Shown here: positions 1-64,000 of the stretch, one piece after another
Position numbering within the stretch: the first letter of the stretch is position 1
Layout: every line of letters begins with the position of its first letter
Origin: an uncultured Poribacteria bacterium
Lineage (GTDB): Bacteria; Poribacteria; WGA-4E; WGA-3G
DNA: 64,000 nt
Direction: 5' to 3'
Assembly: GCA_958296135.2 (NCBI GenBank)
Contig: CATQHZ020000001.1
Coordinates: forward strand, 512,001 to 576,000
Position numbers and translations under genes: made by a program
The notes under the pieces: model-generated
Told to the model about the DNA's origin: nothing
Database searches by the model: none
The model's input: only the letters and a program-made list of their open reading frames with translations

Positions 1-2
1 AC

Positions 3-245
3 ATCGCGGAAGAAGACCTGGGTATCCGGGGGCCCGGCGAATTCTTCGGCACGAAGCAATCCGGTATCCCTAACTTTAAGATTGCCAATATTCTCAGCGA
101 TGTGTCGCTTTTGGAAGCGGCGAAGAAGGAGGCGGCGCGCGTGGTGAAGGCGGATGCGAAACTGAAAGCATCGGAACATCAGCTACTGAAACAACTGTTG
201 CAAACGTCGATGCGAAGTGTCATGGAGATGGCATCGATTGGATAA
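3..245 (+). CDS. recG: ATP-dependent DNA helicase RecG, C-terminal fragment (gene starts before the window)
   Basis: Frame 3 reads IAEEDLGIRGPGEFFGTKQSGIPNFKIAN..., matching the RecG TRG motif (DLxxRGPGExxGxxQSG); stop TAA at 243-245. Confidence 0.9.
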   Translation: MAEEDLGIRGPGEFFGTKQSGIPNFKIANILSDVSLLEAAKKEAARVVKADAKLKASEHQLLKQLLQTSMRSVMEMASIG

Positions 246-1535
246 GGCGCGGGTTCCCCTCGTGATCTCCCGACCGGTACGAAAACCACCACTTATTACG
301 TAGCGCGAGGGCCGTTACGCCGAAACTTTGTCATCTCTGCAGTCCCGCTGCAGAGATGTCCACTGTCCCTCGCGATCTCCCGACCTGAACGAAAAACGCC
401 CGCAACCCAGCGGCCGCGAACGTTTTTTGATGCGATCGAGCCTGGCGAGGCACAGGCCCTCGCCCTACGGTGAAAAGGCGCGGGGGCCCGGCGATCACGA
501 ATCGCCGAGGGTTCCCCTCGCGATCTCCCGACCTGAACGAAAAACGCCCGCAACCCAGCGGCCGCGAACGCTTTCTGGTGCGACCGATGCACGGCGAGGG
601 ACAGGCCCTCGCCCTACGGTGAAAAGGCGCGGGGGCCCGGCGATCACGAATCGGCGCGGGTTCCCCCCGCGATCTTTCAACGACACGAAAACCGGCCCTT
701 TTACCGTAGCGCGAGGGCCGTTACGCCGAAACGTTGTCATCTCTGCCGCCTCGCTGCAGAGATGTCCACTGTCCCTCGCGATCTCCCGACCTGAACGAAA
801 AACGCCCGCAGCCCCGAGGCCGCGAACGCTTTCTGATGCGATCGGTGCATGGCGAGGGACAGGCCCTCGCCCTACGGTGAAAAGGCGCGGGGGCCCGGCG
901 ATCACGAATCGCCGAGGGTTCCCCTCGCGATCTTTCAACGACACGAAAACCGGCCCTTTTACCGTAGCGCGAGGGCCGTTACGCCGAAACGTTGTCATCT
1001 CTGCCGCCTCGCTGCAGAGATGTCCACTGTCCCTCGCGATCTCCCGACCTGAACGAAAAACGCCCGCAGCCCCGAGGCCGCGAACGCTTTCTGATGCGAT
1101 CGATGCATGGCGAGGCACAGGACCTCGCCCTACGGTGAAAAGGCGCGAGTGCCCGGCGATCGCGAATCGCCGAGGGTTCCCCTCGCGATCTCTCAACGAC
1201 ACGAAAAACGCCCGCAACCCAGCGGCCGCGAACGCTTTCTGATGTGATCGCTGCACGGCGAGGGCCTGTCCCCCGCGATCGCCTCTCACTACCGTAGCGC
1301 GAGGGCCTGTCCCTCGCGATCTCTCGACCTACGCGAAAACCGTCCGCAGCTCAGAGGCCCCGGACGGTTTTTCTTTAGACCGATGCCTGGCGAGGCACAG
1401 GACCTCGCCCTACGGGCTGCGGGGCCGCTTTGCTTCCGCTCATCGACACGAAAAACGCCCGCAACCCAGCGGCCGCGGACGCTTTCTGATGCGATCGATG
1501 CCTGGCGAGGCACAGGACCTCGCCCTACGGTAACA
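246..1535. repeat. Array of GTAG-type REP-like palindromes, including ~258-bp tandem units
   Basis: Alternating GTAGCGCGAGGGCC..TGTCCCTCGCGAT and inverted ATGGCGAGGGACAGGCCCTCGCCCTACGGT; composite copies start at 300, 706 and 964 (706 to 964 = 258 bp). Confidence 0.9.
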
Positions 1536-1546
1536 GTGGCGTTTTC

Positions 1547-4093
1547 CTACTTCCGTATCACCATCTTTCGCGTCGCCGAGAAATCACCCGCGGACAGCGT
1601 GTAGAAATACACGCCACTCGCAACCGGCTCTCCCTGCGCATTGCGGCCATCCCAATACGCCGCACGGGCCTGCGTCTGATACACACCCGCAGGCATCTGA
1701 CCTAACGCCAGCGTGCGGACTAACTTCCCATCTGCCGCGTAGATGGAAAGCGTCACTTCAGCAGCCTTTGCCAACTGATACGGTATCCACGTTTCCGGGT
1801 TGAACGGATTCGGATAGTTGGCAAGCAGCGCGGTTTGTTTCGGCGTTAGACTTGCGAGGAGCTGCTGCAGCACGGCGATGCCGCGTTGATACGCGGGGTT
1901 TGCGAGATCTAGCCGTCGCGCCTGCGCGAGCCACTGTTGCACATCCGCCGCCCGTAGGAGAGACCTCCCGGTCTCGATTTCCCCTTGTAGGAGAGCCCTC
2001 CCGGTCTCGATGCTCCCGGTCCTGATATGCCACCGCGCGAACCCCGGCGCACCCGCTGCCTCCCCAAACGCCGCTGCCACCAACACCAGATCCTGAATGT
2101 TGACAACGCCATCGCCGTTGACATCGGCCGGATTGTCTGCACTTGTCTGCCCGAACTGCGCGGCGACAAGCGTTAAGTCCAGAATGTCCACCACGCCATC
2201 GCCGTTGATATCTTCGGCGACTTGCACCGGTGTGGGTGCAGACGGTGCAATGTCCCAGAGGAGGATGGTGGCATCGTAACTGCCACTTGCGAGCGTGTTT
2301 CCATCCGGGCTGAACGCAACGCTCTCGACATTGCCCGTATGGCCGGTGAGGGTTTGGCGTGTGTCGCCGGTGACCACATCCCACACACGGATTTCTTCCC
2401 AACTCGCACTTGCGAGTGTGTTTCCATCGGGGCTGAACGCAACGCTATTGACAAAGCCCGTATGGCCGGTGAGAGTTTGGCGTGTGTCGCCGGTGGTGAC
2501 ATCCCACACACGGATGGTGTTGTCCCTACTGCCACTTGCGAGTGTGTTTCCATCGGGGCTGAACGCAACGCTATAGACACCGCGCGTATGGCCGGTGAGA
2601 GTTTGGCGTGTGTCGCCGGTGGTGACATCCCACAGACGGAGGGTGTTGTCCCCACTGCCAGTGGCGAGTGTGTTTCCGTCGGGGCTGAACGCAACGCTAT
2701 CGACACGCCACGTATGGCCGGTGAGTGTGTTTAGTGTGTCGCCGGTGGCCACATCCCACAGACGGACGGTGTTGTCATGACTCGCACTTGCGAGTGTGTT
2801 TCCATCGGGGCTGAACGCAACGCTATCGACAGTACCGGTATGGCCGGTGAGAGTTTGGCGTGTGTCGCCGGTGGCGACATCCCACAGCCGGCCGGTGTTG
2901 TCCCAGCTCCCACTTGCGAGTGTGTTTCCATCGGGGCTGAACGCAACGCTATCGACAGTACCGGTATGGCCGGTGAGAGTTTGGCGTGTGTCGCCGGTGG
3001 CGACATCCCACAGACGGATGGTGCTGTCATAACTCCCACTTGCGAGTGTGTTTCCATCAGGGCTGAACGCAATGCTAGAGACAGAGTCCGTATGGCCGGT
3101 GAGTGTGTTTAGTGTGTCGCCGGTGGTGACATCCCACAGCCGGACGGTGTCGTCCCAACTGCCACTTGCGAGTGTGTTTCCATCAGGGCTGAACGCAATG
3201 CTAGAGACCCAGCCCGTATGGCCGGTGAGTGTGTTTAGTGTGTCGCCGGTGGTGACATCCCACAGCCGGACGGTGTTGTCCCAGCTCCCACTTGCGAGTG
3301 TGTTTCCATCTGGGCTGAACGCAACGCTCCTGACACGCCACGTATGGCCGGTGAGTGTGTTTAGTGTGTCGCCGGTGGCGACATCCCACAGCCGGACGGT
3401 GCCGTCCGAACTGCCACTTGCGAGTGTGTTTCCATCTGGGCTGAACGCAACGCTATAGACCCAGTCGGTATGGCCGGTGAGTGTGTTTAGTGTGTCGCCG
3501 GTGGCGACATCCCACAGCCGGACGGTGGTGTCCCTACTCGCACTTGCGAGCGTGTTTCCATCGGGGCTGAACGCAACGCTAGAGACCCAGTGCGTATGTC
3601 CGGTGAGTGTGTTTAGTGTGTCGCCGGTGGCGACATCCCATAGGCGGAGGGTTTTGTCCTCACTGCCAGTGGCGAGTGTGTTTCCATCCGGGCTGAACGC
3701 AACGCTATAGACATCGCGGGTATGTCCGGTGAGTGTGTTTAGTGTGTCGCCGGTGACGACATCCCACAGCCGGACGGTGTTGTCCCAACTCCCACTTGCG
3801 AGCGTGTTTCCATCGGGACTGAACGCAACGCTATAGACACTGTCCGTATGCCCGGTGAGCAGTGCTACTTCTTGGTAAGTTGCGGTATCGTAGAGCCAAA
3901 TCCCGATGTCACTCGCAACGGCTAGCAGGGTGCCATCCGGAGAATACGCAATCTCGTTGATGCGGCCTTTGCCGAGGCGCATTGTGGCCCCTTCGGGTAA
4001 TTCCAACCGCTGGTAATCTTGGGCGGTGGCGGGTGTCAGTGCCATCGTGGCGGTTAATAGCAGGGTTAAGGTTAAAAGCGTTAATGTTTTCAT
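1547..4093 (-). CDS. Secreted WD40-repeat protein with dockerin-like (EF-hand) domain and FlgD/T9SS-like C-terminal domain
   Basis: Signal peptide; ~13 near-identical repeats GHT..V.SVAFSPDGNTLASGS.D.TVRLWD; DINGDGVVDILDL/DVNGDGVVNIQDL; LLANYPNPFNPETWIPY...SGVYFYTL. Confidence 0.92.
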   Translation of the reverse strand: MKTLTLLTLTLLLTATMALTPATAQDYQRLELPEGATMRLGKGRINEIAYSPDGTLLAVASDIGIWLYDTATYQEVALLTGHTDSVYSVAFSPDGNTLASGSWDNTVRLWDVVTGDTLNTLTGHTRDVYSVAFSPDGNTLATGSEDKTLRLWDVATGDTLNTLTGHTHWVSSVAFSPDGNTLASASRDTTVRLWDVATGDTLNTLTGHTDWVYSVAFSPDGNTLASGSSDGTVRLWDVATGDTLNTLTGHTWRVRSVAFSPDGNTLASGSWDNTVRLWDVTTGDTLNTLTGHTGWVSSIAFSPDGNTLASGSWDDTVRLWDVTTGDTLNTLTGHTDSVSSIAFSPDGNTLASGSYDSTIRLWDVATGDTRQTLTGHTGTVDSVAFSPDGNTLASGSWDNTGRLWDVATGDTRQTLTGHTGTVDSVAFSPDGNTLASASHDNTVRLWDVATGDTLNTLTGHTWRVDSVAFSPDGNTLATGSGDNTLRLWDVTTGDTRQTLTGHTRGVYSVAFSPDGNTLASGSRDNTIRVWDVTTGDTRQTLTGHTGFVNSVAFSPDGNTLASASWEEIRVWDVVTGDTRQTLTGHTGNVESVAFSPDGNTLASGSYDATILLWDIAPSAPTPVQVAEDINGDGVVDILDLTLVAAQFGQTSADNPADVNGDGVVNIQDLVLVAAAFGEAAGAPGFARWHIRTGSIETGRALLQGEIETGRSLLRAADVQQWLAQARRLDLANPAYQRGIAVLQQLLASLTPKQTALLANYPNPFNPETWIPYQLAKAAEVTLSIYAADGKLVRTLALGQMPAGVYQTQARAAYWDGRNAQGEPVASGVYFYTLSAGDFSATRKMVIRK

Positions 4094-4111
4094 CGGATTT
4101 CTCCTTTTGGG

Positions 4112-4340
4112 TATCGGGACCGGGATGTCCCTCCTACTGTCGAGACCAGAGGTCTCTCCTACTGAAGATGTCGGGACAAGGATGTCCCTCCTACTGTTCG
4201 AGACCAGAGGTCTCTCCTACTGAAGATGTCGGGACCAGATGTCCCTCCTACTGTCGAGACCAGAGGTCTCTCCTACTGAAGATGTCGGGACAAGGATGTC
4301 CCTCCTACTGAAGTATCGGGACCCGGTGGTCGCGCCTACT
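4112..4340. repeat. Tandem array of a second REP-like family (GTAGGAGGGACATCC..GTCCCGA / GTAGGAGAGACCTCTGGTCTCG on the minus strand)
   Basis: Alternating tcgggac..ggatgtccctcctactg and cgagaccagaggtctctcctactgaagatg units, ~58-60 bp period. Confidence 0.88.
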
Positions 4341-4414
4341 GAGTTGTGGGCGGGCTGGTGTGCCCGCCCGTGTGTTCGGTTGTCTGAATTCAGACAGTTC
4401 CGAAGGCGGATTGC

Positions 4415-5887
4415 CTACGATGAGACATACCGGACGATATCCGCCAACGTTAGTTCGTTGGGTCCTTGGGTGACGTTGCTATCTGGTTGCCAGTTGTCCT
4501 CTCTCAAGAACGTGTCGTGGTGGACGAGCATCGCGCCAAAGACCTCCATGAGGATAGCGGAGCCGACGGGCCCTAGGCGATCGCCGCCGCCTCGGATCCC
4601 TGCCTCCCGCATGAGGTAAAGGAAGAGCGGCGTGTGATTTTCAAGTCCGTTAAGGGCGGCTCCCGCCAGAATCTCACCGAACCGGAGGTCCTGATTGGGA
4701 TCAATCGGGTATCCTCGGTCTGCTAGTGCTCTCGCGACACGCTGTCCGCTTGGCAATCCCAGGACATATCCTCGGAGGAGGTTCCGGAACGCCAATGCCC
4801 GGTCGTTCTGTGGCGCATTCTGCCCAACAACCGGATCCGGCAGGCGAATCAATTTATCCGCCAGCAGATGGTCAATGGCTTTGGAGTTCACGTAGGGCTG
4901 ATGGGGGTTTACATCCAAAAGGAACCGCCAATCAACGGTAAGTTCTGGTGGTACCTGGCTGAGCCCAACGGTGCCGAATCGTTCGTCAAAAATCTCGATC
5001 GACGGATAGTTCTCGTTGACAGGATACTGCGAGCGCACCATGGAATGCCCGAAGCGGTAGGCCGCGACAGAGAATTCAATGGGCATGACAATCCGGCCAG
5101 ATGCATCGGGTTGCAGTAAGAAGAATGCAGTATCCCCGGCCAGAATCCTTTCTAAGCCGAGGTTGTAAACCTCTGCATTACAGATGCGCTCCAAGAAGTC
5201 GTGAAGCACGATGTACTGGTAGTGGTACCGCACATCCCTTTGCACGTCCTCAAAGCGAAGCGGAAGATGCTGCTGATTCGCGTCCTCAACGCCGCTGTTA
5301 TCATGTTGAATGAGCAGATCAATGATGCGGCGATTATGAAAGCGTAAAAACAATAGGTGCATCTGCGAGAGAAAGATGTTTTCGTCGTTGCGCGGGTCGC
5401 CGATCAAAGCGGTGTTATTCGCGTGGCGTGGCACATCGTCGGTATTCACGGTGTTTCCAACGACGAACCGTCCGGATCCGTCTGGTTCATATAGTAGCGA
5501 TGACACGCCGGGGCCGAATCCATAGACAGAATCCAGATCGAGGGATGCCGAACGGAAATTCGGTAACCTTTCGATTTCGTGTATGGGCAGCGGCCGACTA
5601 TCTAGTTCGCTTATACCTTCAAGCGTGATGTCGTGGTCGACGAACTGCGCGAAGAACGTATAGGCAGCAGGAATAGAACTGTTACGGGAACTGTTGTCGG
5701 CATCGTGCATCACGCCATTCTGGGCACCGAGCGCGGCCGCTATCTCCCTAGCCCTACCCCGATTTGGAATCTCAGCGTCGTCCGCCCATGTCATTGGGAT
5801 GTTCAGCAATCTGCCGAAATTCCCTAGGCGGAGATGGTTACAGCCAATTGCTCTAGCTGTGCCATGCATAGGTCTTCCTCCATTCAT
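4415..5887 (-). CDS. Animal-type heme peroxidase (peroxidase-cyclooxygenase superfamily)
   Basis: Distal motif YTFFAQFVDHDIT, GDPRNDEN, proximal AYRFGHSM, RNLLRG..LGLPSGQ, TPLFLYLMREA. Confidence 0.88.
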   Translation of the reverse strand: MNGGRPMHGTARAIGCNHLRLGNFGRLLNIPMTWADDAEIPNRGRAREIAAALGAQNGVMHDADNSSRNSSIPAAYTFFAQFVDHDITLEGISELDSRPLPIHEIERLPNFRSASLDLDSVYGFGPGVSSLLYEPDGSGRFVVGNTVNTDDVPRHANNTALIGDPRNDENIFLSQMHLLFLRFHNRRIIDLLIQHDNSGVEDANQQHLPLRFEDVQRDVRYHYQYIVLHDFLERICNAEVYNLGLERILAGDTAFFLLQPDASGRIVMPIEFSVAAYRFGHSMVRSQYPVNENYPSIEIFDERFGTVGLSQVPPELTVDWRFLLDVNPHQPYVNSKAIDHLLADKLIRLPDPVVGQNAPQNDRALAFRNLLRGYVLGLPSGQRVARALADRGYPIDPNQDLRFGEILAGAALNGLENHTPLFLYLMREAGIRGGGDRLGPVGSAILMEVFGAMLVHHDTFLREDNWQPDSNVTQGPNELTLADIVRYVSS

Positions 5888-6145
5888 TGTTTTTCCTTCC
5901 TTTAGTTAATAGCAATAGTTGTATCGCTGCGTTATGAAACATGCGAAAGGACGTGACATCGTTTCGCGGCTGTTCGTTCGGGCTCGGCAGGGACTCAGCG
6001 TATCTGAGTTTGCGCGAGCCCGCACGAAGGACAATCATTCGGTATCCGGTAGAGACGGCGCGCTGCCGCGCTCAGTGTCTTTCGGAAGAGACGGGCCCTC
6101 GGGACAAAGTGGTGCTAGCAAGCGCAGTGCCACTTTGCCCCGGAC

Positions 6146-6484
6146 CTATTTGAAATGAGCTTCCTTGCTATTCGTCTTCGCGTGAACACGCACCCCCGTA
6201 AGCCAATCGGGGACATCTGTCACGATGTATTTAGCGCTGAGTGTCAACCCCGGCTGTGAATTTTCCTGCGGTGGGTCCGCGACAAAGGCAAAGTCCCAGG
6301 TACCATCGGGTGGTGGCTGCACGTAGATGTAAGGAACGAGTTCCGGATTTGTCCGTCCCGTAGATGTCACTTCGCCTTCTGCGACGATTAAGAGCGCGTC
6401 AACACCCCTATCGGTTTTGATAAACGACAGACAAACATTCTTGACAGCATGGACTTTGGTTCCTCTCCCATTGTTGTTATTCAT
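6146..6484 (-). CDS. Small conserved hypothetical protein (~112 aa)
   Basis: RBS AGGAGGAAGG before ATG at 6484; LLIVAEGEVTSTGRTNPELVPYIYVQPPPDGTWDFAFVADPP...LTGVRVHAKTN looks like a folded beta-rich domain. Confidence 0.72.
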   Translation of the reverse strand: MNNNNGRGTKVHAVKNVCLSFIKTDRGVDALLIVAEGEVTSTGRTNPELVPYIYVQPPPDGTWDFAFVADPPQENSQPGLTLSAKYIVTDVPDWLTGVRVHAKTNSKEAHFK

Positions 6485-6656
6485 CGTCCTTCCTCCTTTT
6501 GAGCGTGAGTGTTCCGCGGTGCCTCTCTGCGGCGGCAGTCGCGGTATCGGGTAAAACACAGTTTCCAATGTGCGGCCGCTGTTGGCTGTCCGGCGGCCGC
6601 GCGTTGGTAGGTTCTATCTGTCCGTAGGCGCGCTTTGCAGGCGCGCCTACCGGGTG

Positions 6657-7397
6657 TTATGATACGGGTGTGGATTCAACATAGTTGACATATTCGTAAG
6701 CGTCATCGCCAAGGGCGCCGGTATTATCAACCGACTCGACAGTGAACTCTTCAGGCCAGGGGTTTAACTGCGCGTCCTCGCCTGCAAGGTGCGCTCTTTG
6801 GCCCGGATGTACTTCCTGCCATTGTGCCCAGAGGCGGTCTACTTGCGCGTGATGGAACCAAAACGCGGGGTCGCGCGGTGAGGCCATCGTATTCATGTGG
6901 CCCCCAATCCACACGTGTCCATCGTTGTGCGGCCCGGTTTCAAGACTTCGCGTGAATTGATAATAGCTCATCTGAGATAGGATCGCTTCAACTTGCGCCT
7001 CGCTAGTGAACCAGGGCATTCTCCCTGGTTCAGGTTGCTCATCTTGGCGGGTCCCGGGATTTCTTGTCCATCTTGAGCCCTCCGGGAAATCATTTGGATC
7101 GGAGAATCCCTCCAACCGACCTCCATCAGCGTTCCAATCCCAGTAAGGAATTGACAAGGAATCATCAATCTCGCGAAGTGCCCGCTCAAAAACGATGAGG
7201 TAGGCACGATGCCACGGCAAGAATCGCTGATAGCCTACCGGGCCCGCCATGCCTCCGTGCATACGATGGCTGCGATTCGTATGAATGTCAACCAACTCTC
7301 TGTATCTTTCGTCTTCCATTAACGTTGAGATAGCGTTGTTCAAGGCACCCCAATTTTCGGGCGTTAATGCCAACGTGCTTTGACGTTGAATTAGCAT
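6657..7397 (-). CDS. Tyrosinase family type-3 copper protein
   Basis: CuA: DIH..HRMH..FLPWHRAYL; CuB: PHNDGHVWIGGHM...SPRDPAFWFHHAQVDRLW; RBS AGGAG. Confidence 0.92.
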   Translation of the reverse strand: MLIQRQSTLALTPENWGALNNAISTLMEDERYRELVDIHTNRSHRMHGGMAGPVGYQRFLPWHRAYLIVFERALREIDDSLSIPYWDWNADGGRLEGFSDPNDFPEGSRWTRNPGTRQDEQPEPGRMPWFTSEAQVEAILSQMSYYQFTRSLETGPHNDGHVWIGGHMNTMASPRDPAFWFHHAQVDRLWAQWQEVHPGQRAHLAGEDAQLNPWPEEFTVESVDNTGALGDDAYEYVNYVESTPVS

Positions 7398-7622
7398 TCT
7401 TAAACTCCTTGTGTCGTCCCATCACCGTGACTGTCGCACCGGTGATGGGGTGCAAATTTCCGCGTAACCTTTTCTGAGAGGCATGATGCGGAAGTGGGTT
7501 AAAAGCATAGTTGTCACTGTTACAGTGCCACTCGTTACGTCTATTGATAGCCCAAGTGCGCGATGCCAAAAAGAGGCGGCACCAGCCATCGCGCCGCGAA
7601 AGCGGCCAGAACCAGCCCGAAT

Positions 7623-8363
7623 TTAATGTTGTCTCTGGTAAACCGCGCTCACACCCGTTCTGGGCCAAAACAGGCTGAGGTGTTTCCCATCCCACGTATA
7701 GGTGCTCAACGATGGATTGGAACCCCCATCAGGAGTCCATTGGATAGTCCCTTTCCGCTCATCAAACGGTGCAATCAGTTCATACGCCCCTGACAAAAAG
7801 TCATCAGAGATGGTTTCTAGGATTTCTCCGATTACCTCCTGCTCCGCTTGTTGTTGTGAGAATGTTGTTGTTGTGAGGCGCAGCGTGCCGGTGACTTCCA
7901 AACGCTCGCCGCGTACTTCATAGCGCGTGAGTTCGTAAGCACCACTCAGCGTTTGCACCACTCGGTAGGCTTTGGAGAAAACGAGGACAGACGCTGACTT
8001 TGACACGTTTTCCTCACTGATGCCATCCCGCACATATACTTTGACAGAAATGCCGGTCGGTGGCACCACCGGGTCGATCGGCAGTGGCGGTGCCGTCCAC
8101 TGCACCTCGGGTCCTGTTTCTAAAATCAAGGTGCCGCCGGAGACCTCCCATTCGTAAGTCAGGGTATCGTCTTCCGGATCAAACACTCTGACGCGAAATT
8201 CAACAGTGTCGCCATACTGCACCTCGTTTGGGACAGTGAAACTGTTGATTTTCGGCGGGTCGTTGGTTAACTTTCTGTATTCGCCGCAGCCACTCCCTAT
8301 CACGAGTAGGCTGAGGGCTACCACGTAGGTTGTGAGCTGTCCACAGCGTGAAAACACTTTCAT
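7623..8363 (-). CDS. Lipoprotein with Ig/PKD-like domain and a C-terminal beta-rich (lipocalin-like) domain
   Basis: MKVFSR...LLVIGSGC lipobox; NDPPKI...DPEDDTLTYEWEVSGG..VQWTAP; start placed at ATG 8363 after AAGGA. Confidence 0.7.
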   Translation of the reverse strand: MKVFSRCGQLTTYVVALSLLVIGSGCGEYRKLTNDPPKINSFTVPNEVQYGDTVEFRVRVFDPEDDTLTYEWEVSGGTLILETGPEVQWTAPPLPIDPVVPPTGISVKVYVRDGISEENVSKSASVLVFSKAYRVVQTLSGAYELTRYEVRGERLEVTGTLRLTTTTFSQQQAEQEVIGEILETISDDFLSGAYELIAPFDERKGTIQWTPDGGSNPSLSTYTWDGKHLSLFWPRTGVSAVYQRQH

Positions 8364-8567
8364 AAGATTCTGGTCCTTTCTTGTCAGGTTTCCAACAGCA
8401 GTCCCCGGTAGCTCAGTGAGGGTTACTGTTAGGGAAATCTTGTCCTCGGGAAAACATGCACCGGGAAAGAATCCCCAAGGCACGAACAGAAACACCCCAC
8501 CTACGCAAAGAATGCGTGTGGGGTCGATGGCAAAATGCCGAATATCAACGCTGTCAAGCGAAGAAAT

Positions 8568-8750
8568 TTACTTAACGCCAGTGAAGTTAAGGGGGGGGGT
8601 GAAGCCTCCCTTTTGGGCATCAAGGCGAACGGGAACACGTGACGGCGCGACAACAGGCATAGACGCACGGCAAGCGTGCATCTCACGGTGCCCAAGCAGG
8701 GCTACGGTAACCTTTTTAGCAGTGGAAGTATTCTGCATTCGCTGGTTCAC
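8568..8750 (-). CDS. Possible small ORF / leader peptide (60 aa) in the long region upstream of the lipoprotein
   Basis: GTG start preceded by GAGGAA, downstream of a consensus promoter; no recognisable domain. Confidence 0.3.
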   Translation of the reverse strand: MNQRMQNTSTAKKVTVALLGHREMHACRASMPVVAPSRVPVRLDAQKGGFTPPLNFTGVK

Positions 8751-8821
8751 GTTGTCGTTCCTCGTTTCGTATTGGTAGGTGGGACCTCGGTTGCAGGCCG
8801 ATTTCCACCTTCGTAACGTTA

Positions 8822-8850
8822 ATTATACCACAAAAATGAGCGGATGTCAA
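8822..8850 (-). promoter_or_regulatory. Consensus sigma70 promoter
   Basis: Minus strand TTGACA-N17-TATAAT with extended -10 TG (ttgacatccgctcatttttgtggtataat). Confidence 0.8.
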
Positions 8851-9026
8851 ATTTTTATTGGAAAAATCTGCATTATTTAAGATTTTATCATTTATTTTTA
8901 ATTTTATCAAGAAAATTCATCCACATTTCGAGACAATTTTCCTTTAAAAGTTGCCATCGTGGTGCATTGTCGCATTTTTCGCGATTTTTGTCAAGTTTTA
9001 ATCGCGGGTTTTCCAAACAGAAATTC

Positions 9027-10010
9027 TTAAGCGAGGGCATCGATGACCTGTCGATAGAGTTGCGGCACCGTCAGCGAGAAATCGCCGGGGATGTGGTAAC
9101 TCTCGCCGCCGTCTGTGACGGTGCGGATGAGAATCGTTTTCTTGGGACGATGATAGTAGTGCGCGTCGGTGGGTTTCCCCTCTTCCTGAAAATCGGGGAA
9201 ATCAATCAGGTCGAAGTTGGCAGTGGTGAAGTGCCGGATTTCTTCGCCGCGCTGCGCGGCGATGTTGCGCGCCATGGAGAGACTCTTGAGATAGACTTCC
9301 GGTCCCATCACGGCGGAACCTAGATTGAGGAAAACGCCGTCCTCAAGTTGCGAGACGCTGTGCGCGAATCGGAGGAAATCCTGGCCGGTTGTCCAGCCGA
9401 TGGCGGCGTAATCGGCGGCAGGGTGCTGGTCTGTGATGTCATAGCCGATGCCTTTGTGGACGGTAAACGGCACGCCTAGCCGATACGCCGCCGCAAACAT
9501 GCTGATGTCACGATGTGGAAACTGTAAGGGCGGATTTCTATATGCTCCCTCTGTCTCAATTAACCGTCCGACTGCTTCCCCGAATCCGATTTTATCGCGG
9601 TATCCCTGAACAATGGCTTCGTTCAGATACCTGCCGGTTTCCTCCCAATGGCCGAACTTTCCGTCTTTTATGTAGTCTTCTACGTCTTCGAGGGTTGCGC
9701 CGATGTGCGCGAGTTCAAAGTCGTGTATGGCGCATGCGCCGTTGGTTGCGAGGTGCGTTATCCCGCCGCGTTCTACCAGATCGATGATAAAGCGGGAGTT
9801 GCCGCGGCGCATGACATGCGCGCCCATCATCCAAATGACAGGCTTGCCTCGGCGGCGGGCTTGGACAATCCGTTCGGCGACGATGCGGAGGTTGTCGTTT
9901 TCGTAGGGCGGTATCTGCGCGTCTAAGGGATAGACATCTGCCGCGGTCATTTTGTGGCGGCGTTCAGAAAGTGGGAGAATGTTGAGGTGGTTGCGGTTGA
10001 ATTGAGGCAT
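9027..10010 (-). CDS. Deoxyhypusine synthase-like (DHS-fold) hypothetical protein
   Basis: PVIWMMGAHV, THLATNGACAIHDFE, VPFTVHKGIGYDI, GVFLNLGSAVMGPEVYLK; start set at MPQFN because upstream codons are repeat-derived. Confidence 0.68.
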   Translation of the reverse strand: MPQFNRNHLNILPLSERRHKMTAADVYPLDAQIPPYENDNLRIVAERIVQARRRGKPVIWMMGAHVMRRGNSRFIIDLVERGGITHLATNGACAIHDFELAHIGATLEDVEDYIKDGKFGHWEETGRYLNEAIVQGYRDKIGFGEAVGRLIETEGAYRNPPLQFPHRDISMFAAAYRLGVPFTVHKGIGYDITDQHPAADYAAIGWTTGQDFLRFAHSVSQLEDGVFLNLGSAVMGPEVYLKSLSMARNIAAQRGEEIRHFTTANFDLIDFPDFQEEGKPTDAHYYHRPKKTILIRTVTDGGESYHIPGDFSLTVPQLYRQVIDALA

Positions 10011-10024
10011 ATTGGTGAGATTGT

Positions 10025-10206
10025 GGCACGGCGAGGGACAGGTTTTCCGCGTCCGATGGCATTGCGTAATTCTCAGCATGGCGAGGGACAGTGGACATAT
10101 CTGCAGCGAGGCGGCAGAGATGACAAAGTTTCGGCGTAACGGCCCTCGCCCTACGGTGAAAGGAACGCTTAAGGCATGGCGAGGGACAGGTTTCTCGGGC
10201 CCTACG
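10025..10206. repeat. REP-like cluster between smc and the DHS-like gene, including a copy with the 50-nt insert
   Basis: ggcgagggacag... copies at ~10030, 10080 and 10178; 10078-10154 carries the CATCTCTGC..GCAGA hairpin module. Confidence 0.8.
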
Positions 10207-10224
10207 GAGATTCAACGTGATAAA

Positions 10225-13200
10225 TTAATCTGAAAACTTCGCTGAGACGAGTTTGGAGACACCGGCCTGCTCCATCGTTACGCCATACATTACGTCGGCG
10301 ATTTCCATGGTGCGCTTGTTATGAGTGATAATGACGAACTGCGTATTCTCGGCGTAGGCGCGGATAAGATTCGTGAATCGGAGGACGTTCGCCTCGTCCA
10401 GCGCGGCATCCACCTCGTCCAACACGCAGAACGGGCTCGGCTTGATTTTGAAAACGGCAAACAGCAGTCCAATGGCGACGAGGGAGCGTTCGCCGCCGGA
10501 GAGTTGCGTGATGCTCTGGGGCCGTTTGCCCGGTGGCCGGGCGATAATCTCAATGCCGGTATCAAGCACATCGGATGCGTCGGTTAACAACAGTTCTGTC
10601 TCGCCGCCGCCGAAGAGTTGCACGAAAACTTCTTGGAAGTTCGCCTGCACCTTCTCAAACGTCTTGAGAAAAACGTCGCGCGAAGTCTGGTTAATCTTCT
10701 GGATGGCCTGATAGGTAGATTGGATGGACTTTTCGACATCGGCGCGTTGCGCGATGAGGAAATCGTAGCGTTCCTTATGCTCGGCGTGTGCCTCTATTGC
10801 CTTGAGGTTCACCGCGCCCATCGCGCCTAATTCCGCCTTCAACGCTTCGATCTTGTCCATCAGATCGATTTCTGATAGTTCGCCGTGCGTTCGGATAGGT
10901 ATCTGGTGTCCTGACGTTTCGCTCCGTAATGCGTCATCGGCGGTGTCGATGCCTCTGTTTTTGACTGCCCTTGAAGCGGCGAGGGTTTCAATGGAGACGT
11001 GGTATTTATCAAGGACGCGCGTTGAGATGGCTTTTATCTGCATCTCCAGTTGCGTTGTCGTTACTTCCAATTGATGCCGTTTGCGGTTGTGCTTCTCGAA
11101 CTGCCGCCGGGTTGCACGCATCTGCTTTTGGAGGTGCGTCACCTCTTCGAGGAGCGCGTTCCGTTCTTCCGTGAGTGCGTCAAGTTCGGCTTCTGCCTCT
11201 GCCTTATCGCCTTCGTATCGGAGGAATTCGCGTTGTGCGCCGGCAATTTGTTCCCCGAGGTCTACCCTGGTTTGTTCATCGGTGTCAATAATCGCTTGCT
11301 GTTGCGTGATATTCTGCGTTGTGCGCAGGAGCGTTTCCTCAAGCGTCTGCAACTCCGATGTCAACCCGTGCAATTTTTGACGCTGTCCGGCCAAGGAGAT
11401 TTCCATCTCTTGACAGCCGTTTGCGACTTCGTCGTGCTTGCGGCTTTCACTGTCGAGCTGCTCGGACATGCGTTGGATACGCCGTTCGGTGATGGTTCGC
11501 TTCTTGTCCAAGTCGGCGATTTCTGCTGCGAGCGTCTGCTGTTCCTCGCGCGAGCCTGCTACTGCCTGGCGGAGTTCCCGATTCTCCACCTCTACTTCGG
11601 CGAGTTGACGTTCTAGCCTTTCGACGTGGCGGCTTGCCTGCTCAATGTCCTTCGTGAGCGCGGTCTTCTCAATTCGCTTATCTTGCCATTGCGCGGTGAT
11701 TTTCTGTCGGTTCTGCTGCAAAGTCACCAATTTCGCGGCGAACGCTTTGCGGTTGGCATCCTTCTCGGTGGCAGTCTGCGTCAGTTGTCCGATTTTTCCT
11801 TCCAGCAGTTCAAGTTCGCGCGAACGGCTGAGCAACCCGCTCTTTTTCTGGTTAGCGTGCCCGCCGGTGATGGCTCCCGAGGTGTTAATCACTTCGCCAT
11901 CTAAGGTGACGAGGCGCGCTGTCGGACGGAATCGGCGTGTGAGGGCGACTGCGGCATCCAAATCCTCGATGACGAGGGTATTGCCGAGCAGATGCAACAC
12001 TGCTGTGTCATATTTTTCGTCGTAATCCACCAGATCTTCGGCGACACCGATGACACCGGGTTCGTCCAGGAGTGCGTCGTCGGCAAACTGTCTGCCCCGC
12101 AAAATGTCAAGTGGGAGGAATGTTACGCGTCCGGCGCGGTGCTTTTTGAGGAATGCGATGCCGGTTTCTGCGTCTTCGGCTGTTTCCGTGACGACATTTT
12201 GAATGGCACTGCCGAGTGCGACTTCAATGGCGATTTCGTATTTTTTATGGGTGGTGAGCAGTTCGGCGACAACGCCGCACACTCCTGCGAATTCATCGGG
12301 GTAGTGGGTTTTCGCCTGCATGATGGCGCGTACCCCGGTGTAGTATCCTTCGTAAGCGGATTGCAATTCCTGCAAGGATTTGAGTCGGGATACGTTCATG
12401 CCGAGTGTGTCTTGTAACCCGCGCATGTCGGCTTCTGCCTTGCGGAGTCTATCCTGAGTCTCGCGAATCGCGGTTTCTACGTCATTTTTCTCTGCTTCAA
12501 TCTGAAGGAGTTCCGCCTTCAGTTGCACTTCGGCGCGTTGTGCCTCGGTGTGTGCGTCGGTGGCGGTTTTGAGCTCCACCTTCACTGCCGCCGAGCTTTC
12601 CTGAATGCGGCTGAGGTTGTTCTCCGTATTCTTGACGCTGTGTTCGATTGCGAGGCGTTTGTTCTCGCGTTGCGCGAGGAGGGTTGTGGTATCGCGCAAG
12701 ACGGTTTCGGCATCCTGGACGGTTGCCTTTGCCTTCGCGATGCGCGCGGCTAAGTCGGTAAGGAGCTGCTGGCGCGCCGATAAGCGGCTTTCCTCAAGTT
12801 TGAGGGATGCTTCCAATTTGCTCCGTTCTCGCGTCCGTTCGCGTTGCTGCGTTGAGAGGCGTTCCTGCTGTGCCTTTAAGGATTCAAGCGTTTGGAGTGC
12901 GCGCTGCCGCTGCTGTTGAATGTTCAGCTGGCGTTCTTTGTGCAGAACTATCTGCCGTTCAATTCTCTCAATCTGCGCCGAGATGCCGCGGAGCGTCTCC
13001 TGCGCAGCAGTTATCGCGGTGTCCAATTTCGGGCGGCGGCCAGACGCGCTCTCAATCCGTTCTTCCGCGTTTTGCAGCAGTTCATCTGCCTCGGCGACGT
13101 TGTCCAGCACGGCGTTTAACGTGTCTTGCGTTTCGCGATACTCGGCGACAAGTTTCTCGTATTCGCGCTGTGAGAGGTTCAACTCTAATTGTTGCAACTC

Positions 13201-13860
13201 TTCCTGAAGAGCCTGATACTTCACCGCTTGTTCTGCTTGCGCTTTGAGCGACTCGGTCTCGCGCTGCAACTCCTGAACCACATCGTTGATGCGGACGAGG
13301 TTTTGCTCGGTTGCTTCCAATTTACGGATTGCAGTCTTTTTGCGGTGCTTATACTTTGTGATGCCGGCGACTTCGTCGAAGAGGAATCGCCGTTCTTCTG
13401 GGCGCGCGTTGAGAATCAGATCGATTTTGCTTTGCTCCATGACAGAGTATGCATCTACGCCGATGCCGGTGTCCATGAAGAGTTCGCTGATATCCCGGAG
13501 GCGGCAGGGAGTCTGGTTGATAAAGTAACCGCTCTCCCCGCTGCGGGTGAGCTGCCGGCGGACTTCGACTTCCGGTGAACCGAGTCTCAGATTCTCGGCG
13601 ATGTTTGAGAAGGCGAGTGTGACGTTCGCTTTTTGCGCTGGGTTGAAATGGGCACCGCCGTTGAAGAGGAGCTCTCGCATATTCGCGGAGCGGAGGGAAC
13701 GGGCACTCTGTTCACCTAGCACCCACCGAATTGCATCGGAGACGTTGCTCTTGCCGCAACCGTTCGGTCCGACGATGGCGGTGGTGCCAGGTTCCAGTAT
13801 CAACTCAACCTCTTCGGCGAAGCTCTTGAATCCGCTGATTTTGACGCTATTGAGGTGCAT
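10225..13860 (-). CDS. smc: Chromosome segregation protein SMC
   Basis: GFKSFA, Walker A GPNGCGKSN, coiled coils, hinge GRVTFLPL / TLDGEVI..GAITGG, LSGGE, Walker B LDEVDAALD. Confidence 0.97.
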   Translation of the reverse strand: MHLNSVKISGFKSFAEEVELILEPGTTAIVGPNGCGKSNVSDAIRWVLGEQSARSLRSANMRELLFNGGAHFNPAQKANVTLAFSNIAENLRLGSPEVEVRRQLTRSGESGYFINQTPCRLRDISELFMDTGIGVDAYSVMEQSKIDLILNARPEERRFLFDEVAGITKYKHRKKTAIRKLEATEQNLVRINDVVQELQRETESLKAQAEQAVKYQALQEELQQLELNLSQREYEKLVAEYRETQDTLNAVLDNVAEADELLQNAEERIESASGRRPKLDTAITAAQETLRGISAQIERIERQIVLHKERQLNIQQQRQRALQTLESLKAQQERLSTQQRERTRERSKLEASLKLEESRLSARQQLLTDLAARIAKAKATVQDAETVLRDTTTLLAQRENKRLAIEHSVKNTENNLSRIQESSAAVKVELKTATDAHTEAQRAEVQLKAELLQIEAEKNDVETAIRETQDRLRKAEADMRGLQDTLGMNVSRLKSLQELQSAYEGYYTGVRAIMQAKTHYPDEFAGVCGVVAELLTTHKKYEIAIEVALGSAIQNVVTETAEDAETGIAFLKKHRAGRVTFLPLDILRGRQFADDALLDEPGVIGVAEDLVDYDEKYDTAVLHLLGNTLVIEDLDAAVALTRRFRPTARLVTLDGEVINTSGAITGGHANQKKSGLLSRSRELELLEGKIGQLTQTATEKDANRKAFAAKLVTLQQNRQKITAQWQDKRIEKTALTKDIEQASRHVERLERQLAEVEVENRELRQAVAGSREEQQTLAAEIADLDKKRTITERRIQRMSEQLDSESRKHDEVANGCQEMEISLAGQRQKLHGLTSELQTLEETLLRTTQNITQQQAIIDTDEQTRVDLGEQIAGAQREFLRYEGDKAEAEAELDALTEERNALLEEVTHLQKQMRATRRQFEKHNRKRHQLEVTTTQLEMQIKAISTRVLDKYHVSIETLAASRAVKNRGIDTADDALRSETSGHQIPIRTHGELSEIDLMDKIEALKAELGAMGAVNLKAIEAHAEHKERYDFLIAQRADVEKSIQSTYQAIQKINQTSRDVFLKTFEKVQANFQEVFVQLFGGGETELLLTDASDVLDTGIEIIARPPGKRPQSITQLSGGERSLVAIGLLFAVFKIKPSPFCVLDEVDAALDEANVLRFTNLIRAYAENTQFVIITHNKRTMEIADVMYGVTMEQAGVSKLVSAKFSD

Positions 13861-13910
13861 TTTGTTGTTCCTAGCGGTTGTTTTGTCTCATCTGTGTGAA
13901 TAATGTGGTA

Positions 13911-14050
13911 CCTACAGGCCTCGCGAGGGACAGTGGACATCTCTGCAGCGAGGCTGCAGAGATGACAGCGTTTCGGCGTGACGGCCCTCGCGCTACGGGG
14001 CCGCGGTGTCTTCAGGCATCGCGAGGGACAAGTTTCCCACGCGCGACGGG
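13911..14050. repeat. REP-like cluster between comF and smc
   Basis: tcgcgagggacagtggacatctctgcagcgaggctgcagagatgacagcgtttcggcgtgacggccctcgcgctacgg (13921-13999) plus a degenerate copy. Confidence 0.8.
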
Positions 14051-14136
14051 GTCGCGGCATCTATGCGTGTCCCATCGCTTAACCGCTACCTGTTTAAACG
14101 TAAGGCCGTGAGATCGGTTTCAAAATTTTCGGTGGC

Positions 14137-14919
14137 TTAGGTGCGTGCCAATGTCAACACGTCAATTTCGGCCGGGTCTGCCTTCCACAATTCCTTGACG
14201 GCTTCATGGACGGTCGCGCCGGTGGTGAAAACGTCGTCAATGAGCAGGAGGTGTTTGCCAAAGATAGCGTCTGGCTTCCGCATCTCAAACGCGCCAGTGA
14301 TATTCTCTTGGCGGGCTTCCCGCCCGGTAAGGCTACTTTGCGCTTTCGTATCTTTTTGGCGGATGAAGATATCCGTAGCAACTGGCACCCCTTTCGCCTT
14401 GGCAATGCCGTCGGCAAGCAGCATGGCCTGATTAAACCCTCGTTCGCGCAACCGATTTTTATGAATCGGTATGGGTAAGATGAAGTCGTAATCCTCAATT
14501 CGGCAATCCTCAGGCAGGTGTGCCAGCATCAGTTGTATGCAAGGTTTGGCGAGTCCGGTTCGCTTTTCAAATTTAAAGAGGTGTATCGCCTGTCGGAGGG
14601 TTGCCTCATAGAAAGCAATCGTCCGGAGCTTTCCGTAGCGTGGGGGTTTACGTGCGCATTCATCGCAGAGCTCTACCTCGGTCGAGGCATCGCGAGGGCC
14701 AGGCCCTCGCGCTACGGGGGGCGTGTGGAGCGGTGTGCCACATATTTCGCACCAAGGGGGTTCCACAAACTGCATTTGCTGCCAGCATTCATCGCAGAGG
14801 TAAGGCACTGTCTCAAGTCCGAGCGGCGTATCGCAGCTTCGGCATTGCGCGGGATAGAGGCATATCAGTGCGGTTTCAAGGGCCTGCTGTAGGGACGACA
14901 GGTGTGGGAAACGTCTCAT
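14137..14919 (-). CDS. comF: ComF family protein (zinc ribbon + phosphoribosyltransferase domain)
   Basis: YPAQCRSC..CDEC..CEIC..CDEC, RLRERGFNQA, LLIDDVFTTGAT; start set at MRRFP. Confidence 0.88.
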   Translation of the reverse strand: MRRFPHLSSLQQALETALICLYPAQCRSCDTPLGLETVPYLCDECWQQMQFVEPPWCEICGTPLHTPPVARGPGPRDASTEVELCDECARKPPRYGKLRTIAFYEATLRQAIHLFKFEKRTGLAKPCIQLMLAHLPEDCRIEDYDFILPIPIHKNRLRERGFNQAMLLADGIAKAKGVPVATDIFIRQKDTKAQSSLTGREARQENITGAFEMRKPDAIFGKHLLLIDDVFTTGATVHEAVKELWKADPAEIDVLTLART

Positions 14920-14944
14920 AAGGCAATAACCTTTGCGGCGAACG

Positions 14945-15100
14945 AACGCGAGGTTTTCGCGCGATGGGGGCCGTGGCGATGAACGAGCGCGAGGCACAGG
15001 ACCTCGCGCTACGGTTGAAAGATGGGGGCCGTGGTGTTCAAGCATCGCGAGGTTTTCGCGCTACGGGGGCCGGGGATTTTGTCTGCGCGCTACGGGGCCG
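14945..15100. repeat. REP-like cluster upstream of comF
   Basis: gcgcgaggcacaggacctcgcgctacgg and cgcgaggttttcgcgctacgggg variants. Confidence 0.7.
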
Positions 15101-16031
15101 CGGCGAGGCTGATGCGGATAGCTTCCAATGCCACCTCTGCGTCTTTCAGACAAGGCGGTTGATCCGCGGTGTTTTGAATTTCAGAAAGCCACAACTGCTG
15201 CAATGTAGGCTGCGGCGAGTCAAAGACAGGCAGGCCTATCAACCCCCAATCCCCTGAGCAGTCCCACCCGTCTCCATCATAACTGAGCGTGCCTTCCGAG
15301 AGGACATAGCGTTCATTCTGGACAGCGGTGTCAATCGCGATGCCGCCTGCCCATGTCCACTGCCCGATGCCGCCGCGCTTGAATTCCACGGTGAGCGTGT
15401 TGACGAACCGCTGGTATTGCCCACTCTCCGTTAATCCGTCGTAGGCGGCCCGGCTTTCTACCGATGCTGCGCCGCCGAAGCAGTCAACGATAGGGTAAAT
15501 ATGGTAGATGAAGAAGTGCGCCGGTGTTCCGGAAATCGGCAGATTGAAGAGGACCTCGGGCCTTGCGCCGCGGCCCGGCGTTAATCTCACAAAGGTGGTG
15601 AGGAGCAACTCGCCGAGTTCGCTTATTTTCTCCTTGAGTGCCTGATGTTCATTGGAGACTACCTCCGGATGCGAGACGCGCAGCACGCGGTGCCGCTCCT
15701 TCGCCAGCCGGAGTGCCGCCTCGCCTTCACCTACATCGCTGGCGAGTGGATATTCGACAAAGACATGCTTATCGGCGCGCAACGCCGCAAGTGCTATCTC
15801 GCCGTGGCTGTCGTTGTGCGTGCATATCACGACACCATCGATATCTTCCCGTGCAACGAGGTGGGCCCATTCGGGGATAAACCCCGTGTTGTGTTGCGCG
15901 GCGAGTTGCGCCCCGGTCTGCTCGTTTCTGGAGGCGATTGCCACCACTTCGGCTGTCGACATTGCTGAAAACCGCTCCAGATGGTGCCGCGCCATCCCCC
16001 CTGAGCCGATGATGCCGATTTTGATTGCCAT
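15090..16031 (-). CDS. Gfo/Idh/MocA family oxidoreductase
   Basis: IKIGIIGSGGMA, DIDGVVICTHNDSH, KHVFVEYPLA. Confidence 0.88.
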   Translation of the reverse strand: MAIKIGIIGSGGMARHHLERFSAMSTAEVVAIASRNEQTGAQLAAQHNTGFIPEWAHLVAREDIDGVVICTHNDSHGEIALAALRADKHVFVEYPLASDVGEGEAALRLAKERHRVLRVSHPEVVSNEHQALKEKISELGELLLTTFVRLTPGRGARPEVLFNLPISGTPAHFFIYHIYPIVDCFGGAASVESRAAYDGLTESGQYQRFVNTLTVEFKRGGIGQWTWAGGIAIDTAVQNERYVLSEGTLSYDGDGWDCSGDWGLIGLPVFDSPQPTLQQLWLSEIQNTADQPPCLKDAEVALEAIRISLAAAP

Positions 16032-16033
16032 TA

Positions 16034-17329
16034 TCACGCCCACCCCTGGCTCTCACCACCGACGCGCGCGAGGCTGATTTTCTCGTAATAGCCGCTTTTC
16101 CGATACGCTGTCAACGGGTGCGGGTCGCGCCCCATCTCCACGCGCACCTGCTCTAGCAGCGGGTTCACATCCGTTTCATACGCGCGCTGGAGGATGCTCT
16201 CCGCTTCAATCAGAGCGGCGGCATCCTGGGCGGCTACCAATGCCTCCCTATCTACCAGCAGTGCCTTCGCGTACGCTTTTTGCAGGTTGCAAACGGATTG
16301 GATACTCGCCTCGACCTTGGGTTTCAGATTGTGACTCTGATCGATCATGTAAGCGATTTTTTGTTGTTCGCGAGGCGTTTGATTAGGGTTATTGGAGTGA
16401 CCGACGTTTCTCTCCGTATATCTGTCATCAACGTTGTTGCTGACTACGTTGCTGGGGGCCAACTCTGCCGCGACGAGTTCCGTGTAAATCAGGAAGAGCT
16501 CCTGCGGATTGATAGAACCTACCGTCAGATCATCGTCGGCATATTTTCGGCAGTTGAAATGGAAACCGCCGAGTTTCCCTTCGTCGATGAGGTAAGCGAC
16601 GATGCACTCGATGTTAGTGCCTTGCGGGTGATGTCCCAGGTCTACTAGTACCTGTGCTTGCGGGCCGAGTTTCTTCGCCAGTAGGTAGGCGGTGCCCCAG
16701 TCTGCCACATCGGTGTGGTAGAATGCAGGTTCAAAGAATTTATACTCGATTAGCATCCGCGTGGCAGGCGGTAGTGCGTCGTAAACCTCGCCGAGTGCTT
16801 CTTCCATCCATGCCTTGCGCTTCCGAAAGTTCGCCTGCCCGGGGAAATTCGTGCCATCGGCGAACCACAGGCTGAGTAAATCCGATGCGGTTTTCTGCAT
16901 GATGTCCACGCATTCAAGGATATGTTCGATGGCGAGGCGGCGGACATCGGGTTGCGGATTACAGACGCTTCCGAGTTTATAGCCCTGGTCTTGGAAAACG
17001 TTTGGGTTAATCGCGCCGATGCCGATGCCGACATCCGCGGCGTATGCTTTCAATGCGCCCCAGTCGTCTGTCTTATCCCACGGGATGTGGAGTGCGACGG
17101 TAGGCGCGATGCCGGTGAATCGGTGGACGGTGGCTGCGTCTTCGAGCCGTTCGGCGGCGTTTCGTGCTGCGCCGGGCTGTTCAAACACTCCGAATCGGGT
17201 GCCGGAATTCCCGTAGCCCCACGATGGTGTTTCAATGTGTTGCTGTTTGAGGTGCGATTTGACTGCGTCAATATCGATTCCTTGTCCGGCTAGCGTTTCG
17301 GCTAATAGGTTATAGGCTGGACTACTCAT
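16034..17329 (-). CDS. rhaI: L-rhamnose isomerase (RhaI, xylose-isomerase-like TIM barrel) with an extra internal loop
   Basis: [61 protein letters not shown]. Confidence 0.88.
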
Positions 17330-17496
17330 GCTGAATTCTCCTTCACGTAGCGCGAGGGGAAACCTGTCCCTCGCGATGCCTCAGTCAACATCAATTCTCT
17401 AGTCAACATCAATTCTCTTTTGATAATTATACCATACGTCATGGTTTTTTAGCAAGGTAAAAACTTAGTGGCATTTGTCATGCGTTGATATTTTCT

Positions 17497-17534
17497 TTGA
17501 CATGCATAGAAATTTTTGGTATAATTCATGTTAA
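17497..17534 (+). promoter_or_regulatory. Promoter of TA pair 1 with overlapping inverted repeat (candidate operator)
   Basis: TTGACA(17497)-N17-TATAAT(17520); TTGACATG...CATGTTAA inverted repeat. Confidence 0.75.
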
Positions 17535-17554
17535 AAAATTGAGGAGGTATCGCG

Positions 17555-17812
17555 ATGAGTTTGACACTGACTTTAACAAAAGAGCAGGCACTCGATTTGC
17601 TCTACCAGATGCCGCCGGAAGAGAAGATGGCAGTCTTGGTTGAAATGGCAACGCAAGCGCGCGAAGGGCACGAAGCACGGAGGCGGCACCTCCACTCCAA
17701 GGTTCGGCAGCTCTGTGCGAAACGCGGGTTGGATTGGGATGCAATGGGCGAACAGGAACGCGAGGACTTTATTGACGCTATTGTCCACGAGGACCGGGCA
17801 TGCAGCCAATAG
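17555..17812 (+). CDS. Putative type II antitoxin (copy 1)
   Basis: 85 aa, RBS GAGGAGG, overlaps the downstream PIN gene by 13 bp. Confidence 0.75.
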   Translation: MSLTLTLTKEQALDLLYQMPPEEKMAVLVEMATQAREGHEARRRHLHSKVRQLCAKRGLDWDAMGEQEREDFIDAIVHEDRACSQ

Positions 17813-18207
17813 TCGTTTACGATACGAATATTCTGATATCGGGGATGGTTTGGGGTGGAAAACCGTATGGCTGTATCGCGCTCGCGCAGCACGGGAAAGT
17901 TAAAGGGTTAACCTGCCCGGAAATCCTTTCCGAATTCTCGGAAAAACTGACAATCAAGTTTGAACAGTCTGTCTTCCAAACAGAGAAAATCGTGTCTGAA
18001 CTTCTCAGTTTCCTTGAAAGCGTCAGAATTACGAACCTGCTTACCGGTGCCACCACCGATGCCGACGATAATAAGGTGATAGAATGTGCCGTTGTCGGCG
18101 GTGCGACGCACATTATCAGCGGTGACCGGAAACATCTGTTACGGCTTGGGAGTTATCAGGACATCCTTATCGTCACGGCCGCGGATTTTCTGGCGCAGTT
18201 CGCGTAA
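17800..18207 (+). CDS. PIN-domain (VapC-like, PIN_3 type) toxin (copy 1)
   Basis: IVVYDTNILISG, E(F), DADDNKVIECAV..ATHIISGDRKHLL. Confidence 0.9.
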   Translation: MQPIVVYDTNILISGMVWGGKPYGCIALAQHGKVKGLTCPEILSEFSEKLTIKFEQSVFQTEKIVSELLSFLESVRITNLLTGATTDADDNKVIECAVVGGATHIISGDRKHLLRLGSYQDILIVTAADFLAQFA

Positions 18208-18228
18208 TCTCCCTGGCTTATTAACGCG

Positions 18229-18265
18229 AAACGCGCGGGCATTGCAAATTGCCCGCGCGTTTTTT
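18229..18265 (+). terminator. Rho-independent terminator after TA pair 1
   Basis: aaacgcgcgggca-ttgcaaat-tgcccgcgcgttt followed by a T-run. Confidence 0.75.
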
Positions 18266-18490
18266 GCTTGCGATTGGAAAAAACTTGCACTCTTAATCGA
18301 CATCGTGTAGAATTGCCAGAAAAGACAAAATAAATTTGCATTATTTTAAGACAGGGGTGCCGGCTGTCATTCTACCGCAGCAGTGGATGGTTGATGAACG
18401 TCAGCAGGCGGAGAGGCATCATGGTGGCGAGCAGATTCGGTTGATAGATTGACGTTTTTTCCTAGTCATTCAGCATCCTTGATATTTTGC

Positions 18491-18528
18491 TTGACATGGA
18501 GAGAAACTTTTGGTATAACTCATGTTAA
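18491..18528 (+). promoter_or_regulatory. Promoter of TA pair 2 with the same inverted repeat
   Basis: TTGACA(18491)-N17-TATAAC(18514); TTGACATG...CATGTTAA. Confidence 0.72.
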
Positions 18529-18549
18529 AAAAATTGAGGAGGGATCGGC

Positions 18550-18807
18550 ATGAGTCTGACACTCACCTTAACAACCGAACAGGCTATCACGCTGCTGGAG
18601 CAGCTACCGCCGAGAAAGAAGATGGAGGTCCTCATCAAATTGTCAGAGCAGGCGCACGTGGGACACGAAGAACAGATGCGCTATGGCGAATCCAAGGTTC
18701 GGCAGTTGTGTGCGAAACGCGGGTTGAATTGGGACGCAATGAGCGAACAAGAACGCGAGGACTTTATCGATGATATTGTCCACGAGGACCGGGCATGCAG
18801 CCAATAG
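18550..18807 (+). CDS. Putative type II antitoxin (copy 2)
   Basis: Paralog of 17555..17812; C-terminal half nearly identical. Confidence 0.75.
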   Translation: MSLTLTLTTEQAITLLEQLPPRKKMEVLIKLSEQAHVGHEEQMRYGESKVRQLCAKRGLNWDAMSEQEREDFIDDIVHEDRACSQ

Positions 18808-19202
18808 TCGTTTACGATACGAATATCTTGATATCGGGGATGATCTGGGGTGGAAAACCTTATGACTGCATCGTGCTCGCGCAGCAAGGCAGCGTTGAAG
18901 GGTTAACTTGCGCTGGCATTCTTGGCGAATTTTCGGAGAAGTTGCTCACCAAGTTTGAGTATTCCGAGAGTGAAACTGCGGGGAGAGTTGAGAGGCTTCT
19001 CGGTTTTCTGCGAACAGTTAAAATTACCGATCGGCTTGAGGGTGCCACCACCGATGCCGACGATAATAAGGTGATAGAATGTGCCGTTGTCGGCGGTGCG
19101 ACGCACATTATCAGCGGTGACCGGAAACATCTGTTACGGCTTGGGAGTTATCAGGACATCCTTATCGTCACGGCCGCGGATTTTCTGGCGCAGTTCGCGT
19201 AA
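18795..19202 (+). CDS. PIN-domain toxin (copy 2)
   Basis: Same PIN motifs; last ~53 aa identical to copy 1. Confidence 0.9.
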   Translation: MQPIVVYDTNILISGMIWGGKPYDCIVLAQQGSVEGLTCAGILGEFSEKLLTKFEYSESETAGRVERLLGFLRTVKITDRLEGATTDADDNKVIECAVVGGATHIISGDRKHLLRLGSYQDILIVTAADFLAQFA

Positions 19203-19223
19203 TCTCCCTGGCTTATTAACGCG

Positions 19224-19261
19224 AAACGCGCGGGCATTGCAAATTGCCCGCGCGTTTTTTT
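19224..19261 (+). terminator. Rho-independent terminator after TA pair 2
   Basis: Same hairpin as 18229-18265. Confidence 0.75.
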
Positions 19262-19448
19262 GCTTGCGATTGGAAAAAACTTGCACTTTTAATCGAATTC
19301 GCGTAGAATTTCCACGGATTGGCGAAAAAACTTGCATTTTTCGCGAACATCGCGGAGAATTCCCAGAAAACAAAAAATCAATTAAAGGGACTGACAAGTG
19401 CGGTTGCGATGGAACAATCTGTGGTAACAGTGCCAAATGCAACGGTAG

Positions 19449-21386
19449 GTGTTAATTAAAAAAATGCTTGACTCAACCGAAAAGTTCATGCCATTTCATG
19501 GCGTGTCAGACACCATCGATGCTACCGCCTGGGCGTTACCTGATGGTGCGATGGCCCGATTAGGCCGCGGCAGCGTGCGCGCCCTGGCAGTTTCGCCCGA
19601 TGGCAGTCTCCTTGCTGTCGCCACCAAAATCGGGCTCTGGTGGTATCACCTCGCTACGATGTCTCCGCTCGCCTTGTGGGAGACAGAACGGGGGATGGTT
19701 TCTACCGTCTCGTTTTCCGCCGATGGACAATGGGTTGCTACCGGCAACGATGATGGTATTGTCAAGGTATGGGCTCTGGCTGAAGGTGTGTGCATCGCGG
19801 AGATGGCACGCCAGACACAGGTGAGACAACCTGGGGTTTCCCAACTCGCCTTCTCGCCAGATTCCCAACGTCTCGCTGCAACCGGTATCCGCGACGATAA
19901 GGTTGACGTATGGCATCCACAAACCGGCGAACAGGGCGCAAAATTCTACGATACCCAAGTCGAATTGCGGGGCCTCACGCGCCCTGTCGCCTTTTCCACC
20001 GATAGTGACTTGCTAGCCTGTACGAATTCCGAAGGCATTCCCGGTACAACTCACTCTATCTCGGTATGGAATTTAGCGGCAGAGGACTGCATCGCCTGCC
20101 TCACCGAACCCACTGATTTTGTGCAGAGCCTCTGCTTTTCACCGTGTGGGAGGTACCTTGCCGCCGGTGGGTATCAAGGCACGGTTTGGGTGTGGGAGGT
20201 GAAGACCTGGCAGCAGCACAAGGCGAATAGAGATTATGGTGAGTCTCGTGTGAGCGTCTCCTATTCGTCAGCGGGGGTTCTCCATGCTACAGCGGTGTCA
20301 GAAGATACCGCTGTCGTGTGGGACGTGGAACGTGACGAAAGACGTTGTACATACGTTGAAGCGCAGGGGAGCCTCCACGGCGTGCATTTTTCACGCGGTG
20401 CCCAGTTTGTCGTTGCCGGCGCACGTGAGTGGACGGTGTGGACAGTTGGGAACCCACAGCCGCGCAAGTGCCTTCATTCCCATACGGCCTTCCCTGACTC
20501 CTTGGTATGCTCGCCTGATGGCAGAACGCTAACGGCCGGGTCCTGGCATGATGGCGTAAAGGTATGGGATATTGCAGCGTCTGCGCAGCATCCGATCTGT
20601 TTCAAACTGCCCGGTAAAAACCATTATGTTTCTGTGTCCAACTGCGGCAACTTTCAGGCGACTGGCATTGACGAAAACACCATCAAAGTATGGGAAGTTG
20701 GAGAAACCGCGCCGTTCCTTACGCTTAAGCCCTCGGAGAAAACGGGGGAGGTATCAGCAGCAGCACTCTCGCTGACAGGGAATCTGCTGGCATACGGAGA
20801 TAGCAACGGCACCCTGTCTGTGTGGGATGTGCGGTGCCAGGAATATCTACACTCGCTCACGGCGCATAACGGTTGGATTCATTCGGTGGCATTTAGCCCG
20901 AATGAAAAGTGTCTTGCGAGTCTGAGGCAAGATGGCCCCGACACCCGGTTGTGGGATGTTGAAAACGGTGAAGAAATTGGCGAGTTTCCTGACAGCACCA
21001 ATGCGATAGCGTTTTCGCCTGGTAGTGACGTGATTGCCTGCGGCATGGCAAAAAAGATTCTGTTGTGGGATGTTAACCGTTGTGAAACTTTCATGACACT
21101 CTGTCACGCTCAGCAAAGTTGGTGGCCGTTTGCGTTGGCCTTTTCGCCGTGTGGACGGTATCTGGCTTCTGGTGCCTGGTGGCACCGCGGTATGGGAATA
21201 AAAAAGGTCGCGATTCGATTATGGGAGGTTGCGACAGGTGAAAATATCGTCACCTTCCGGGGACACCCTACCGATGTCCAATGTCTCGCCTTTTCACCGG
21301 ATGGAACACTTTTGGCAAGTGGCAGTTATGACGGCACCATCCTCCTGTGGGATGTGAAACCTTACTTGCAAAATGAAACTCCATGA
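19449..21386 (+). CDS. WD40-repeat beta-propeller protein (start uncertain)
   Basis: WALPDGAMARLGRG lead-in, many AFSP..LA.G..D..V.VW repeats, final GHPTDVQCLAFSPDGTLLASGSYDGTILLWD. Confidence 0.88.
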   Translation: MLIKKMLDSTEKFMPFHGVSDTIDATAWALPDGAMARLGRGSVRALAVSPDGSLLAVATKIGLWWYHLATMSPLALWETERGMVSTVSFSADGQWVATGNDDGIVKVWALAEGVCIAEMARQTQVRQPGVSQLAFSPDSQRLAATGIRDDKVDVWHPQTGEQGAKFYDTQVELRGLTRPVAFSTDSDLLACTNSEGIPGTTHSISVWNLAAEDCIACLTEPTDFVQSLCFSPCGRYLAAGGYQGTVWVWEVKTWQQHKANRDYGESRVSVSYSSAGVLHATAVSEDTAVVWDVERDERRCTYVEAQGSLHGVHFSRGAQFVVAGAREWTVWTVGNPQPRKCLHSHTAFPDSLVCSPDGRTLTAGSWHDGVKVWDIAASAQHPICFKLPGKNHYVSVSNCGNFQATGIDENTIKVWEVGETAPFLTLKPSEKTGEVSAAALSLTGNLLAYGDSNGTLSVWDVRCQEYLHSLTAHNGWIHSVAFSPNEKCLASLRQDGPDTRLWDVENGEEIGEFPDSTNAIAFSPGSDVIACGMAKKILLWDVNRCETFMTLCHAQQSWWPFALAFSPCGRYLASGAWWHRGMGIKKVAIRLWEVATGENIVTFRGHPTDVQCLAFSPDGTLLASGSYDGTILLWDVKPYLQNETP

Positions 21387-22638
21387 CGCACTGGCCGCCG
21401 GCCTCGCACATCTTTCCCAACATCGGCGCCGCACCGGGTTATCCATCCTCGGCATTTTCATCGGCATTGCGAGTGTGCTATGCATGATGGCCATTGGCGA
21501 TGGCGCGAAAGAACTGGTAGCCTTAGATATTGAGAAACTCGGCGGCGCAAACCAAGTGCAATTCTGGACACGCTGGGCTATTTTTCGGAACAAACGGGTT
21601 GTGCGACGCACCACCGAACGCTACACGTTAGCGGATGCATACGCTATTGAGGCAGCATGCCCCGATGTCCTTTTTGTGTTACCGAAAAATGATAGATACC
21701 GAGGCGTTGTGACGAGCCCCACCGGCGGACACGCGCGGCCTTACGTGGCAGGTGTGACTGCAGACTACGCCCACGGCCTGCGGTGGGAGGTGCAACAGGG
21801 CCGCTTTTTCACGGAAGAGGATATTGAAACGGCCGCGCAGGTGTGCGTCCTCGGCGCGGACATCGTCACCGAATTGTTTGGAGACACCGTTGTTCTGGGA
21901 CAAGAAGTGAAACTTAAGATTCGCTGGCGGCAACCGGCGGTTCGCTGTCGCATCGTCGGCATCATGGCACCCAAGGGTAGGAGTCTTCGGAGTTCCACCT
22001 CGTTGGATGACATTGTTTGTGTGCCGTTGACAACGCATCAGCAACGGCTCTCCGGCATCCGCTATGTTCAAGGCTTGCTCATCTTTTTTGACAAAGGGGC
22101 CGATGTCTACGGTGTGATTAACAACGTCACGCATGTTCTTCGGAAAAGACATCGGGGGACTGACGATTTTGTCGGGTATTGGATTCCGCAGCGTTCGTTT
22201 CGCCAGCTGGAACGGATTGAAAAGGTGATAAAAATCGCGTTGGGGGGCATTGCGGGTTTCTCGCTGTTTGTGAGCGGCATCGGTATCATGAATATTTGTC
22301 TCGTCTCTGTCGGCGAAAAGACGCGGGAGATAGGCTTGCGAAAATCGATGGGCGCGAAACGGCGGGACATTTTCTGGCAATTTTTAGTGGAATCCGTTTG
22401 CCTCTGTTTCTGTGGTGGCCTCCTTGGGATTGGAGGCGGCTGGCTGGCGGCGCAGGGCCTGGCGTGGCTCGCGGTGCGCATTGTTCCCATTGTGCCGGTG
22501 TGGCCCGTTGTCCTGTCGTTACCGTGGATACTGATTTCCGTGAGTTTTTCTGTCGTGATGGGCATCGTTTTCGGGGTTTACCCGGCGATGCGGGCGGCAC
22601 GGCTCTCTCCGATAGACGCACTCCGAACTGAGACATAA
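21373..22638 (+). CDS. MacB/FtsX-type ABC transporter permease
   Basis: LSILGIFIGIASV, periplasmic core, GIGIMNICLVSVGEKTREIGLRKSMGAKRRDI, YPAMRAARLSPIDALR. Confidence 0.92.
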   Translation: MKLHDALAAGLAHLSQHRRRTGLSILGIFIGIASVLCMMAIGDGAKELVALDIEKLGGANQVQFWTRWAIFRNKRVVRRTTERYTLADAYAIEAACPDVLFVLPKNDRYRGVVTSPTGGHARPYVAGVTADYAHGLRWEVQQGRFFTEEDIETAAQVCVLGADIVTELFGDTVVLGQEVKLKIRWRQPAVRCRIVGIMAPKGRSLRSSTSLDDIVCVPLTTHQQRLSGIRYVQGLLIFFDKGADVYGVINNVTHVLRKRHRGTDDFVGYWIPQRSFRQLERIEKVIKIALGGIAGFSLFVSGIGIMNICLVSVGEKTREIGLRKSMGAKRRDIFWQFLVESVCLCFCGGLLGIGGGWLAAQGLAWLAVRIVPIVPVWPVVLSLPWILISVSFSVVMGIVFGVYPAMRAARLSPIDALRTET

Positions 22639-22761
22639 GACATCGTGACGGTCGCGATGTGTCTCATGCGTGGGCTGCCTGTCGCCAGCGCCAGCTGGCA
22701 CGCGCTCAGCACAACTCAGAAGGCGTGTTAACCCATGAACCACAACGAAGAACCTCCCTTG

Positions 22762-23440
22762 AACCGTAGCGCGAGGGCCTGTCCCTCGCGATCCTTCGAT
22801 CGACACGGAAAACGGCTGCAGCTCCGAGGCCGCGGCCGCTTTCTGATGAGATCGCTGCATGGCGAGGGACAGGCCCTCGCCCTACGGTTTAAGAGGCGTT
22901 TTCTGCAACGACCGAGACATGGCGAGGGGAACCCTCGGCGATTCGCGATCGCCGGGCCCTCGCCCTACGGTTTAAGAGGCGTTTTCTGCAATGACCGAGG
23001 CATGGCGCGGCACAAGACCGCGCCCTACGGGTTAAGAGGCGTTTTCTGCAACGACCGAGGCATGGCGAGGGACAGTGGACATCTCTGCAGCGAGGCTGCA
23101 GAGATGACAACGTTTCGGCGTGACGGCCCTCGCCCTACGGGTTAAGAGGCGTTTTCTGCAACGACCGAGGCATGGCGCGGCACAAGCCCTCGCCCTACGG
23201 GTTAAGAGGCGTTTTCTGCAACGACCGAGGCATGGCGCGGCACAAGCCCTCGCCCTACGGTTTAAGAGGCGTTTTCTGCAACGACCGAGGCATGGCGCGG
23301 CACAGGACCGCGCCCTACGGGCCACGGGGCGTTTTCTGATGAGATCGCTGCATGGCGAGGCACAAGACCGCGCCCTACGGGTTAAGAAGCGTTTTCTGCA
23401 ATGACCGAGGCATGGCGCGGCACAAGACCGCGCCCTACGG
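22762..23440. repeat. REP-like tandem array with ~60-bp units
   Basis: Repeated ttaagaggcgttttctgcaacgaccgaggcatggcgcggcacaag(c/a)cc.cgccctacgg; some units carry the 50-nt or 24-nt loop inserts; no unique spacers. Confidence 0.9.
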
Positions 23441-24442
23441 TTTAATCGGATGCGCTGGCACCTTCGTCGCCGCGGATTCGTAAATCAGATCCATCAGTTC
23501 GGATTGGATGATGCCGTTCATCGGAGTGGTGCGCGGCTCAGCCCTGCCCAAAATGGCATCGATGAAGTTGTCATCCGGGTTGCCGGCGTTCATATCCTCG
23601 GTGATGGGCGGCGGATCCAACGCTTCATTGCCTTTCCAGACGCGAATCCAACCACCACCCCAACCGTCAACTTCAATGCGGCCGTTGTCGAAGACTAACG
23701 CCATGTGCGTGCCGCCGGGGCTCGGACAATTGCCGCTGACAGCCATCGCCGCCAGTACGCCGTTTTCAAATTTGACGTTAATCGACGAATTAATGTCCAC
23801 CTCCCTGCCTTGGTTATCGGTAAAAGCGTAGACTTCGGCGACGTTGGATTCCACTGCCCAGCAGAGGCTATTGAGGAGGTGCGCGCCGCTATCATACGCC
23901 TGTCCACCGCCGGAGAGTTTCGGGTTCTGCCGCCATGTGCCTGTCGTGCCGCCCTTCCAGCCTTGCGTAATATAACCGATGACCAGCTCCAATTTCCCCA
24001 GTTCGCCGCTACGGATAGCCTCGCGAATGTAGTAGAAATTCGCTGTGCAAGGGGTGTTGTAGCCGATAGTCAACACTAACCCGGTTTCCTTGACCTTCTC
24101 GGCGAGGGTGTAGGCCTCCTGCGAAGCGGTGACCATGGGTTTTTCCATCAGGACGTGGCACCCTGCTTCGAGTGCTTGCATTCCCTGCTTGAAGTGCAAG
24201 GTATGCGGCGTGGAAATGACGACAGCGTCCGGTTTCGTTTCGGCGAGCATCATTGCGATGTCGTCGTAGGCACCGGGCCGCGGCCCCAGGTCTGCCAGAT
24301 TTCTGTCGATGTATGCGTTGGCGATGTCGGTATTGACATCGCATGTGCCGACGATTTGGACATCGGGGTTTGCGTTCATGCGCCGTGCGTGGCCGGAGGA
24401 GTTTCCGCCGCAGCCAATCATGGCGAGCCGAATTTTAGACAT
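23435..24442 (-). CDS. Gfo/Idh/MocA family oxidoreductase
   Basis: IRLAMIGCGG, PDAVVISTPHTLH, HVLMEKPM, SGGGQAYDSGAH. Confidence 0.92.
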   Translation of the reverse strand: MSKIRLAMIGCGGNSSGHARRMNANPDVQIVGTCDVNTDIANAYIDRNLADLGPRPGAYDDIAMMLAETKPDAVVISTPHTLHFKQGMQALEAGCHVLMEKPMVTASQEAYTLAEKVKETGLVLTIGYNTPCTANFYYIREAIRSGELGKLELVIGYITQGWKGGTTGTWRQNPKLSGGGQAYDSGAHLLNSLCWAVESNVAEVYAFTDNQGREVDINSSINVKFENGVLAAMAVSGNCPSPGGTHMALVFDNGRIEVDGWGGGWIRVWKGNEALDPPPITEDMNAGNPDDNFIDAILGRAEPRTTPMNGIIQSELMDLIYESAATKVPAHPIKP

Positions 24443-24468
24443 AGTTTGCTCCTTTATCGGTTGTGCAA

Positions 24469-25257
24469 TTATAAATCTGCGAGGCTGAGCGCGCCCTCGC
24501 CGAATACGCGATTAAAGGCGGAGCCGTGGCGTGACTGCGTTTCGCCGTGCATATAGCAGACGCTGAATGCGCGCCGCGGGATATCCGTCTGGTTTGTACC
24601 GGAGCTGTGCAGCAGCCAGTTGTGAAGTAGCACCACCTCTCCTGCCGCCAATTCCATCGGTTTTGGTGTAGAGTTCGCGACGATGTCGTCAATGTGCTCC
24701 TGTGAAAGGAACCCAGAGCCGTGCGATGGGTTAATCAGACTGCTGTGTGACTTTGGAATGATATGCACACAGCCGTTCGCCACTGTCGCCGGGTCCAGCG
24801 CGGTATAGATGGTAATCTGCGGATCCCGGTTCAAGTCTGTCCATCTATCTTGGTGCCACACGAGATAAGTTCCTTCGTGTGCAGGTTTATTCATAAACAT
24901 TGCGCGGAAACAAGCGATAGGGGTATCGTCACCGTAAATTTTCGCGCAGATGTCGCGGAAAACCGGTTTCTGGAGGTACGCCAGAAAGTAGGCATCGAAT
25001 TCCAGATTCTGGATTTTCCGATACAGCAGCGTTGCGCCTTTATGCCCTCTCGACTGCGGTCCGGGCGAATTCTTTCCCGGTTCCCGGTCTAACTGCATCA
25101 TGATTTTATCATAATCCAGCGGTGCCTTTCCGAGCATGATGTCGTCCATGCGCTGTTGCAGGGCGGCGAGTTCGTTATCGCTAGCAACCTGTCCGATGCG
25201 AACGTAGCCGTTCTCCCAAAAGTGTTCCCATTGTTCAGCTGTGATGTGCTTTGCCAT
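24469..25257 (-). CDS. Phytanoyl-CoA dioxygenase (PhyH) family protein
   Basis: FWENGY, WHQD, ALDPAT..NGC..IPKSH, LHNWLLHSSG.N; start MAKHIT after GGAGG. Confidence 0.88.
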   Translation of the reverse strand: MAKHITAEQWEHFWENGYVRIGQVASDNELAALQQRMDDIMLGKAPLDYDKIMMQLDREPGKNSPGPQSRGHKGATLLYRKIQNLEFDAYFLAYLQKPVFRDICAKIYGDDTPIACFRAMFMNKPAHEGTYLVWHQDRWTDLNRDPQITIYTALDPATVANGCVHIIPKSHSSLINPSHGSGFLSQEHIDDIVANSTPKPMELAAGEVVLLHNWLLHSSGTNQTDIPRRAFSVCYMHGETQSRHGSAFNRVFGEGALSLADL

Positions 25258-25569
25258 CGTGTCCCTCCGAATGAAAACGGACAAGAACCAATTCCGATAA
25301 AGCACTGTTAGGTGCTTCATGTCTATAAGAAAATCTGCTATTTTAAAATATAGCAGTTCTTTGGGAATTTTGCAAGTCGTATTGTTTTCACTCCAGTGGC
25401 ATTTAATTGTCCCAATATCTGTCGTTCGGGTTTGCACTCTCCGATGTTAGCCGCTGTCATTTTTTGGGGCGGCGGGCATGGTTCGGTTAAGATGGCGAGC
25501 GTGATGAGCGCGAGGATTGCGCCGATGAGGATGCCGATGAGGAAGTGGTTCATGGTAGTGAAAATAGGG

Positions 25570-25606
25570 AAACCCCGCCGCGGACAGAATCTCCGCGGCG
25601 GGGTTT
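25570..25606. terminator. Strong hairpin / probable bidirectional terminator
   Basis: aaaccccgccgcgga-cagaatc-tccgcggcggggttt, 15-bp perfect stem. Confidence 0.75.
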
Positions 25607-25633
25607 GGGTGTTGCGCGTGCGGGACGCGCGGG

Positions 25634-25826
25634 TTAGCTGCCCAGGTTGTGGTAAATGTAGTTTGTCCTGGTGCGCGGGTTGATAGCACGGCAGGGAGAA
25701 CGGGAACTGCCATTGAGGCACTTACTTGAACTGACACCGCATCCGGTGCGGGTGCAGGTTCGGGTTTTGTGGTGTTCGTTTCCATAGCCGAGTCTGCTGC
25801 TGTGGCAGGTCTTTATTTCTGAACAT
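25634..25826 (-). pseudogene. Remnant of a Cys/His-rich protein gene (start codon and C-terminus in different frames)
   Basis: AAGGAG-ATG (25826) MFRNK; frame-shifted 25810-25634 reads TCHSSRLGYGNEHHKTRTCTRTGCGVSSSKCLNGSSRSPCRAINPRTRTNYIYHNLGS*, ending just before the terminator. Confidence 0.5.
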
Positions 25827-26478
25827 AGGGATCTCCTTCAAAGTGCGCGGAAACTTCTGCCCATGGGATATCGTGTCCGGTCCTGTCGTCAAACACGATG
25901 GGCATTCCGTTTTCGTCCAAGTTCAGGATGCCTTTGTTGATGTCATAGAAACTGAAGCTGTATCCTTCGGGCGGTGGCTTGAGCCCGTATTGCCCGTAAA
26001 ACTCTCTATCGGATTGCTTGATAAATTGTTGTCGCTGTTTGGGCGGCAACATATCCATGTTAATCCCAACGACGCTTAGATAGTCTAGTTGTCGTTGTGA
26101 GAGTTTTTCGGGGTGGAATCCGTCTCTTTTCAGCGTCTGGTTGAGTTCCTCGATTTCGCTATCGGTGAGGCGCTCGGAGATATCCACATCGGTGGTTGTG
26201 ATTCCTGTGGACATATCGCCACTGGTGAGCCATTCGTCACCGTTTGAGGTGTTGCTTTCGTCTTGTGCGACGACTTGTACCTCATGGGGTTCGGCGTGCC
26301 ATTCTCCGTCGTGCCAGTGGCCGGCGGTTTCGGTTTCCGCTCGGGTCTGCTGTTGCACGACGGGTGGTTTCGGTAGCGATGCATCGAACTTGCGTTTCTG
26401 CCATTCTCCCCAAAAGTAGAGGCCGGTGCAGAAAGCGACAAGGAGTATCGCGCTGGTGGTGATTTGTCTCAGAGACAT
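25813..26478 (-). CDS. N-terminally anchored hypothetical protein with GHWH motif (cassette 1)
   Basis: RBS AAGGAG; TM helix; GHWHDGEWHAEPH; first ~40 aa shared with 26913..27566. Confidence 0.8.
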   Translation of the reverse strand: MSLRQITTSAILLVAFCTGLYFWGEWQKRKFDASLPKPPVVQQQTRAETETAGHWHDGEWHAEPHEVQVVAQDESNTSNGDEWLTSGDMSTGITTTDVDISERLTDSEIEELNQTLKRDGFHPEKLSQRQLDYLSVVGINMDMLPPKQRQQFIKQSDREFYGQYGLKPPPEGYSFSFYDINKGILNLDENGMPIVFDDRTGHDIPWAEVSAHFEGDPYVQK

Positions 26479-26668
26479 GAGTTCTCCTTTTGCGCGCTCG
26501 TGGCGCGCGGTTGGTAAACGTTATCTAATCTGATTTTATTAGCACACGCTTTTTTGTCAAGTTTTTTTAAGACAGTTTCGTGTGAGTGTCTTAAAAACAC
26601 TTTCGCAACTGCATATCAAACTTTCAGGGTGCATCGAGACGCGGGAGGGCTCTCCTACCGACGTTGTT
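26361..26668. repeat. ~308-bp direct repeat copy 1 (REP + promoter + first ~40 codons)
   Basis: Near-identical to 27449..27757. Confidence 0.9.
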
Positions 26669-26916
26669 CAGGTAGCGCAGGTAACACTCGTGTTACCGCT
26701 TGCTGAGACCAGGAAGTGGTCTAACCAAAAATGAGCACTCTGCGTTTTTTCTGCAACATCTAAAGCTGTCTCCGTTCGATCTAATTGCAGTTGCGTAGTA
26801 CGGAGCGTAGTACGGAGCGTAGTGCTTTGCGAATCACAAGGCGCGGTGAATGCGTCACCGGTTGCAAGCGCGAGGAGCGCGAGAATGAAGATGGGGAGAT
26901 ACAAGGTGTTTTTCAT
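26668..26916 (-). pseudogene. Secreted protein gene, apparently truncated at the repeat boundary
   Basis: ATGA overlap with the upstream stop; signal peptide MKNTLYLPIFILALLALATGDA; ORF stops exactly where repeat copy 1 begins. Confidence 0.55.
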
Positions 26917-27566
26917 TGTTCCTCCCCCCAGATTTCGGCCTGTGGTGAGCCCGGGTCTTCTGCCAGGTGTGCTTTCCACCTTTCATGCCAAGCGTCAAAC
27001 TTTCGTTGCAGTGCCTCTATTTTTTCAACAATGGCCTGCCGCTCTTCAAGTGGGAGGCTTTGAGCCTGTTTGACAAATGCCGCGTACTCGTCTGGGTCGG
27101 GTGGGAGAAGTGCGTCCTCCTCTCGCCATAAGAGTTTCTGTTCCGCTAAGAGTCTCCAGTATTTTTCCGACCATGCGGCGTATTTGGGTGCGTAGCGCGC
27201 CATGTTTTGGACGGTTCGCAACGCCTCGGCGTATTCCGGGGTTGCGAGCATTTCCTCTATGGCTGCATCGGTTACTGGCTCGCTGATTATCGGCCCGCGC
27301 AGGTCGGCGAAGTGTATGCCTTCGTCGAGGACTGCATCGGCGGGTTGTTGCGGTTCGGCGGGTTTTCCATCGCCGTTGTGCCAGTGGCCGGTGGCGACAT
27401 CCTCGGTGACATCGCCGGCGACATCGGTGTCCTGCTGTTGTTCAACAGCGGGTGGTTTCGGTAGCGATGCATCGAACTTGCGCTTCTGCCATTCTCCCCA
27501 AAAGTAGAGGCCGGTGCAGAAAGCGACAAGGAGTATCGCGCCGGTGGTGAGTTGTCTCAGAGACAT
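26913..27566 (-). CDS. N-terminally anchored hypothetical protein with GHWH motif (cassette 2)
   Basis: MSLRQLTTGAILLVAFCTGLYFWGEWQKRKFDASLPKPP, GHWHNG, then an unrelated helical C-terminus. Confidence 0.8.
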   Translation of the reverse strand: MSLRQLTTGAILLVAFCTGLYFWGEWQKRKFDASLPKPPAVEQQQDTDVAGDVTEDVATGHWHNGDGKPAEPQQPADAVLDEGIHFADLRGPIISEPVTDAAIEEMLATPEYAEALRTVQNMARYAPKYAAWSEKYWRLLAEQKLLWREEDALLPPDPDEYAAFVKQAQSLPLEERQAIVEKIEALQRKFDAWHERWKAHLAEDPGSPQAEIWGEEQ

Positions 27567-27757
27567 GAGTTCTCCTTTTGCGCGCTCGTGGCGCGCGGTT
27601 GGTAAACGTTATCTAATCTGATTTTATTAGCACACGCTTTTTTTCTCAAGTTTTTTTAAGACAGTTTCGTGTGAGTGTCTTAAAAACACTTTCGCAACTG
27701 CATATCAAACTTTCAGGGTGCATCGATACGCGGGAGGGCTCTCCTACCGACGTTGTT
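27449..27757. repeat. ~308-bp direct repeat copy 2
   Basis: Near-identical to 26361..26668. Confidence 0.9.
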
Positions 27758-27991
27758 ACGGGAGCCTGACAACGGAAAACTAAATCGTCCTGGAGCGGAA
27801 CGGTTTTGGCTTGACAAAAAACTGCAAATAGGCGATAATTTTTTTTACCCCGACCGGATTGTGCAACTTTTTGGTGTCTTGTTTGTAGTAACAGAAAGCC
27901 ATAGAATTTATGTGGAAACAACCCTGTAACCGCGCCGCCGAGAAAAATAAGGGTTTCGCGTAAGTCTCTCTATCTCTCACGGAGCGCTGCG

Positions 27992-29821
27992 ATGAAAAAT
28001 GTCCTCTTTATCCTCTGCCTCCTGCTGTGCATCGGGCAGGGAGTCGTCAGTGCCGAGGCGGGTACGGTGGCGTTTGATGACTCGGATGCGCCGGAGCCTC
28101 TCTTCCAATTTACCTTCAGTCGGGAGCTCATCGCGCTGGCGACTACCGATGAACGTTTCAGCGCGGTGGAGCATCTGTCCATCCGCACTTACGCCGCCGC
28201 GGATGGCGTTTTTGATGCATTCGTCCGCTATTACGGCGAGACGTTGCAGGCGACAGGGTGGCAGACTTTTGCTGAAGCGGTTGGCATGCATATCTACATT
28301 CTGAAGGAACCAGGTGCGCCCGGCACCATCACCGGCATCTTTGCGATTGTGAAGAGCGGCGAGGAGGTATCCCTACTCAACATCGTCGGTTCGCTGGCAG
28401 AGAACCGGATTGCGGCATTGCTGCGTCGTCTTCATCTGCTTGGTATTGAGATACCTGAGCTGAAATCGCTTCCGGTGACGAGAGCGTCTTCTACTAAAAC
28501 TGGCGGCTCTTCCGATATCAGTATTGGGACAGGAACTCGTCCGCCTCAACCCACACCGCCAACTAGAACCTTCAGTTACACGCTTGATGGTGGATTCGGG
28601 GGCCCGGGTGTCAGGTTTAATCGTGTCACGGGTTGGGAACTGGGTGCTGGGTTTGACTTTGGGATACCGGGGGTTTCAGTTTCAGGTGCACAGCAAAAAC
28701 CGAGATTTTTTGGGGAAATGGGTTACGGATTTGGCAATCGGCTTTTCAGTTACGATATTGGCGTGGATGTGCCGCCGCTGTCATATTCCCGAAGAACAGC
28801 GAGTGCTTCGGGTGGAACGACAACTCGGAATATGACAATTGGGCTTGGATTAAGGGCGAAAGTGTTTCGCGAGACAGATGTCATTATGCCGCACATTACC
28901 CTCGGCGAACGTTATAACAGCCCCTTTTCGCTCATGTATAGCCTTTTCGGTGGTTCGGACTTGCACAACTACTATTTGCGTAACGGGTTCGAGATAGGGC
29001 TCCGCTGGGAAGGCGGGCGGCGCCAGGTGCCGATGCACGCTGTCATGCTGACGTTCCTCGCGGAGACGCACGCAAGTCTGCAAAAAAGCACCGATTGGCA
29101 CTTTCTCAATTGGCAGTCAGAGAGGAAAGCGCGGGAGAATCCGGAGATAACCGATGGGAGGATGCGGAGTCTCGTCTTGCAATACGATTTCAGCACGCGG
29201 GCTTTGAAAGCAGGCGCGCTCGCGAGCGGCACAAACCATCATCTTGAAGACTGGCAAAATACAGAGACTTTGCAAGATGCGATTGCGAGGGGCAAGCTGC
29301 ACCACCTTGGTTGGCACAACACGCTTTTTGTTGAGTATAGCGGTGCTGCGCTCCGGTCTGATTTTGATTTTACGCGGTATCAGCTGCATTTGCGGTATGC
29401 GTATCCGTTAGGCCCCCATCACATCCGTGCGCGGGCGATAGGCAGTTTTGCTACGGCGGCCTTGCCAATTCAACGCCAATTCGTCATCGGCGGGCCGGGC
29501 ACGCTGAACGGCTATTCGCTCTACGAGTTTGCCGGCGACCGGGGTATCCTCGTCAATGTTGAATATTTCCACCACTTGCCGAGTCTATTTGCCGGGCTGG
29601 GGCAACCCCGTTCTGAACTCCCTATTTTTGTCGTGGCGTTTCTTGATGGAGGACAGGTGTGGGCTGCGTCCGGCGAAAATGATGTTTCTGAACCGAGAGG
29701 CAGTGCTGGCATCGGTTTGCAGTTCGGGGAAGATAATTTTATTTTTAGAGGCAACGTTGCGAAGGGTTTTGAAGTGGAGCAAGGGATTCAGTTCAATCTG
29801 GTTTGGTTTTACAGTTTTTAG
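27992..29821 (+). CDS. Outer-membrane protein: DUF4252-like N-domain + Omp85 (BamA/TamA-like) beta-barrel
   Basis: Signal peptide; VSLLNIVGSL end of a DUF4252-like domain; FNRVTG; DFDFTRY; IGGPGTLNGY; FLDGGQVW; terminal Phe (WFYSF). Confidence 0.75.
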   Translation: MKNVLFILCLLLCIGQGVVSAEAGTVAFDDSDAPEPLFQFTFSRELIALATTDERFSAVEHLSIRTYAAADGVFDAFVRYYGETLQATGWQTFAEAVGMHIYILKEPGAPGTITGIFAIVKSGEEVSLLNIVGSLAENRIAALLRRLHLLGIEIPELKSLPVTRASSTKTGGSSDISIGTGTRPPQPTPPTRTFSYTLDGGFGGPGVRFNRVTGWELGAGFDFGIPGVSVSGAQQKPRFFGEMGYGFGNRLFSYDIGVDVPPLSYSRRTASASGGTTTRNMTIGLGLRAKVFRETDVIMPHITLGERYNSPFSLMYSLFGGSDLHNYYLRNGFEIGLRWEGGRRQVPMHAVMLTFLAETHASLQKSTDWHFLNWQSERKARENPEITDGRMRSLVLQYDFSTRALKAGALASGTNHHLEDWQNTETLQDAIARGKLHHLGWHNTLFVEYSGAALRSDFDFTRYQLHLRYAYPLGPHHIRARAIGSFATAALPIQRQFVIGGPGTLNGYSLYEFAGDRGILVNVEYFHHLPSLFAGLGQPRSELPIFVVAFLDGGQVWAASGENDVSEPRGSAGIGLQFGEDNFIFRGNVAKGFEVEQGIQFNLVWFYSF

Positions 29822-29861
29822 TGACATTAAAAAAGTTATCCAAGGCATGTAGTCATCGCCG

Positions 29862-31268
29862 TTGGCGATGACGGCTTACGCAGGGAGAACTGCTTTGCCA
29901 AGAAAACCGTTATCGAACGCCTCGCGAATGACGAAAACGGCGATGACGGCTTACGTAGGGAGAACTGCTTTGCCAAGAAAACCGTTATCGAACGCCTCAC
30001 GACTGACGAAAACGCGAAAACAGACATACCGCGCCTTATTTGGCTCATTGGTTTTCCATATCGGCTTGATGTTAGTGGTATCGCCGTTCCTCGTGAACCA
30101 TCTCCGCGAAACGAAGGAGAGCATCTCGGTTGAGATACTCAAGCCGGAACCGGCGCGGCAGCGGCCGCAGCGCGTGCTGCGGCAACGTCCGCCGGTGACA
30201 CCACAGGTTGCCAATCAAGGAGAAGCATCTCCAGCTGCGCCAGCTGCGCCGACTTATGCGCCCCAGGTCAGCGCGCCGAAAGCCCCGCAGCACGCGGATG
30301 TTGCCCCGGAGGTAGTCACGCACGCCGAGATTCCGCAGACAGACGCGCCCGCTCTCCCCAATGCCAGTTTTGGCGAAGGAAAGACAGCGGCGGGTCCGGT
30401 TGTCATTGAAGGCGCGCAGGGCGCAGGATACGGCGGCCCCGGTGGGCATGGCACCGGAGGCAGCGGCAGTGGGAACGGCATCGGGGGACGCTTTATCAAA
30501 GGCACGCAGGCAGAAGAACCGGGGTTAGTCGATATTCAGAGTACGAGCGCGGGACTTGGCATTTTTGACACTGCGGTGCTGCCGGGACACGGGTTAACCG
30601 CCGAGCTCTACGTTCTCGAAGGTGCGTCCGCAAGTTTCTCTGTTGATGTCAATGATAAACGGGTGCTACATCTCCGCAGCGGGCCCATTTCGATGATGCC
30701 TAACTTTGAACTTTTGACACCTGTCTATACGTTTGTGGCAGCAAACCTAGATGTGCCGCCGCGCGCCTATACCGAGGGGTTTTCCACGCCACAGCTGGAG
30801 AGTATCACCGAGGATTTCGCTATCCGCTTTCGTGGGGAATTGGCTGTGGATACGCCGGGGGAATGGATGTTCGCGCTTTATTCGGATGACGGCTCAAAGT
30901 TGTTCATTGATGGACAACTCGTTGTTGATAACGACGGTATTCACGCACCGCGGCTTGAAAGGGGCCGTGTGAAGTTAACAGTAGGCAGGCATCCGGTTGA
31001 GATTCACTATTTCCAAGGCCCGCGGCACACTATCGCTTTGCAATGGTTCTATACGCCGCCAAACGGATTTCCGGAGGGCGAAGACCGGCATTCTCAAAGC
31101 CAACGGTTCACAAGCGGATTGAGAAATTCCTTTCATTATTCGCTCAGTACCTCTGGACGGATTGTTCCGCCGGCGCTTATCTATTCTCCTGGCAAGCCTC
31201 GCGTCCCGGATGCGCTGAAGAAGTTGCAGCAGCGGCTTCGCGAGGTTAAGGACGAAGAAAAACGTTGA
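29862..31268 (+). CDS. Membrane-anchored protein with Pro/Gly-rich linker and C-terminal PA14 domain (start uncertain, N-terminus repeat-derived)
   Basis: TonB-like anchor LFGSLVFHIGLMLVV..ISVEILKP; PA14 FAIRFRGEL..PGEWMFALYSDDGSKLFIDG..VVDNDGIH..GRHPVEIHYFQG. Confidence 0.82.
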   Translation: MAMTAYAGRTALPRKPLSNASRMTKTAMTAYVGRTALPRKPLSNASRLTKTRKQTYRALFGSLVFHIGLMLVVSPFLVNHLRETKESISVEILKPEPARQRPQRVLRQRPPVTPQVANQGEASPAAPAAPTYAPQVSAPKAPQHADVAPEVVTHAEIPQTDAPALPNASFGEGKTAAGPVVIEGAQGAGYGGPGGHGTGGSGSGNGIGGRFIKGTQAEEPGLVDIQSTSAGLGIFDTAVLPGHGLTAELYVLEGASASFSVDVNDKRVLHLRSGPISMMPNFELLTPVYTFVAANLDVPPRAYTEGFSTPQLESITEDFAIRFRGELAVDTPGEWMFALYSDDGSKLFIDGQLVVDNDGIHAPRLERGRVKLTVGRHPVEIHYFQGPRHTIALQWFYTPPNGFPEGEDRHSQSQRFTSGLRNSFHYSLSTSGRIVPPALIYSPGKPRVPDALKKLQQRLREVKDEEKR

Positions 31269-31365
31269 CAAATTTTTTGCCCAGTCTGAAACTTTCGTGC
31301 CTTTCACCGTAGCGCGATGGAAAACCTGTTCCTCGCTTCGCACTAAAAAGGAAAGGAGATGTTGC

Positions 31366-33840
31366 ATGAAGAAGTCCTATGAGATTTTGCCCGCTATAGC
31401 AACGTTTCTTTATCAGAAGGGGTTCTTTTGCTTAATCGCGTTCCTGCTGTTGCTCTGTCAGACGACGCGTGCGCAATCAGAGATGGGTTTCGTCGCTTTT
31501 GATTGCCCGAATGTGCCGGCTGCCGAATTTCAATTCGATTTGGATAAACGCGTCATCGCGCTCGTTATGGAAGACCCGGGTTTCAAAAGCATCCCGCTGT
31601 TTAAGACGTTGGAGGCGTTACATCTCCGCCACTACCGAAACCGAACCGTGGATTTGCCGGAGATGCATCGGTATTATCGCGATGGGCTCACCGCGCGCGG
31701 CTGGAACCAGCTCAAGGAGAACCTTCCGAAAACCGATTCGGAACTACACCTCTATACGCTTCGGCAGGACGACAGCGTCTTCGGCATTTTTGTCATCGTC
31801 GAAAGTGACGGAGGGGTTTACCTGATTAACATGGTAGGCGAGATGCCGGCGGGACAAGTACGCGAACTGTTACGTAACCTCCAACACCTCGGTATTGAAA
31901 TCCCTGAATTGATGACGTTAAGGGAGTTAACGGAGGTGTCAATTGTGCCGCTGTCTGAACCGGAGCCTTCGGAAGAGGCGCGAGAAACCGCGCCTAGGAA
32001 AGCGGAAATTGAAGAAGAAAAACCGTCATCGCAGCCGCTTCTCGGCGAAGAAACACGAGTCGCCTCACCGTGGCTCTATCAAGGTAAGCCGATTTATGTT
32101 TTAAAGTATGTTGGCACACGCGAGCAGAGTGCCAAGATAAGTAAGGTTCTTGATGGCGGTTCAGGGGATATCGAAAAGGTGCTGCCGGTTATTCGCTCGC
32201 TCCTGCATCCAAAGCCGATATCTCTGCGAGTTGAGGGAGAAGGCACTGAGCGCACGGCTATCCTTACCGTGGTGGTGCGAACCTACAGACTGAAATCGTT
32301 GACGATTTCCGAATCCAAGACAGTCAGAAAGCAAGAGGCGGTAGGACAGCATCGGGACCAGGAGAACCCGCCTACCGGGGAAAATCGGGACATGGAGAAC
32401 CCGCCTACTGCAACGCGGTTTCGGACTGCGGGTGCTCCTATTCATGAGTTGCACATCCGCGGGAATCAGAAAACCGAAGAGGAAGACATTCGGAAGACGC
32501 TCAACAACGCTTCCCCGGACATTGAACAGGCTTTGGATACGCTGTTTCGCGCGATGCCCTATTTTCATCAGGTGAAGTTGGATATTAACGTGGAAGGCGC
32601 GAGGCGAATTGCTACTATCACCGTTGATGAAAAACGGCTCTCTACAACTGCATACCTCGGGCTGAATCCACCGCTAGGGTTGGGGTTTAATCGCGTTACG
32701 GGATGGAGAATGGGCACCGGTTTTGAAGTTGGCAGACGCAAACAGGTGGGCCCACTGTGGATATGGAATCTCAGAGAGCCGGCTGGTACCCCGGCTTCCA
32801 AACTTTTCGGGAAGATAGAGTATGCCTTCGGCAATCCGCATGTCCATTATCGGCTAGGTGGTGCTGCGAATTGGGGAAAACCTTACGTATGGAATTTGGG
32901 ACTCACGGCACAGCTCCGTCGCGATACCGTCGCTGTCGCCCCAGAAATTTTCCCTCGCAGCAACGATGGTGCATCCCATTTTTATCGTGTTTGGGGTGGC
33001 ATCGATTTTCATAACTACTATTTGCGCCAAGGCGTTGAACTTGCATTCCGATGGGCACCGGTGATGCCTACCCATGCGTTCAAAATTAGCGTGGTGGCTG
33101 AGGCGCACGATAGTCTGGAAAAAAGCACGGATTGGAGTGTCCCCAACTGGATATTCAAATGGCAGAAGCGAGACAATCCGCCGATAACCGCTGGGCACAT
33201 GCGGAGCCTCGCGTTTCAATATGATTTTAACACGCGAAACCAGGAGCTCGGCTGGCACAATACGCTCCTCATTGAGTATAGCAATTCCGCCTTCGGTTCG
33301 GATTTTGATTTTACGCGATTGCAATCGCATTTTCGCTATGCATTTCCGCTTGGAAACAACCGTATTCGCACCCGGTTGTTGTTCGGCTACGCGAACGCTT
33401 CGCTGCCACTCCAACGCCAATTCGTCATCAGTGGCCCGGGGGGGTTGAGAGGGTATCCGCTGTTCGCCCCTGCAAACGAGGCGGAAAGGGCAGCAAGTTT
33501 GAGTTGGTATCGGCATTCTCTCTATGCGTTCACAGGCGATGGGGGATTTCTGTTCAACCTCGAATATCATTATCGGCTGTCTAACCTTGCCGATTGGGGG
33601 ATTTTCAAAAAAGCCTTTGCAATCTTGTTCCTCGACGAGGGACAGGTGTGGCAGGCTTCCGATGAGCGTCTACGTTTTGACCCGGGGGCGAACATCGGCC
33701 TCGGCTTACAATTCGGCGAAGCCGACATCGTTGCCAGATTTAACATTGCGCTCCCTTTGCGCTCCAATTGGCCTGCGCAAGAGCGGCTGTCGCTGGGACG
33801 CGGGGTTGTCATCACTTCACTCTGGCATCAAATTTTTTAA
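31366..33840 (+). CDS. Outer-membrane protein: DUF4252-like + POTRA-like + Omp85 beta-barrel
   Basis: Paralog of 27992..29821; GVYLINMVGEM; POTRA-like IHELHIRGNQKTEEEDIRKTL; GPGGLRGY; FLDEGQVW; terminal Phe; RBS AAGGAG before ATG 31366. Confidence 0.78.
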   Translation: MKKSYEILPAIATFLYQKGFFCLIAFLLLLCQTTRAQSEMGFVAFDCPNVPAAEFQFDLDKRVIALVMEDPGFKSIPLFKTLEALHLRHYRNRTVDLPEMHRYYRDGLTARGWNQLKENLPKTDSELHLYTLRQDDSVFGIFVIVESDGGVYLINMVGEMPAGQVRELLRNLQHLGIEIPELMTLRELTEVSIVPLSEPEPSEEARETAPRKAEIEEEKPSSQPLLGEETRVASPWLYQGKPIYVLKYVGTREQSAKISKVLDGGSGDIEKVLPVIRSLLHPKPISLRVEGEGTERTAILTVVVRTYRLKSLTISESKTVRKQEAVGQHRDQENPPTGENRDMENPPTATRFRTAGAPIHELHIRGNQKTEEEDIRKTLNNASPDIEQALDTLFRAMPYFHQVKLDINVEGARRIATITVDEKRLSTTAYLGLNPPLGLGFNRVTGWRMGTGFEVGRRKQVGPLWIWNLREPAGTPASKLFGKIEYAFGNPHVHYRLGGAANWGKPYVWNLGLTAQLRRDTVAVAPEIFPRSNDGASHFYRVWGGIDFHNYYLRQGVELAFRWAPVMPTHAFKISVVAEAHDSLEKSTDWSVPNWIFKWQKRDNPPITAGHMRSLAFQYDFNTRNQELGWHNTLLIEYSNSAFGSDFDFTRLQSHFRYAFPLGNNRIRTRLLFGYANASLPLQRQFVISGPGGLRGYPLFAPANEAERAASLSWYRHSLYAFTGDGGFLFNLEYHYRLSNLADWGIFKKAFAILFLDEGQVWQASDERLRFDPGANIGLGLQFGEADIVARFNIALPLRSNWPAQERLSLGRGVVITSLWHQIF

Positions 33841-33902
33841 ATACGGGCGGAGAGAGACTGCCGCCCTGACATGCCTTTAATTGGGTATCAGGATTTTTCA
33901 AC

Positions 33903-34664
33903 ATGCGTTTTTTATCCGCTTTGACACGCCGAAAAATGTGGCACGCTTTAAGTGGTGTCGTTCTCTTACTCCTGTGCGGCGCTCCCGCGCTGCCCCACGG
34001 CGAAAGCGATGGATATGACTTCACGTTCGTCCGTCTCAAATATGGTGGGCAGCTCACTCGGCGCAGTAGTTGGCGGGTGGATTGGCCCGCGTCCGACCGG
34101 AATTTCATCTGGCAGTTGCGCAAACAGACGAATATTGATGCCAATCCGCGCGAAAAGATTATTGAGGTGGGTTCGGCGGAACTGTTCCTGTATCCGTTCG
34201 CGTATATGTTGGAGGTGGGGAGTCTTCGGTTGAGCGATGCGGAGGCGGCGAACCTGCGGGAGTATCTGTTGCGGGGCGGCTTCATCTTCATTGACGATTT
34301 CCACGGCGAACATGAGTGGCGGCTGTTCTATAGGGAGTTGAAGAAAATTTTCCCGGCGCGCGAACCGGTGGACATCCCGATTTCGCATCCCATCTTCCGC
34401 TGTTTCTTCAAAATTGATACATTGGTGCAGATTCCTGGGCTGCGTTCGTTATTCAGTGGCCGCACGTACGAACGGTTCGATGGGTATCCTGCCTATTGCC
34501 GCGGTGTTTTCGACGACAAAAACCGGCTGATGATGATAATCCATTTCAACAGCGACTTGGGGGATGCGTGGGAGCATGCGGCGGAGGCTTTTTATCCGCG
34601 CGAGTATTCGGATATGGCGTTGAAAATGGGGATTAATGCGGTTGTCTATTCGCTGACGCATTAA
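33903..34664 (+). CDS. DUF4159 domain protein
   Basis: FTFVRLKY..WRVDWP.SDRN, LFLYPFAYM, LREYLLRGGFIFIDDF, NSDLGDAWE, ALKMGINAVVYSLTH. Confidence 0.88.
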   Translation: MRFLSALTRRKMWHALSGVVLLLLCGAPALPHGESDGYDFTFVRLKYGGQLTRRSSWRVDWPASDRNFIWQLRKQTNIDANPREKIIEVGSAELFLYPFAYMLEVGSLRLSDAEAANLREYLLRGGFIFIDDFHGEHEWRLFYRELKKIFPAREPVDIPISHPIFRCFFKIDTLVQIPGLRSLFSGRTYERFDGYPAYCRGVFDDKNRLMMIIHFNSDLGDAWEHAAEAFYPREYSDMALKMGINAVVYSLTH

Positions 34665-34751
34665 ATCGTTTTTCCAAATTGGCATCGACTCGCTGAAGAT
34701 GTTATCATGTTACTAGTGTCGGTAACATTCCATGATGGAGGGAAATCCCTG

Positions 34752-35894
34752 ATGATTATTAAACGGCTTATCGTCCAAAATTGGCGGAATTTTCAGCACA
34801 TTGATGTCCAGTTAAGCGAACGGCAATTCATTGTGGGCCCGCATGCGTCGGGCAAGTCCAATCTGCTAGACATTTTTCGCTTTCTGCGCGAGATTGCGGC
34901 CGGGGAAGGCGGTTTCCAGAAAGCCGTCGGCGCGCGCGGCGGTGTTTCGCAAATCCGGTGCCTGTCCGCAGGAGACGACACCGACATTGCGCTTGAGCTT
35001 CACCTCGCGCCCAACGCAGCAGCAGCGGCGACATGGCGATATGCCCTCGGCTTCTGTCAAGTTTCTCCGACTCTCACGCATGAACGGGTGTGGCACGGGG
35101 ATAAACTGCTTCTGGCACGCCCAACTGCAGAAGATGAAAATACACCTGAACGGCTCACCCGAAGTGTGCTGGAGAGAAACAGCGATGCAGCTTACCGAGA
35201 ATTGACGCATTTCTTTCAGGCTATCACCGAGCTGCAGCTGTCCTCGAAACTGCGCCATTTTCCGGATGTGATTCAGGAAGACACTGTTGAGCGAGATGCG
35301 AATGGACAGGGTGTTAACGGGTTACTTGAAAGGATTGCGAGTGTAGACGAAGAAACTCGCGGTTCGCGTCTGAAAACGATTGAAGAGGGGCTCATCTTGG
35401 CAGTGCCGCAGTTTGCGCAATTAGCATTTATACGCGACAGTGCCACCGGGCATCCGCATTTACAGGCTCGTTATTCGCACTGGCCTCCACAAGCCGGTTG
35501 GCAGCGCGAAGACCGGTTTTCTGATGGCACGCTGCGTCTTATCGGGTTGTTGTGGGCTCTGCTTGAAAGCGATTCGGTGTTGTTGTTGGAGGAACCGGAA
35601 CATTCGCTGAATCCTGAAATCGTGTCGCAATTTGCGCCGCTATTTTTTGGGATGCACACGCGCATAGGTGGACAAGTTTTGGTGACTACCCACAGCGATG
35701 TTCTGATGATGGAACCCGGTATTGACAGTTCCGAAGTGCTGATGCTCGCTCCCACCAAAACGGGAACAGAAGTGAAAGCCGCCTCCGATATTGATGTCGT
35801 ACGGAGACTTCTTGAGGAAGGACTTACCGCCGGTGAAGTGGTGTTTTCAGGAAACCACCCTGAGCATCCTGAAAGGCTAGGGCTATTAGAATGA
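34752..35894 (+). CDS. AAA_21/ABC-type ATPase
   Basis: NWRNF, Walker A GPHASGKS, signature FSDGTLR, Walker B LLLEEPE, H-loop TTHS. Confidence 0.88.
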   Translation: MIIKRLIVQNWRNFQHIDVQLSERQFIVGPHASGKSNLLDIFRFLREIAAGEGGFQKAVGARGGVSQIRCLSAGDDTDIALELHLAPNAAAAATWRYALGFCQVSPTLTHERVWHGDKLLLARPTAEDENTPERLTRSVLERNSDAAYRELTHFFQAITELQLSSKLRHFPDVIQEDTVERDANGQGVNGLLERIASVDEETRGSRLKTIEEGLILAVPQFAQLAFIRDSATGHPHLQARYSHWPPQAGWQREDRFSDGTLRLIGLLWALLESDSVLLLEEPEHSLNPEIVSQFAPLFFGMHTRIGGQVLVTTHSDVLMMEPGIDSSEVLMLAPTKTGTEVKAASDIDVVRRLLEEGLTAGEVVFSGNHPEHPERLGLLE

Positions 35895-36514
35895 ACCTAA
35901 ACAAGGTAGTGCTTGCCGCTGAGGATAGCCTCAGCGAGGCGGTCGCGACGCAGATTCTCACAAACCTGGGTTTTGAAATCGAGAACAAACCGCAGCAGCA
36001 CAGAAGCCCTCATAGGGGAGGAAAGTCTCATCTGAGCAAAAGAGCCCAAGAGTTCAATCGTTCCGCTGCGGGTCCTCATTATTTCTTCATGTTGACAGAT
36101 TTAGATTCTCCGCAAGATTGTCCGGCGAACCTGATTCGATCTTGGGTGAAAGGCCCGCTACATCCTAGATTTTTCCTGCGCGTCGCGGTGATGGAAGTTG
36201 AATCTTGGGTGATGGCAGACCGTGGGGCTTTCACGACATTTCTAGAAATCTCTGATGAGATTCCGGGCAAAATAGACGAACTCCCCCATCCCAAGGAATT
36301 TCTTCTCTCGCTTGCCCGGAGAAGCCGGGCCCGAAAATTGCGAGAAGATCTTGTCACGGAAAAACGCGGCACATTAAACCCGGGTCCCAGATACAATCCG
36401 TGTCTCATTGAATTTGTCCAAGACTTATGGGATTTAGAACGTGCGGCCGCTGTCTCGCCGAGTCTGAAAAGAACGGTAGCCAGGCTTCAAAGCGCGACAT
36501 CGGCACTCTCCTAA
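35891..36514 (+). CDS. DUF4276-like TOPRIM-fold protein
   Basis: AEDSLSE, LTDLD..CP, RVAVMEVESWVMAD, SPSL; ATGA overlap with the ATPase. Confidence 0.78.
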   Translation: MNLNKVVLAAEDSLSEAVATQILTNLGFEIENKPQQHRSPHRGGKSHLSKRAQEFNRSAAGPHYFFMLTDLDSPQDCPANLIRSWVKGPLHPRFFLRVAVMEVESWVMADRGAFTTFLEISDEIPGKIDELPHPKEFLLSLARRSRARKLREDLVTEKRGTLNPGPRYNPCLIEFVQDLWDLERAAAVSPSLKRTVARLQSATSALS

Positions 36515-36745
36515 CAATGGTGGGATGGCGGCCACCCGCCCCGAACCCTCACCTTACAGGCTATCAACTCTAGGCCTTCGCGAAATCCTTAAACCTTTTG
36601 CGTCAAACTGCGGTCTAAAAAAGCACCAGACCTAGGCAAGTAGCCTAGTTTACCGGGAGGCTCGCGATCGCGGGGGGAACCCTCGGCGATTAGTGATCGC
36701 CGGGCCCCCGCGCTACGGTAACTTGAACCCGTGGAGGAAAGAACA

Positions 36746-37513
36746 ATGCTTACTCGTAAACAGAAGTTAGATTTTTATGAAAACGGCTATATCACCGTCC
36801 CCGGCGTTGTGCCAAAGCTGATGGTGGATGCCGCGCGGCAGGCGATTAACCATTCTATCGGTGCTGTCGGGATGGACCAGGGTGATCTGGAGCGATTCCG
36901 GGCACAATCGTATTGCAGTGAGATTCGCGAATCTCCTGCAATCGTCGCTCTTTACGGGAAAACTCCCATTCGTGAAATCGCCGAGTCCTTGATGGGCGCG
37001 GGGAACGTCAACGTTCCGGGCTCTGCACAGATTGCCTTGCGGTTTCCGGGGCCGTTGCACACCGATGCGCCTGAACCGCACGGCCACCTCGATGGATTAG
37101 GCAGCGGGAAGAACGGCATGGAGAAAGGTGTTTATCGGCGGGGGTTTACGGCACTGGCTGTCGTCTATCTGGCAGATGTGCCGGAGCCGTATAGCGGCAA
37201 CTTCACCGTCTGGCCAAAATCGCACAGTTTCTTCGCCGATTATTTCAAGCAGGAGGGACATGAGTCGTTGGCGAACGGGATGCCGCGTACTGAACTCCCC
37301 GGAGGGCCCAAGCAGATAGTCGGTAAGGCAGGCGATGTCGTGCTGACGCACCATCAGATAGTCCACACGGCGGCACCGAATGCAGCGGCGGACATCCGAT
37401 ACGCCGCTATTTTCCGGCTACGCCATGTTGACTGCGAGAAGAACGGCTACGATGCCTACACCGACATTTGGCGCGAATGGCCGGGTGTCAAAGAAGCAGT
37501 AGCGGGTGCGTAG
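36746..37513 (+). CDS. PhyH family dioxygenase
   Basis: FYENGY, GHLDG, GNFTVWPKSH, AGDVVLTHHQIVHTAAPN. Confidence 0.85.
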   Translation: MLTRKQKLDFYENGYITVPGVVPKLMVDAARQAINHSIGAVGMDQGDLERFRAQSYCSEIRESPAIVALYGKTPIREIAESLMGAGNVNVPGSAQIALRFPGPLHTDAPEPHGHLDGLGSGKNGMEKGVYRRGFTALAVVYLADVPEPYSGNFTVWPKSHSFFADYFKQEGHESLANGMPRTELPGGPKQIVGKAGDVVLTHHQIVHTAAPNAAADIRYAAIFRLRHVDCEKNGYDAYTDIWREWPGVKEAVAGA

Positions 37514-37673
37514 CGGTAGGCGCGCTTTGACGTTATCCTACAACATGGCGCGCCTACAAAAATTTGGATAAAAAAGCAAGAACGATTTTTAGTTATCCCG
37601 CTTATGTAGTTTGAACGCGCCAGACGACAAGTAGTGCGATGGCGAGCCCTACCTATTGTAAAGTCACTGGGGA

Positions 37674-40600
37674 TTACTTCACGACTAACATTTTGCGCGT
37701 CGCGGTGAAGTCGCCCGCCGTGAGGGTGTAGAAATACACGCCGCTGGCAATGCGTTCGCCCAGTGCGTTTCTTCCATCCCAGTACGCCGCCCGGTTCTGG
37801 ATGTGATAGATGCCGGCCGGCTGGTACCCGACATCTAACATCCGTACCAACTTCCCATCCGCTGCATAGATGGAGACGCTCACTTCTGCTGGTTTGGCGA
37901 GGTGATACGGTATCCACGTCTCCGGGTTAAACGGATTGGGATAATTCGGCAATAGTGCCGTATTCTTCGGCGTTAACGCCGCCAAAAGGCGTTGGATGAA
38001 GAGAATGCCGCGCTGATATTTCGCATCGGTGCTGTTCGGTTGCATCGCCTGCGCCTGCGCGAGCCACTGTTCCACCGTGGCCGCTGTCGGCGCGTGAGCC
38101 AGCTGTTCCTGCACAGCAGGCGCGCCAGCTGCGCCACCGCCTAACGCGCCTGCTACTAAAACCAGATCGGCGATGTTGACAACGCCATCCCCGTTGACAT
38201 CGGCGGGATTCGCTTCACCGCGCTGCCCAAAGCGGCCGGCGATGAGCGTCAGATCTAGAATGTTCACGATGCCATCGCCGTTGACATCCTGGGATCCGAC
38301 AACGATGCTCAGTTCCGGCGGTGTCACATGGAGTGTCTCCCCGGTCCGCGTTCCTGCCTGAAAGTTCTCCAGTGTCACTCGGCTGTTTCCTTTTCCGATG
38401 ACGGTGAAACTTACCGAGAGCAGCGTGCCATGCGAGAGCCCCTTGCCTCTGGAGAGTTGGACAGACTTTACGCCGGTGATTTTACCGTTGCGATTCTGGA
38501 GGGTGCCTTCCTGAAAGAAGGTCTGGCTATTGTCCTGCTTCAGAAAATCACCTTCGCGGACCTGAGTGGCTTTTAGCACGGCGGGATTGAACGTCACATC
38601 CGCTTGCCACCCTGTCAAATTGGTGACGTTTGCAGTATTCAACTGGAGTGTGAACGTATCTCCCACCTCAAACTCCGTTGCATCGGTGGAAAAGGAGAAG
38701 TTGAGGCTCGGGCGGAAGATGGCGTATTTTGCGTCAGGGGCGAACCCAAAAAATCCGCACCAGTGGCCGCGACCCTCGTAAACAGCGACTAACAAGGTAT
38801 TTCTGCCCTGTTTCAGAGTGACAGGAGAATGACTCTGGTAATCGCTTGCGTCTCTGTTAACGTGCTCTACATGAACCAATTCGCCGTTGAGCCAGACCTT
38901 GACAGCATCATCGCTGCCCACAAACACTCGCGTCTGCTGCTCTCGCGGGGATTCAATAAAGATCAGGCCGTATGCAACGTGGTTGTCTATATTGCCTCTT
39001 CCGAAGCCGATTGCGTTGACGAGCTCGTTGATGTTATCGCCCCCGGCTGCGGAGAGGGTGCCAGGTGTCCAGAATCTCTCTCCGACAGCATCGCCATCTG
39101 TCGCACCGTTCATAGCGACCTGCTGCTCCGTTACAGTGCCGCCACTGGCTTGTGCCAGATAATCTATCCCGGAAGCAGAGGCTGCCGAACCTCCAATTCC
39201 ATTGCCTGTTGAGGCAATCATCCATAACCATGGCCCTGTGATTTTCGGTCCGCCTGAGGGTAGCCCAGGGTTCCCGGTGAGAATCACGCTCGTCTTTTTG
39301 CGTAATGCTTCCAACGCCGAGAAGTCGGCTATTTCGTTGTCACGGAGGTCTAAATGTTCCAAGTTGCGTAACCCGGCGAGCGGGGATACGTCCGTGATGT
39401 CGTTGTGCCGAAGGTTTAAATGTCTCACACCTGTTAATCCAGCGAAAGACGTAAGGTCTGATATGCTGCAATTCTGGAGGATGAGTCTTCTCAAACCGGG
39501 TAATCCTGCGAGTGGAGTGACATCCGATATGGCTGCATCGCTGATTTCCAGCGTTTGCAGTTTGCGTAATTTCGCCAACGGCGATAGGTTTGTGATGCGG
39601 GTATCCCACGCTTGCAGGTTGCTCAAGCTGAGCATGCCTGAGAGCGGCGAGATGTCCGATACCGGATTGTGGTTAATTCCTAATCCATCTAATTTCACTA
39701 AGCCAGAGAGTGGGGATAAGTCGGTAATCCGATTCTCCTCCAGGCCTAACCATCCCACGTTGATTAACTTTGCCAGTGGGGAAACATCGACAATCAAATT
39801 ATCTCGCAGCTTGATGTTCCCGAGGCGGATGAGGTTTCGGAGCGGCGAGATGTCCGTTATCAGATTGTGGCGCAGCTCCAGCCTCTCCAGACTCGTGGCT
39901 AGTTCAAGTCCTGTCAAATCACGAATGCCCTTGCGCTCGGCGTGTAGATTCGTTAACCGCAGCATGTCCTGCTGCGTGAGCTGCGCATTTTGCGGTTTGC
40001 CCAACGCGTTGTGAATTGCCTTGCGCAGCTGCAAGTCTGGGATATGAACGCCGGAGACCGGCGGTGTTTCATCGTCAATGGGAATGACGACGGTGTCTTC
40101 GGAAAACAGGGCGGCAACTAGCGTGCTGAATTGCGATGTCCACGTATCGCGTTGCACTCGCCCGTTGTCCAGTAGCAGTGCCTCCAAAGCGAGCGTTTGC
40201 AACTTTCCATCCCGAATCTCTCGGCGGAAGACAGACGTTGTGTAACCGACAGCGGCGGCGGCATGCGCTGCATCCAACGGTTCTTCAAACCGCTGATGGA
40301 ACCGTTCCACCGGCTCAACCCCACCAAAGATACCCCCGGCGGCTTCCAATGCCTTTCGGAACCGTTGCGTATCCACTGCCACAAGTTCCTCCATGCTCGC
40401 CTGTTCGACATAGAGCCGCAAGGCTTGTTGCTTGTCATAAGGCGGATTCACCTGCTGCTGAATCACTGCCCGGACTCCGTCCTCAAACTTCTTCATTCCT
40501 TCGGTGTGACAGCCGATACAGGACAGTCCATTGCGCACCACCGGATCGCGGGCAGCGGGATTCGAGACAATTGCCACCGGTGCTTCCTCCAGCCGTGTTC

Positions 40601-41717
40601 CCGCCGCCGTGACCAGGTAATACGCCTGCAGGCCGTTGGGGAGATTGAAGATAATCTCGCCGCCATCATGTGTGAAAGAGAGTGGGTGCGTGAAGACGTT
40701 CTGGCTGTCGACGTTGCCGGCAAAGTCGTAGGATTTCCAGTACGCGCCGTACCGCGAGCGGTGCCGTTCGACGACGCGGTTGTTTTGGGAGACGCGGGAT
40801 TCGTTGAACCCGGCGCGCCAGACGCGCACCCCGGGGGCATCCTGGAGATTTCGCGCTACGTCCACCTCCAGCCGTGCTTCCAACTCCCGGTCGGTCTGGG
40901 GTAAATCGAGGATGTCGTGGTAGAGGGGCGGCAGGGAAGCAGTCGCCAAGAACCAGTCCACGTGGATGAACGGCACCTCGGTGTCCGTTTCCTGCTGCAG
41001 TGTGGCATAGGTTAGCGAGTCTCCGTAATCAAAGGCGTAGGGATAGACTGCCTCCATCTTGGGCCACGCGTCAGTGACATCCCATTCGTAGTGGCGCAAA
41101 TCGATGTAGAAGAGCGTTTGGGCTGCATCAATGGGTTTCGGCTTAAGAATCTCAGCTCCCCAGGAGAGGCTGTTAATCAGTTTAGAGAGTGCGCGGCGAT
41201 ATGCCTCAAGTGCCTCATTGGTTTCACCTGCGTTGTAGAGATGCGTCATTGTGAAGTAGCGCGCATAGGGCCGGTTAAACGGCGTGAGCGAGTCTACATG
41301 CCGCTGAATGGCGGTGAGCATTGCATCCGGCGTGATGAAGTCGCGTTGAGTGGGGGCGAACGCCCAATTGGGTGCCCCGGCTTCAATCCAGCGGCGCACG
41401 ATATCGAGCTCCCTATCGGTGAGCGGCGGCTTGTTTAACGGCATTCGTTCAGCGTCGGGAGTGCTATGGAGGAGCCGCTTGTAGAACTCCGATGCATCCG
41501 GATTGCCGGGGACAACTGTCCCTGATGCCATCAATGTGTCGTATGGTGTCACGGTTAGCACGTCCGAGAACGGGCGATTTGCACCATGGCAGTCAATACA
41601 GTGTTGCTCGAAGATGGCGCGCGTGTGCAGTGCCAGCGGCTGTTGTGCGCTCGCGCTGACAACGCCTAGCACGATGAATGTTAAGACAGTTAACGTAAGA
41701 TGTTTGTAGTTTTTCAT
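37674..41717 (-). CDS. Secreted multidomain protein: planctomycete-type cytochrome c (2 CxxCH), LRRs, beta-sandwich, cohesin, dockerin, FlgD/T9SS-like CTD
   Basis: Signal peptide from MKNYK; CIDCH..MP..WIEAGA; CIGCH; internalin-like LRRs; GSDDAVKVWLNG; VGDTFTL..GWQADVTFNPAVL..GTLLSVSF; DVNGDG x2; NYPNPFNPETWIPY. Confidence 0.88.
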   Translation of the reverse strand: MKNYKHLTLTVLTFIVLGVVSASAQQPLALHTRAIFEQHCIDCHGANRPFSDVLTVTPYDTLMASGTVVPGNPDASEFYKRLLHSTPDAERMPLNKPPLTDRELDIVRRWIEAGAPNWAFAPTQRDFITPDAMLTAIQRHVDSLTPFNRPYARYFTMTHLYNAGETNEALEAYRRALSKLINSLSWGAEILKPKPIDAAQTLFYIDLRHYEWDVTDAWPKMEAVYPYAFDYGDSLTYATLQQETDTEVPFIHVDWFLATASLPPLYHDILDLPQTDRELEARLEVDVARNLQDAPGVRVWRAGFNESRVSQNNRVVERHRSRYGAYWKSYDFAGNVDSQNVFTHPLSFTHDGGEIIFNLPNGLQAYYLVTAAGTRLEEAPVAIVSNPAARDPVVRNGLSCIGCHTEGMKKFEDGVRAVIQQQVNPPYDKQQALRLYVEQASMEELVAVDTQRFRKALEAAGGIFGGVEPVERFHQRFEEPLDAAHAAAAVGYTTSVFRREIRDGKLQTLALEALLLDNGRVQRDTWTSQFSTLVAALFSEDTVVIPIDDETPPVSGVHIPDLQLRKAIHNALGKPQNAQLTQQDMLRLTNLHAERKGIRDLTGLELATSLERLELRHNLITDISPLRNLIRLGNIKLRDNLIVDVSPLAKLINVGWLGLEENRITDLSPLSGLVKLDGLGINHNPVSDISPLSGMLSLSNLQAWDTRITNLSPLAKLRKLQTLEISDAAISDVTPLAGLPGLRRLILQNCSISDLTSFAGLTGVRHLNLRHNDITDVSPLAGLRNLEHLDLRDNEIADFSALEALRKKTSVILTGNPGLPSGGPKITGPWLWMIASTGNGIGGSAASASGIDYLAQASGGTVTEQQVAMNGATDGDAVGERFWTPGTLSAAGGDNINELVNAIGFGRGNIDNHVAYGLIFIESPREQQTRVFVGSDDAVKVWLNGELVHVEHVNRDASDYQSHSPVTLKQGRNTLLVAVYEGRGHWCGFFGFAPDAKYAIFRPSLNFSFSTDATEFEVGDTFTLQLNTANVTNLTGWQADVTFNPAVLKATQVREGDFLKQDNSQTFFQEGTLQNRNGKITGVKSVQLSRGKGLSHGTLLSVSFTVIGKGNSRVTLENFQAGTRTGETLHVTPPELSIVVGSQDVNGDGIVNILDLTLIAGRFGQRGEANPADVNGDGVVNIADLVLVAGALGGGAAGAPAVQEQLAHAPTAATVEQWLAQAQAMQPNSTDAKYQRGILFIQRLLAALTPKNTALLPNYPNPFNPETWIPYHLAKPAEVSVSIYAADGKLVRMLDVGYQPAGIYHIQNRAAYWDGRNALGERIASGVYFYTLTAGDFTATRKMLVVK

Positions 41718-41851
41718 TGAAATGTTCCTTTTGTGCGCAGTGAATTGGGGCACTATGAGTTCGCGGGGACAGGCCCCCGCGCTACGGTTCTCACCGGTAG
41801 GCGCGATTTCCGAATCGCAACTGCCCAACACCTCGCGTTCGGCGCTCATGC

Positions 41852-44362
41852 CTATTTCCGAATGAGCATTTTCCGCGTCGCCGTGAAATCGCCCGCGGTG
41901 AGCGTATAGAAATAGATGCCACTTGCAACGGGTTCACCCAGTTCGTTTTTCCCGTCCCAATACGCTGCACGACTTCGCTCTTCGTACCGCCCGGATGCCT
42001 GCTGCCCTAATGCTAACGTCCGCACCAAAGTGCCGTCAACAGCATAGAGCTTCACCGTCACCTGCGTCGGTTCAGAAAGGTGATAAGGTATCCATGTCTC
42101 CGGATTGAACGGATTCGGATAATTCGGTAGCAATGCTGTCTGTGCTGGGCGCAGCTGGGATAAAAGCCGTTGGAGGTTGGCTATGCCTTGGTGGAACGCA
42201 ACGGAGCCGTTGTGTGCTGCCTGCGCTTGTGCTATCCATACTTCAAGCACGGCAGGCGTAACGCCCGACGGTGCGGCGGCACCGGCTATTGCGTCAATAC
42301 TTTCTGCGACAAGGCTCAGGTCTGCTTCGCTCACCTTTCCATCACGGTTGATGTCGGTTCTCGGGTCGATGAGTTTGTTGTTGCCTAAGTCGCGTGCTAC
42401 CAGGATCAGATCTAGAATGCTCACTTTTCCATCTGCATTGATATCCGCCACAAGCGGCGGCCTTTGCACAATAATAGGGCGGCTCTGGGGTGGCAGCACC
42501 GTCCAGGCCGTGCCGCCCTCAAACCCAAAAAAGCCGCTCCACCAGCCTCTATTTTCGTAAACTGCAACCAACAAGACGTTTGTTCCCTCCCGCAAGGTAA
42601 CGGAGACATTCTCTTGGTAACCTTCAACGGTGCTTTCTGCAGGGTTGTCGTGAACCAATTGTCCGTTGAGCCAGACCTTGGCAGCATCATCGCTTCCGAC
42701 AAACAACTGAGTTTGCTGCGTGCGCGGTGCATCCAAGGTTACGGAACCGTATGCGACATGAAAATCGATATTGTCTTTTCCGAGTCCGATAGTGTTCACC
42801 ATCTGATTGATGTTATTGCCGCCTTTGGGTGCCAATTTTCCGATTGTCCAGACTTTATCCCCAACGGGTTCTGCCGCTATAGCTCCCTCGGTTGCAATCT
42901 GTGGTTCGGTTACCGCGCCGCCGCTCAGGCGGGAGAGAAAATCGATGTTGGAAGCAGCGGCATCTGCGGCTGACATGCCCCCTGTGGGTGCGATAACCCA
43001 CAGCCAAGGCCCTGCGATGTGCTTCGGCGCGGTGCGTGTGGCGCCGGGGTTATCGTGCCGAACGATAGTGACACTTTGCGGGAGGGCATGCAACGGCGAA
43101 AAGTCCACTATCGCATTGTCCTCCAGATTGATCGATTGCAAATTGGGCAAGGATGCAAGCGGTGAGACATCCGACACCTCGTTATGCTTCAGACTCAGGT
43201 GTGTCAACCCAGTTAAACTCGCCAACGGCGAGATATCCGATATTTCGTTGTCAACAAGATAGAGCTCGCTCAAGCCGGTGAGTCCCTCCAAGGGTGCGAG
43301 GTCCGATATCCCGCCGCCACAGATATCTAACTCTCTTAGCTGGGGTAAGTCGGCGAAACCGGTGAGGCTATATATCGGCGTGCCCCAGGAGTGAAACCGT
43401 TCCAAGCGGTTCAAGCCAGCCAATGGTGCTGAGTCGAATCCCACGTTTTCGCTGATCCACACCCCTCTCAGGTTTTTGAGATTCGCGAGCGGTGTGATGT
43501 CGGATATCACGTTATTGCTGAGCCCTACTCCCTGCAACTTGGTTAAACTAGCGAGCGGTGTGATGTCGGATATCACATTTCCCTCCAACCCTAAGTGCCA
43601 CAATCCGGTTAAACTGGCGAGTGGTGTGATGTCCGATAGCGCGTTACTGCGCAAATCTAAATATCCCAATTCGGTTAATCCGGCGAGTGGCGTGATGTCC
43701 GATATCGTATTGTCATCAAGCCTCAGTTCTACCAAACCGCTCAGCCCGGCGAGCGGCGCGACATCCGCTATCTCGCAGTTGTCCAAATCTAACCGTTGCA
43801 GGTGGCTCATCCCTGAAATCGGTGTCAAGTCGGACACCGGATTGCCGCTAATGCCTACTGCATCCAACTTGCCGATGCTGGCGATGGGCGTTAAGTCGGT
43901 AATCTTGTTCTCCTCCAGTCCGAGCCATTCAACGTTGGCAAGTTGTGCGAGCGGCGTGATGTCAGATATTTCGTTGCCGCGCAACTTGATGTTATCTAAG
44001 GCGACGAGCCCGGCGAGCGGCGCAAGGTTGGATATTGCGTTGCGGCGCAGCTCCAGTTGTTCCAGATTGACAGCGAACTCTAAACCTGTCAGGTTGCGAA
44101 TCTTCCTGCCATCGGCGTGAAAACGGTGCAGCGTCGCCATTTCCTCGCGCGTGATTTGCGCGCCTTCCGCTTTACCGAGGCGTGCCGCCAAGGCGGCGCG
44201 GAGATTCGCATCGGGGATGTTCACGACTTGCGCGGTGACGTGCGGCGGAAATATCAGGAGCACCGTCGCGCAGCAGAGGAGTGTGCAAAAGAAAATGCGT
44301 GAGTAGGAGCCCCATTCCTTTAAAACGCCGGTGCAATGTTTATAGCGTTTCGGCTGTTTCAT
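41852..44362 (-). CDS. Secreted internalin-like LRR protein with beta-sandwich, dockerin and FlgD/T9SS-like CTD
   Basis: IPDANLRA cap; ~15 LRRs (N.ISDITPLA.L..L); GSDDAAKVWLNG; DINADG/DINRDG; NYPNPFNPETWIPY. Confidence 0.9.
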   Translation of the reverse strand: MKQPKRYKHCTGVLKEWGSYSRIFFCTLLCCATVLLIFPPHVTAQVVNIPDANLRAALAARLGKAEGAQITREEMATLHRFHADGRKIRNLTGLEFAVNLEQLELRRNAISNLAPLAGLVALDNIKLRGNEISDITPLAQLANVEWLGLEENKITDLTPIASIGKLDAVGISGNPVSDLTPISGMSHLQRLDLDNCEIADVAPLAGLSGLVELRLDDNTISDITPLAGLTELGYLDLRSNALSDITPLASLTGLWHLGLEGNVISDITPLASLTKLQGVGLSNNVISDITPLANLKNLRGVWISENVGFDSAPLAGLNRLERFHSWGTPIYSLTGFADLPQLRELDICGGGISDLAPLEGLTGLSELYLVDNEISDISPLASLTGLTHLSLKHNEVSDVSPLASLPNLQSINLEDNAIVDFSPLHALPQSVTIVRHDNPGATRTAPKHIAGPWLWVIAPTGGMSAADAAASNIDFLSRLSGGAVTEPQIATEGAIAAEPVGDKVWTIGKLAPKGGNNINQMVNTIGLGKDNIDFHVAYGSVTLDAPRTQQTQLFVGSDDAAKVWLNGQLVHDNPAESTVEGYQENVSVTLREGTNVLLVAVYENRGWWSGFFGFEGGTAWTVLPPQSRPIIVQRPPLVADINADGKVSILDLILVARDLGNNKLIDPRTDINRDGKVSEADLSLVAESIDAIAGAAAPSGVTPAVLEVWIAQAQAAHNGSVAFHQGIANLQRLLSQLRPAQTALLPNYPNPFNPETWIPYHLSEPTQVTVKLYAVDGTLVRTLALGQQASGRYEERSRAAYWDGKNELGEPVASGIYFYTLTAGDFTATRKMLIRK

Positions 44363-44713
44363 TTAGTTTAATCTCCTGTTTTGTTAAGCCATGCCTACTG
44401 TTCTGCCCTGGCACGGCGAGGGACAGGTTTCCCTCGCCCTACGGGTGTGAGTGTTCAGTGGGAGAAGAGTCAATATGAGGTTCATTTTACACAATTTGTG
44501 TGTAAATGTCAAGTTTTTATCAGAAGGAATGTGGTTTCCCCGCAGCCGTATTCTCTGTTTAACGGCAGGATGACCAGCTCTTGGAACATATACGTAGCCT
44601 CGCCAGTGAACAAGCCGAGGAGGGCCCACACAGTTCCGATCAACTGCGATGGCATTCTTCGGTTCCAATCGGGAAATTATACCAAATTAACTTTGATATT
44701 AGGGATTTGTGTT

Positions 44714-45214
44714 CTATAGGAATTTTTCCAGATACACCGCGTCATAGAAGCACCCATCAAGTTTGACGTGCTTTTTGGCCACGCCGGTCTTCTCAAAACC
44801 GAGTTTGCGATAAAACCGAAGGGCACGTGCGTTATGCGCCAAGACCTGGATGGCGCACTTTTCGTAGCCGTTATCCCGCGCAAATGCGAAAGATGCCTCA
44901 GCGAGACGCTGCCCGATTTGATACCCGCGAAAGTCGGCATGGAGCCATGTCCCCACCGTGGCAACGTGCCGCATTGACTCCGTGTAGTCGGCTAACCCAT
45001 CGGGTTCAATCACCTGTATGCCGACAATACGATGCGCTACTTCGGCAACGAACATGGCACTGCGCGCGCCTAATCCAGCGATGAACGCGCGCTCCTCTGC
45101 TTCCGTGAACGGATTCGTTAACGCGGTCCATTTGCCTTCCAAGATAACGGCGTTCATCACGGCGACAACCGCCTCCGCGTCGTCTGGTGTGGCTTTTCTG
45201 ATTAAGGCATTCAT
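44714..45214 (-). CDS. GNAT family N-acetyltransferase
   Basis: IRKATPDD, HADFRGYQIGQRL, NARALRFYRKLGF; ATGA overlap with the LamG gene. Confidence 0.88.
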   Translation of the reverse strand: MNALIRKATPDDAEAVVAVMNAVILEGKWTALTNPFTEAEERAFIAGLGARSAMFVAEVAHRIVGIQVIEPDGLADYTESMRHVATVGTWLHADFRGYQIGQRLAEASFAFARDNGYEKCAIQVLAHNARALRFYRKLGFEKTGVAKKHVKLDGCFYDAVYLEKFL

Positions 45215-45957
45215 CTCGTTTTGAGTCGTCCCCATGTTGTTGCGACTTTGCCGGTAGGTTCGACAGGCAGCTGTATGCCGTTCTTCATATCGCGTAGAAT
45301 CTCATCGGCAGAAAGCGCGACGCTCAGAATCTGAAGTTCATCGATGAAGCCGTCGATGCCGTTTCCGATGCGAAGCGGTGCGTCGTTGGTTTCAGGGTTT
45401 TTGTTAAAATCGCCTGCGCCCTCCTGCTTGCCATCAATGTAGAGTTTCAACGCGTTTTTATCATAAGTGAGCGCGACGTGATGCCACTTTTCGTCAACGA
45501 CGTTAGTTGCGCTCTCCAATTCGACGGCATCGGTATTCCCGCCGCTGGCAAAAATGCCGTAAACCTTGCCGCCCCACATTTTCACGGTGTAGTTGCGCGT
45601 AGCCCGGTCATCGCCGACTTGCTTGTAGGCGATGTTTTGTTCGCCGCCGCCTGTATCGCTGACGAATTTTACCCACGCAGCCACGGTGAAGGTTTCGAGG
45701 TTTAGCGTATCGGTATGCGCAACCTCCAAGTAGGTGCCGGGCTTGAAACCGACGGCTTTTCCGATTTTTCCTGCATCCCACGCGAGTTTCCCGCCGCCGA
45801 CTGTCGCGGTATGTCCGTGACCGGAACTATCCGCTGCTTCGTCGCCTTGTCCCTCATCGAAGAGCCAGATGCCGACAGCATCGGGGTGCTGCGCGTCACT
45901 CAACGCACCTATCGCGAAGAGGGCGAGTATCATTATCAAACGTAAATTGGATTTCAC
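45211..45957 (-). CDS. Secreted LamG-like jelly-roll protein with C-terminal VEPxGKxATTWGxLK motif
   Basis: WLFDEGQG..DSSGHG, FTVAAWVK, WHHVALTYD..LYIDG, GFIDEL; PVEPTGKVATTWGRLK. Confidence 0.88.
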   Translation of the reverse strand: MKSNLRLIMILALFAIGALSDAQHPDAVGIWLFDEGQGDEAADSSGHGHTATVGGGKLAWDAGKIGKAVGFKPGTYLEVAHTDTLNLETFTVAAWVKFVSDTGGGEQNIAYKQVGDDRATRNYTVKMWGGKVYGIFASGGNTDAVELESATNVVDEKWHHVALTYDKNALKLYIDGKQEGAGDFNKNPETNDAPLRIGNGIDGFIDELQILSVALSADEILRDMKNGIQLPVEPTGKVATTWGRLKTR

Positions 45958-45986
45958 AAAAGACCTCCTAAAATAATTAGTTTTTT

Positions 45987-46289
45987 TCGCGTGTAATCAT
46001 CGCGAGGGACAGGTTTTCCCTCGCGCTACGGGCAGACAAGCCGCCTAAACCTCGCGAAATAATTAGTTCTTCTCGCGTGTGAGCATGGCGCGGCACAGGA
46101 CCGCGCCCTACGGGCACGCGAACTGATTTTAGGTTATTTTTCTCGCGTGTAATCATCGCGAGGGACAGGTTTTCCCTCGCGCTACGGGCAGACAAGCCGC
46201 CTAAACCTCGCGAAATAATTAGTTCTTCTCGCGTGTGAGCATGGCGAGGCACAGGACCGCGCCCTACGGGCACGCGAACTGATTTTAGG
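45987..46289. repeat. Two tandem 156-bp units, each containing two REP-like palindromes
   Basis: Copies start at 45987 and 46143; contain atcgcgagggacaggtttt.cctcgcgctacgg and atggcg.ggcacaggaccgcgccctacgg. Confidence 0.88.
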
Positions 46290-47121
46290 AATAGCCGCCG
46301 AGACCTAACAGCATCCGTTCCTCGAGGTCTGCCTTTTTGAGGAAGTCGTGCGTTAAGCCGTCTGCTGGTTGCTCCCCGCCGTGCGGCGATTTGCGGAGCC
46401 ACGTCGGCGTGTAACTCAAAATTAACATTCTGCGCTTGGCTTTCAACGTCGGCATCCCACGATGCCAGAGATTGCCGTGAATCAAGACTGCGCCGCCTGC
46501 CTTGACAGCCACCTCCACCTCGCCTTCGATCGGTTCGTAGGTATCCGGCACCGCCCTGTCTAGCCAATTGTGCGACCCGGGGACGACAGCCACCGTGCCG
46601 GTGTCCGCGCCCAGGTCATCAAGGTAGATGAGGCAGTCGATGCAGTGCGGTTGCGAAAACCACGGGGGTATCGGGTTTGAAATCACCCGCAGATGTTGAT
46701 GCCACGGAGTTTGCTGTTGCCTATTTTCGCCTGGGTAAGTGATACGCGCGCTCAGCCCGCGTAGGCGCACCAGCGGTCCCATCATCGCCCGCGCAATGGA
46801 TAACGTTGGCTGGAATTTCAAGAGTGCCAGAAACCCCGGGTCTTTGTCCATTAAGTGGCGCGGAATGAACCCCCATCCCCGTTTGCTGGAGAGGGCGTTG
46901 TCGCGTTTTTCCCATTCGCGTTCCTCCAAACGTTCCAGCGCGTCGCGCAGCTTTTGGAGTGCCTCGCCTTGGAAGAGCCCTTCGCGAATGAGATACCCGT
47001 TCTCGGCGAACGCCTGCAACTCTTCCGGCGTGGCATGCACCTCTACGTCCCAGTGCCGTCCCGTTTCGCCGTTCGGATTGTGGGAGTTCAGGACTTCATA
47101 ATGAATTGTATGTCGATGCAT
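46285..47121 (-). CDS. PhyH family dioxygenase with HxH in place of HxD
   Basis: FAENGY, TPWHQHLR, YLDD..VVPGSH, IHGNLWHRG. Confidence 0.83.
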   Translation of the reverse strand: MHRHTIHYEVLNSHNPNGETGRHWDVEVHATPEELQAFAENGYLIREGLFQGEALQKLRDALERLEEREWEKRDNALSSKRGWGFIPRHLMDKDPGFLALLKFQPTLSIARAMMGPLVRLRGLSARITYPGENRQQQTPWHQHLRVISNPIPPWFSQPHCIDCLIYLDDLGADTGTVAVVPGSHNWLDRAVPDTYEPIEGEVEVAVKAGGAVLIHGNLWHRGMPTLKAKRRMLILSYTPTWLRKSPHGGEQPADGLTHDFLKKADLEERMLLGLGGYS

Positions 47122-47151
47122 CTTTTTCCTTTCTGGGTTGCGCTTCATGAA

Positions 47152-47307
47152 GTAGGAGAGACCTCCCGGTCTCGATTTTCAACATATCGGGACAGGGATG
47201 TCCCTCCTACCGAAGATATCGGGACAAGGATGTCCCTCCTACGGAAGACATCGGGACAGGGATGTCCCTCCTTCGGAAGACATCGGGACAGGGATGTCCC
47301 TCCTACG
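47152..47307. repeat. REP-like array (family 2), 32-bp period
   Basis: gtaggagagacctcccggtctcgat (47152), then atcgggaca(g/a)ggatgtccctcct(a/t)c at 47186, 47218, 47250 and 47282. Confidence 0.9.
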
Positions 47308-48088
47308 GCAAATATTCACCCGGTATGCGCGACATCGGGTAGTTTGCATCGGCATCCCGATTGGCGACGGGCCCGGGAATCTCGTTATCCCAATAGTCGG
47401 GGACGGTATTCGGGCGGCTGTGCCATGCGAGGATCAAGGTGCGGCGCACATCGGTATAGTTTTTGTAAGCGGAGTGCAAGATACGCGCGTCCGCCAGCAC
47501 GAGAGAACCCGCCTTCACACAGACATCCACCTGGTCTGGATGATTGCTGAACATGACGGGGTGGTTTTCTTCAATAAACCGCGCCCCCTGTTCATGCGCC
47601 GGTACTAAGATGTCGTGCAAATCGATGCGCTTGCGATGCGAGCCGGGGATCACCTTGAGACAGCCGTTTTCCGCTGTTGTATCGGTGAGATAGTAGTTGA
47701 GAAAGATGGTTTGCGGCCAGGGGGCGCAGCTGAGCGGGTCATTCCAGCGCATCCAGTCTTGGTGCCAGTAGAGTGCTGGTGCGCCCGGGTCTTTCGTCAA
47801 GATGATAATTCCGCCGGCTGTTGTGAAATCCCCGAATCCGATTTGTTCGAGTGCGTCGCGCGAGGGTTGCCATTCCAGCAATTTCTGGATGTGCGGGTTA
47901 TCTTCGCCGCGGACGTTGACGTGCTGTCCTTGATAAATCACATCGTCGGGTTGCACGTGTCCATCGATGAGGCGTTCGGATTCGTCGCGGAGTTCCTGCA
48001 AGAATTCCCCGGTCAAAATATCGTCAATCACGCAGTAGCCGTCGTGAAGCATTTGCTCCCGTTTTGCTAAGGCGATTTCAGGTGTCAT
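47303..48088 (-). CDS. PhyH family dioxygenase
   Basis: HDGY, YWHQDW, YLTDTTAENGCLKVIPGSH, ARILHSAYKN. Confidence 0.88.
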   Translation of the reverse strand: MTPEIALAKREQMLHDGYCVIDDILTGEFLQELRDESERLIDGHVQPDDVIYQGQHVNVRGEDNPHIQKLLEWQPSRDALEQIGFGDFTTAGGIIILTKDPGAPALYWHQDWMRWNDPLSCAPWPQTIFLNYYLTDTTAENGCLKVIPGSHRKRIDLHDILVPAHEQGARFIEENHPVMFSNHPDQVDVCVKAGSLVLADARILHSAYKNYTDVRRTLILAWHSRPNTVPDYWDNEIPGPVANRDADANYPMSRIPGEYLP

Positions 48089-48167
48089 TCGGATTGCTCC
48101 TTTTGGTTCTGAAATTGATGTTATTTTAGCATGAATTTGGATGAGAAAGCAAGTATTTTTTAAATTG

Positions 48168-48425
48168 CTCGCGGGGGCCAGGTCCCAGCACTACGGGATG
48201 GCGGAAACGTCCCTGCCACCGTAGGGCGAGGGCCTGTCCCTCGCCGTGCCTCGGTTTGAGTGCTCGCGGGGGACAGTGGACATCTCTGCAGCGGGGCTGC
48301 AGAGATGACAGCGTTTCGGCGTGACGGCCCTCGCGCTACGGTAAATGGAAGGTTTCTTGCGGCGGCTGATTGCTCGCGAGGGGAACCCTCGGCGATTCGC
48401 GCTCGCTGGGCCCTCGCGCTACGGT
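48168..48425. repeat. REP-like cluster with plain, 50-nt-insert and 24-nt-insert variants side by side
   Basis: Plain at 48221-48245; insert A at 48263-48340; insert B at 48373-48423. Confidence 0.85.
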
Positions 48426-48505
48426 AAATGGAGGATTTTCGTCGCGTTCGTTGTTGACATTTATTCCGTTTCTATGCTATACTTTTCAAAAGGAGGTATA
48501 GCCTA

Positions 48506-49327
48506 ATGGAAACTACAGGAAAAACGGTAAACATTCCCACGCTTGACGTTTCATCGCAGGAACGCGCCGAAGAGAAACTGACACCCGAAAACGTCGCAGC
48601 AGCGGCGCGGCTTTTACGCGAAACAGGGCTCGTTGTCATTGAAAGCGTCCTCCCACGCGCCTGGATTGCTGAGCTGAACGTCGCGATGCAAACGGTGCTT
48701 GATAACGAAGGCAACGCACAAAATGGCGAGCATCCTATGCTAAAGCTGCCGTTCATGGACGCGCGCATTATTGATAACCCGTTCTCCATGCAGATTCTGC
48801 AAGCGGCGATGGGTGAGAAAATCTTCGCCTATCTGCCATACGGATGCAACACTACCGTCCCGGGCTGCGGCACGCAACACATCCATCGCGATTCAGGACA
48901 ACTCTTTCCGGCATTGCCGTTCGCGCTGCCCGTTTCGACGATTGTCGTGAATATCCCGCTTGTCGATTTTACGGTGGCAAATGGCGCGACAGAAGTTTGG
49001 CCGGGCACGCATCTCATCGTTGATGACGCTGCAGTGCGGAATACGCCGTATCACGTCTGCACAGAGGAACGCGCGGCGACACTGCCCTCGTTTCAATTGG
49101 AGATGCCGGCTGGCTCAGTTGTGGTTCGGGATATGCGGTGTTGGCATCGCGCTATGCCGAATCGGACACAGACTATCCGACACATGCTCGCGCTCGTCTA
49201 CTTTCGCCGGTTTCATCATCTCCCCGATGCGCCGAATATCTTTAAGCCGCAAGTTTCTGAAGAGATATGGGCGAACCTGTCTGAAGAAACGCAGGAGATG
49301 TATCGGTTTCAAGCACATATTAGCTGA
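48506..49327 (+). CDS. PhyH family dioxygenase
   Basis: QHIHRD, VNIPLVDFT..NGATEVWPGTH, RDMRCWHRAMPN. Confidence 0.88.
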   Translation: METTGKTVNIPTLDVSSQERAEEKLTPENVAAAARLLRETGLVVIESVLPRAWIAELNVAMQTVLDNEGNAQNGEHPMLKLPFMDARIIDNPFSMQILQAAMGEKIFAYLPYGCNTTVPGCGTQHIHRDSGQLFPALPFALPVSTIVVNIPLVDFTVANGATEVWPGTHLIVDDAAVRNTPYHVCTEERAATLPSFQLEMPAGSVVVRDMRCWHRAMPNRTQTIRHMLALVYFRRFHHLPDAPNIFKPQVSEEIWANLSEETQEMYRFQAHIS

Positions 49328-49335
49328 GGAACACT

Positions 49336-50223
49336 ATGAAACGTACACTGCTCATTCATCCCGAGCTGCCGGCACTTGAACGGGAGCACGGTTTCTCTAA
49401 TATCAACGGCCCCTCGCTGGTTCGCGTGCCAGAGTGGGTGGAGAACCCGTTGGGCAAATACTATCTCTACTTCGCGCACCACCGTGGTGCCTACATCCGT
49501 TTGGCTTATGCCGATGCCATTGAGGGCCCCTATACCGTCTATCGCCCCGGCGCGTTGCATCGAGACGCTACTGTCTTCCAAGGGCGGGACCACGTTGCGT
49601 CGCCGGATGTTCACATCGACGCTGCAAATCGCCGATTCTTTATGTATTTCCACGGAACTTACGGCGGTGGGCAAGCGAGCAGCTGGGCAACGTCTACCGA
49701 CGGTGTGCATTACACCGCCGCATCGAAGTTGGAGAAAGGAAACGGTGCCTATTTTCGTGTCTTTTGGTGGCATGGGCATCCGTATGCGACGCATCACGGT
49801 TGGTTAAGCCGCGCGAAAACGCCGGAATGGACAGCGGCGTTTGAGCAGCGAGATACGCCGCTCTTTCCGCGCATATCGGCGGGGGACAACACCGGCTTTC
49901 CGCGCCACACGGCGAATCACCTTGAGGGCGACACGCTCACCGTCTATTATTCGCGCTACGGCGATAGCCCGGAACGCATCCGAAAAAGCACGGTGCAACT
50001 GACCGGCGATTGGAACGATTGGCATCCATCGCCGCCGATTGAGGTGCTCGCGCCGAAACTTGATTTTGAGGGAGTCGATTTGCCAATTATGCCATCAACC
50101 GGTGGCCTGGACCGGGAGCGCGTGCATGAACTCCGCGACCCGGCCATTTATTGCGAAGGTGATGAGACGTGGCTGCTCTATTCGGTTGCCGGTGAACAGG
50201 GCCTCGCGATAACGCGTTTGTAG
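49336..50223 (+). CDS. Glycoside hydrolase-like five-bladed beta-propeller protein (GH43/32/130-like)
   Basis: NINGPS..YYLYFAHH.G.YIRLAYAD, HVASPDV, ELRDPAIY..LLYSVAGE. Confidence 0.72.
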   Translation: MKRTLLIHPELPALEREHGFSNINGPSLVRVPEWVENPLGKYYLYFAHHRGAYIRLAYADAIEGPYTVYRPGALHRDATVFQGRDHVASPDVHIDAANRRFFMYFHGTYGGGQASSWATSTDGVHYTAASKLEKGNGAYFRVFWWHGHPYATHHGWLSRAKTPEWTAAFEQRDTPLFPRISAGDNTGFPRHTANHLEGDTLTVYYSRYGDSPERIRKSTVQLTGDWNDWHPSPPIEVLAPKLDFEGVDLPIMPSTGGLDRERVHELRDPAIYCEGDETWLLYSVAGEQGLAITRL

Positions 50224-50237
50224 GTGCGCGGCTGTCT

Positions 50238-50423
50238 CTAGGAACGTTTCTCGAGCAGTCTACCGACGAAAAAGATTAAGACACCTAGCGTCAAGAAGCC
50301 TATTTCAACGCCCATCGCCAGATCATCGCTATATCCGAAGGGATTGGCACAGCCGAGATAGAGCCCCGCGCCCAAACACGCGATGCCCATTAGTTCTAAC
50401 GTTTTTCCGATGTAGTAAGACAT
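50238..50423 (-). CDS. Small two-TM membrane protein (61 aa)
   Basis: GGAG RBS + ATG 50423; two hydrophobic helices. Confidence 0.68.
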   Translation of the reverse strand: MSYYIGKTLELMGIACLGAGLYLGCANPFGYSDDLAMGVEIGFLTLGVLIFFVGRLLEKRS

Positions 50424-50562
50424 ACGTCTCCAATCGTCTCGCGTCTGTAGGGAAACCAGTTCGCCTGATGTTTCAGTAATTAATCGGTTTCTTTCCGCAG
50501 CCGGTCTGTCTCCCCGTAGCGCGAGGGACAACCTGTCCCTCGCGGTAGGGGGATTTGTGGCC

Positions 50563-51273
50563 TTAGTAGAGGCTTTTGATGCGTCCCCACTGGATGAGTT
50601 TCTGTTGCGTATTCGGCTTGATTTCCGCCGTGAAAACCAGGTCTGGGAGCATGTTGTCATCCGCTGTGTAACCTGCGGGTGCCCATGTGATTCTGTTTTG
50701 CAAGCGGCCGTCATCAACGTCGTTATAGGTGATGCCGAATCCGAGCGTATTGCCTTTCTCGGCGAGAGCGTCAAGCCGGAAACTTAGCTCGCATGTCTGT
50801 CCATTGTTTCCCCACGCGATCCGCGTCAGTGGCGATTTCAGCGCGTGCGTCTCTCTGCCAATCGGGATTTCATAGCGGTAGAGCTCATCCCGGTATCCCG
50901 TGTGATGCGGGTCCAAGTAGAGCACAAGATGGTCTTCCCGGAGCAGCTTGGATTGATGCGTCTCAAGCGCGTCGTCTGCTATTTCAATGGCTATATAAAG
51001 GAACCCGCTCCGCCACACGGCTGCGAAGGTGCCTGTGAAATCATCGGATTCGGGCCACGGGTCGCCCGTTGTCAGCTCTTGTGTCAGTTTTCCGGTGTTT
51101 GCGTCTTCCCAGACCGGGTCATCGAGGTAGCCGTCCACGATGGGTGCGATGGGGACAAGTGCTGCGTTGTATTGGAAATTTTGAAGTTTTCCGCCGGTGA
51201 GATGTCCTAATGCGTATGGTATCGCCATCAGCAGAAAGAGTGCTGCCACAAACGTATGTTTTCTTGTGTGCAT
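50563..51273 (-). CDS. Secreted CBM9-like/DOMON sugar-binding protein
   Basis: PIVDGYLDDPVWEDA, WRSGFLYIAIEIADD, LGFGITYNDVD; C-terminal KLIQWGRIK. Confidence 0.75.
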   Translation of the reverse strand: MHTRKHTFVAALFLLMAIPYALGHLTGGKLQNFQYNAALVPIAPIVDGYLDDPVWEDANTGKLTQELTTGDPWPESDDFTGTFAAVWRSGFLYIAIEIADDALETHQSKLLREDHLVLYLDPHHTGYRDELYRYEIPIGRETHALKSPLTRIAWGNNGQTCELSFRLDALAEKGNTLGFGITYNDVDDGRLQNRITWAPAGYTADDNMLPDLVFTAEIKPNTQQKLIQWGRIKSLY

Positions 51274-51408
51274 AAGTGTCTCCTTGATTGCAGTTTCGCA
51301 TTCTTTTTAATTATACCCGAAAAGCGAATCATTTATCAAGATAAAAAAGGCAATCGCGGGCTTAAAATGGATACATAGCGGCGAAATTTCATTTTTTTTG
51401 AATTTGGG

Positions 51409-51437
51409 TTGAAATTTGTCAAAAAATGTGTTATACT
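51409..51437 (+). promoter_or_regulatory. Putative sigma70 promoter of the ftsH operon
   Basis: TTGAAA-N17-TATACT with extended -10 TG. Confidence 0.6.
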
Positions 51438-51669
51438 TTTAAATAGGTTTTACGCATCGCATTGTTGCGATAGGACAGACGCGGAAAAAACCCCGTGGGC
51501 GCGCTTTGAAAGCGCGCTACCTCAGCCGGTGCGCGATTGCAAATCGCGCCGCCGGTAGTCACAATGCTTTTGCGATGCAACGCATTGTGTGTTTCCTGTA
51601 GGCGTGACGGGGGCGATTGATGGCATTTGCGGCTGTCTTGTGTGAGTTCAGATTTTAACAGAGAGGCAT

Positions 51670-53682
51670 TTGGTTGTGAATAAAACGAGAAAAAATATGG
51701 TGTTTTGGTGGGTGGTTTTGGCAGGTGTTGCTATCATTGCCATCTTCCAGCTCATCAATCGCAAAGACCAGGTTTACACCCTGGAGACCTCCACCTTTCA
51801 CGAATATATCCTGCAAAGCCCCGGGGCCTTCCAAGGGCAGCTGATTCTGGATGAGGAATGGATTGAAGGGACGTTTAACAAAGCCTCGAGAGCCGACATC
51901 CGGACTGACCTCGAGAGACGCGCGAGCGAACGTCTTGAAGCCGAAGAAGCCCCGACGGATGATAATCAGGAATCCGACGAAGACGCAAACCAGAAAGCTG
52001 ACAAGGGTAAACAACGGGAACCCAACCTCACCGGCATCACCGATGAATGGGGCGGCGACTTTAAAGTGAGCCGCGACAAGAACGAGGATTACGGACTCCA
52101 AGCGAAACTTGATGAAAGTGAGATTCCCTACGACGTAAAGTCTGCCTCTAATTTCACTCAGTGGCTGTTCGTCTTCGGGACAACTGTGGTTCCGCTGCTC
52201 ATTTTCTTAGGCTTGATGATTTTCCTGTCCCGGCAGATGCAAGGGAGTGGCAACCGCGCGCTCTCCTTTGGCAAAAGCCGCGCGCGACTCCATTCTGATA
52301 CGCAGGAAAAGGTGACGTTTGAGGATGTCGCCGGCGTTGACGAGGCGAAGGATGCCCTAGAGGAAGTCATCCAGTTCCTTAAGGCGCCCAAGAAGTTTGA
52401 GCGGCTCGGCGGCAGAATTCCGAAAGGCGTGCTGCTGATGGGACCGCCCGGCACCGGGAAAACGGTGCTCGCGAAAGCCGTTGCAGGCGAGGCAGACGTG
52501 CCGTTCTATAGCATCAGCGGCTCTGATTTCGTCGAGATGTTCGTCGGCGTAGGCGCGTCTCGCGTGCGCGACTTGTTTGAAACCGGCAGGAAAAACGCAC
52601 CGTGTATCATTTTCATCGATGAATTAGATGCTGTCGGGCGGCATAGAGGCGCGGGCATCGGCGGCGGGCACGACGAACGTGAACAGACGTTGAACCAGCT
52701 GCTCGTTGAGATGCAGGGATTTGATGCATCCGAGGGTGTGATTCTCATCGCTGCGACGAACCGTCCCGATGTCCTCGACCCGGCCCTGCTCCGCCCAGGC
52801 CGCTTCGACCGGCAAATTGTCGTCGATCTGCCGGATGTGCGCGGCAGAGAAGCAATCCTGAAGATAAAAACACGCGAACCCTACAAAGTCGCCGAGGATG
52901 TCAATCTTGAGATTTTGGCGAAGGCGACACCGGGCTTCTCCGGGGCAGACCTCGAGAACGTCACGAATGAAGCCGCGCTGCTCGCCGCTCGGCATGACAA
53001 AGAGCAGATTGACATGGGCTGCTTTGACGAAGCGAAAGACCGGGTGCTGATGGGTCCGGAACGTCGGAGCCTTGTGATTAGCGATGAAGAAAGACGCATC
53101 ACCGCGTTTCATGAAGCGGGCCACGCGCTCATGTTGCACTTCGTCCCGGAGAGCGATCCGAACTACAAGTGCACCATTGTGCCACGTGGCCGCGCGCTCG
53201 GCGTTACGGCGAAGTTACCGCTTGAAGAACGGCATAACATGAGCAGGAAGGGGCTCCTCGCGCACATTATCTTCGCGCTCGGTGGCCGCGTCGCTGAGGA
53301 GATAATCTTCGGCGAGCAGACGACTGGGGCTCAAAACGATTTCGAGCAGGCAACGCGCCTTGCACGCCGGATGGTTACGCAGTGGGGCATGAGTCACCTC
53401 GGTCCGCTTACGTTCGGTAGAAGGGACGAGCAAGTCTTCCTCGGAAAAGAACTCGCAGTCCATCAGGATTACAGTGAGGAAACCGCTATCAAGATCGATG
53501 ATGCGGTATCTGACATCGTGATGGAGTGCTATAAAAAGGCGCGGTCGATCTTGGAAACCAATCTTGAGGGGTTAAAGCTGCTCGCCGACGCGCTGTTAGA
53601 GCGGGAAACACTCGTCACCGAGGAAATCGACGAAATTCTGGGACCCCGGCCGCAGCTCCCTAACAAAGCCATAGATGTATGA
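51670..53682 (+). CDS. ftsH: ATP-dependent zinc metalloprotease FtsH
   Basis: Two TM helices, [47 protein letters not shown]. Confidence 0.97.
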
Positions 53683-54503
53683 ACTGCCGTGGCCAGACGC
53701 TCACTTTTGGGGAGTCCACACATGTGATGGGCATCTTGAACGTCACGCCGGATTCTTTCTCCGATGGTGGGCATTACCTTGCCGCTGCTCGGGCTGTTGC
53801 GCGTGCGCAAGCGATGGTGGCTGAAGGCGCGACGCTCATCGATATCGGCGGCGAATCCTCGCGCCCGGGGGCGGTGCCGGTGCCGACAGTGGAAGAATTA
53901 GCGCGAGTTGTGCCTGTTATCCGCGCGCTTGCCGATGCGGTTGACGTTCCGCTCTCGGTTGATACCTACAAAGCGCGTGTGGCGCGGGACGCGCTTGAAG
54001 CAGGCGCGCACCTTGTCAATGACATCACCGCTTTGAACGGCGATTCGGAGATGGCCAACGTTGTCGCGGAGATGGGAGCCGGTGTTGTTTTGATGCACAT
54101 ACAAGGGACACCGCGCACGATGCAACAGGCCCCGCACTACGATGATGTCATCGGCGACATTCGGCTGTGGCTTCAGGAACGGGTTCAGTTCGCAGAGGCG
54201 AACGGTATTGCCCCGGAACGCATCATTATCGACCCGGGCATCGGGTTCGGCAAGACTACGGCGCATAACTTGGAGATTTTAAAAAGGCTTGAGGCGTTCC
54301 GTGAGCTCAACAAACCGGTGCTCATCGGCACTTCCCGGAAGTCCTTTATCGGTAATGTGTTGGCGCTTCCGGTAGAGGAGCGGGTTGAAGGCACTGTTGC
54401 GACGGTGTGCTGGGCCATCGCGCACGGTGCGGATATCGTTCGCGTGCATGATGTGAAAGCTGTCGTCCGCGCCGCGCGCATGACAGATGCGCTCTCTCAA
54501 TAA
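53679..54503 (+). CDS. folP: Dihydropteroate synthase
   Basis: [43 protein letters not shown]. Confidence 0.97.
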
Positions 54504-54588
54504 ATTGTCAGGCAGGGCTCGGTGCAGTGGCGAGAACTCTATGATAATCTAGCATAACCTACCCTAATCTAGCAATGTGCATTTTTAT

Positions 54589-54617
54589 TTGCATTCTACT
54601 TGAAAATGTGGTATAAT
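54589..54617 (+). promoter_or_regulatory. sigma70 promoter inside the element's left end
   Basis: TTGCAT-N17-TATAAT with extended -10 TG. Confidence 0.75.
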
Positions 54618-54620
54618 GTA

Positions 54621-54720
54621 GTTACCGTTGGGAGGTGAGACCTACTAAGCGCGGCATCCCGCCGTGTCTCTCACCTCCACCTTACCTTAGTAGGAAGGAA
54701 AAACAACGGCGAACGGTGAC
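54621..54720 (+). ncRNA. Candidate structured 5' leader RNA with pseudoknot upstream of tnpB
   Basis: ggaggtgaga(54631-40)/tctcacctcc(54669-78); cctactaag(54641-49)/cttagtagg(54686-94) crossing; inner cgcggc/gccgtg; outer gttaccgtt/aacggtgac. Confidence 0.55.
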
Positions 54721-54725
54721 GCTCT

Positions 54726-55961
54726 ATGACATTGAAAACGCATTTAATGGCGTTGGACCCGAATAATAAGCAGGCGACGCTGCTTGCACGACATTGTGGT
54801 TATGCCCGCGTGGCACGTAACCATGCGCTCTCCGATTTCAAGGCAGGACTCGCCGAAAACGAGTGGCGCAGTGGTTACACGTTGAACGTTCGCTTCAACG
54901 CCGTGAAACACGAGACATATCCGTGGTGTAAGGAACTCGACCAACGTGCAGCAAAGAACGCTGTGATGCACATTGATGACGCAGTCAAACGGTGGCGGCG
55001 CGGTCAAAATCGATTCCCACGTTATCACACCCGAGCGAGTAGGACTTCCTACCAACCGCATGAACGTGTGAGAATTGACAGGAATCGCGTCAAACTGCCG
55101 AAGATAGGCTGGGTTCGGATGCGTGAGAAGTTGCGATGGCGTGGCGAGATTCGGCGGTGTGTCGTCTCCAAACGTGCGGGCAGGTGGTTTCTATCGGTTC
55201 TCGTGAAGGTGGTTTCCGACAGTGCGCCACGTGTGCGTTCTCAGCGCGGTCCAATGCGTGTGGTTGGTGTTGATGTAGGTATCAAGACACTAGCCGTAAC
55301 CTCCGATGGTGTTGAGTTTGAAAACCCGAAGGCATTGTATCGATACCTGCGGAAGTTGCGGCGTGCGCAGCGTCAGCTCTCTCGTTCGGTTTACCGAAGC
55401 AGAAACTGGTATCGGAAGCAGTTCCGCGTGCAGAAGATTCACTATCGTATCTGCTGTCTGCGTGAGGATACACATCATAAGGCAAGCACGGCGATTGTAA
55501 AGTCGGCTGACGTTCTCGGTATCGAGAGTCTTCGTGTGGCGGGCTTGTTGAAAAACCGCCGTCTTGCGAAGGCGTTGAGCGATGCGTCGTTAAGCGGTTT
55601 CCTGACGATGCTTCGGTATAAGGCGGAGGCGCGTGGCGTTGAGATTATCGAAGCACCGTCGAACTTCCCGTCATCGAAGACGTGCAGTGCTTGCGGGAAT
55701 AAAAAGACGAAGTTGTCCCTCTCGGAGCGGACATATCACTGCGAGGCATGTGGCGTGGGTATCGACCGCGACTTGAATGCCGCGCATAACTTAAGAAACC
55801 TCGCCGCTAGCTTGACGGAGAGGCAAAACGGCTGCGGAGCGACTATAAGCCCTCATAGTAGGCACACCTCGTGTGTCTCGGAGGCACGCCGCATTGAAAC
55901 AGCAACTACGACAGATAAGAGGACAGGTCAGATTAGGATAGATGTGTCCAGATTATCATAG
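54726..55961 (+). CDS. tnpB: RNA-guided endonuclease TnpB
   Basis: HTH ARHCGYARVARN, RuvC-I VGVDVGIK, RuvC-II IESL, zinc finger CSAC..CEAC, RuvC-III DRDLNAAHNL; catalytic D/E/D present. Confidence 0.95.
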   Translation: MTLKTHLMALDPNNKQATLLARHCGYARVARNHALSDFKAGLAENEWRSGYTLNVRFNAVKHETYPWCKELDQRAAKNAVMHIDDAVKRWRRGQNRFPRYHTRASRTSYQPHERVRIDRNRVKLPKIGWVRMREKLRWRGEIRRCVVSKRAGRWFLSVLVKVVSDSAPRVRSQRGPMRVVGVDVGIKTLAVTSDGVEFENPKALYRYLRKLRRAQRQLSRSVYRSRNWYRKQFRVQKIHYRICCLREDTHHKASTAIVKSADVLGIESLRVAGLLKNRRLAKALSDASLSGFLTMLRYKAEARGVEIIEAPSNFPSSKTCSACGNKKTKLSLSERTYHCEACGVGIDRDLNAAHNLRNLAASLTERQNGCGATISPHSRHTSCVSEARRIETATTTDKRTGQIRIDVSRLS

Positions 55962-55995
55962 GTTCTAGGGAGCGGTTTTAAGCCAACGCAGAAAG
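55800..55995 (+). ncRNA. Predicted omegaRNA (reRNA) overlapping the tnpB 3' end, with flanking guide
   Basis: Position and gccgctagcttgacggagaggcaaaacggctgcggag-type start fit TnpB omegaRNAs; guide would be ttttaagccaacgcagaaag from 55976. Boundaries approximate. Confidence 0.55.
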
Positions 55996-56053
55996 TTGTC
56001 TACCTTGAAACGACAATTCCAAGTTCCTAAGCGATTTGCGAAGATGGAAACCG

Positions 56054-56449
56054 ATGGACTACCACAAAATTCATGGGACAGGGATTGACATCGTTGAGGT
56101 AGCGCGCGTCCGAGACGCAGCCCACCGCTGGGGAGATAGGTTTGAAACCCGGGTCTTCACACCGCAAGAGCTTTTGTATTGTGGGGAGTCGCCCTCGCGA
56201 TATTGGCGGCTCGCTGCAAGATTCGCCGCCAAAGAGGCGACGTTGAAAGCACTCGGCACCGGCTTAACCGCTGGCATGCGCTGGCACGATGTAGAAATTC
56301 AGGCGAACGCTGTTGGAAAACCGGAACTCGTTCTGCATGGCGAAGTTCGGCGATATGCGGGCGAACTGGGCATCGGAACTCCAACGTTCGTCACGATGTC
56401 TCACACGCGGGCGTATGCAGTGGCACACGTGACGCTTTGCTATGCATAA
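56054..56449 (+). CDS. acpS: Holo-[acyl-carrier-protein] synthase
   Basis: IHGTGIDIVEVAR, LAARFAAKEATLKALGTG, GKPEL, TMSH..YAVA. Confidence 0.95.
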   Translation: MDYHKIHGTGIDIVEVARVRDAAHRWGDRFETRVFTPQELLYCGESPSRYWRLAARFAAKEATLKALGTGLTAGMRWHDVEIQANAVGKPELVLHGEVRRYAGELGIGTPTFVTMSHTRAYAVAHVTLCYA

Positions 56450-56520
56450 GCACTACCTCTTTAACCCGTGCAGTAGGAGAGACACCCCGGTCTTGATGCA
56501 AAAACGAGAGGAAAACACAA

Positions 56521-57624
56521 TTGAAATACCATCATCGGGTCACCTACCTAATCTGCTTTCTATGCTTTTGGTGCGGCGTTGCATTCGCCGCGAACACAAC
56601 AGCAGAGGCAGACCGGTTTCTCAAGCAACTGCTCGGTGCGGAGCACGATGGAATGGGGGGCAGTTTTGTCGGTGCGACACGCGGGGCGAATGCCCTCGGC
56701 AGTAATCCGGCCGGCATCAGCGTTGCGGAAGGGAGCCGGTTTGCTCTCCTCGCACGCCGCTTCCCTCGGACTCTCGCGACGATTTCTCGGCGAGACGCGC
56801 GCGAAGATAACGCCTATCGGGATGACAGGCAGTATGAACAGCGCGCCGCTGGCATCCAAACGTTGAACTGGGCATTTCCGCTGGGGCGGGCTGGTACCCT
56901 CGGCCTTGGGTTCGCTTCCGGTCAGGCAGGTCCCTTTCGGCGCGTCAATCATGAGGGCAAGGCACTTAACAGTTTTCCAGAAAACAACCTTGCGCTTGGG
57001 CTCAGTTACGGTGTCCATCTCTTCGGCGGAACGGGGATAGGGTTTGATGCGAAGTGGTTGCGTTCTAAAGTCGCCGATGCTGTCGGCAAAGAACACTTTG
57101 GGCACGGCTACGCCTATAACGTTGGCGTTATCCAGCAGCTCGGCGATGCAATGCAGGTGGGTGTCGTGGTGCGGAATTTGAGTAACGGGTTGTCGTTTTC
57201 TGATGCAACTATCCCGCGCGCGATGCAACGCGATGTCGTCGCCGGTATCGCCTATCACCGCCAGATGTCAGACGTAACTTTCCGTATCGGTTTTGACGCA
57301 CATCCCCCTTTCCGCGACGGTATCCGAGCCAATCTTGGGGCTGAAGTGTGGTATCGTGAACGCATCGGCTGCAGCATCGGGTACCTGCGCGACACTGAAA
57401 AGCGTTATGTCCCAGTGCTTCTTCTAGGCGATGACACCCTTGAAACGGAGGAACGCCTCTGGAAAGCGGAAGGCGTGTGCTTCGGGCTCGGGATAAGATT
57501 TGGCAGTCTGATAGTGAACGCCGCCTATACGCCACAATTCGCGCCGACCGCGGCAGCGGATGAGCGCGTCTACATCGTTCAAGGAGAGGCTATCTATACG
57601 TTTTCGGTTGGGCAAATCTTCTGA
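56521..57624 (+). CDS. PorV/PorQ (UPF0164)-like outer-membrane beta-barrel protein
   Basis: Signal peptide; GMGGSFVG..ANALGSNPAGI; amphipathic strands; LGAEVWY; terminal Phe. Confidence 0.68.
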   Translation: MKYHHRVTYLICFLCFWCGVAFAANTTAEADRFLKQLLGAEHDGMGGSFVGATRGANALGSNPAGISVAEGSRFALLARRFPRTLATISRRDAREDNAYRDDRQYEQRAAGIQTLNWAFPLGRAGTLGLGFASGQAGPFRRVNHEGKALNSFPENNLALGLSYGVHLFGGTGIGFDAKWLRSKVADAVGKEHFGHGYAYNVGVIQQLGDAMQVGVVVRNLSNGLSFSDATIPRAMQRDVVAGIAYHRQMSDVTFRIGFDAHPPFRDGIRANLGAEVWYRERIGCSIGYLRDTEKRYVPVLLLGDDTLETEERLWKAEGVCFGLGIRFGSLIVNAAYTPQFAPTAAADERVYIVQGEAIYTFSVGQIF

Positions 57625-57699
57625 TCTTTTGTTGTTCGCAAGGCGTTCGGGTACGTCTCCTTACGTCAATCCGTCATCGACGTTGTCGATGACTAGGTT

Positions 57700-58302
57700 G
57701 TGGATTCGACATTGAAATATCAAACGGTGGCTGGCATTGCCGATGCCAAACATGTTATTAAAAAATCGCGGTTCTTCGGTGAGGCGACAGCAGTGGATAG
57801 CATGGAGGCAGTGAAAGCGTTTCTCGGCGAAGTGCAGGCGAGATATCCGAAGGCCTCGCACTACTGTTACGCTTACAGCATCGGCAGTGGCTCGGCGCAG
57901 CGCGATTATGCCACCGATGCAGGTGAACCGACGCATTCCGCGGGGCCTCCCATTCTCGCTGCAATTCAGGCGAATGGGTTGTCCAACACGCTCTGTGTGG
58001 TTACGCGGTATTACGGCGGTATCAACCTCGGCATCGGCGGGTTAATTCGGGCTTACGGGCAGTGCGCGCGGGCATGCCTCCAAAATGCGACGATTGAAAC
58101 CCGTATCGCTTATCAGGACTTACGTTTAAAAGTGTCTTATTCGCACATCGGCATTGTCGTCAATCGATGCAAACGGCTGGGCGGCACTGTTGTCAAGATT
58201 GACTGGGTGCCGGAGCCGCTCCTCACGGTTCGCCTTGGGCGCAGTGCAGTGGAAACGTTCCTGTCGCAACTTCAAGGCATTGCAAACCTCGCAAACCTGT
58301 AG
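57700..58302 (+). CDS. yigZ: YigZ/IMPACT family protein
   Basis: IKKSRF, ASHYCYAY, DAGEPTHSAGPPIL, VVTRYYGGINLGIGGLIRAY. Confidence 0.92.
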   Translation: MDSTLKYQTVAGIADAKHVIKKSRFFGEATAVDSMEAVKAFLGEVQARYPKASHYCYAYSIGSGSAQRDYATDAGEPTHSAGPPILAAIQANGLSNTLCVVTRYYGGINLGIGGLIRAYGQCARACLQNATIETRIAYQDLRLKVSYSHIGIVVNRCKRLGGTVVKIDWVPEPLLTVRLGRSAVETFLSQLQGIANLANL

Positions 58303-58373
58303 GGCGAGGGCCTGGGGTGGCCGCCACATCGCAAACGCAAGGCCACCGTAGGGCGAGGGAAACCTGTCCCTCG

Positions 58374-59369
58374 TCAGTCGGAAGCCCGCGTTGCAATAAA
58401 AACGCGCCGGACGATGCTCAGCTTCGGGACAGGAATAATCGTCTCAATCCGATAACCCGCGTCCACCAGCGGTTGCCGCATGTCGCGAATATCAATCAAC
58501 CCGATTTTGGGTGCGCAGTGCTGCAGGTTCTCGAGAATCTCTGCATCTCGAAAGGTATCTTTGACGAGGGCAATGCCGTAGGGCAAATCAGTTGCGATAG
58601 CACTGAATTCGCCGCGAATCTCTCTTGCATCGCCTAACTGCACTTCAGCGTTGAGTCCGAAATGCGCTAGATTTTTGGTTGTCGCGCCTACCATTCGCGG
58701 GTTGATGTCGTAACCGACGGTTTTGATGCCGATATGCGCCGCGGAGAGTACGATTGTGCCTGTTCCACAACAGGGCTCAAGCAGCGTGAATTCGGCACCT
58801 GTTTCCCTCAGCGCGCTGCCCGTTGTTGCTTCGTCGGTTGAGGGCCTGTCCATCAACGTGTCGCCTGCAACTAAATTGACTAACACCTGCGCGAGCCGCG
58901 CTGGGAGGGAACTAGAAGTCACGTGTGGCCGTTGGTTATGTGCGAGCCATGCGCCATCGGATTCGGCGAGGAGCCGTCCGAACCAGATATTTTCCTGGGT
59001 GACAACGGTTAGAAAGACAACCTTTGGGTGCGTCAGGTTCGGTTTTCCGCCGATGCCCCCGCCAATTTGTCTGCCGAGTTCCATGGTGCTCATTTTAAGG
59101 TTGCGCGGCTTTTTCACAATAGATACGCGAAACGCGTCGGCGTGTAAATTGGCGGCGCGGATGTTCGCGCAGAGTTCTGCCACGCTTGTGGCCTCAAAAA
59201 GCACTTCGGTGCAGCTTTTGAGGTATGCTCCCCGGCGCGCGTCAACATACATTTCTGAGACGGCGATACCGTGTGCGTCCGGTCTGGCTGCTGTCAAGGT
59301 AAAGCATTCAGCCGTGACTAACTCCGTGAGCCGGTCTGGCATCGCCATGAGATAAAGGTATTTTCGCAT
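58374..59369 (-). CDS. THUMP-associated / Trm11-like SAM-dependent RNA methyltransferase
   Basis: SSLPARLA..LVNL, LLEPCCGTGTI, GYDIN, ATDLPYG; start set at MRKYLY. Confidence 0.8.
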   Translation of the reverse strand: MRKYLYLMAMPDRLTELVTAECFTLTAARPDAHGIAVSEMYVDARRGAYLKSCTEVLFEATSVAELCANIRAANLHADAFRVSIVKKPRNLKMSTMELGRQIGGGIGGKPNLTHPKVVFLTVVTQENIWFGRLLAESDGAWLAHNQRPHVTSSSLPARLAQVLVNLVAGDTLMDRPSTDEATTGSALRETGAEFTLLEPCCGTGTIVLSAAHIGIKTVGYDINPRMVGATTKNLAHFGLNAEVQLGDAREIRGEFSAIATDLPYGIALVKDTFRDAEILENLQHCAPKIGLIDIRDMRQPLVDAGYRIETIIPVPKLSIVRRVFIATRASD

Positions 59370-59409
59370 TTTTTGTTTTTCGCATTTTTTGTTTTTCGCA
59401 TTTTTCGTC

Positions 59410-59998
59410 TTTCGCAATGCGTTCGGCGATGGTTTCTTGCGCCGACAACGTTCACTTACCAGGCCGTCTTGACGTTGTCAAGACTTGCCTAACTGTTAAC
59501 ACGACGATTCGGTTGTCACATTTCTGTCGGTTGCGTTCGCTCTGTCGCAAACAGGGCAGAAACTGTAAAACTTGATAAAGCACCGTATGCGGATTGAGAA
59601 AATAATCGGTTCATTTTGGCGGCGGATAGAGACATCCGCTCTTACAGGCAGGTGCAGCGGGCGCGCAGACTGCCCACAGGAAAATTGTCCGATTTCATAT
59701 TTTTTGTTTTTCGCAATGCGTTCGGCGATGGTTTCTTGCGCCGACAACGTTCACTTACCAGGCCGTCTTGACGTTGTCAAGACTTGCCTAACTGTTAACA
59801 CGACGATTCGGTTGTCACATTTCTGTCGGTTGCGTTCGCTCTGTCGCAAATAGGGCAGAAACTGTAAAACTTGATAAAGCACCGTGTGCGGATTGAGAAA
59901 ATAATCGGTTCATTTTGGCGGCGGATAGAGACATCCGCTCTTACAGGCAGGTGCAGCGGGCGCGCAGACTGCCCACAGGAAAATTGTCCGATTTCATA
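59410..59998. repeat. Tandem duplication with 299-bp period of a hairpin-rich non-coding unit
   Basis: 59410-59699 vs 59709-59998 differ at two positions that I could see (59552 C/59851 T; 59587 A/59886 G); preceded by 16-bp T-rich repeats (tttttgtttttcgcat). Confidence 0.9.
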
Positions 59999-60035
59999 CT
60001 AGGTGCTTAATGGCTGCTATAGAAAGGAAGCCTTC

Positions 60036-60872
60036 ATGTCACAACTTGAGAAAATTCGGATTGGACACAGTCCGGATTCCGACGACGCGTTTATGTTTTA
60101 TGCCCTCGCCAAAGGGATGATTCCGACTGAGCCGTTTGAGATTGTCCATGTCATTGAAGACATTGAGACTTTGAACCGTCGCGCGCTTGCCGCGGAATTA
60201 GAAGTCACGGCGATTTCCGTTCACGCTTACGCCTACGTCGCAAACGATTATGTTTTCATGCCGTGCGGCGCGAGTATCGGCGATAGGTATGGGCCCCTCG
60301 TCGTTTCCAAAGCCCCGATGGCGAGCGTCGCGGGCAAGCGCGTCGCGATTCCGGGTGAAATGACAACGGCTTATTTGACGATGCGGCTCTACCAACCTGA
60401 TTTTGAGGCGGTGCCGTGCCGTTTTGATGAGATTCTCGCGACAGTCCAGCGAGGGGACGTTGACGCGGGGCTCATTATCCACGAGGGACAACTCACCTAT
60501 GAGCGCGAGGGGTTCCACAAAATCGCCGATTTAGGAGAATGGTGGGGCGACGAAACAGGGTTACCGCTCCCCCTCGGCGCGAACGTTATCCGCCGCAATC
60601 TCGGTACCGAGAAAATTCGGAAGATAACCGCGTTGCTCAAAGAGAGCATTCAGTATTCACTGACGCATCGCGAGCGCGGGCTTGAATACGCGATGCTTTA
60701 TGCCCGCGATATGGAGACGTCCCTCGCCGATAGATTCGTCGGCATGTATGTGAATGACTACACTCTCGATTACGGTGAAAAGGGCAGAGCCGGCGTGCGA
60801 GAACTGCTTACCCGCGGGCATGCGGCGGGCATTATTCCGCATCGCGTGGATGCCGATTTTGTCATGTTATGA
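60036..60872 (+). CDS. mqnD: 1,4-dihydroxy-6-naphthoate synthase (futalosine menaquinone pathway)
   Basis: IGHSPDSDDAFMFYAL, DIETLN, YGPLVVSK, GLIIHEGQLTY, DLGEWW..TGLPLPLG, MYVN. Confidence 0.9.
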   Translation: MSQLEKIRIGHSPDSDDAFMFYALAKGMIPTEPFEIVHVIEDIETLNRRALAAELEVTAISVHAYAYVANDYVFMPCGASIGDRYGPLVVSKAPMASVAGKRVAIPGEMTTAYLTMRLYQPDFEAVPCRFDEILATVQRGDVDAGLIIHEGQLTYEREGFHKIADLGEWWGDETGLPLPLGANVIRRNLGTEKIRKITALLKESIQYSLTHRERGLEYAMLYARDMETSLADRFVGMYVNDYTLDYGEKGRAGVRELLTRGHAAGIIPHRVDADFVML

Positions 60873-60882
60873 GGAACCCCCC

Positions 60883-61089
60883 ATGGATGCGAAACGCCGC
60901 AGATACTTTCAGTTAGAAGATGCCCAAGGCAAAAAACTGGCGACAGGCGTTCTCTATAACGAAGGGAACGTGCAAGTGCTGTGGCGCGCAGACATCGGTT
61001 GGACAGCGGAGCAGTATTCGTCTCTCACGCCGCTTGTGGATTTGATGCCAGGGATTGCTGTGCTCCGCCTTCAAGATGCAGAAAGTTAG
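60883..61089 (+). CDS. Small hypothetical protein (68 aa)
   Basis: GAGGA RBS, ATG 60883, protein-like composition (GVLYNEGNVQVLWRADIGW). Confidence 0.62.
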   Translation: MDAKRRRYFQLEDAQGKKLATGVLYNEGNVQVLWRADIGWTAEQYSSLTPLVDLMPGIAVLRLQDAES

Positions 61090-61283
61090 CTATCGCCGCC
61101 AGAGCGATTTAGTTTTCAGTTTTTGATGGAAACCTCCGTGAAAATCCAGACCGGTTATGCCTCTTGAAGACTGCGTGCGTTGCGCGCAAAAGCACGCCAC
61201 CTTCGTGAGCCAGATTAACTTAATTTCGTATAATGCGCGGCTCCGGCATGGGCGGCTTTTCTTCCAGCTGTCCATGCCTGTTC

Positions 61284-62159
61284 CTAACGCAGCCGCCGGT
61301 CTGCCAATTTGATAATCTCGCCGCTTTCCTGCGCGATATACAGATAGCCGAGCCCGTCCAAGACAACCCCCTCCTGCTCATCGCCGGGCAAGAGATACTG
61401 ACTCAGCATCGTGCCGTCTCGTTTGAGTTCCACCAAAAGGTTTGTCGTGTCGCTAATCAGCACGAGGCACTCGGCGCGTGCATCGTAAGCGAGCCCGGAA
61501 ATGTCAATGAAGTTCATCCGATAGAAGCGGACGATAGTGCCCTCCGCCTTTCGCGCTTGAGAGGAACGGAGCGGCACAACTACTTCGCACACGACAGAGG
61601 GTTCTCCCCGCGGCTTGAGGCTAAACGACTGGTTGCCCACCCAAAATGTGCCGCCCTCCGGATGCGTCGCGTTTGGCACAAAAACGAGTGCCTCGATGCC
61701 CATGCCGCCCTTTTTTAGCAGCTGCGCGCCCTCAAAATCCCGGGCGATGTTGAATTCTCTCTGAATCGTGAGTGTGCCCGGTTCAATTTCCAGAATCGCT
61801 TCGTCATCTTCAACAGCGGCATAGAGCAGCCCGGTGGCTGGGTTCACGGTGATGCCCTCCAAATCCCGGCCGTTTACCTGTTTTGATTGCACCAGTGTGC
61901 CATCGGTTGGGTTTACCTCATAGATACTCCCCGAATCGTCGGCGACAAATAGGCTGCGTCGCATCGGATGATAGGTGATGCCGGAGGGCTCAGCGATGCG
62001 GGCTCGGCTGATATTGCCTATCCAATGATAGGGCAGGGCAATTGGGCGCGATGCCGCGGTCTGTTTTGTCGCAGTTTGCTCCATCTGCACCAGAAAATAG
62101 ACGAGCGTGGCACTGATACCTATAATTAAAATAATCATGAGAGCTCGTTTATAGGACAT
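61284..62159 (-). CDS. SdiA-regulated (YjiK-like) beta-propeller protein
   Basis: N-terminal TM; EPSGITY, DLEGIT, GIEAL, DISGLAY, QEGVVLD..LYIAQE. Confidence 0.8.
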   Translation of the reverse strand: MSYKRALMIILIIGISATLVYFLVQMEQTATKQTAASRPIALPYHWIGNISRARIAEPSGITYHPMRRSLFVADDSGSIYEVNPTDGTLVQSKQVNGRDLEGITVNPATGLLYAAVEDDEAILEIEPGTLTIQREFNIARDFEGAQLLKKGGMGIEALVFVPNATHPEGGTFWVGNQSFSLKPRGEPSVVCEVVVPLRSSQARKAEGTIVRFYRMNFIDISGLAYDARAECLVLISDTTNLLVELKRDGTMLSQYLLPGDEQEGVVLDGLGYLYIAQESGEIIKLADRRLR

Positions 62160-62445
62160 CGGAAATCCTCCATGTTGCATCGGGCGGCTGACTAGAGGTA
62201 TTTTACCACATTTTTCTGACGGTATCCAGCAAAAAATGTCAGTACGGACGCGCCTGCGATAGGCGTGCTTAAAAAACGTGCCTACGGGGTTTGGGCGGGA
62301 TCAGTCCTAAATGGATAAAAATGATATTTTTCTTGAAAAATTTCCTATTCAATGGTATCCTAATTAATAGAACTGACGCAGGACGAGCTCCGGAGGCGTG
62401 CTTTTTAAACGCGCCTCTGGGCGGGTGCACCAAAGGAGAGGCTCT

Positions 62446-63861
62446 ATGACAAACATGCCGAGGCTAGTCGTTGAAGTCTTTGAACATGTCAATTTTCAAG
62501 GGCGGAAAGTGACGCTGATTGAATCCATTCCCAATACGGCCGAGATTGGGGCGCAAGATATTATCTCTTCGATCAAGATTTACAAGGGCCCCGGCTTCAA
62601 TGCGTCGCCGAACTATAAAGCGATTTTTCATGAGCATGAGAATTACCGGGGGCGCAGGCTTGTCCTGGCTCCGGGATTTTATCCGAACATTCACGAGATT
62701 CCTTACAACTTCGGCGATACGATTACGGCGATAAGTTTTAGTCCCTCGGCGCATCCCACACCGCCGGAGTATGGGGCAGTCCCGGTGGTGATTGAGGTAT
62801 TCCGCGATGTCGATTTCAGTGGGCAGCGGAGTGTCATCATGCGCGATGTCAGTTCCATGTTTGACATCGGTATGAACGACACCATTTCGTCGATTCGGGT
62901 GCAGCGCGGGCCGAGTTTCCCGTTTAGTGGGTGCCATGCCATCTTCTATGAACACGTCAATTTTGAGGGGCGTCGGCTGAACCTCAACCTGAGCACGCAG
63001 GAATTCCAGCTTGCGATTCGGAACCTCCGTTCGCTGCCACACTCGCAATCGTTTTCGGATATTATTTCCTCGGTGAAGATTGTGCCGCTGGGTGCCTTCC
63101 GTGTGCTGATTGTTGTCGGCGATAACCAGACTGGCGAGCCCGCCGTGTTAGAATCGCTCACTACCGTGGAGGGCTTAGAATTCCAATTGACTACGGTGCA
63201 TATCAACGACAATCCGGATAACCGTGGCGATGCCAACAACGCGGTGAGACTCTCCAGCGTCACGCTGTCTGAATACGATATTATCTGGTTTACCTGGTTT
63301 GCTACCGGCCACGATGGCGAATATTTTATCGAAGATGCCGACGCGGCAATTCAGGATTTTGTCCGGAAGGGCGGCATCGTCTGGGCCTCCGCCATGGATA
63401 ATAATATCACGCCACCTGATGGCGTGCATACCACGGAACCCAGCTGGCGCGGCGATTGGCTCCCGGTGGCGCAGCACCCCATCGATGTTATCAATGCCGA
63501 GGATTGTAACGTGCGCATCACATCCGATGGCCAGAAGACCGGCTTGTTTACCTGGCCTCATAAAATTAATGTGGATACGCTGATTACCGATGATCATTGG
63601 GTGACGAACGACGCGAGTTACCACAAATTGGCTGTCCGCGAGGACAACGACGGTGCCATCGGGGTGCAGTTGCAGTGGGGTGAAGGCTACTACGTCGGCT
63701 TCGCTGTGGATACGCGGGATGCCTACCGCACGGCGATAGCCAAACCGCTCATCGAAAATGCGCTCTGCTACTTAGCGAGTCTTGCATGGCAGACTTCGCC
63801 GCGCCAACCGCTCAAGGGACGCTACCGGACGCACCAGAGTAACTATAGACATTTTCGTTAA
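62446..63861 (+). CDS. Beta/gamma-crystallin domain protein with a C-terminal GATase-like alpha/beta domain
   Basis: Four Greek-key motifs (VFEHVNFQG..DIISSIKI; FHEHENYRG..DTITAI; VFRDVDFSG..NDTISSIRV; FYEHVNFEG..DIISSVKI); LSEYDIIWF..IQDFVRKGG. Confidence 0.82.
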   Translation: MTNMPRLVVEVFEHVNFQGRKVTLIESIPNTAEIGAQDIISSIKIYKGPGFNASPNYKAIFHEHENYRGRRLVLAPGFYPNIHEIPYNFGDTITAISFSPSAHPTPPEYGAVPVVIEVFRDVDFSGQRSVIMRDVSSMFDIGMNDTISSIRVQRGPSFPFSGCHAIFYEHVNFEGRRLNLNLSTQEFQLAIRNLRSLPHSQSFSDIISSVKIVPLGAFRVLIVVGDNQTGEPAVLESLTTVEGLEFQLTTVHINDNPDNRGDANNAVRLSSVTLSEYDIIWFTWFATGHDGEYFIEDADAAIQDFVRKGGIVWASAMDNNITPPDGVHTTEPSWRGDWLPVAQHPIDVINAEDCNVRITSDGQKTGLFTWPHKINVDTLITDDHWVTNDASYHKLAVREDNDGAIGVQLQWGEGYYVGFAVDTRDAYRTAIAKPLIENALCYLASLAWQTSPRQPLKGRYRTHQSNYRHFR

Positions 63862-64000
63862 TCGTCAAGCCGGATGCCGTAGTACGGTGGGCTTGTTCCC
63901 CCACATTCGTTTCCAAAGACATGGAAGAAAAGACAACCACATTAGCCAAGTCACAGCTGACCAACCGCTAGGAAGAACAAAAAATGCGTTTCATTGCTGT

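Follow-up and report, generated by a model that had tools for sequence, protein, structure and literature searches.

A hairpin-headed repeat of Poribacteria with its tail end at start and stop codons

A repeat of ~100 bases, present in ~300 copies in a Poribacteria bacterium of the sponge-symbiont type, is best read as a selfish element. What chiefly marks it is polarity: sense copies have their tail end at start codons and antisense copies at stop codons, and the hairpin end does not lie there. The repeat was noticed in a preliminary description of a 64-kb stretch of this genome (the window), which missed this main feature, the position of the tail end at start and stop codons together with the ability of the element to supply translation signals.

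The five sites named there, including rhaI, smc and an intergenic site, align over ~85 nt. To avoid circularity, a hidden Markov model (HMM) was trained on 85 copies that all lie outside the window. It recovered all five sites (E-values of 2e-16 to 2.4e-11, 39–56 bits, compared with a maximum of 10.3 bits across 20 shuffled windows) and added two further window copies, the second members of the pairs at the PA14-domain and methyltransferase genes (Table 1). Iterated searches of this genome (G000) yielded 209 matches at E < 0.01, every one on contig C1, and none at that threshold in the reversed genome. A model built from three genomes gave 218 type-A matches, and the union with a sister subfamily comprised 318 copies in G000: 199 of type A (CGC-N3-GCG core), 66 of type B (CCGCWAGG core) and 53 unassigned. 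Gene calls in G000 are codon-model calls made in this analysis. Contigs C2–C4 contain no copy of the repeat; they differ from C1 in GC content (37%, 67% and 60%, compared with 54%) and are possibly mobile or mis-binned DNA. The repeat was not found in phages, plasmids or viral contigs, and a literature search, with subscription journals and supplements outside its scope, found no published description of it.

Table 1 Copies of the repeat, their parts and other GTAG repeats in the window
Feature	Positions	Strand	Evidence
Type-A copy, in frame in rhaI	16358..16462 (HMM 16360-16455)	-	Orthologue alignment, covariance-model match, HMM
Head of rhaI copy, REP-like: GTAG 16447-16444, 9-bp stem and 3-nt loop 16444-16424	16424..16447	-	Sequence, covariation
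Tail of rhaI copy: core CGC-N3-GCG (16377-16369) and A-rich end	16357..16380	-	Sequence, conservation
Host gene, L-rhamnose isomerase, P. stutzeri type, 431 aa	16034..17329	-	PDB 2hcv, E 3e-102; fold match
Type-A copy, in frame, variable smc loop	10868..10964 (HMM 10875-10964)	-	HMM, orthologues
Type-B tail, CCGCTAGG core, AGGA Shine-Dalgarno-like, ends at smc start codon	13859..13920	-	
Type-A copy, start of PA14-domain gene, first of tandem pair	29834..29937 (HMM 29847-29936)	+	HMM, orthologues
Second tandem copy at PA14 gene, 5′-truncated	29936..30012 (HMM 29936-30011)	+	HMM, orthologue comparison
Antisense copy, 19-nt spacer deletion	57626..57708 (HMM 57627-57704)	-	HMM, orthologues
Copy at start of methyltransferase gene (58374-59417)	59402..59490 (HMM 59403-59482)	-	HMM, orthologues
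Second methyltransferase-leader copy, from 299-bp tandem duplication	59701..59789 (HMM 59702-59781)	-	HMM
Type-B tail ending at ATG	63930..63989	+	
Second GTAG REP family, window sites	248-1544, 10074-10170, 13916-13999, 14692-15028, 22751-23505, 46088-46283, 48192-48419		
Third GTAG REP family, window sites	4118-4341, 47172-47308		

Several window copies differ in presence between relatives. The type-B copy at the smc start is full-length in the sister species G001 and G002 and missing from G004, G007 and G012. The antisense copy, whose tail end lies 2 nt from the stop at 57624, takes the place of the native start region of a UPF0029 gene; it is common to G001 and missing from G002, G004 and G012. 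At the methyltransferase gene, duplicated tails follow the first copy, and G001 has a single copy abutting the ATG. Upstream of this gene lies a 299-bp tandem duplication (59394–59991, 98% identical), which is recent since it is missing from G001 and G002. A copy at 59410–59490 had been taken as the start of the 299-bp unit; the copy is real, but on its own strand the element ends the unit, and there are two copies. Contigs of four sequencing runs (one sample, possibly the source of the assembly) span the rhaI and smc inserts without differences. The window also contains 126-nt coding repeats, presumably WD40-like (2271–3956 and 21297–21355), 66-nt coding repeats (39633–44045) and two local gene duplications (17533–19260 and 26347–27656, 995 and 1088 nt apart).

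Read on the GTAG strand, the element has a ~12-nt lead and GTAG, followed by a 9-bp stem capped by an AAC loop; after this hairpin come a spacer, the core and an A-rich end. Its extent is ~100 nt rather than the ~80 nt first proposed, with the lead 5′ of GTAG weakly conserved. GTAG and a hairpin had been placed correctly on the opposite strand, but the ~55-nt tail is not conserved throughout: conservation is confined to its last ~22 nt. The spacer, the middle ~42 nt, is ~50% identical among paralogues and 40–44 nt long in 77 of 84 G000 copies. All 30 copies fetched from genome G050, out of 48 sharing an identical 26-nt head, have a spacer of 39 or 40 nt, at a mean pairwise identity of 0.47. 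Per-base conservation of GTAG in G000 is 67–87%. In this genus (g1), GTAG directly precedes a perfect 8–9-bp stem with a 3-nt loop; copies in genus g5 have a stem with an AA/GC mismatch. The type-A core reads CGCAAGG on the reverse strand, which is the top-strand core of type-B and g5 copies. Palindromy over the whole length is absent, with one 9-bp hairpin and a 3-bp stem only, as are terminal inverted repeats, the two ends being different. Copies occur singly or as direct tandems joined at short A-rich overlaps, and occasionally as back-to-back pairs.

The stem covaries, with 37 cells altered on both sides, a number reached in none of 500 shuffles. To call the stem changes largely compensatory was nevertheless an overstatement: of the 174 altered pairs in 84 copies, 62 are still Watson–Crick, 32 have become G-T and 80 are broken, and many of the double-sided changes are probably inherited subfamily variants. 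Covariation is limited to this first hairpin. A candidate inner stem in the spacer proved weak at best, all column pairs lying within the null and the folding energy barely below that of shuffles, and an extra CGTA/TACG pairing was dropped, being paired in 72% yet showing little covariation. The ncRNA-like character once attributed to the repeat found no backing in Rfam 15, a search of which returned no covariance-model match. Twelve orthologous copy pairs diverge less than flanking fourfold sites (0.79–0.82 compared with 0.66), a figure biased because only recognisable copies were scored. Together with the near-invariant spacer length, this slow divergence hints at a constraint unexpected for decaying selfish DNA.

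The polarity is evident from the 265 copies with a located core. The tail points toward the start of a sense gene in 139 and toward the end of an antisense gene in 40; a further 32 copies lie within a sense gene and 3 within an antisense gene, and for the other 51 no gene is called ahead of the tail. The bias is far smaller in two other REP families of the same genome (533:414 and 287:240). Stop codons were chosen as the test of polarity because they are independent of start prediction. Of 51 stops that face the tail end, 20 lie within 5 nt of it and 10 at a distance of more than 20 nt, compared with 9 and 65, respectively, of 96 stops facing the hairpin end. About 20 further genes run into the tail and stop at fixed positions within it. 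At gene starts, 51 of 198 type-A copies have an ATG 9–16 nt beyond the core, where the control gives 26.5; for type B the count is 36 of 67 against a control of 6.5. Of the start-facing copies, 38 of 133 have an ATG after the A-run, as do 3 of 33 antisense and 4 of 28 in-gene copies. A replication-strand bias was rejected: most 250-kb bins have copies on each strand, with no relation to GC skew. The hairpin with its T-run is flagged as a terminator on the reverse strand, but the T-run is equally common across all context classes, and an antisense terminator is not supported as the cause of the orientation bias.

The element also carries translation signals. Among genes without an ATG just after the tail, 34 of 53 have an in-frame ATG or GTG inside the element (2 and 4 in the other frames), compared with 8 of 81 genes that keep their ATG (Fisher p 4e-11). 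The median Shine-Dalgarno (SD) energy of these internal starts is −5.2, against −5.9 for the genome. As this excess is partly definitional, a gene needing a start, orthologues were examined. The native start codon of fmt is lost in G000 and G001 and a stop lies shortly upstream, so the start must be inside the element; in G012 an independent g5-type tail abuts the native GTG. For der, the SD and ATG kept in G001 are replaced by the element in G000. The orthologues thus confirm for fmt and der that the element supplies the start codon where a gene has lost its own. At the PA14 gene, the ATG of G002 is ACG in G000, which again places the start inside the element. Native starts of conserved housekeeping genes have accordingly been replaced in one lineage, judging from these orthologues, and with the native start replaced, selfish DNA becomes indispensable without any benefit being needed. 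For annotation, the element accounts for start codons called in the wrong place and for unusual peptides at the N-termini and in loops of Poribacteria proteins.

The signals differ between forms. Type-B and g5 tails have an AGGA-type SD (type-B median −4.2 kcal/mol), and type A has an internal signal, a GGAG-like motif with an ATG or GTG, ~35 nt before the tail core. Type-A tails have no SD, the median duplex energy before 35 native ATGs being −0.1 kcal/mol compared with −5.9 genome-wide, and buffering is therefore no explanation for type-A genes with a native ATG. ATG or GTG follows the tail in 31 of 58 g5/f3 loci. The reverse strand carries stop codons, and in antisense g5 copies the TTA of the tail is the stop of the gene in 4 of 30 and 3 of 30 loci (two locus sets). 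Among copies with a native ATG, an internal open reading frame stops near that ATG in 1 of 35 of type A and 7 of 27 of type B, and one ATGA overlap was seen by eye at G000 3255797. A mobile promoter was rejected, TTGACA and a −10 box at 16–18 nt being present in 2 of 265 copies only.

A strict pattern matched 16 loci in 185,579 species genomes, all of them Candidatus Poribacteria. The covariance model had matches in 25 of 61 relatives (65 candidates scored per genome), with many copies in the three genomes that represent this genus and in 14 of the 15 from genus g5. The g5 head was present in 49 of 55 g5 genomes and in 3 of 25 from another family; the number of near-identical hairpins ranged from 0 to 106 per g5 genome. 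Of the 18 sites in G000 that a g5-copy model finds, 13 are known copies, and the two forms are therefore linked. Filled and empty alleles were found at orthologous sites in fmt, der, carA and others. This presence and absence, together with the range from 0 to 106 copies between sister species, supports the earlier view of an old, hairpin-bearing, mobile repeat. Many g5 species retain a copy at carA, with different hairpin variants in different species at the same site. In three g5 carA leaders (L410, L418 and L424), other sequences are inserted in or just after the hairpin, and spacer and tail are intact.

To follow individual sites, 113 G001/G002 sites were compared with G000: 48 were empty, 28 filled or decayed, 28 without orthologue and 9 duplicates, a few of the 48 "empty" sites containing decayed copies. 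Inspected by eye, 8 of the 48 junctions coincide with a start codon and 7 with a stop codon, the others lying within genes, upstream of a retained SD, or being unclear. Target DNA was replaced in 46 of the 48 alleles, with short overlaps in 2, and there was usually no target duplication. No junction motif was visible by eye in the 48 alleles, and at these old sites the right junctions, also judged by eye, showed no preference for breaks between C and T or between C and A, the cleavage sites of TnpA-REP. Insertion is inseparable here from later deletion because the orthologues are 80–90% identical and intergenic DNA is heavily turned over.

The RAYT/HUH gene flanked by the repeat that the preliminary description envisaged did not appear in any of 105 fetched Y1/RAYT loci (a subset of the Y1 matches, some overlapping); five contained one stray copy, ~500 nt or more away. 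The search used PF01797 in G000, G001, G002 and 61 relatives, 51 of which had a Y1 match, and, for eight g5 genomes with high copy numbers, RAYT proteins. Other REPs flank the two intact RAYTs of G000 (C1 near 3734500 and 4791200), and a local Y1 profile run over all six frames of G000 added one RAYT fragment, 17 kb from the nearest copy. No autonomous partner (hairpin, open reading frame, tail) was seen among 32 strict hairpins in G000.

These searches also brought up other mobile sequences. A second GTAG REP family, in arrays with ~1000 pattern matches genome-wide, flanks the RAYT at C1:4791155 (L002), and a third, with ~640 pattern matches, flanks that at C1:3734478 (L001). Locus L084 of G002 resembles L002 in its right flank and has an L001-type RAYT with yet another REP family, a possible REPtron swap. 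A truncated RAYT, the N-terminal part only, lies beside a single REP at C1:3058888–3059190, and L083 of G002 is an IS200/IS605-like element with a broken Y1 tnpA beside a long open reading frame, which we take to resemble tnpB.

Our preferred account, which we hold with moderate confidence, is that of a REP-derived, non-autonomous selfish element, moved by a RAYT in trans, with loss of tail-side DNA and selection for working signals. Movement by a RAYT is inferred because the head matches both described types of TnpA-REP substrate. A RAYT/TnpA-REP (HUH) enzyme encoded elsewhere would recognise GTAG and the hairpin on single-stranded DNA and, through cleavage followed by strand transfer, move or patch the element. 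Tail-side DNA would disappear during insertion or later, as far as the next coding boundary, and selection would retain those copies whose built-in signals keep the gene working, so that the element would be self-buffering. The weak point of this account is that none of the 105 Y1/RAYT loci is flanked by the family; the incomplete conservation of GTAG, the junctions without C/T or C/A preference, the type-A tails without an SD and the signs of constraint on spacer and copies also speak against it. REPs within 15 nt of a stop codon are reported to stall ribosomes (cited in PMC5082802). The tail keeps the hairpin ~65 nt from the codon that it abuts, a distance that may matter for such stalling. 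How REPs spread is described as a still open question in PMC8266576; with many datable filled and empty sites and a REP-type head joined to a polar tail, REP-type movement is testable here.

It is rather unlikely that the repeat is instead a functional, portable 5′ leader like Neisseria REP2, with a stabilising hairpin, a ~42-nt standby spacer and a ribosome-binding end, which spread and was kept for setting or regulating the expression of many genes, the in-gene and antisense copies being by-products. The excess of copies facing gene starts (139:40), the ATG or GTG after more than half of the g5/f3 tails, the SD of type-B tails, the fixed spacer length, the retention at carA in many g5 species and the slow divergence of orthologous copies (biased toward the recognisable ones scored) would all suit a leader. 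Yet the same exact junction is made at stop codons in antisense; type A, the commonest form in G000, has no SD in its tail; a promoter is all but missing from the 265 copies; and the host genes are unrelated, with sister species freely gaining, losing, duplicating and eroding copies.

Spread without a HUH enzyme is unlikely. The element would then have been spread by gene conversion or microhomology-guided recombination between its A-rich ends and equally A-rich gene starts, or else through a recombinase or transposase of another kind. No cognate RAYT was found, target DNA is replaced and targets often resemble the element ends (rhaI, smc, mnmG), tandems are joined at short A-rich overlaps, and different hairpin variants occupy one carA site across species, all of which such a route could produce. 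It does not account for a GTAG and stem of one or other known TnpA-REP type being kept across genera, or for junctions at stop codons and within genes that have no A-rich target; RAYTs are, moreover, common among the relatives (a Y1 match in 51 of 61 genomes).

We think it quite improbable that landmarks of translation, and not a DNA target sequence, guide integration, the tail end being joined exactly at start codons (sense) and stop codons (antisense) with no shared target motif. A HUH enzyme might, for example, act where the edges of transcripts covered by ribosomes leave DNA single-stranded, and the hypervariable spacer of fixed length might serve as a measuring arm from recognition hairpin to junction. 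If this were true, a mobile element would be reading gene boundaries and rewriting ribosome-binding sites and N-termini genome-wide.

Copies within genes are mostly sense (32 compared with 3 antisense), the sense copies are in frame, and length differences between orthologues are all multiples of 3 (81, 69, 99, 102, 69, 27 and 12). Mean hydropathy is −0.9 (hydrophilic) for the sense frames and +0.5 (hydrophobic) for the antisense frames. In rhaI, 102 nt stand in place of 21 nt in the loop before the MIDQSH strand. The ~27-aa insert reported earlier is correct as a net gain of 27 aa; it consists of 34 codons replacing a 7-residue loop, and the peptide quoted for it had 31 aa. The strand that follows carries the aspartate equivalent, by alignment, to D327 of the solved enzyme (D327N entries). 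In TIM barrels, loops of such position face away from the active site. The loop is not one that RhaI orthologues share: of 41 genomes searched, 39 have rhaI, and the insert is in two, G000 and G001. Their match is unbroken, those of the other 37, including the congeneric G002, are split at the insert, and in 29 of the 30 fetched rhaI loci that were parsed the 102-for-21-nt replacement is confined to these two genomes. In a structural model the insert (residues 290–323) is unstructured, with a pLDDT of ~30, which is weak evidence because the model mean is 58.7; a single-sequence fold with a pLDDT of 38 was set aside. Between G000 and G001, 12 of 34 insert residues differ, compared with 23 of 397 in the rest of RhaI, and 12 of 13 base changes in the insert are non-silent; at the sequence level, the insert peptide is not conserved. 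Fourfold sites differ at 1 of 9 positions in the insert compared with 74 of 176 elsewhere, a small sample.

The SMC insert has been reduced to its two ends, 69 nt shorter, in G001 and G002. The same SMC loop has longer, unrelated inserts in two other genera (L186 and L187), g3 (with GTAG-type repeats) and g6, and is likely to be a hot spot for in-frame insertions. Domestication in enzymes, as first proposed, is unsupported, given mostly non-silent change in the RhaI insert and erosion of the SMC insert in both sister species. The inserts in RhaI, SMC and ~30 other proteins are best explained as tolerated loop passengers, and the rhaI insert by itself is an ordinary RPE-like passenger. That the repeat is a structured, ncRNA-like sequence domesticated as a functional peptide or RNA module is very improbable: the first hairpin covaries, 32 copies lie in frame within genes and the rhaI insert is common to two species with few fourfold differences, but Rfam has no such family, the spacer has no supported pairing, and the RhaI insert is unstructured in the model, changes almost entirely by non-silent substitution and is missing from 37 of 39 RhaI genes.

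The REP-derived selfish element that we prefer can be set against known small repeats. Like the GTAG REPs that accompany RAYT/TnpA-REP (PMC8266576, PMC3733652), it has GTAG at the 5′ foot of the hairpin and is present in hundreds of copies, some of them intragenic. Group-3 REP-Sm is described with GTAG directly before a perfect stem and a 3-nt loop, and E. coli group-2 REPs with an AA/GC mismatch in the stem (PMC8266576); the perfect 8–9-bp stem and 3-nt loop of g1 copies correspond to group 3, the mismatched stem of g5 copies to group 2. In contrast to these REPs as there described, the Poribacteria repeat has a ~65-nt tail of fixed length, occurs in singles and direct tandems rather than inverted dimers (BIME/REPIN), lies mainly upstream of start codons rather than downstream of genes, and, unlike a REPtron, flanked no RAYT among the 105 Y1/RAYT loci. 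It differs from a MITE in having neither terminal inverted repeats nor, usually, a target-site duplication, target DNA being replaced.

Mycobacterial MIRUs, in the accounts cited (PMC12548453, PMC3184786), are likewise small repeats, inserted at start codons in the direction of transcription, whose reading-frame signals limit damage. The Poribacteria repeat lacks their tetranucleotide direct repeats and regular −4 translational coupling; it replaces target DNA, abuts stop codons in antisense and has a REP-type head. Neisseria REP2 and Borrelia IR-A/B, as outlined in PMC3184786, share with it a stem-loop, the lack of terminal inverted repeats and, as far as its type-B and g5 copies go, a ribosome-binding end just before unrelated genes; REP2 is stated there to be unrelated to REPs. 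The Poribacteria repeat differs from both in having no promoter (2 of 265 copies), a terminal ATG that is mostly that of the host gene, ~10 times more copies, and intragenic and antisense locations. The Rickettsia RPE (PMC10969869, PMC3733652) resembles it as a repeat-encoded peptide inserted in frame in unrelated housekeeping proteins, but the Poribacteria repeat is no ~150-bp palindrome, and ~12% of its copies (32 of 265) are in genes, gene boundaries being the main sites. As it departs from each of these families in a defining property, we class the Poribacteria repeat as a variant among REP-derived small repeats, one that unites features shown separately by MIRU, REP2 and RPE.
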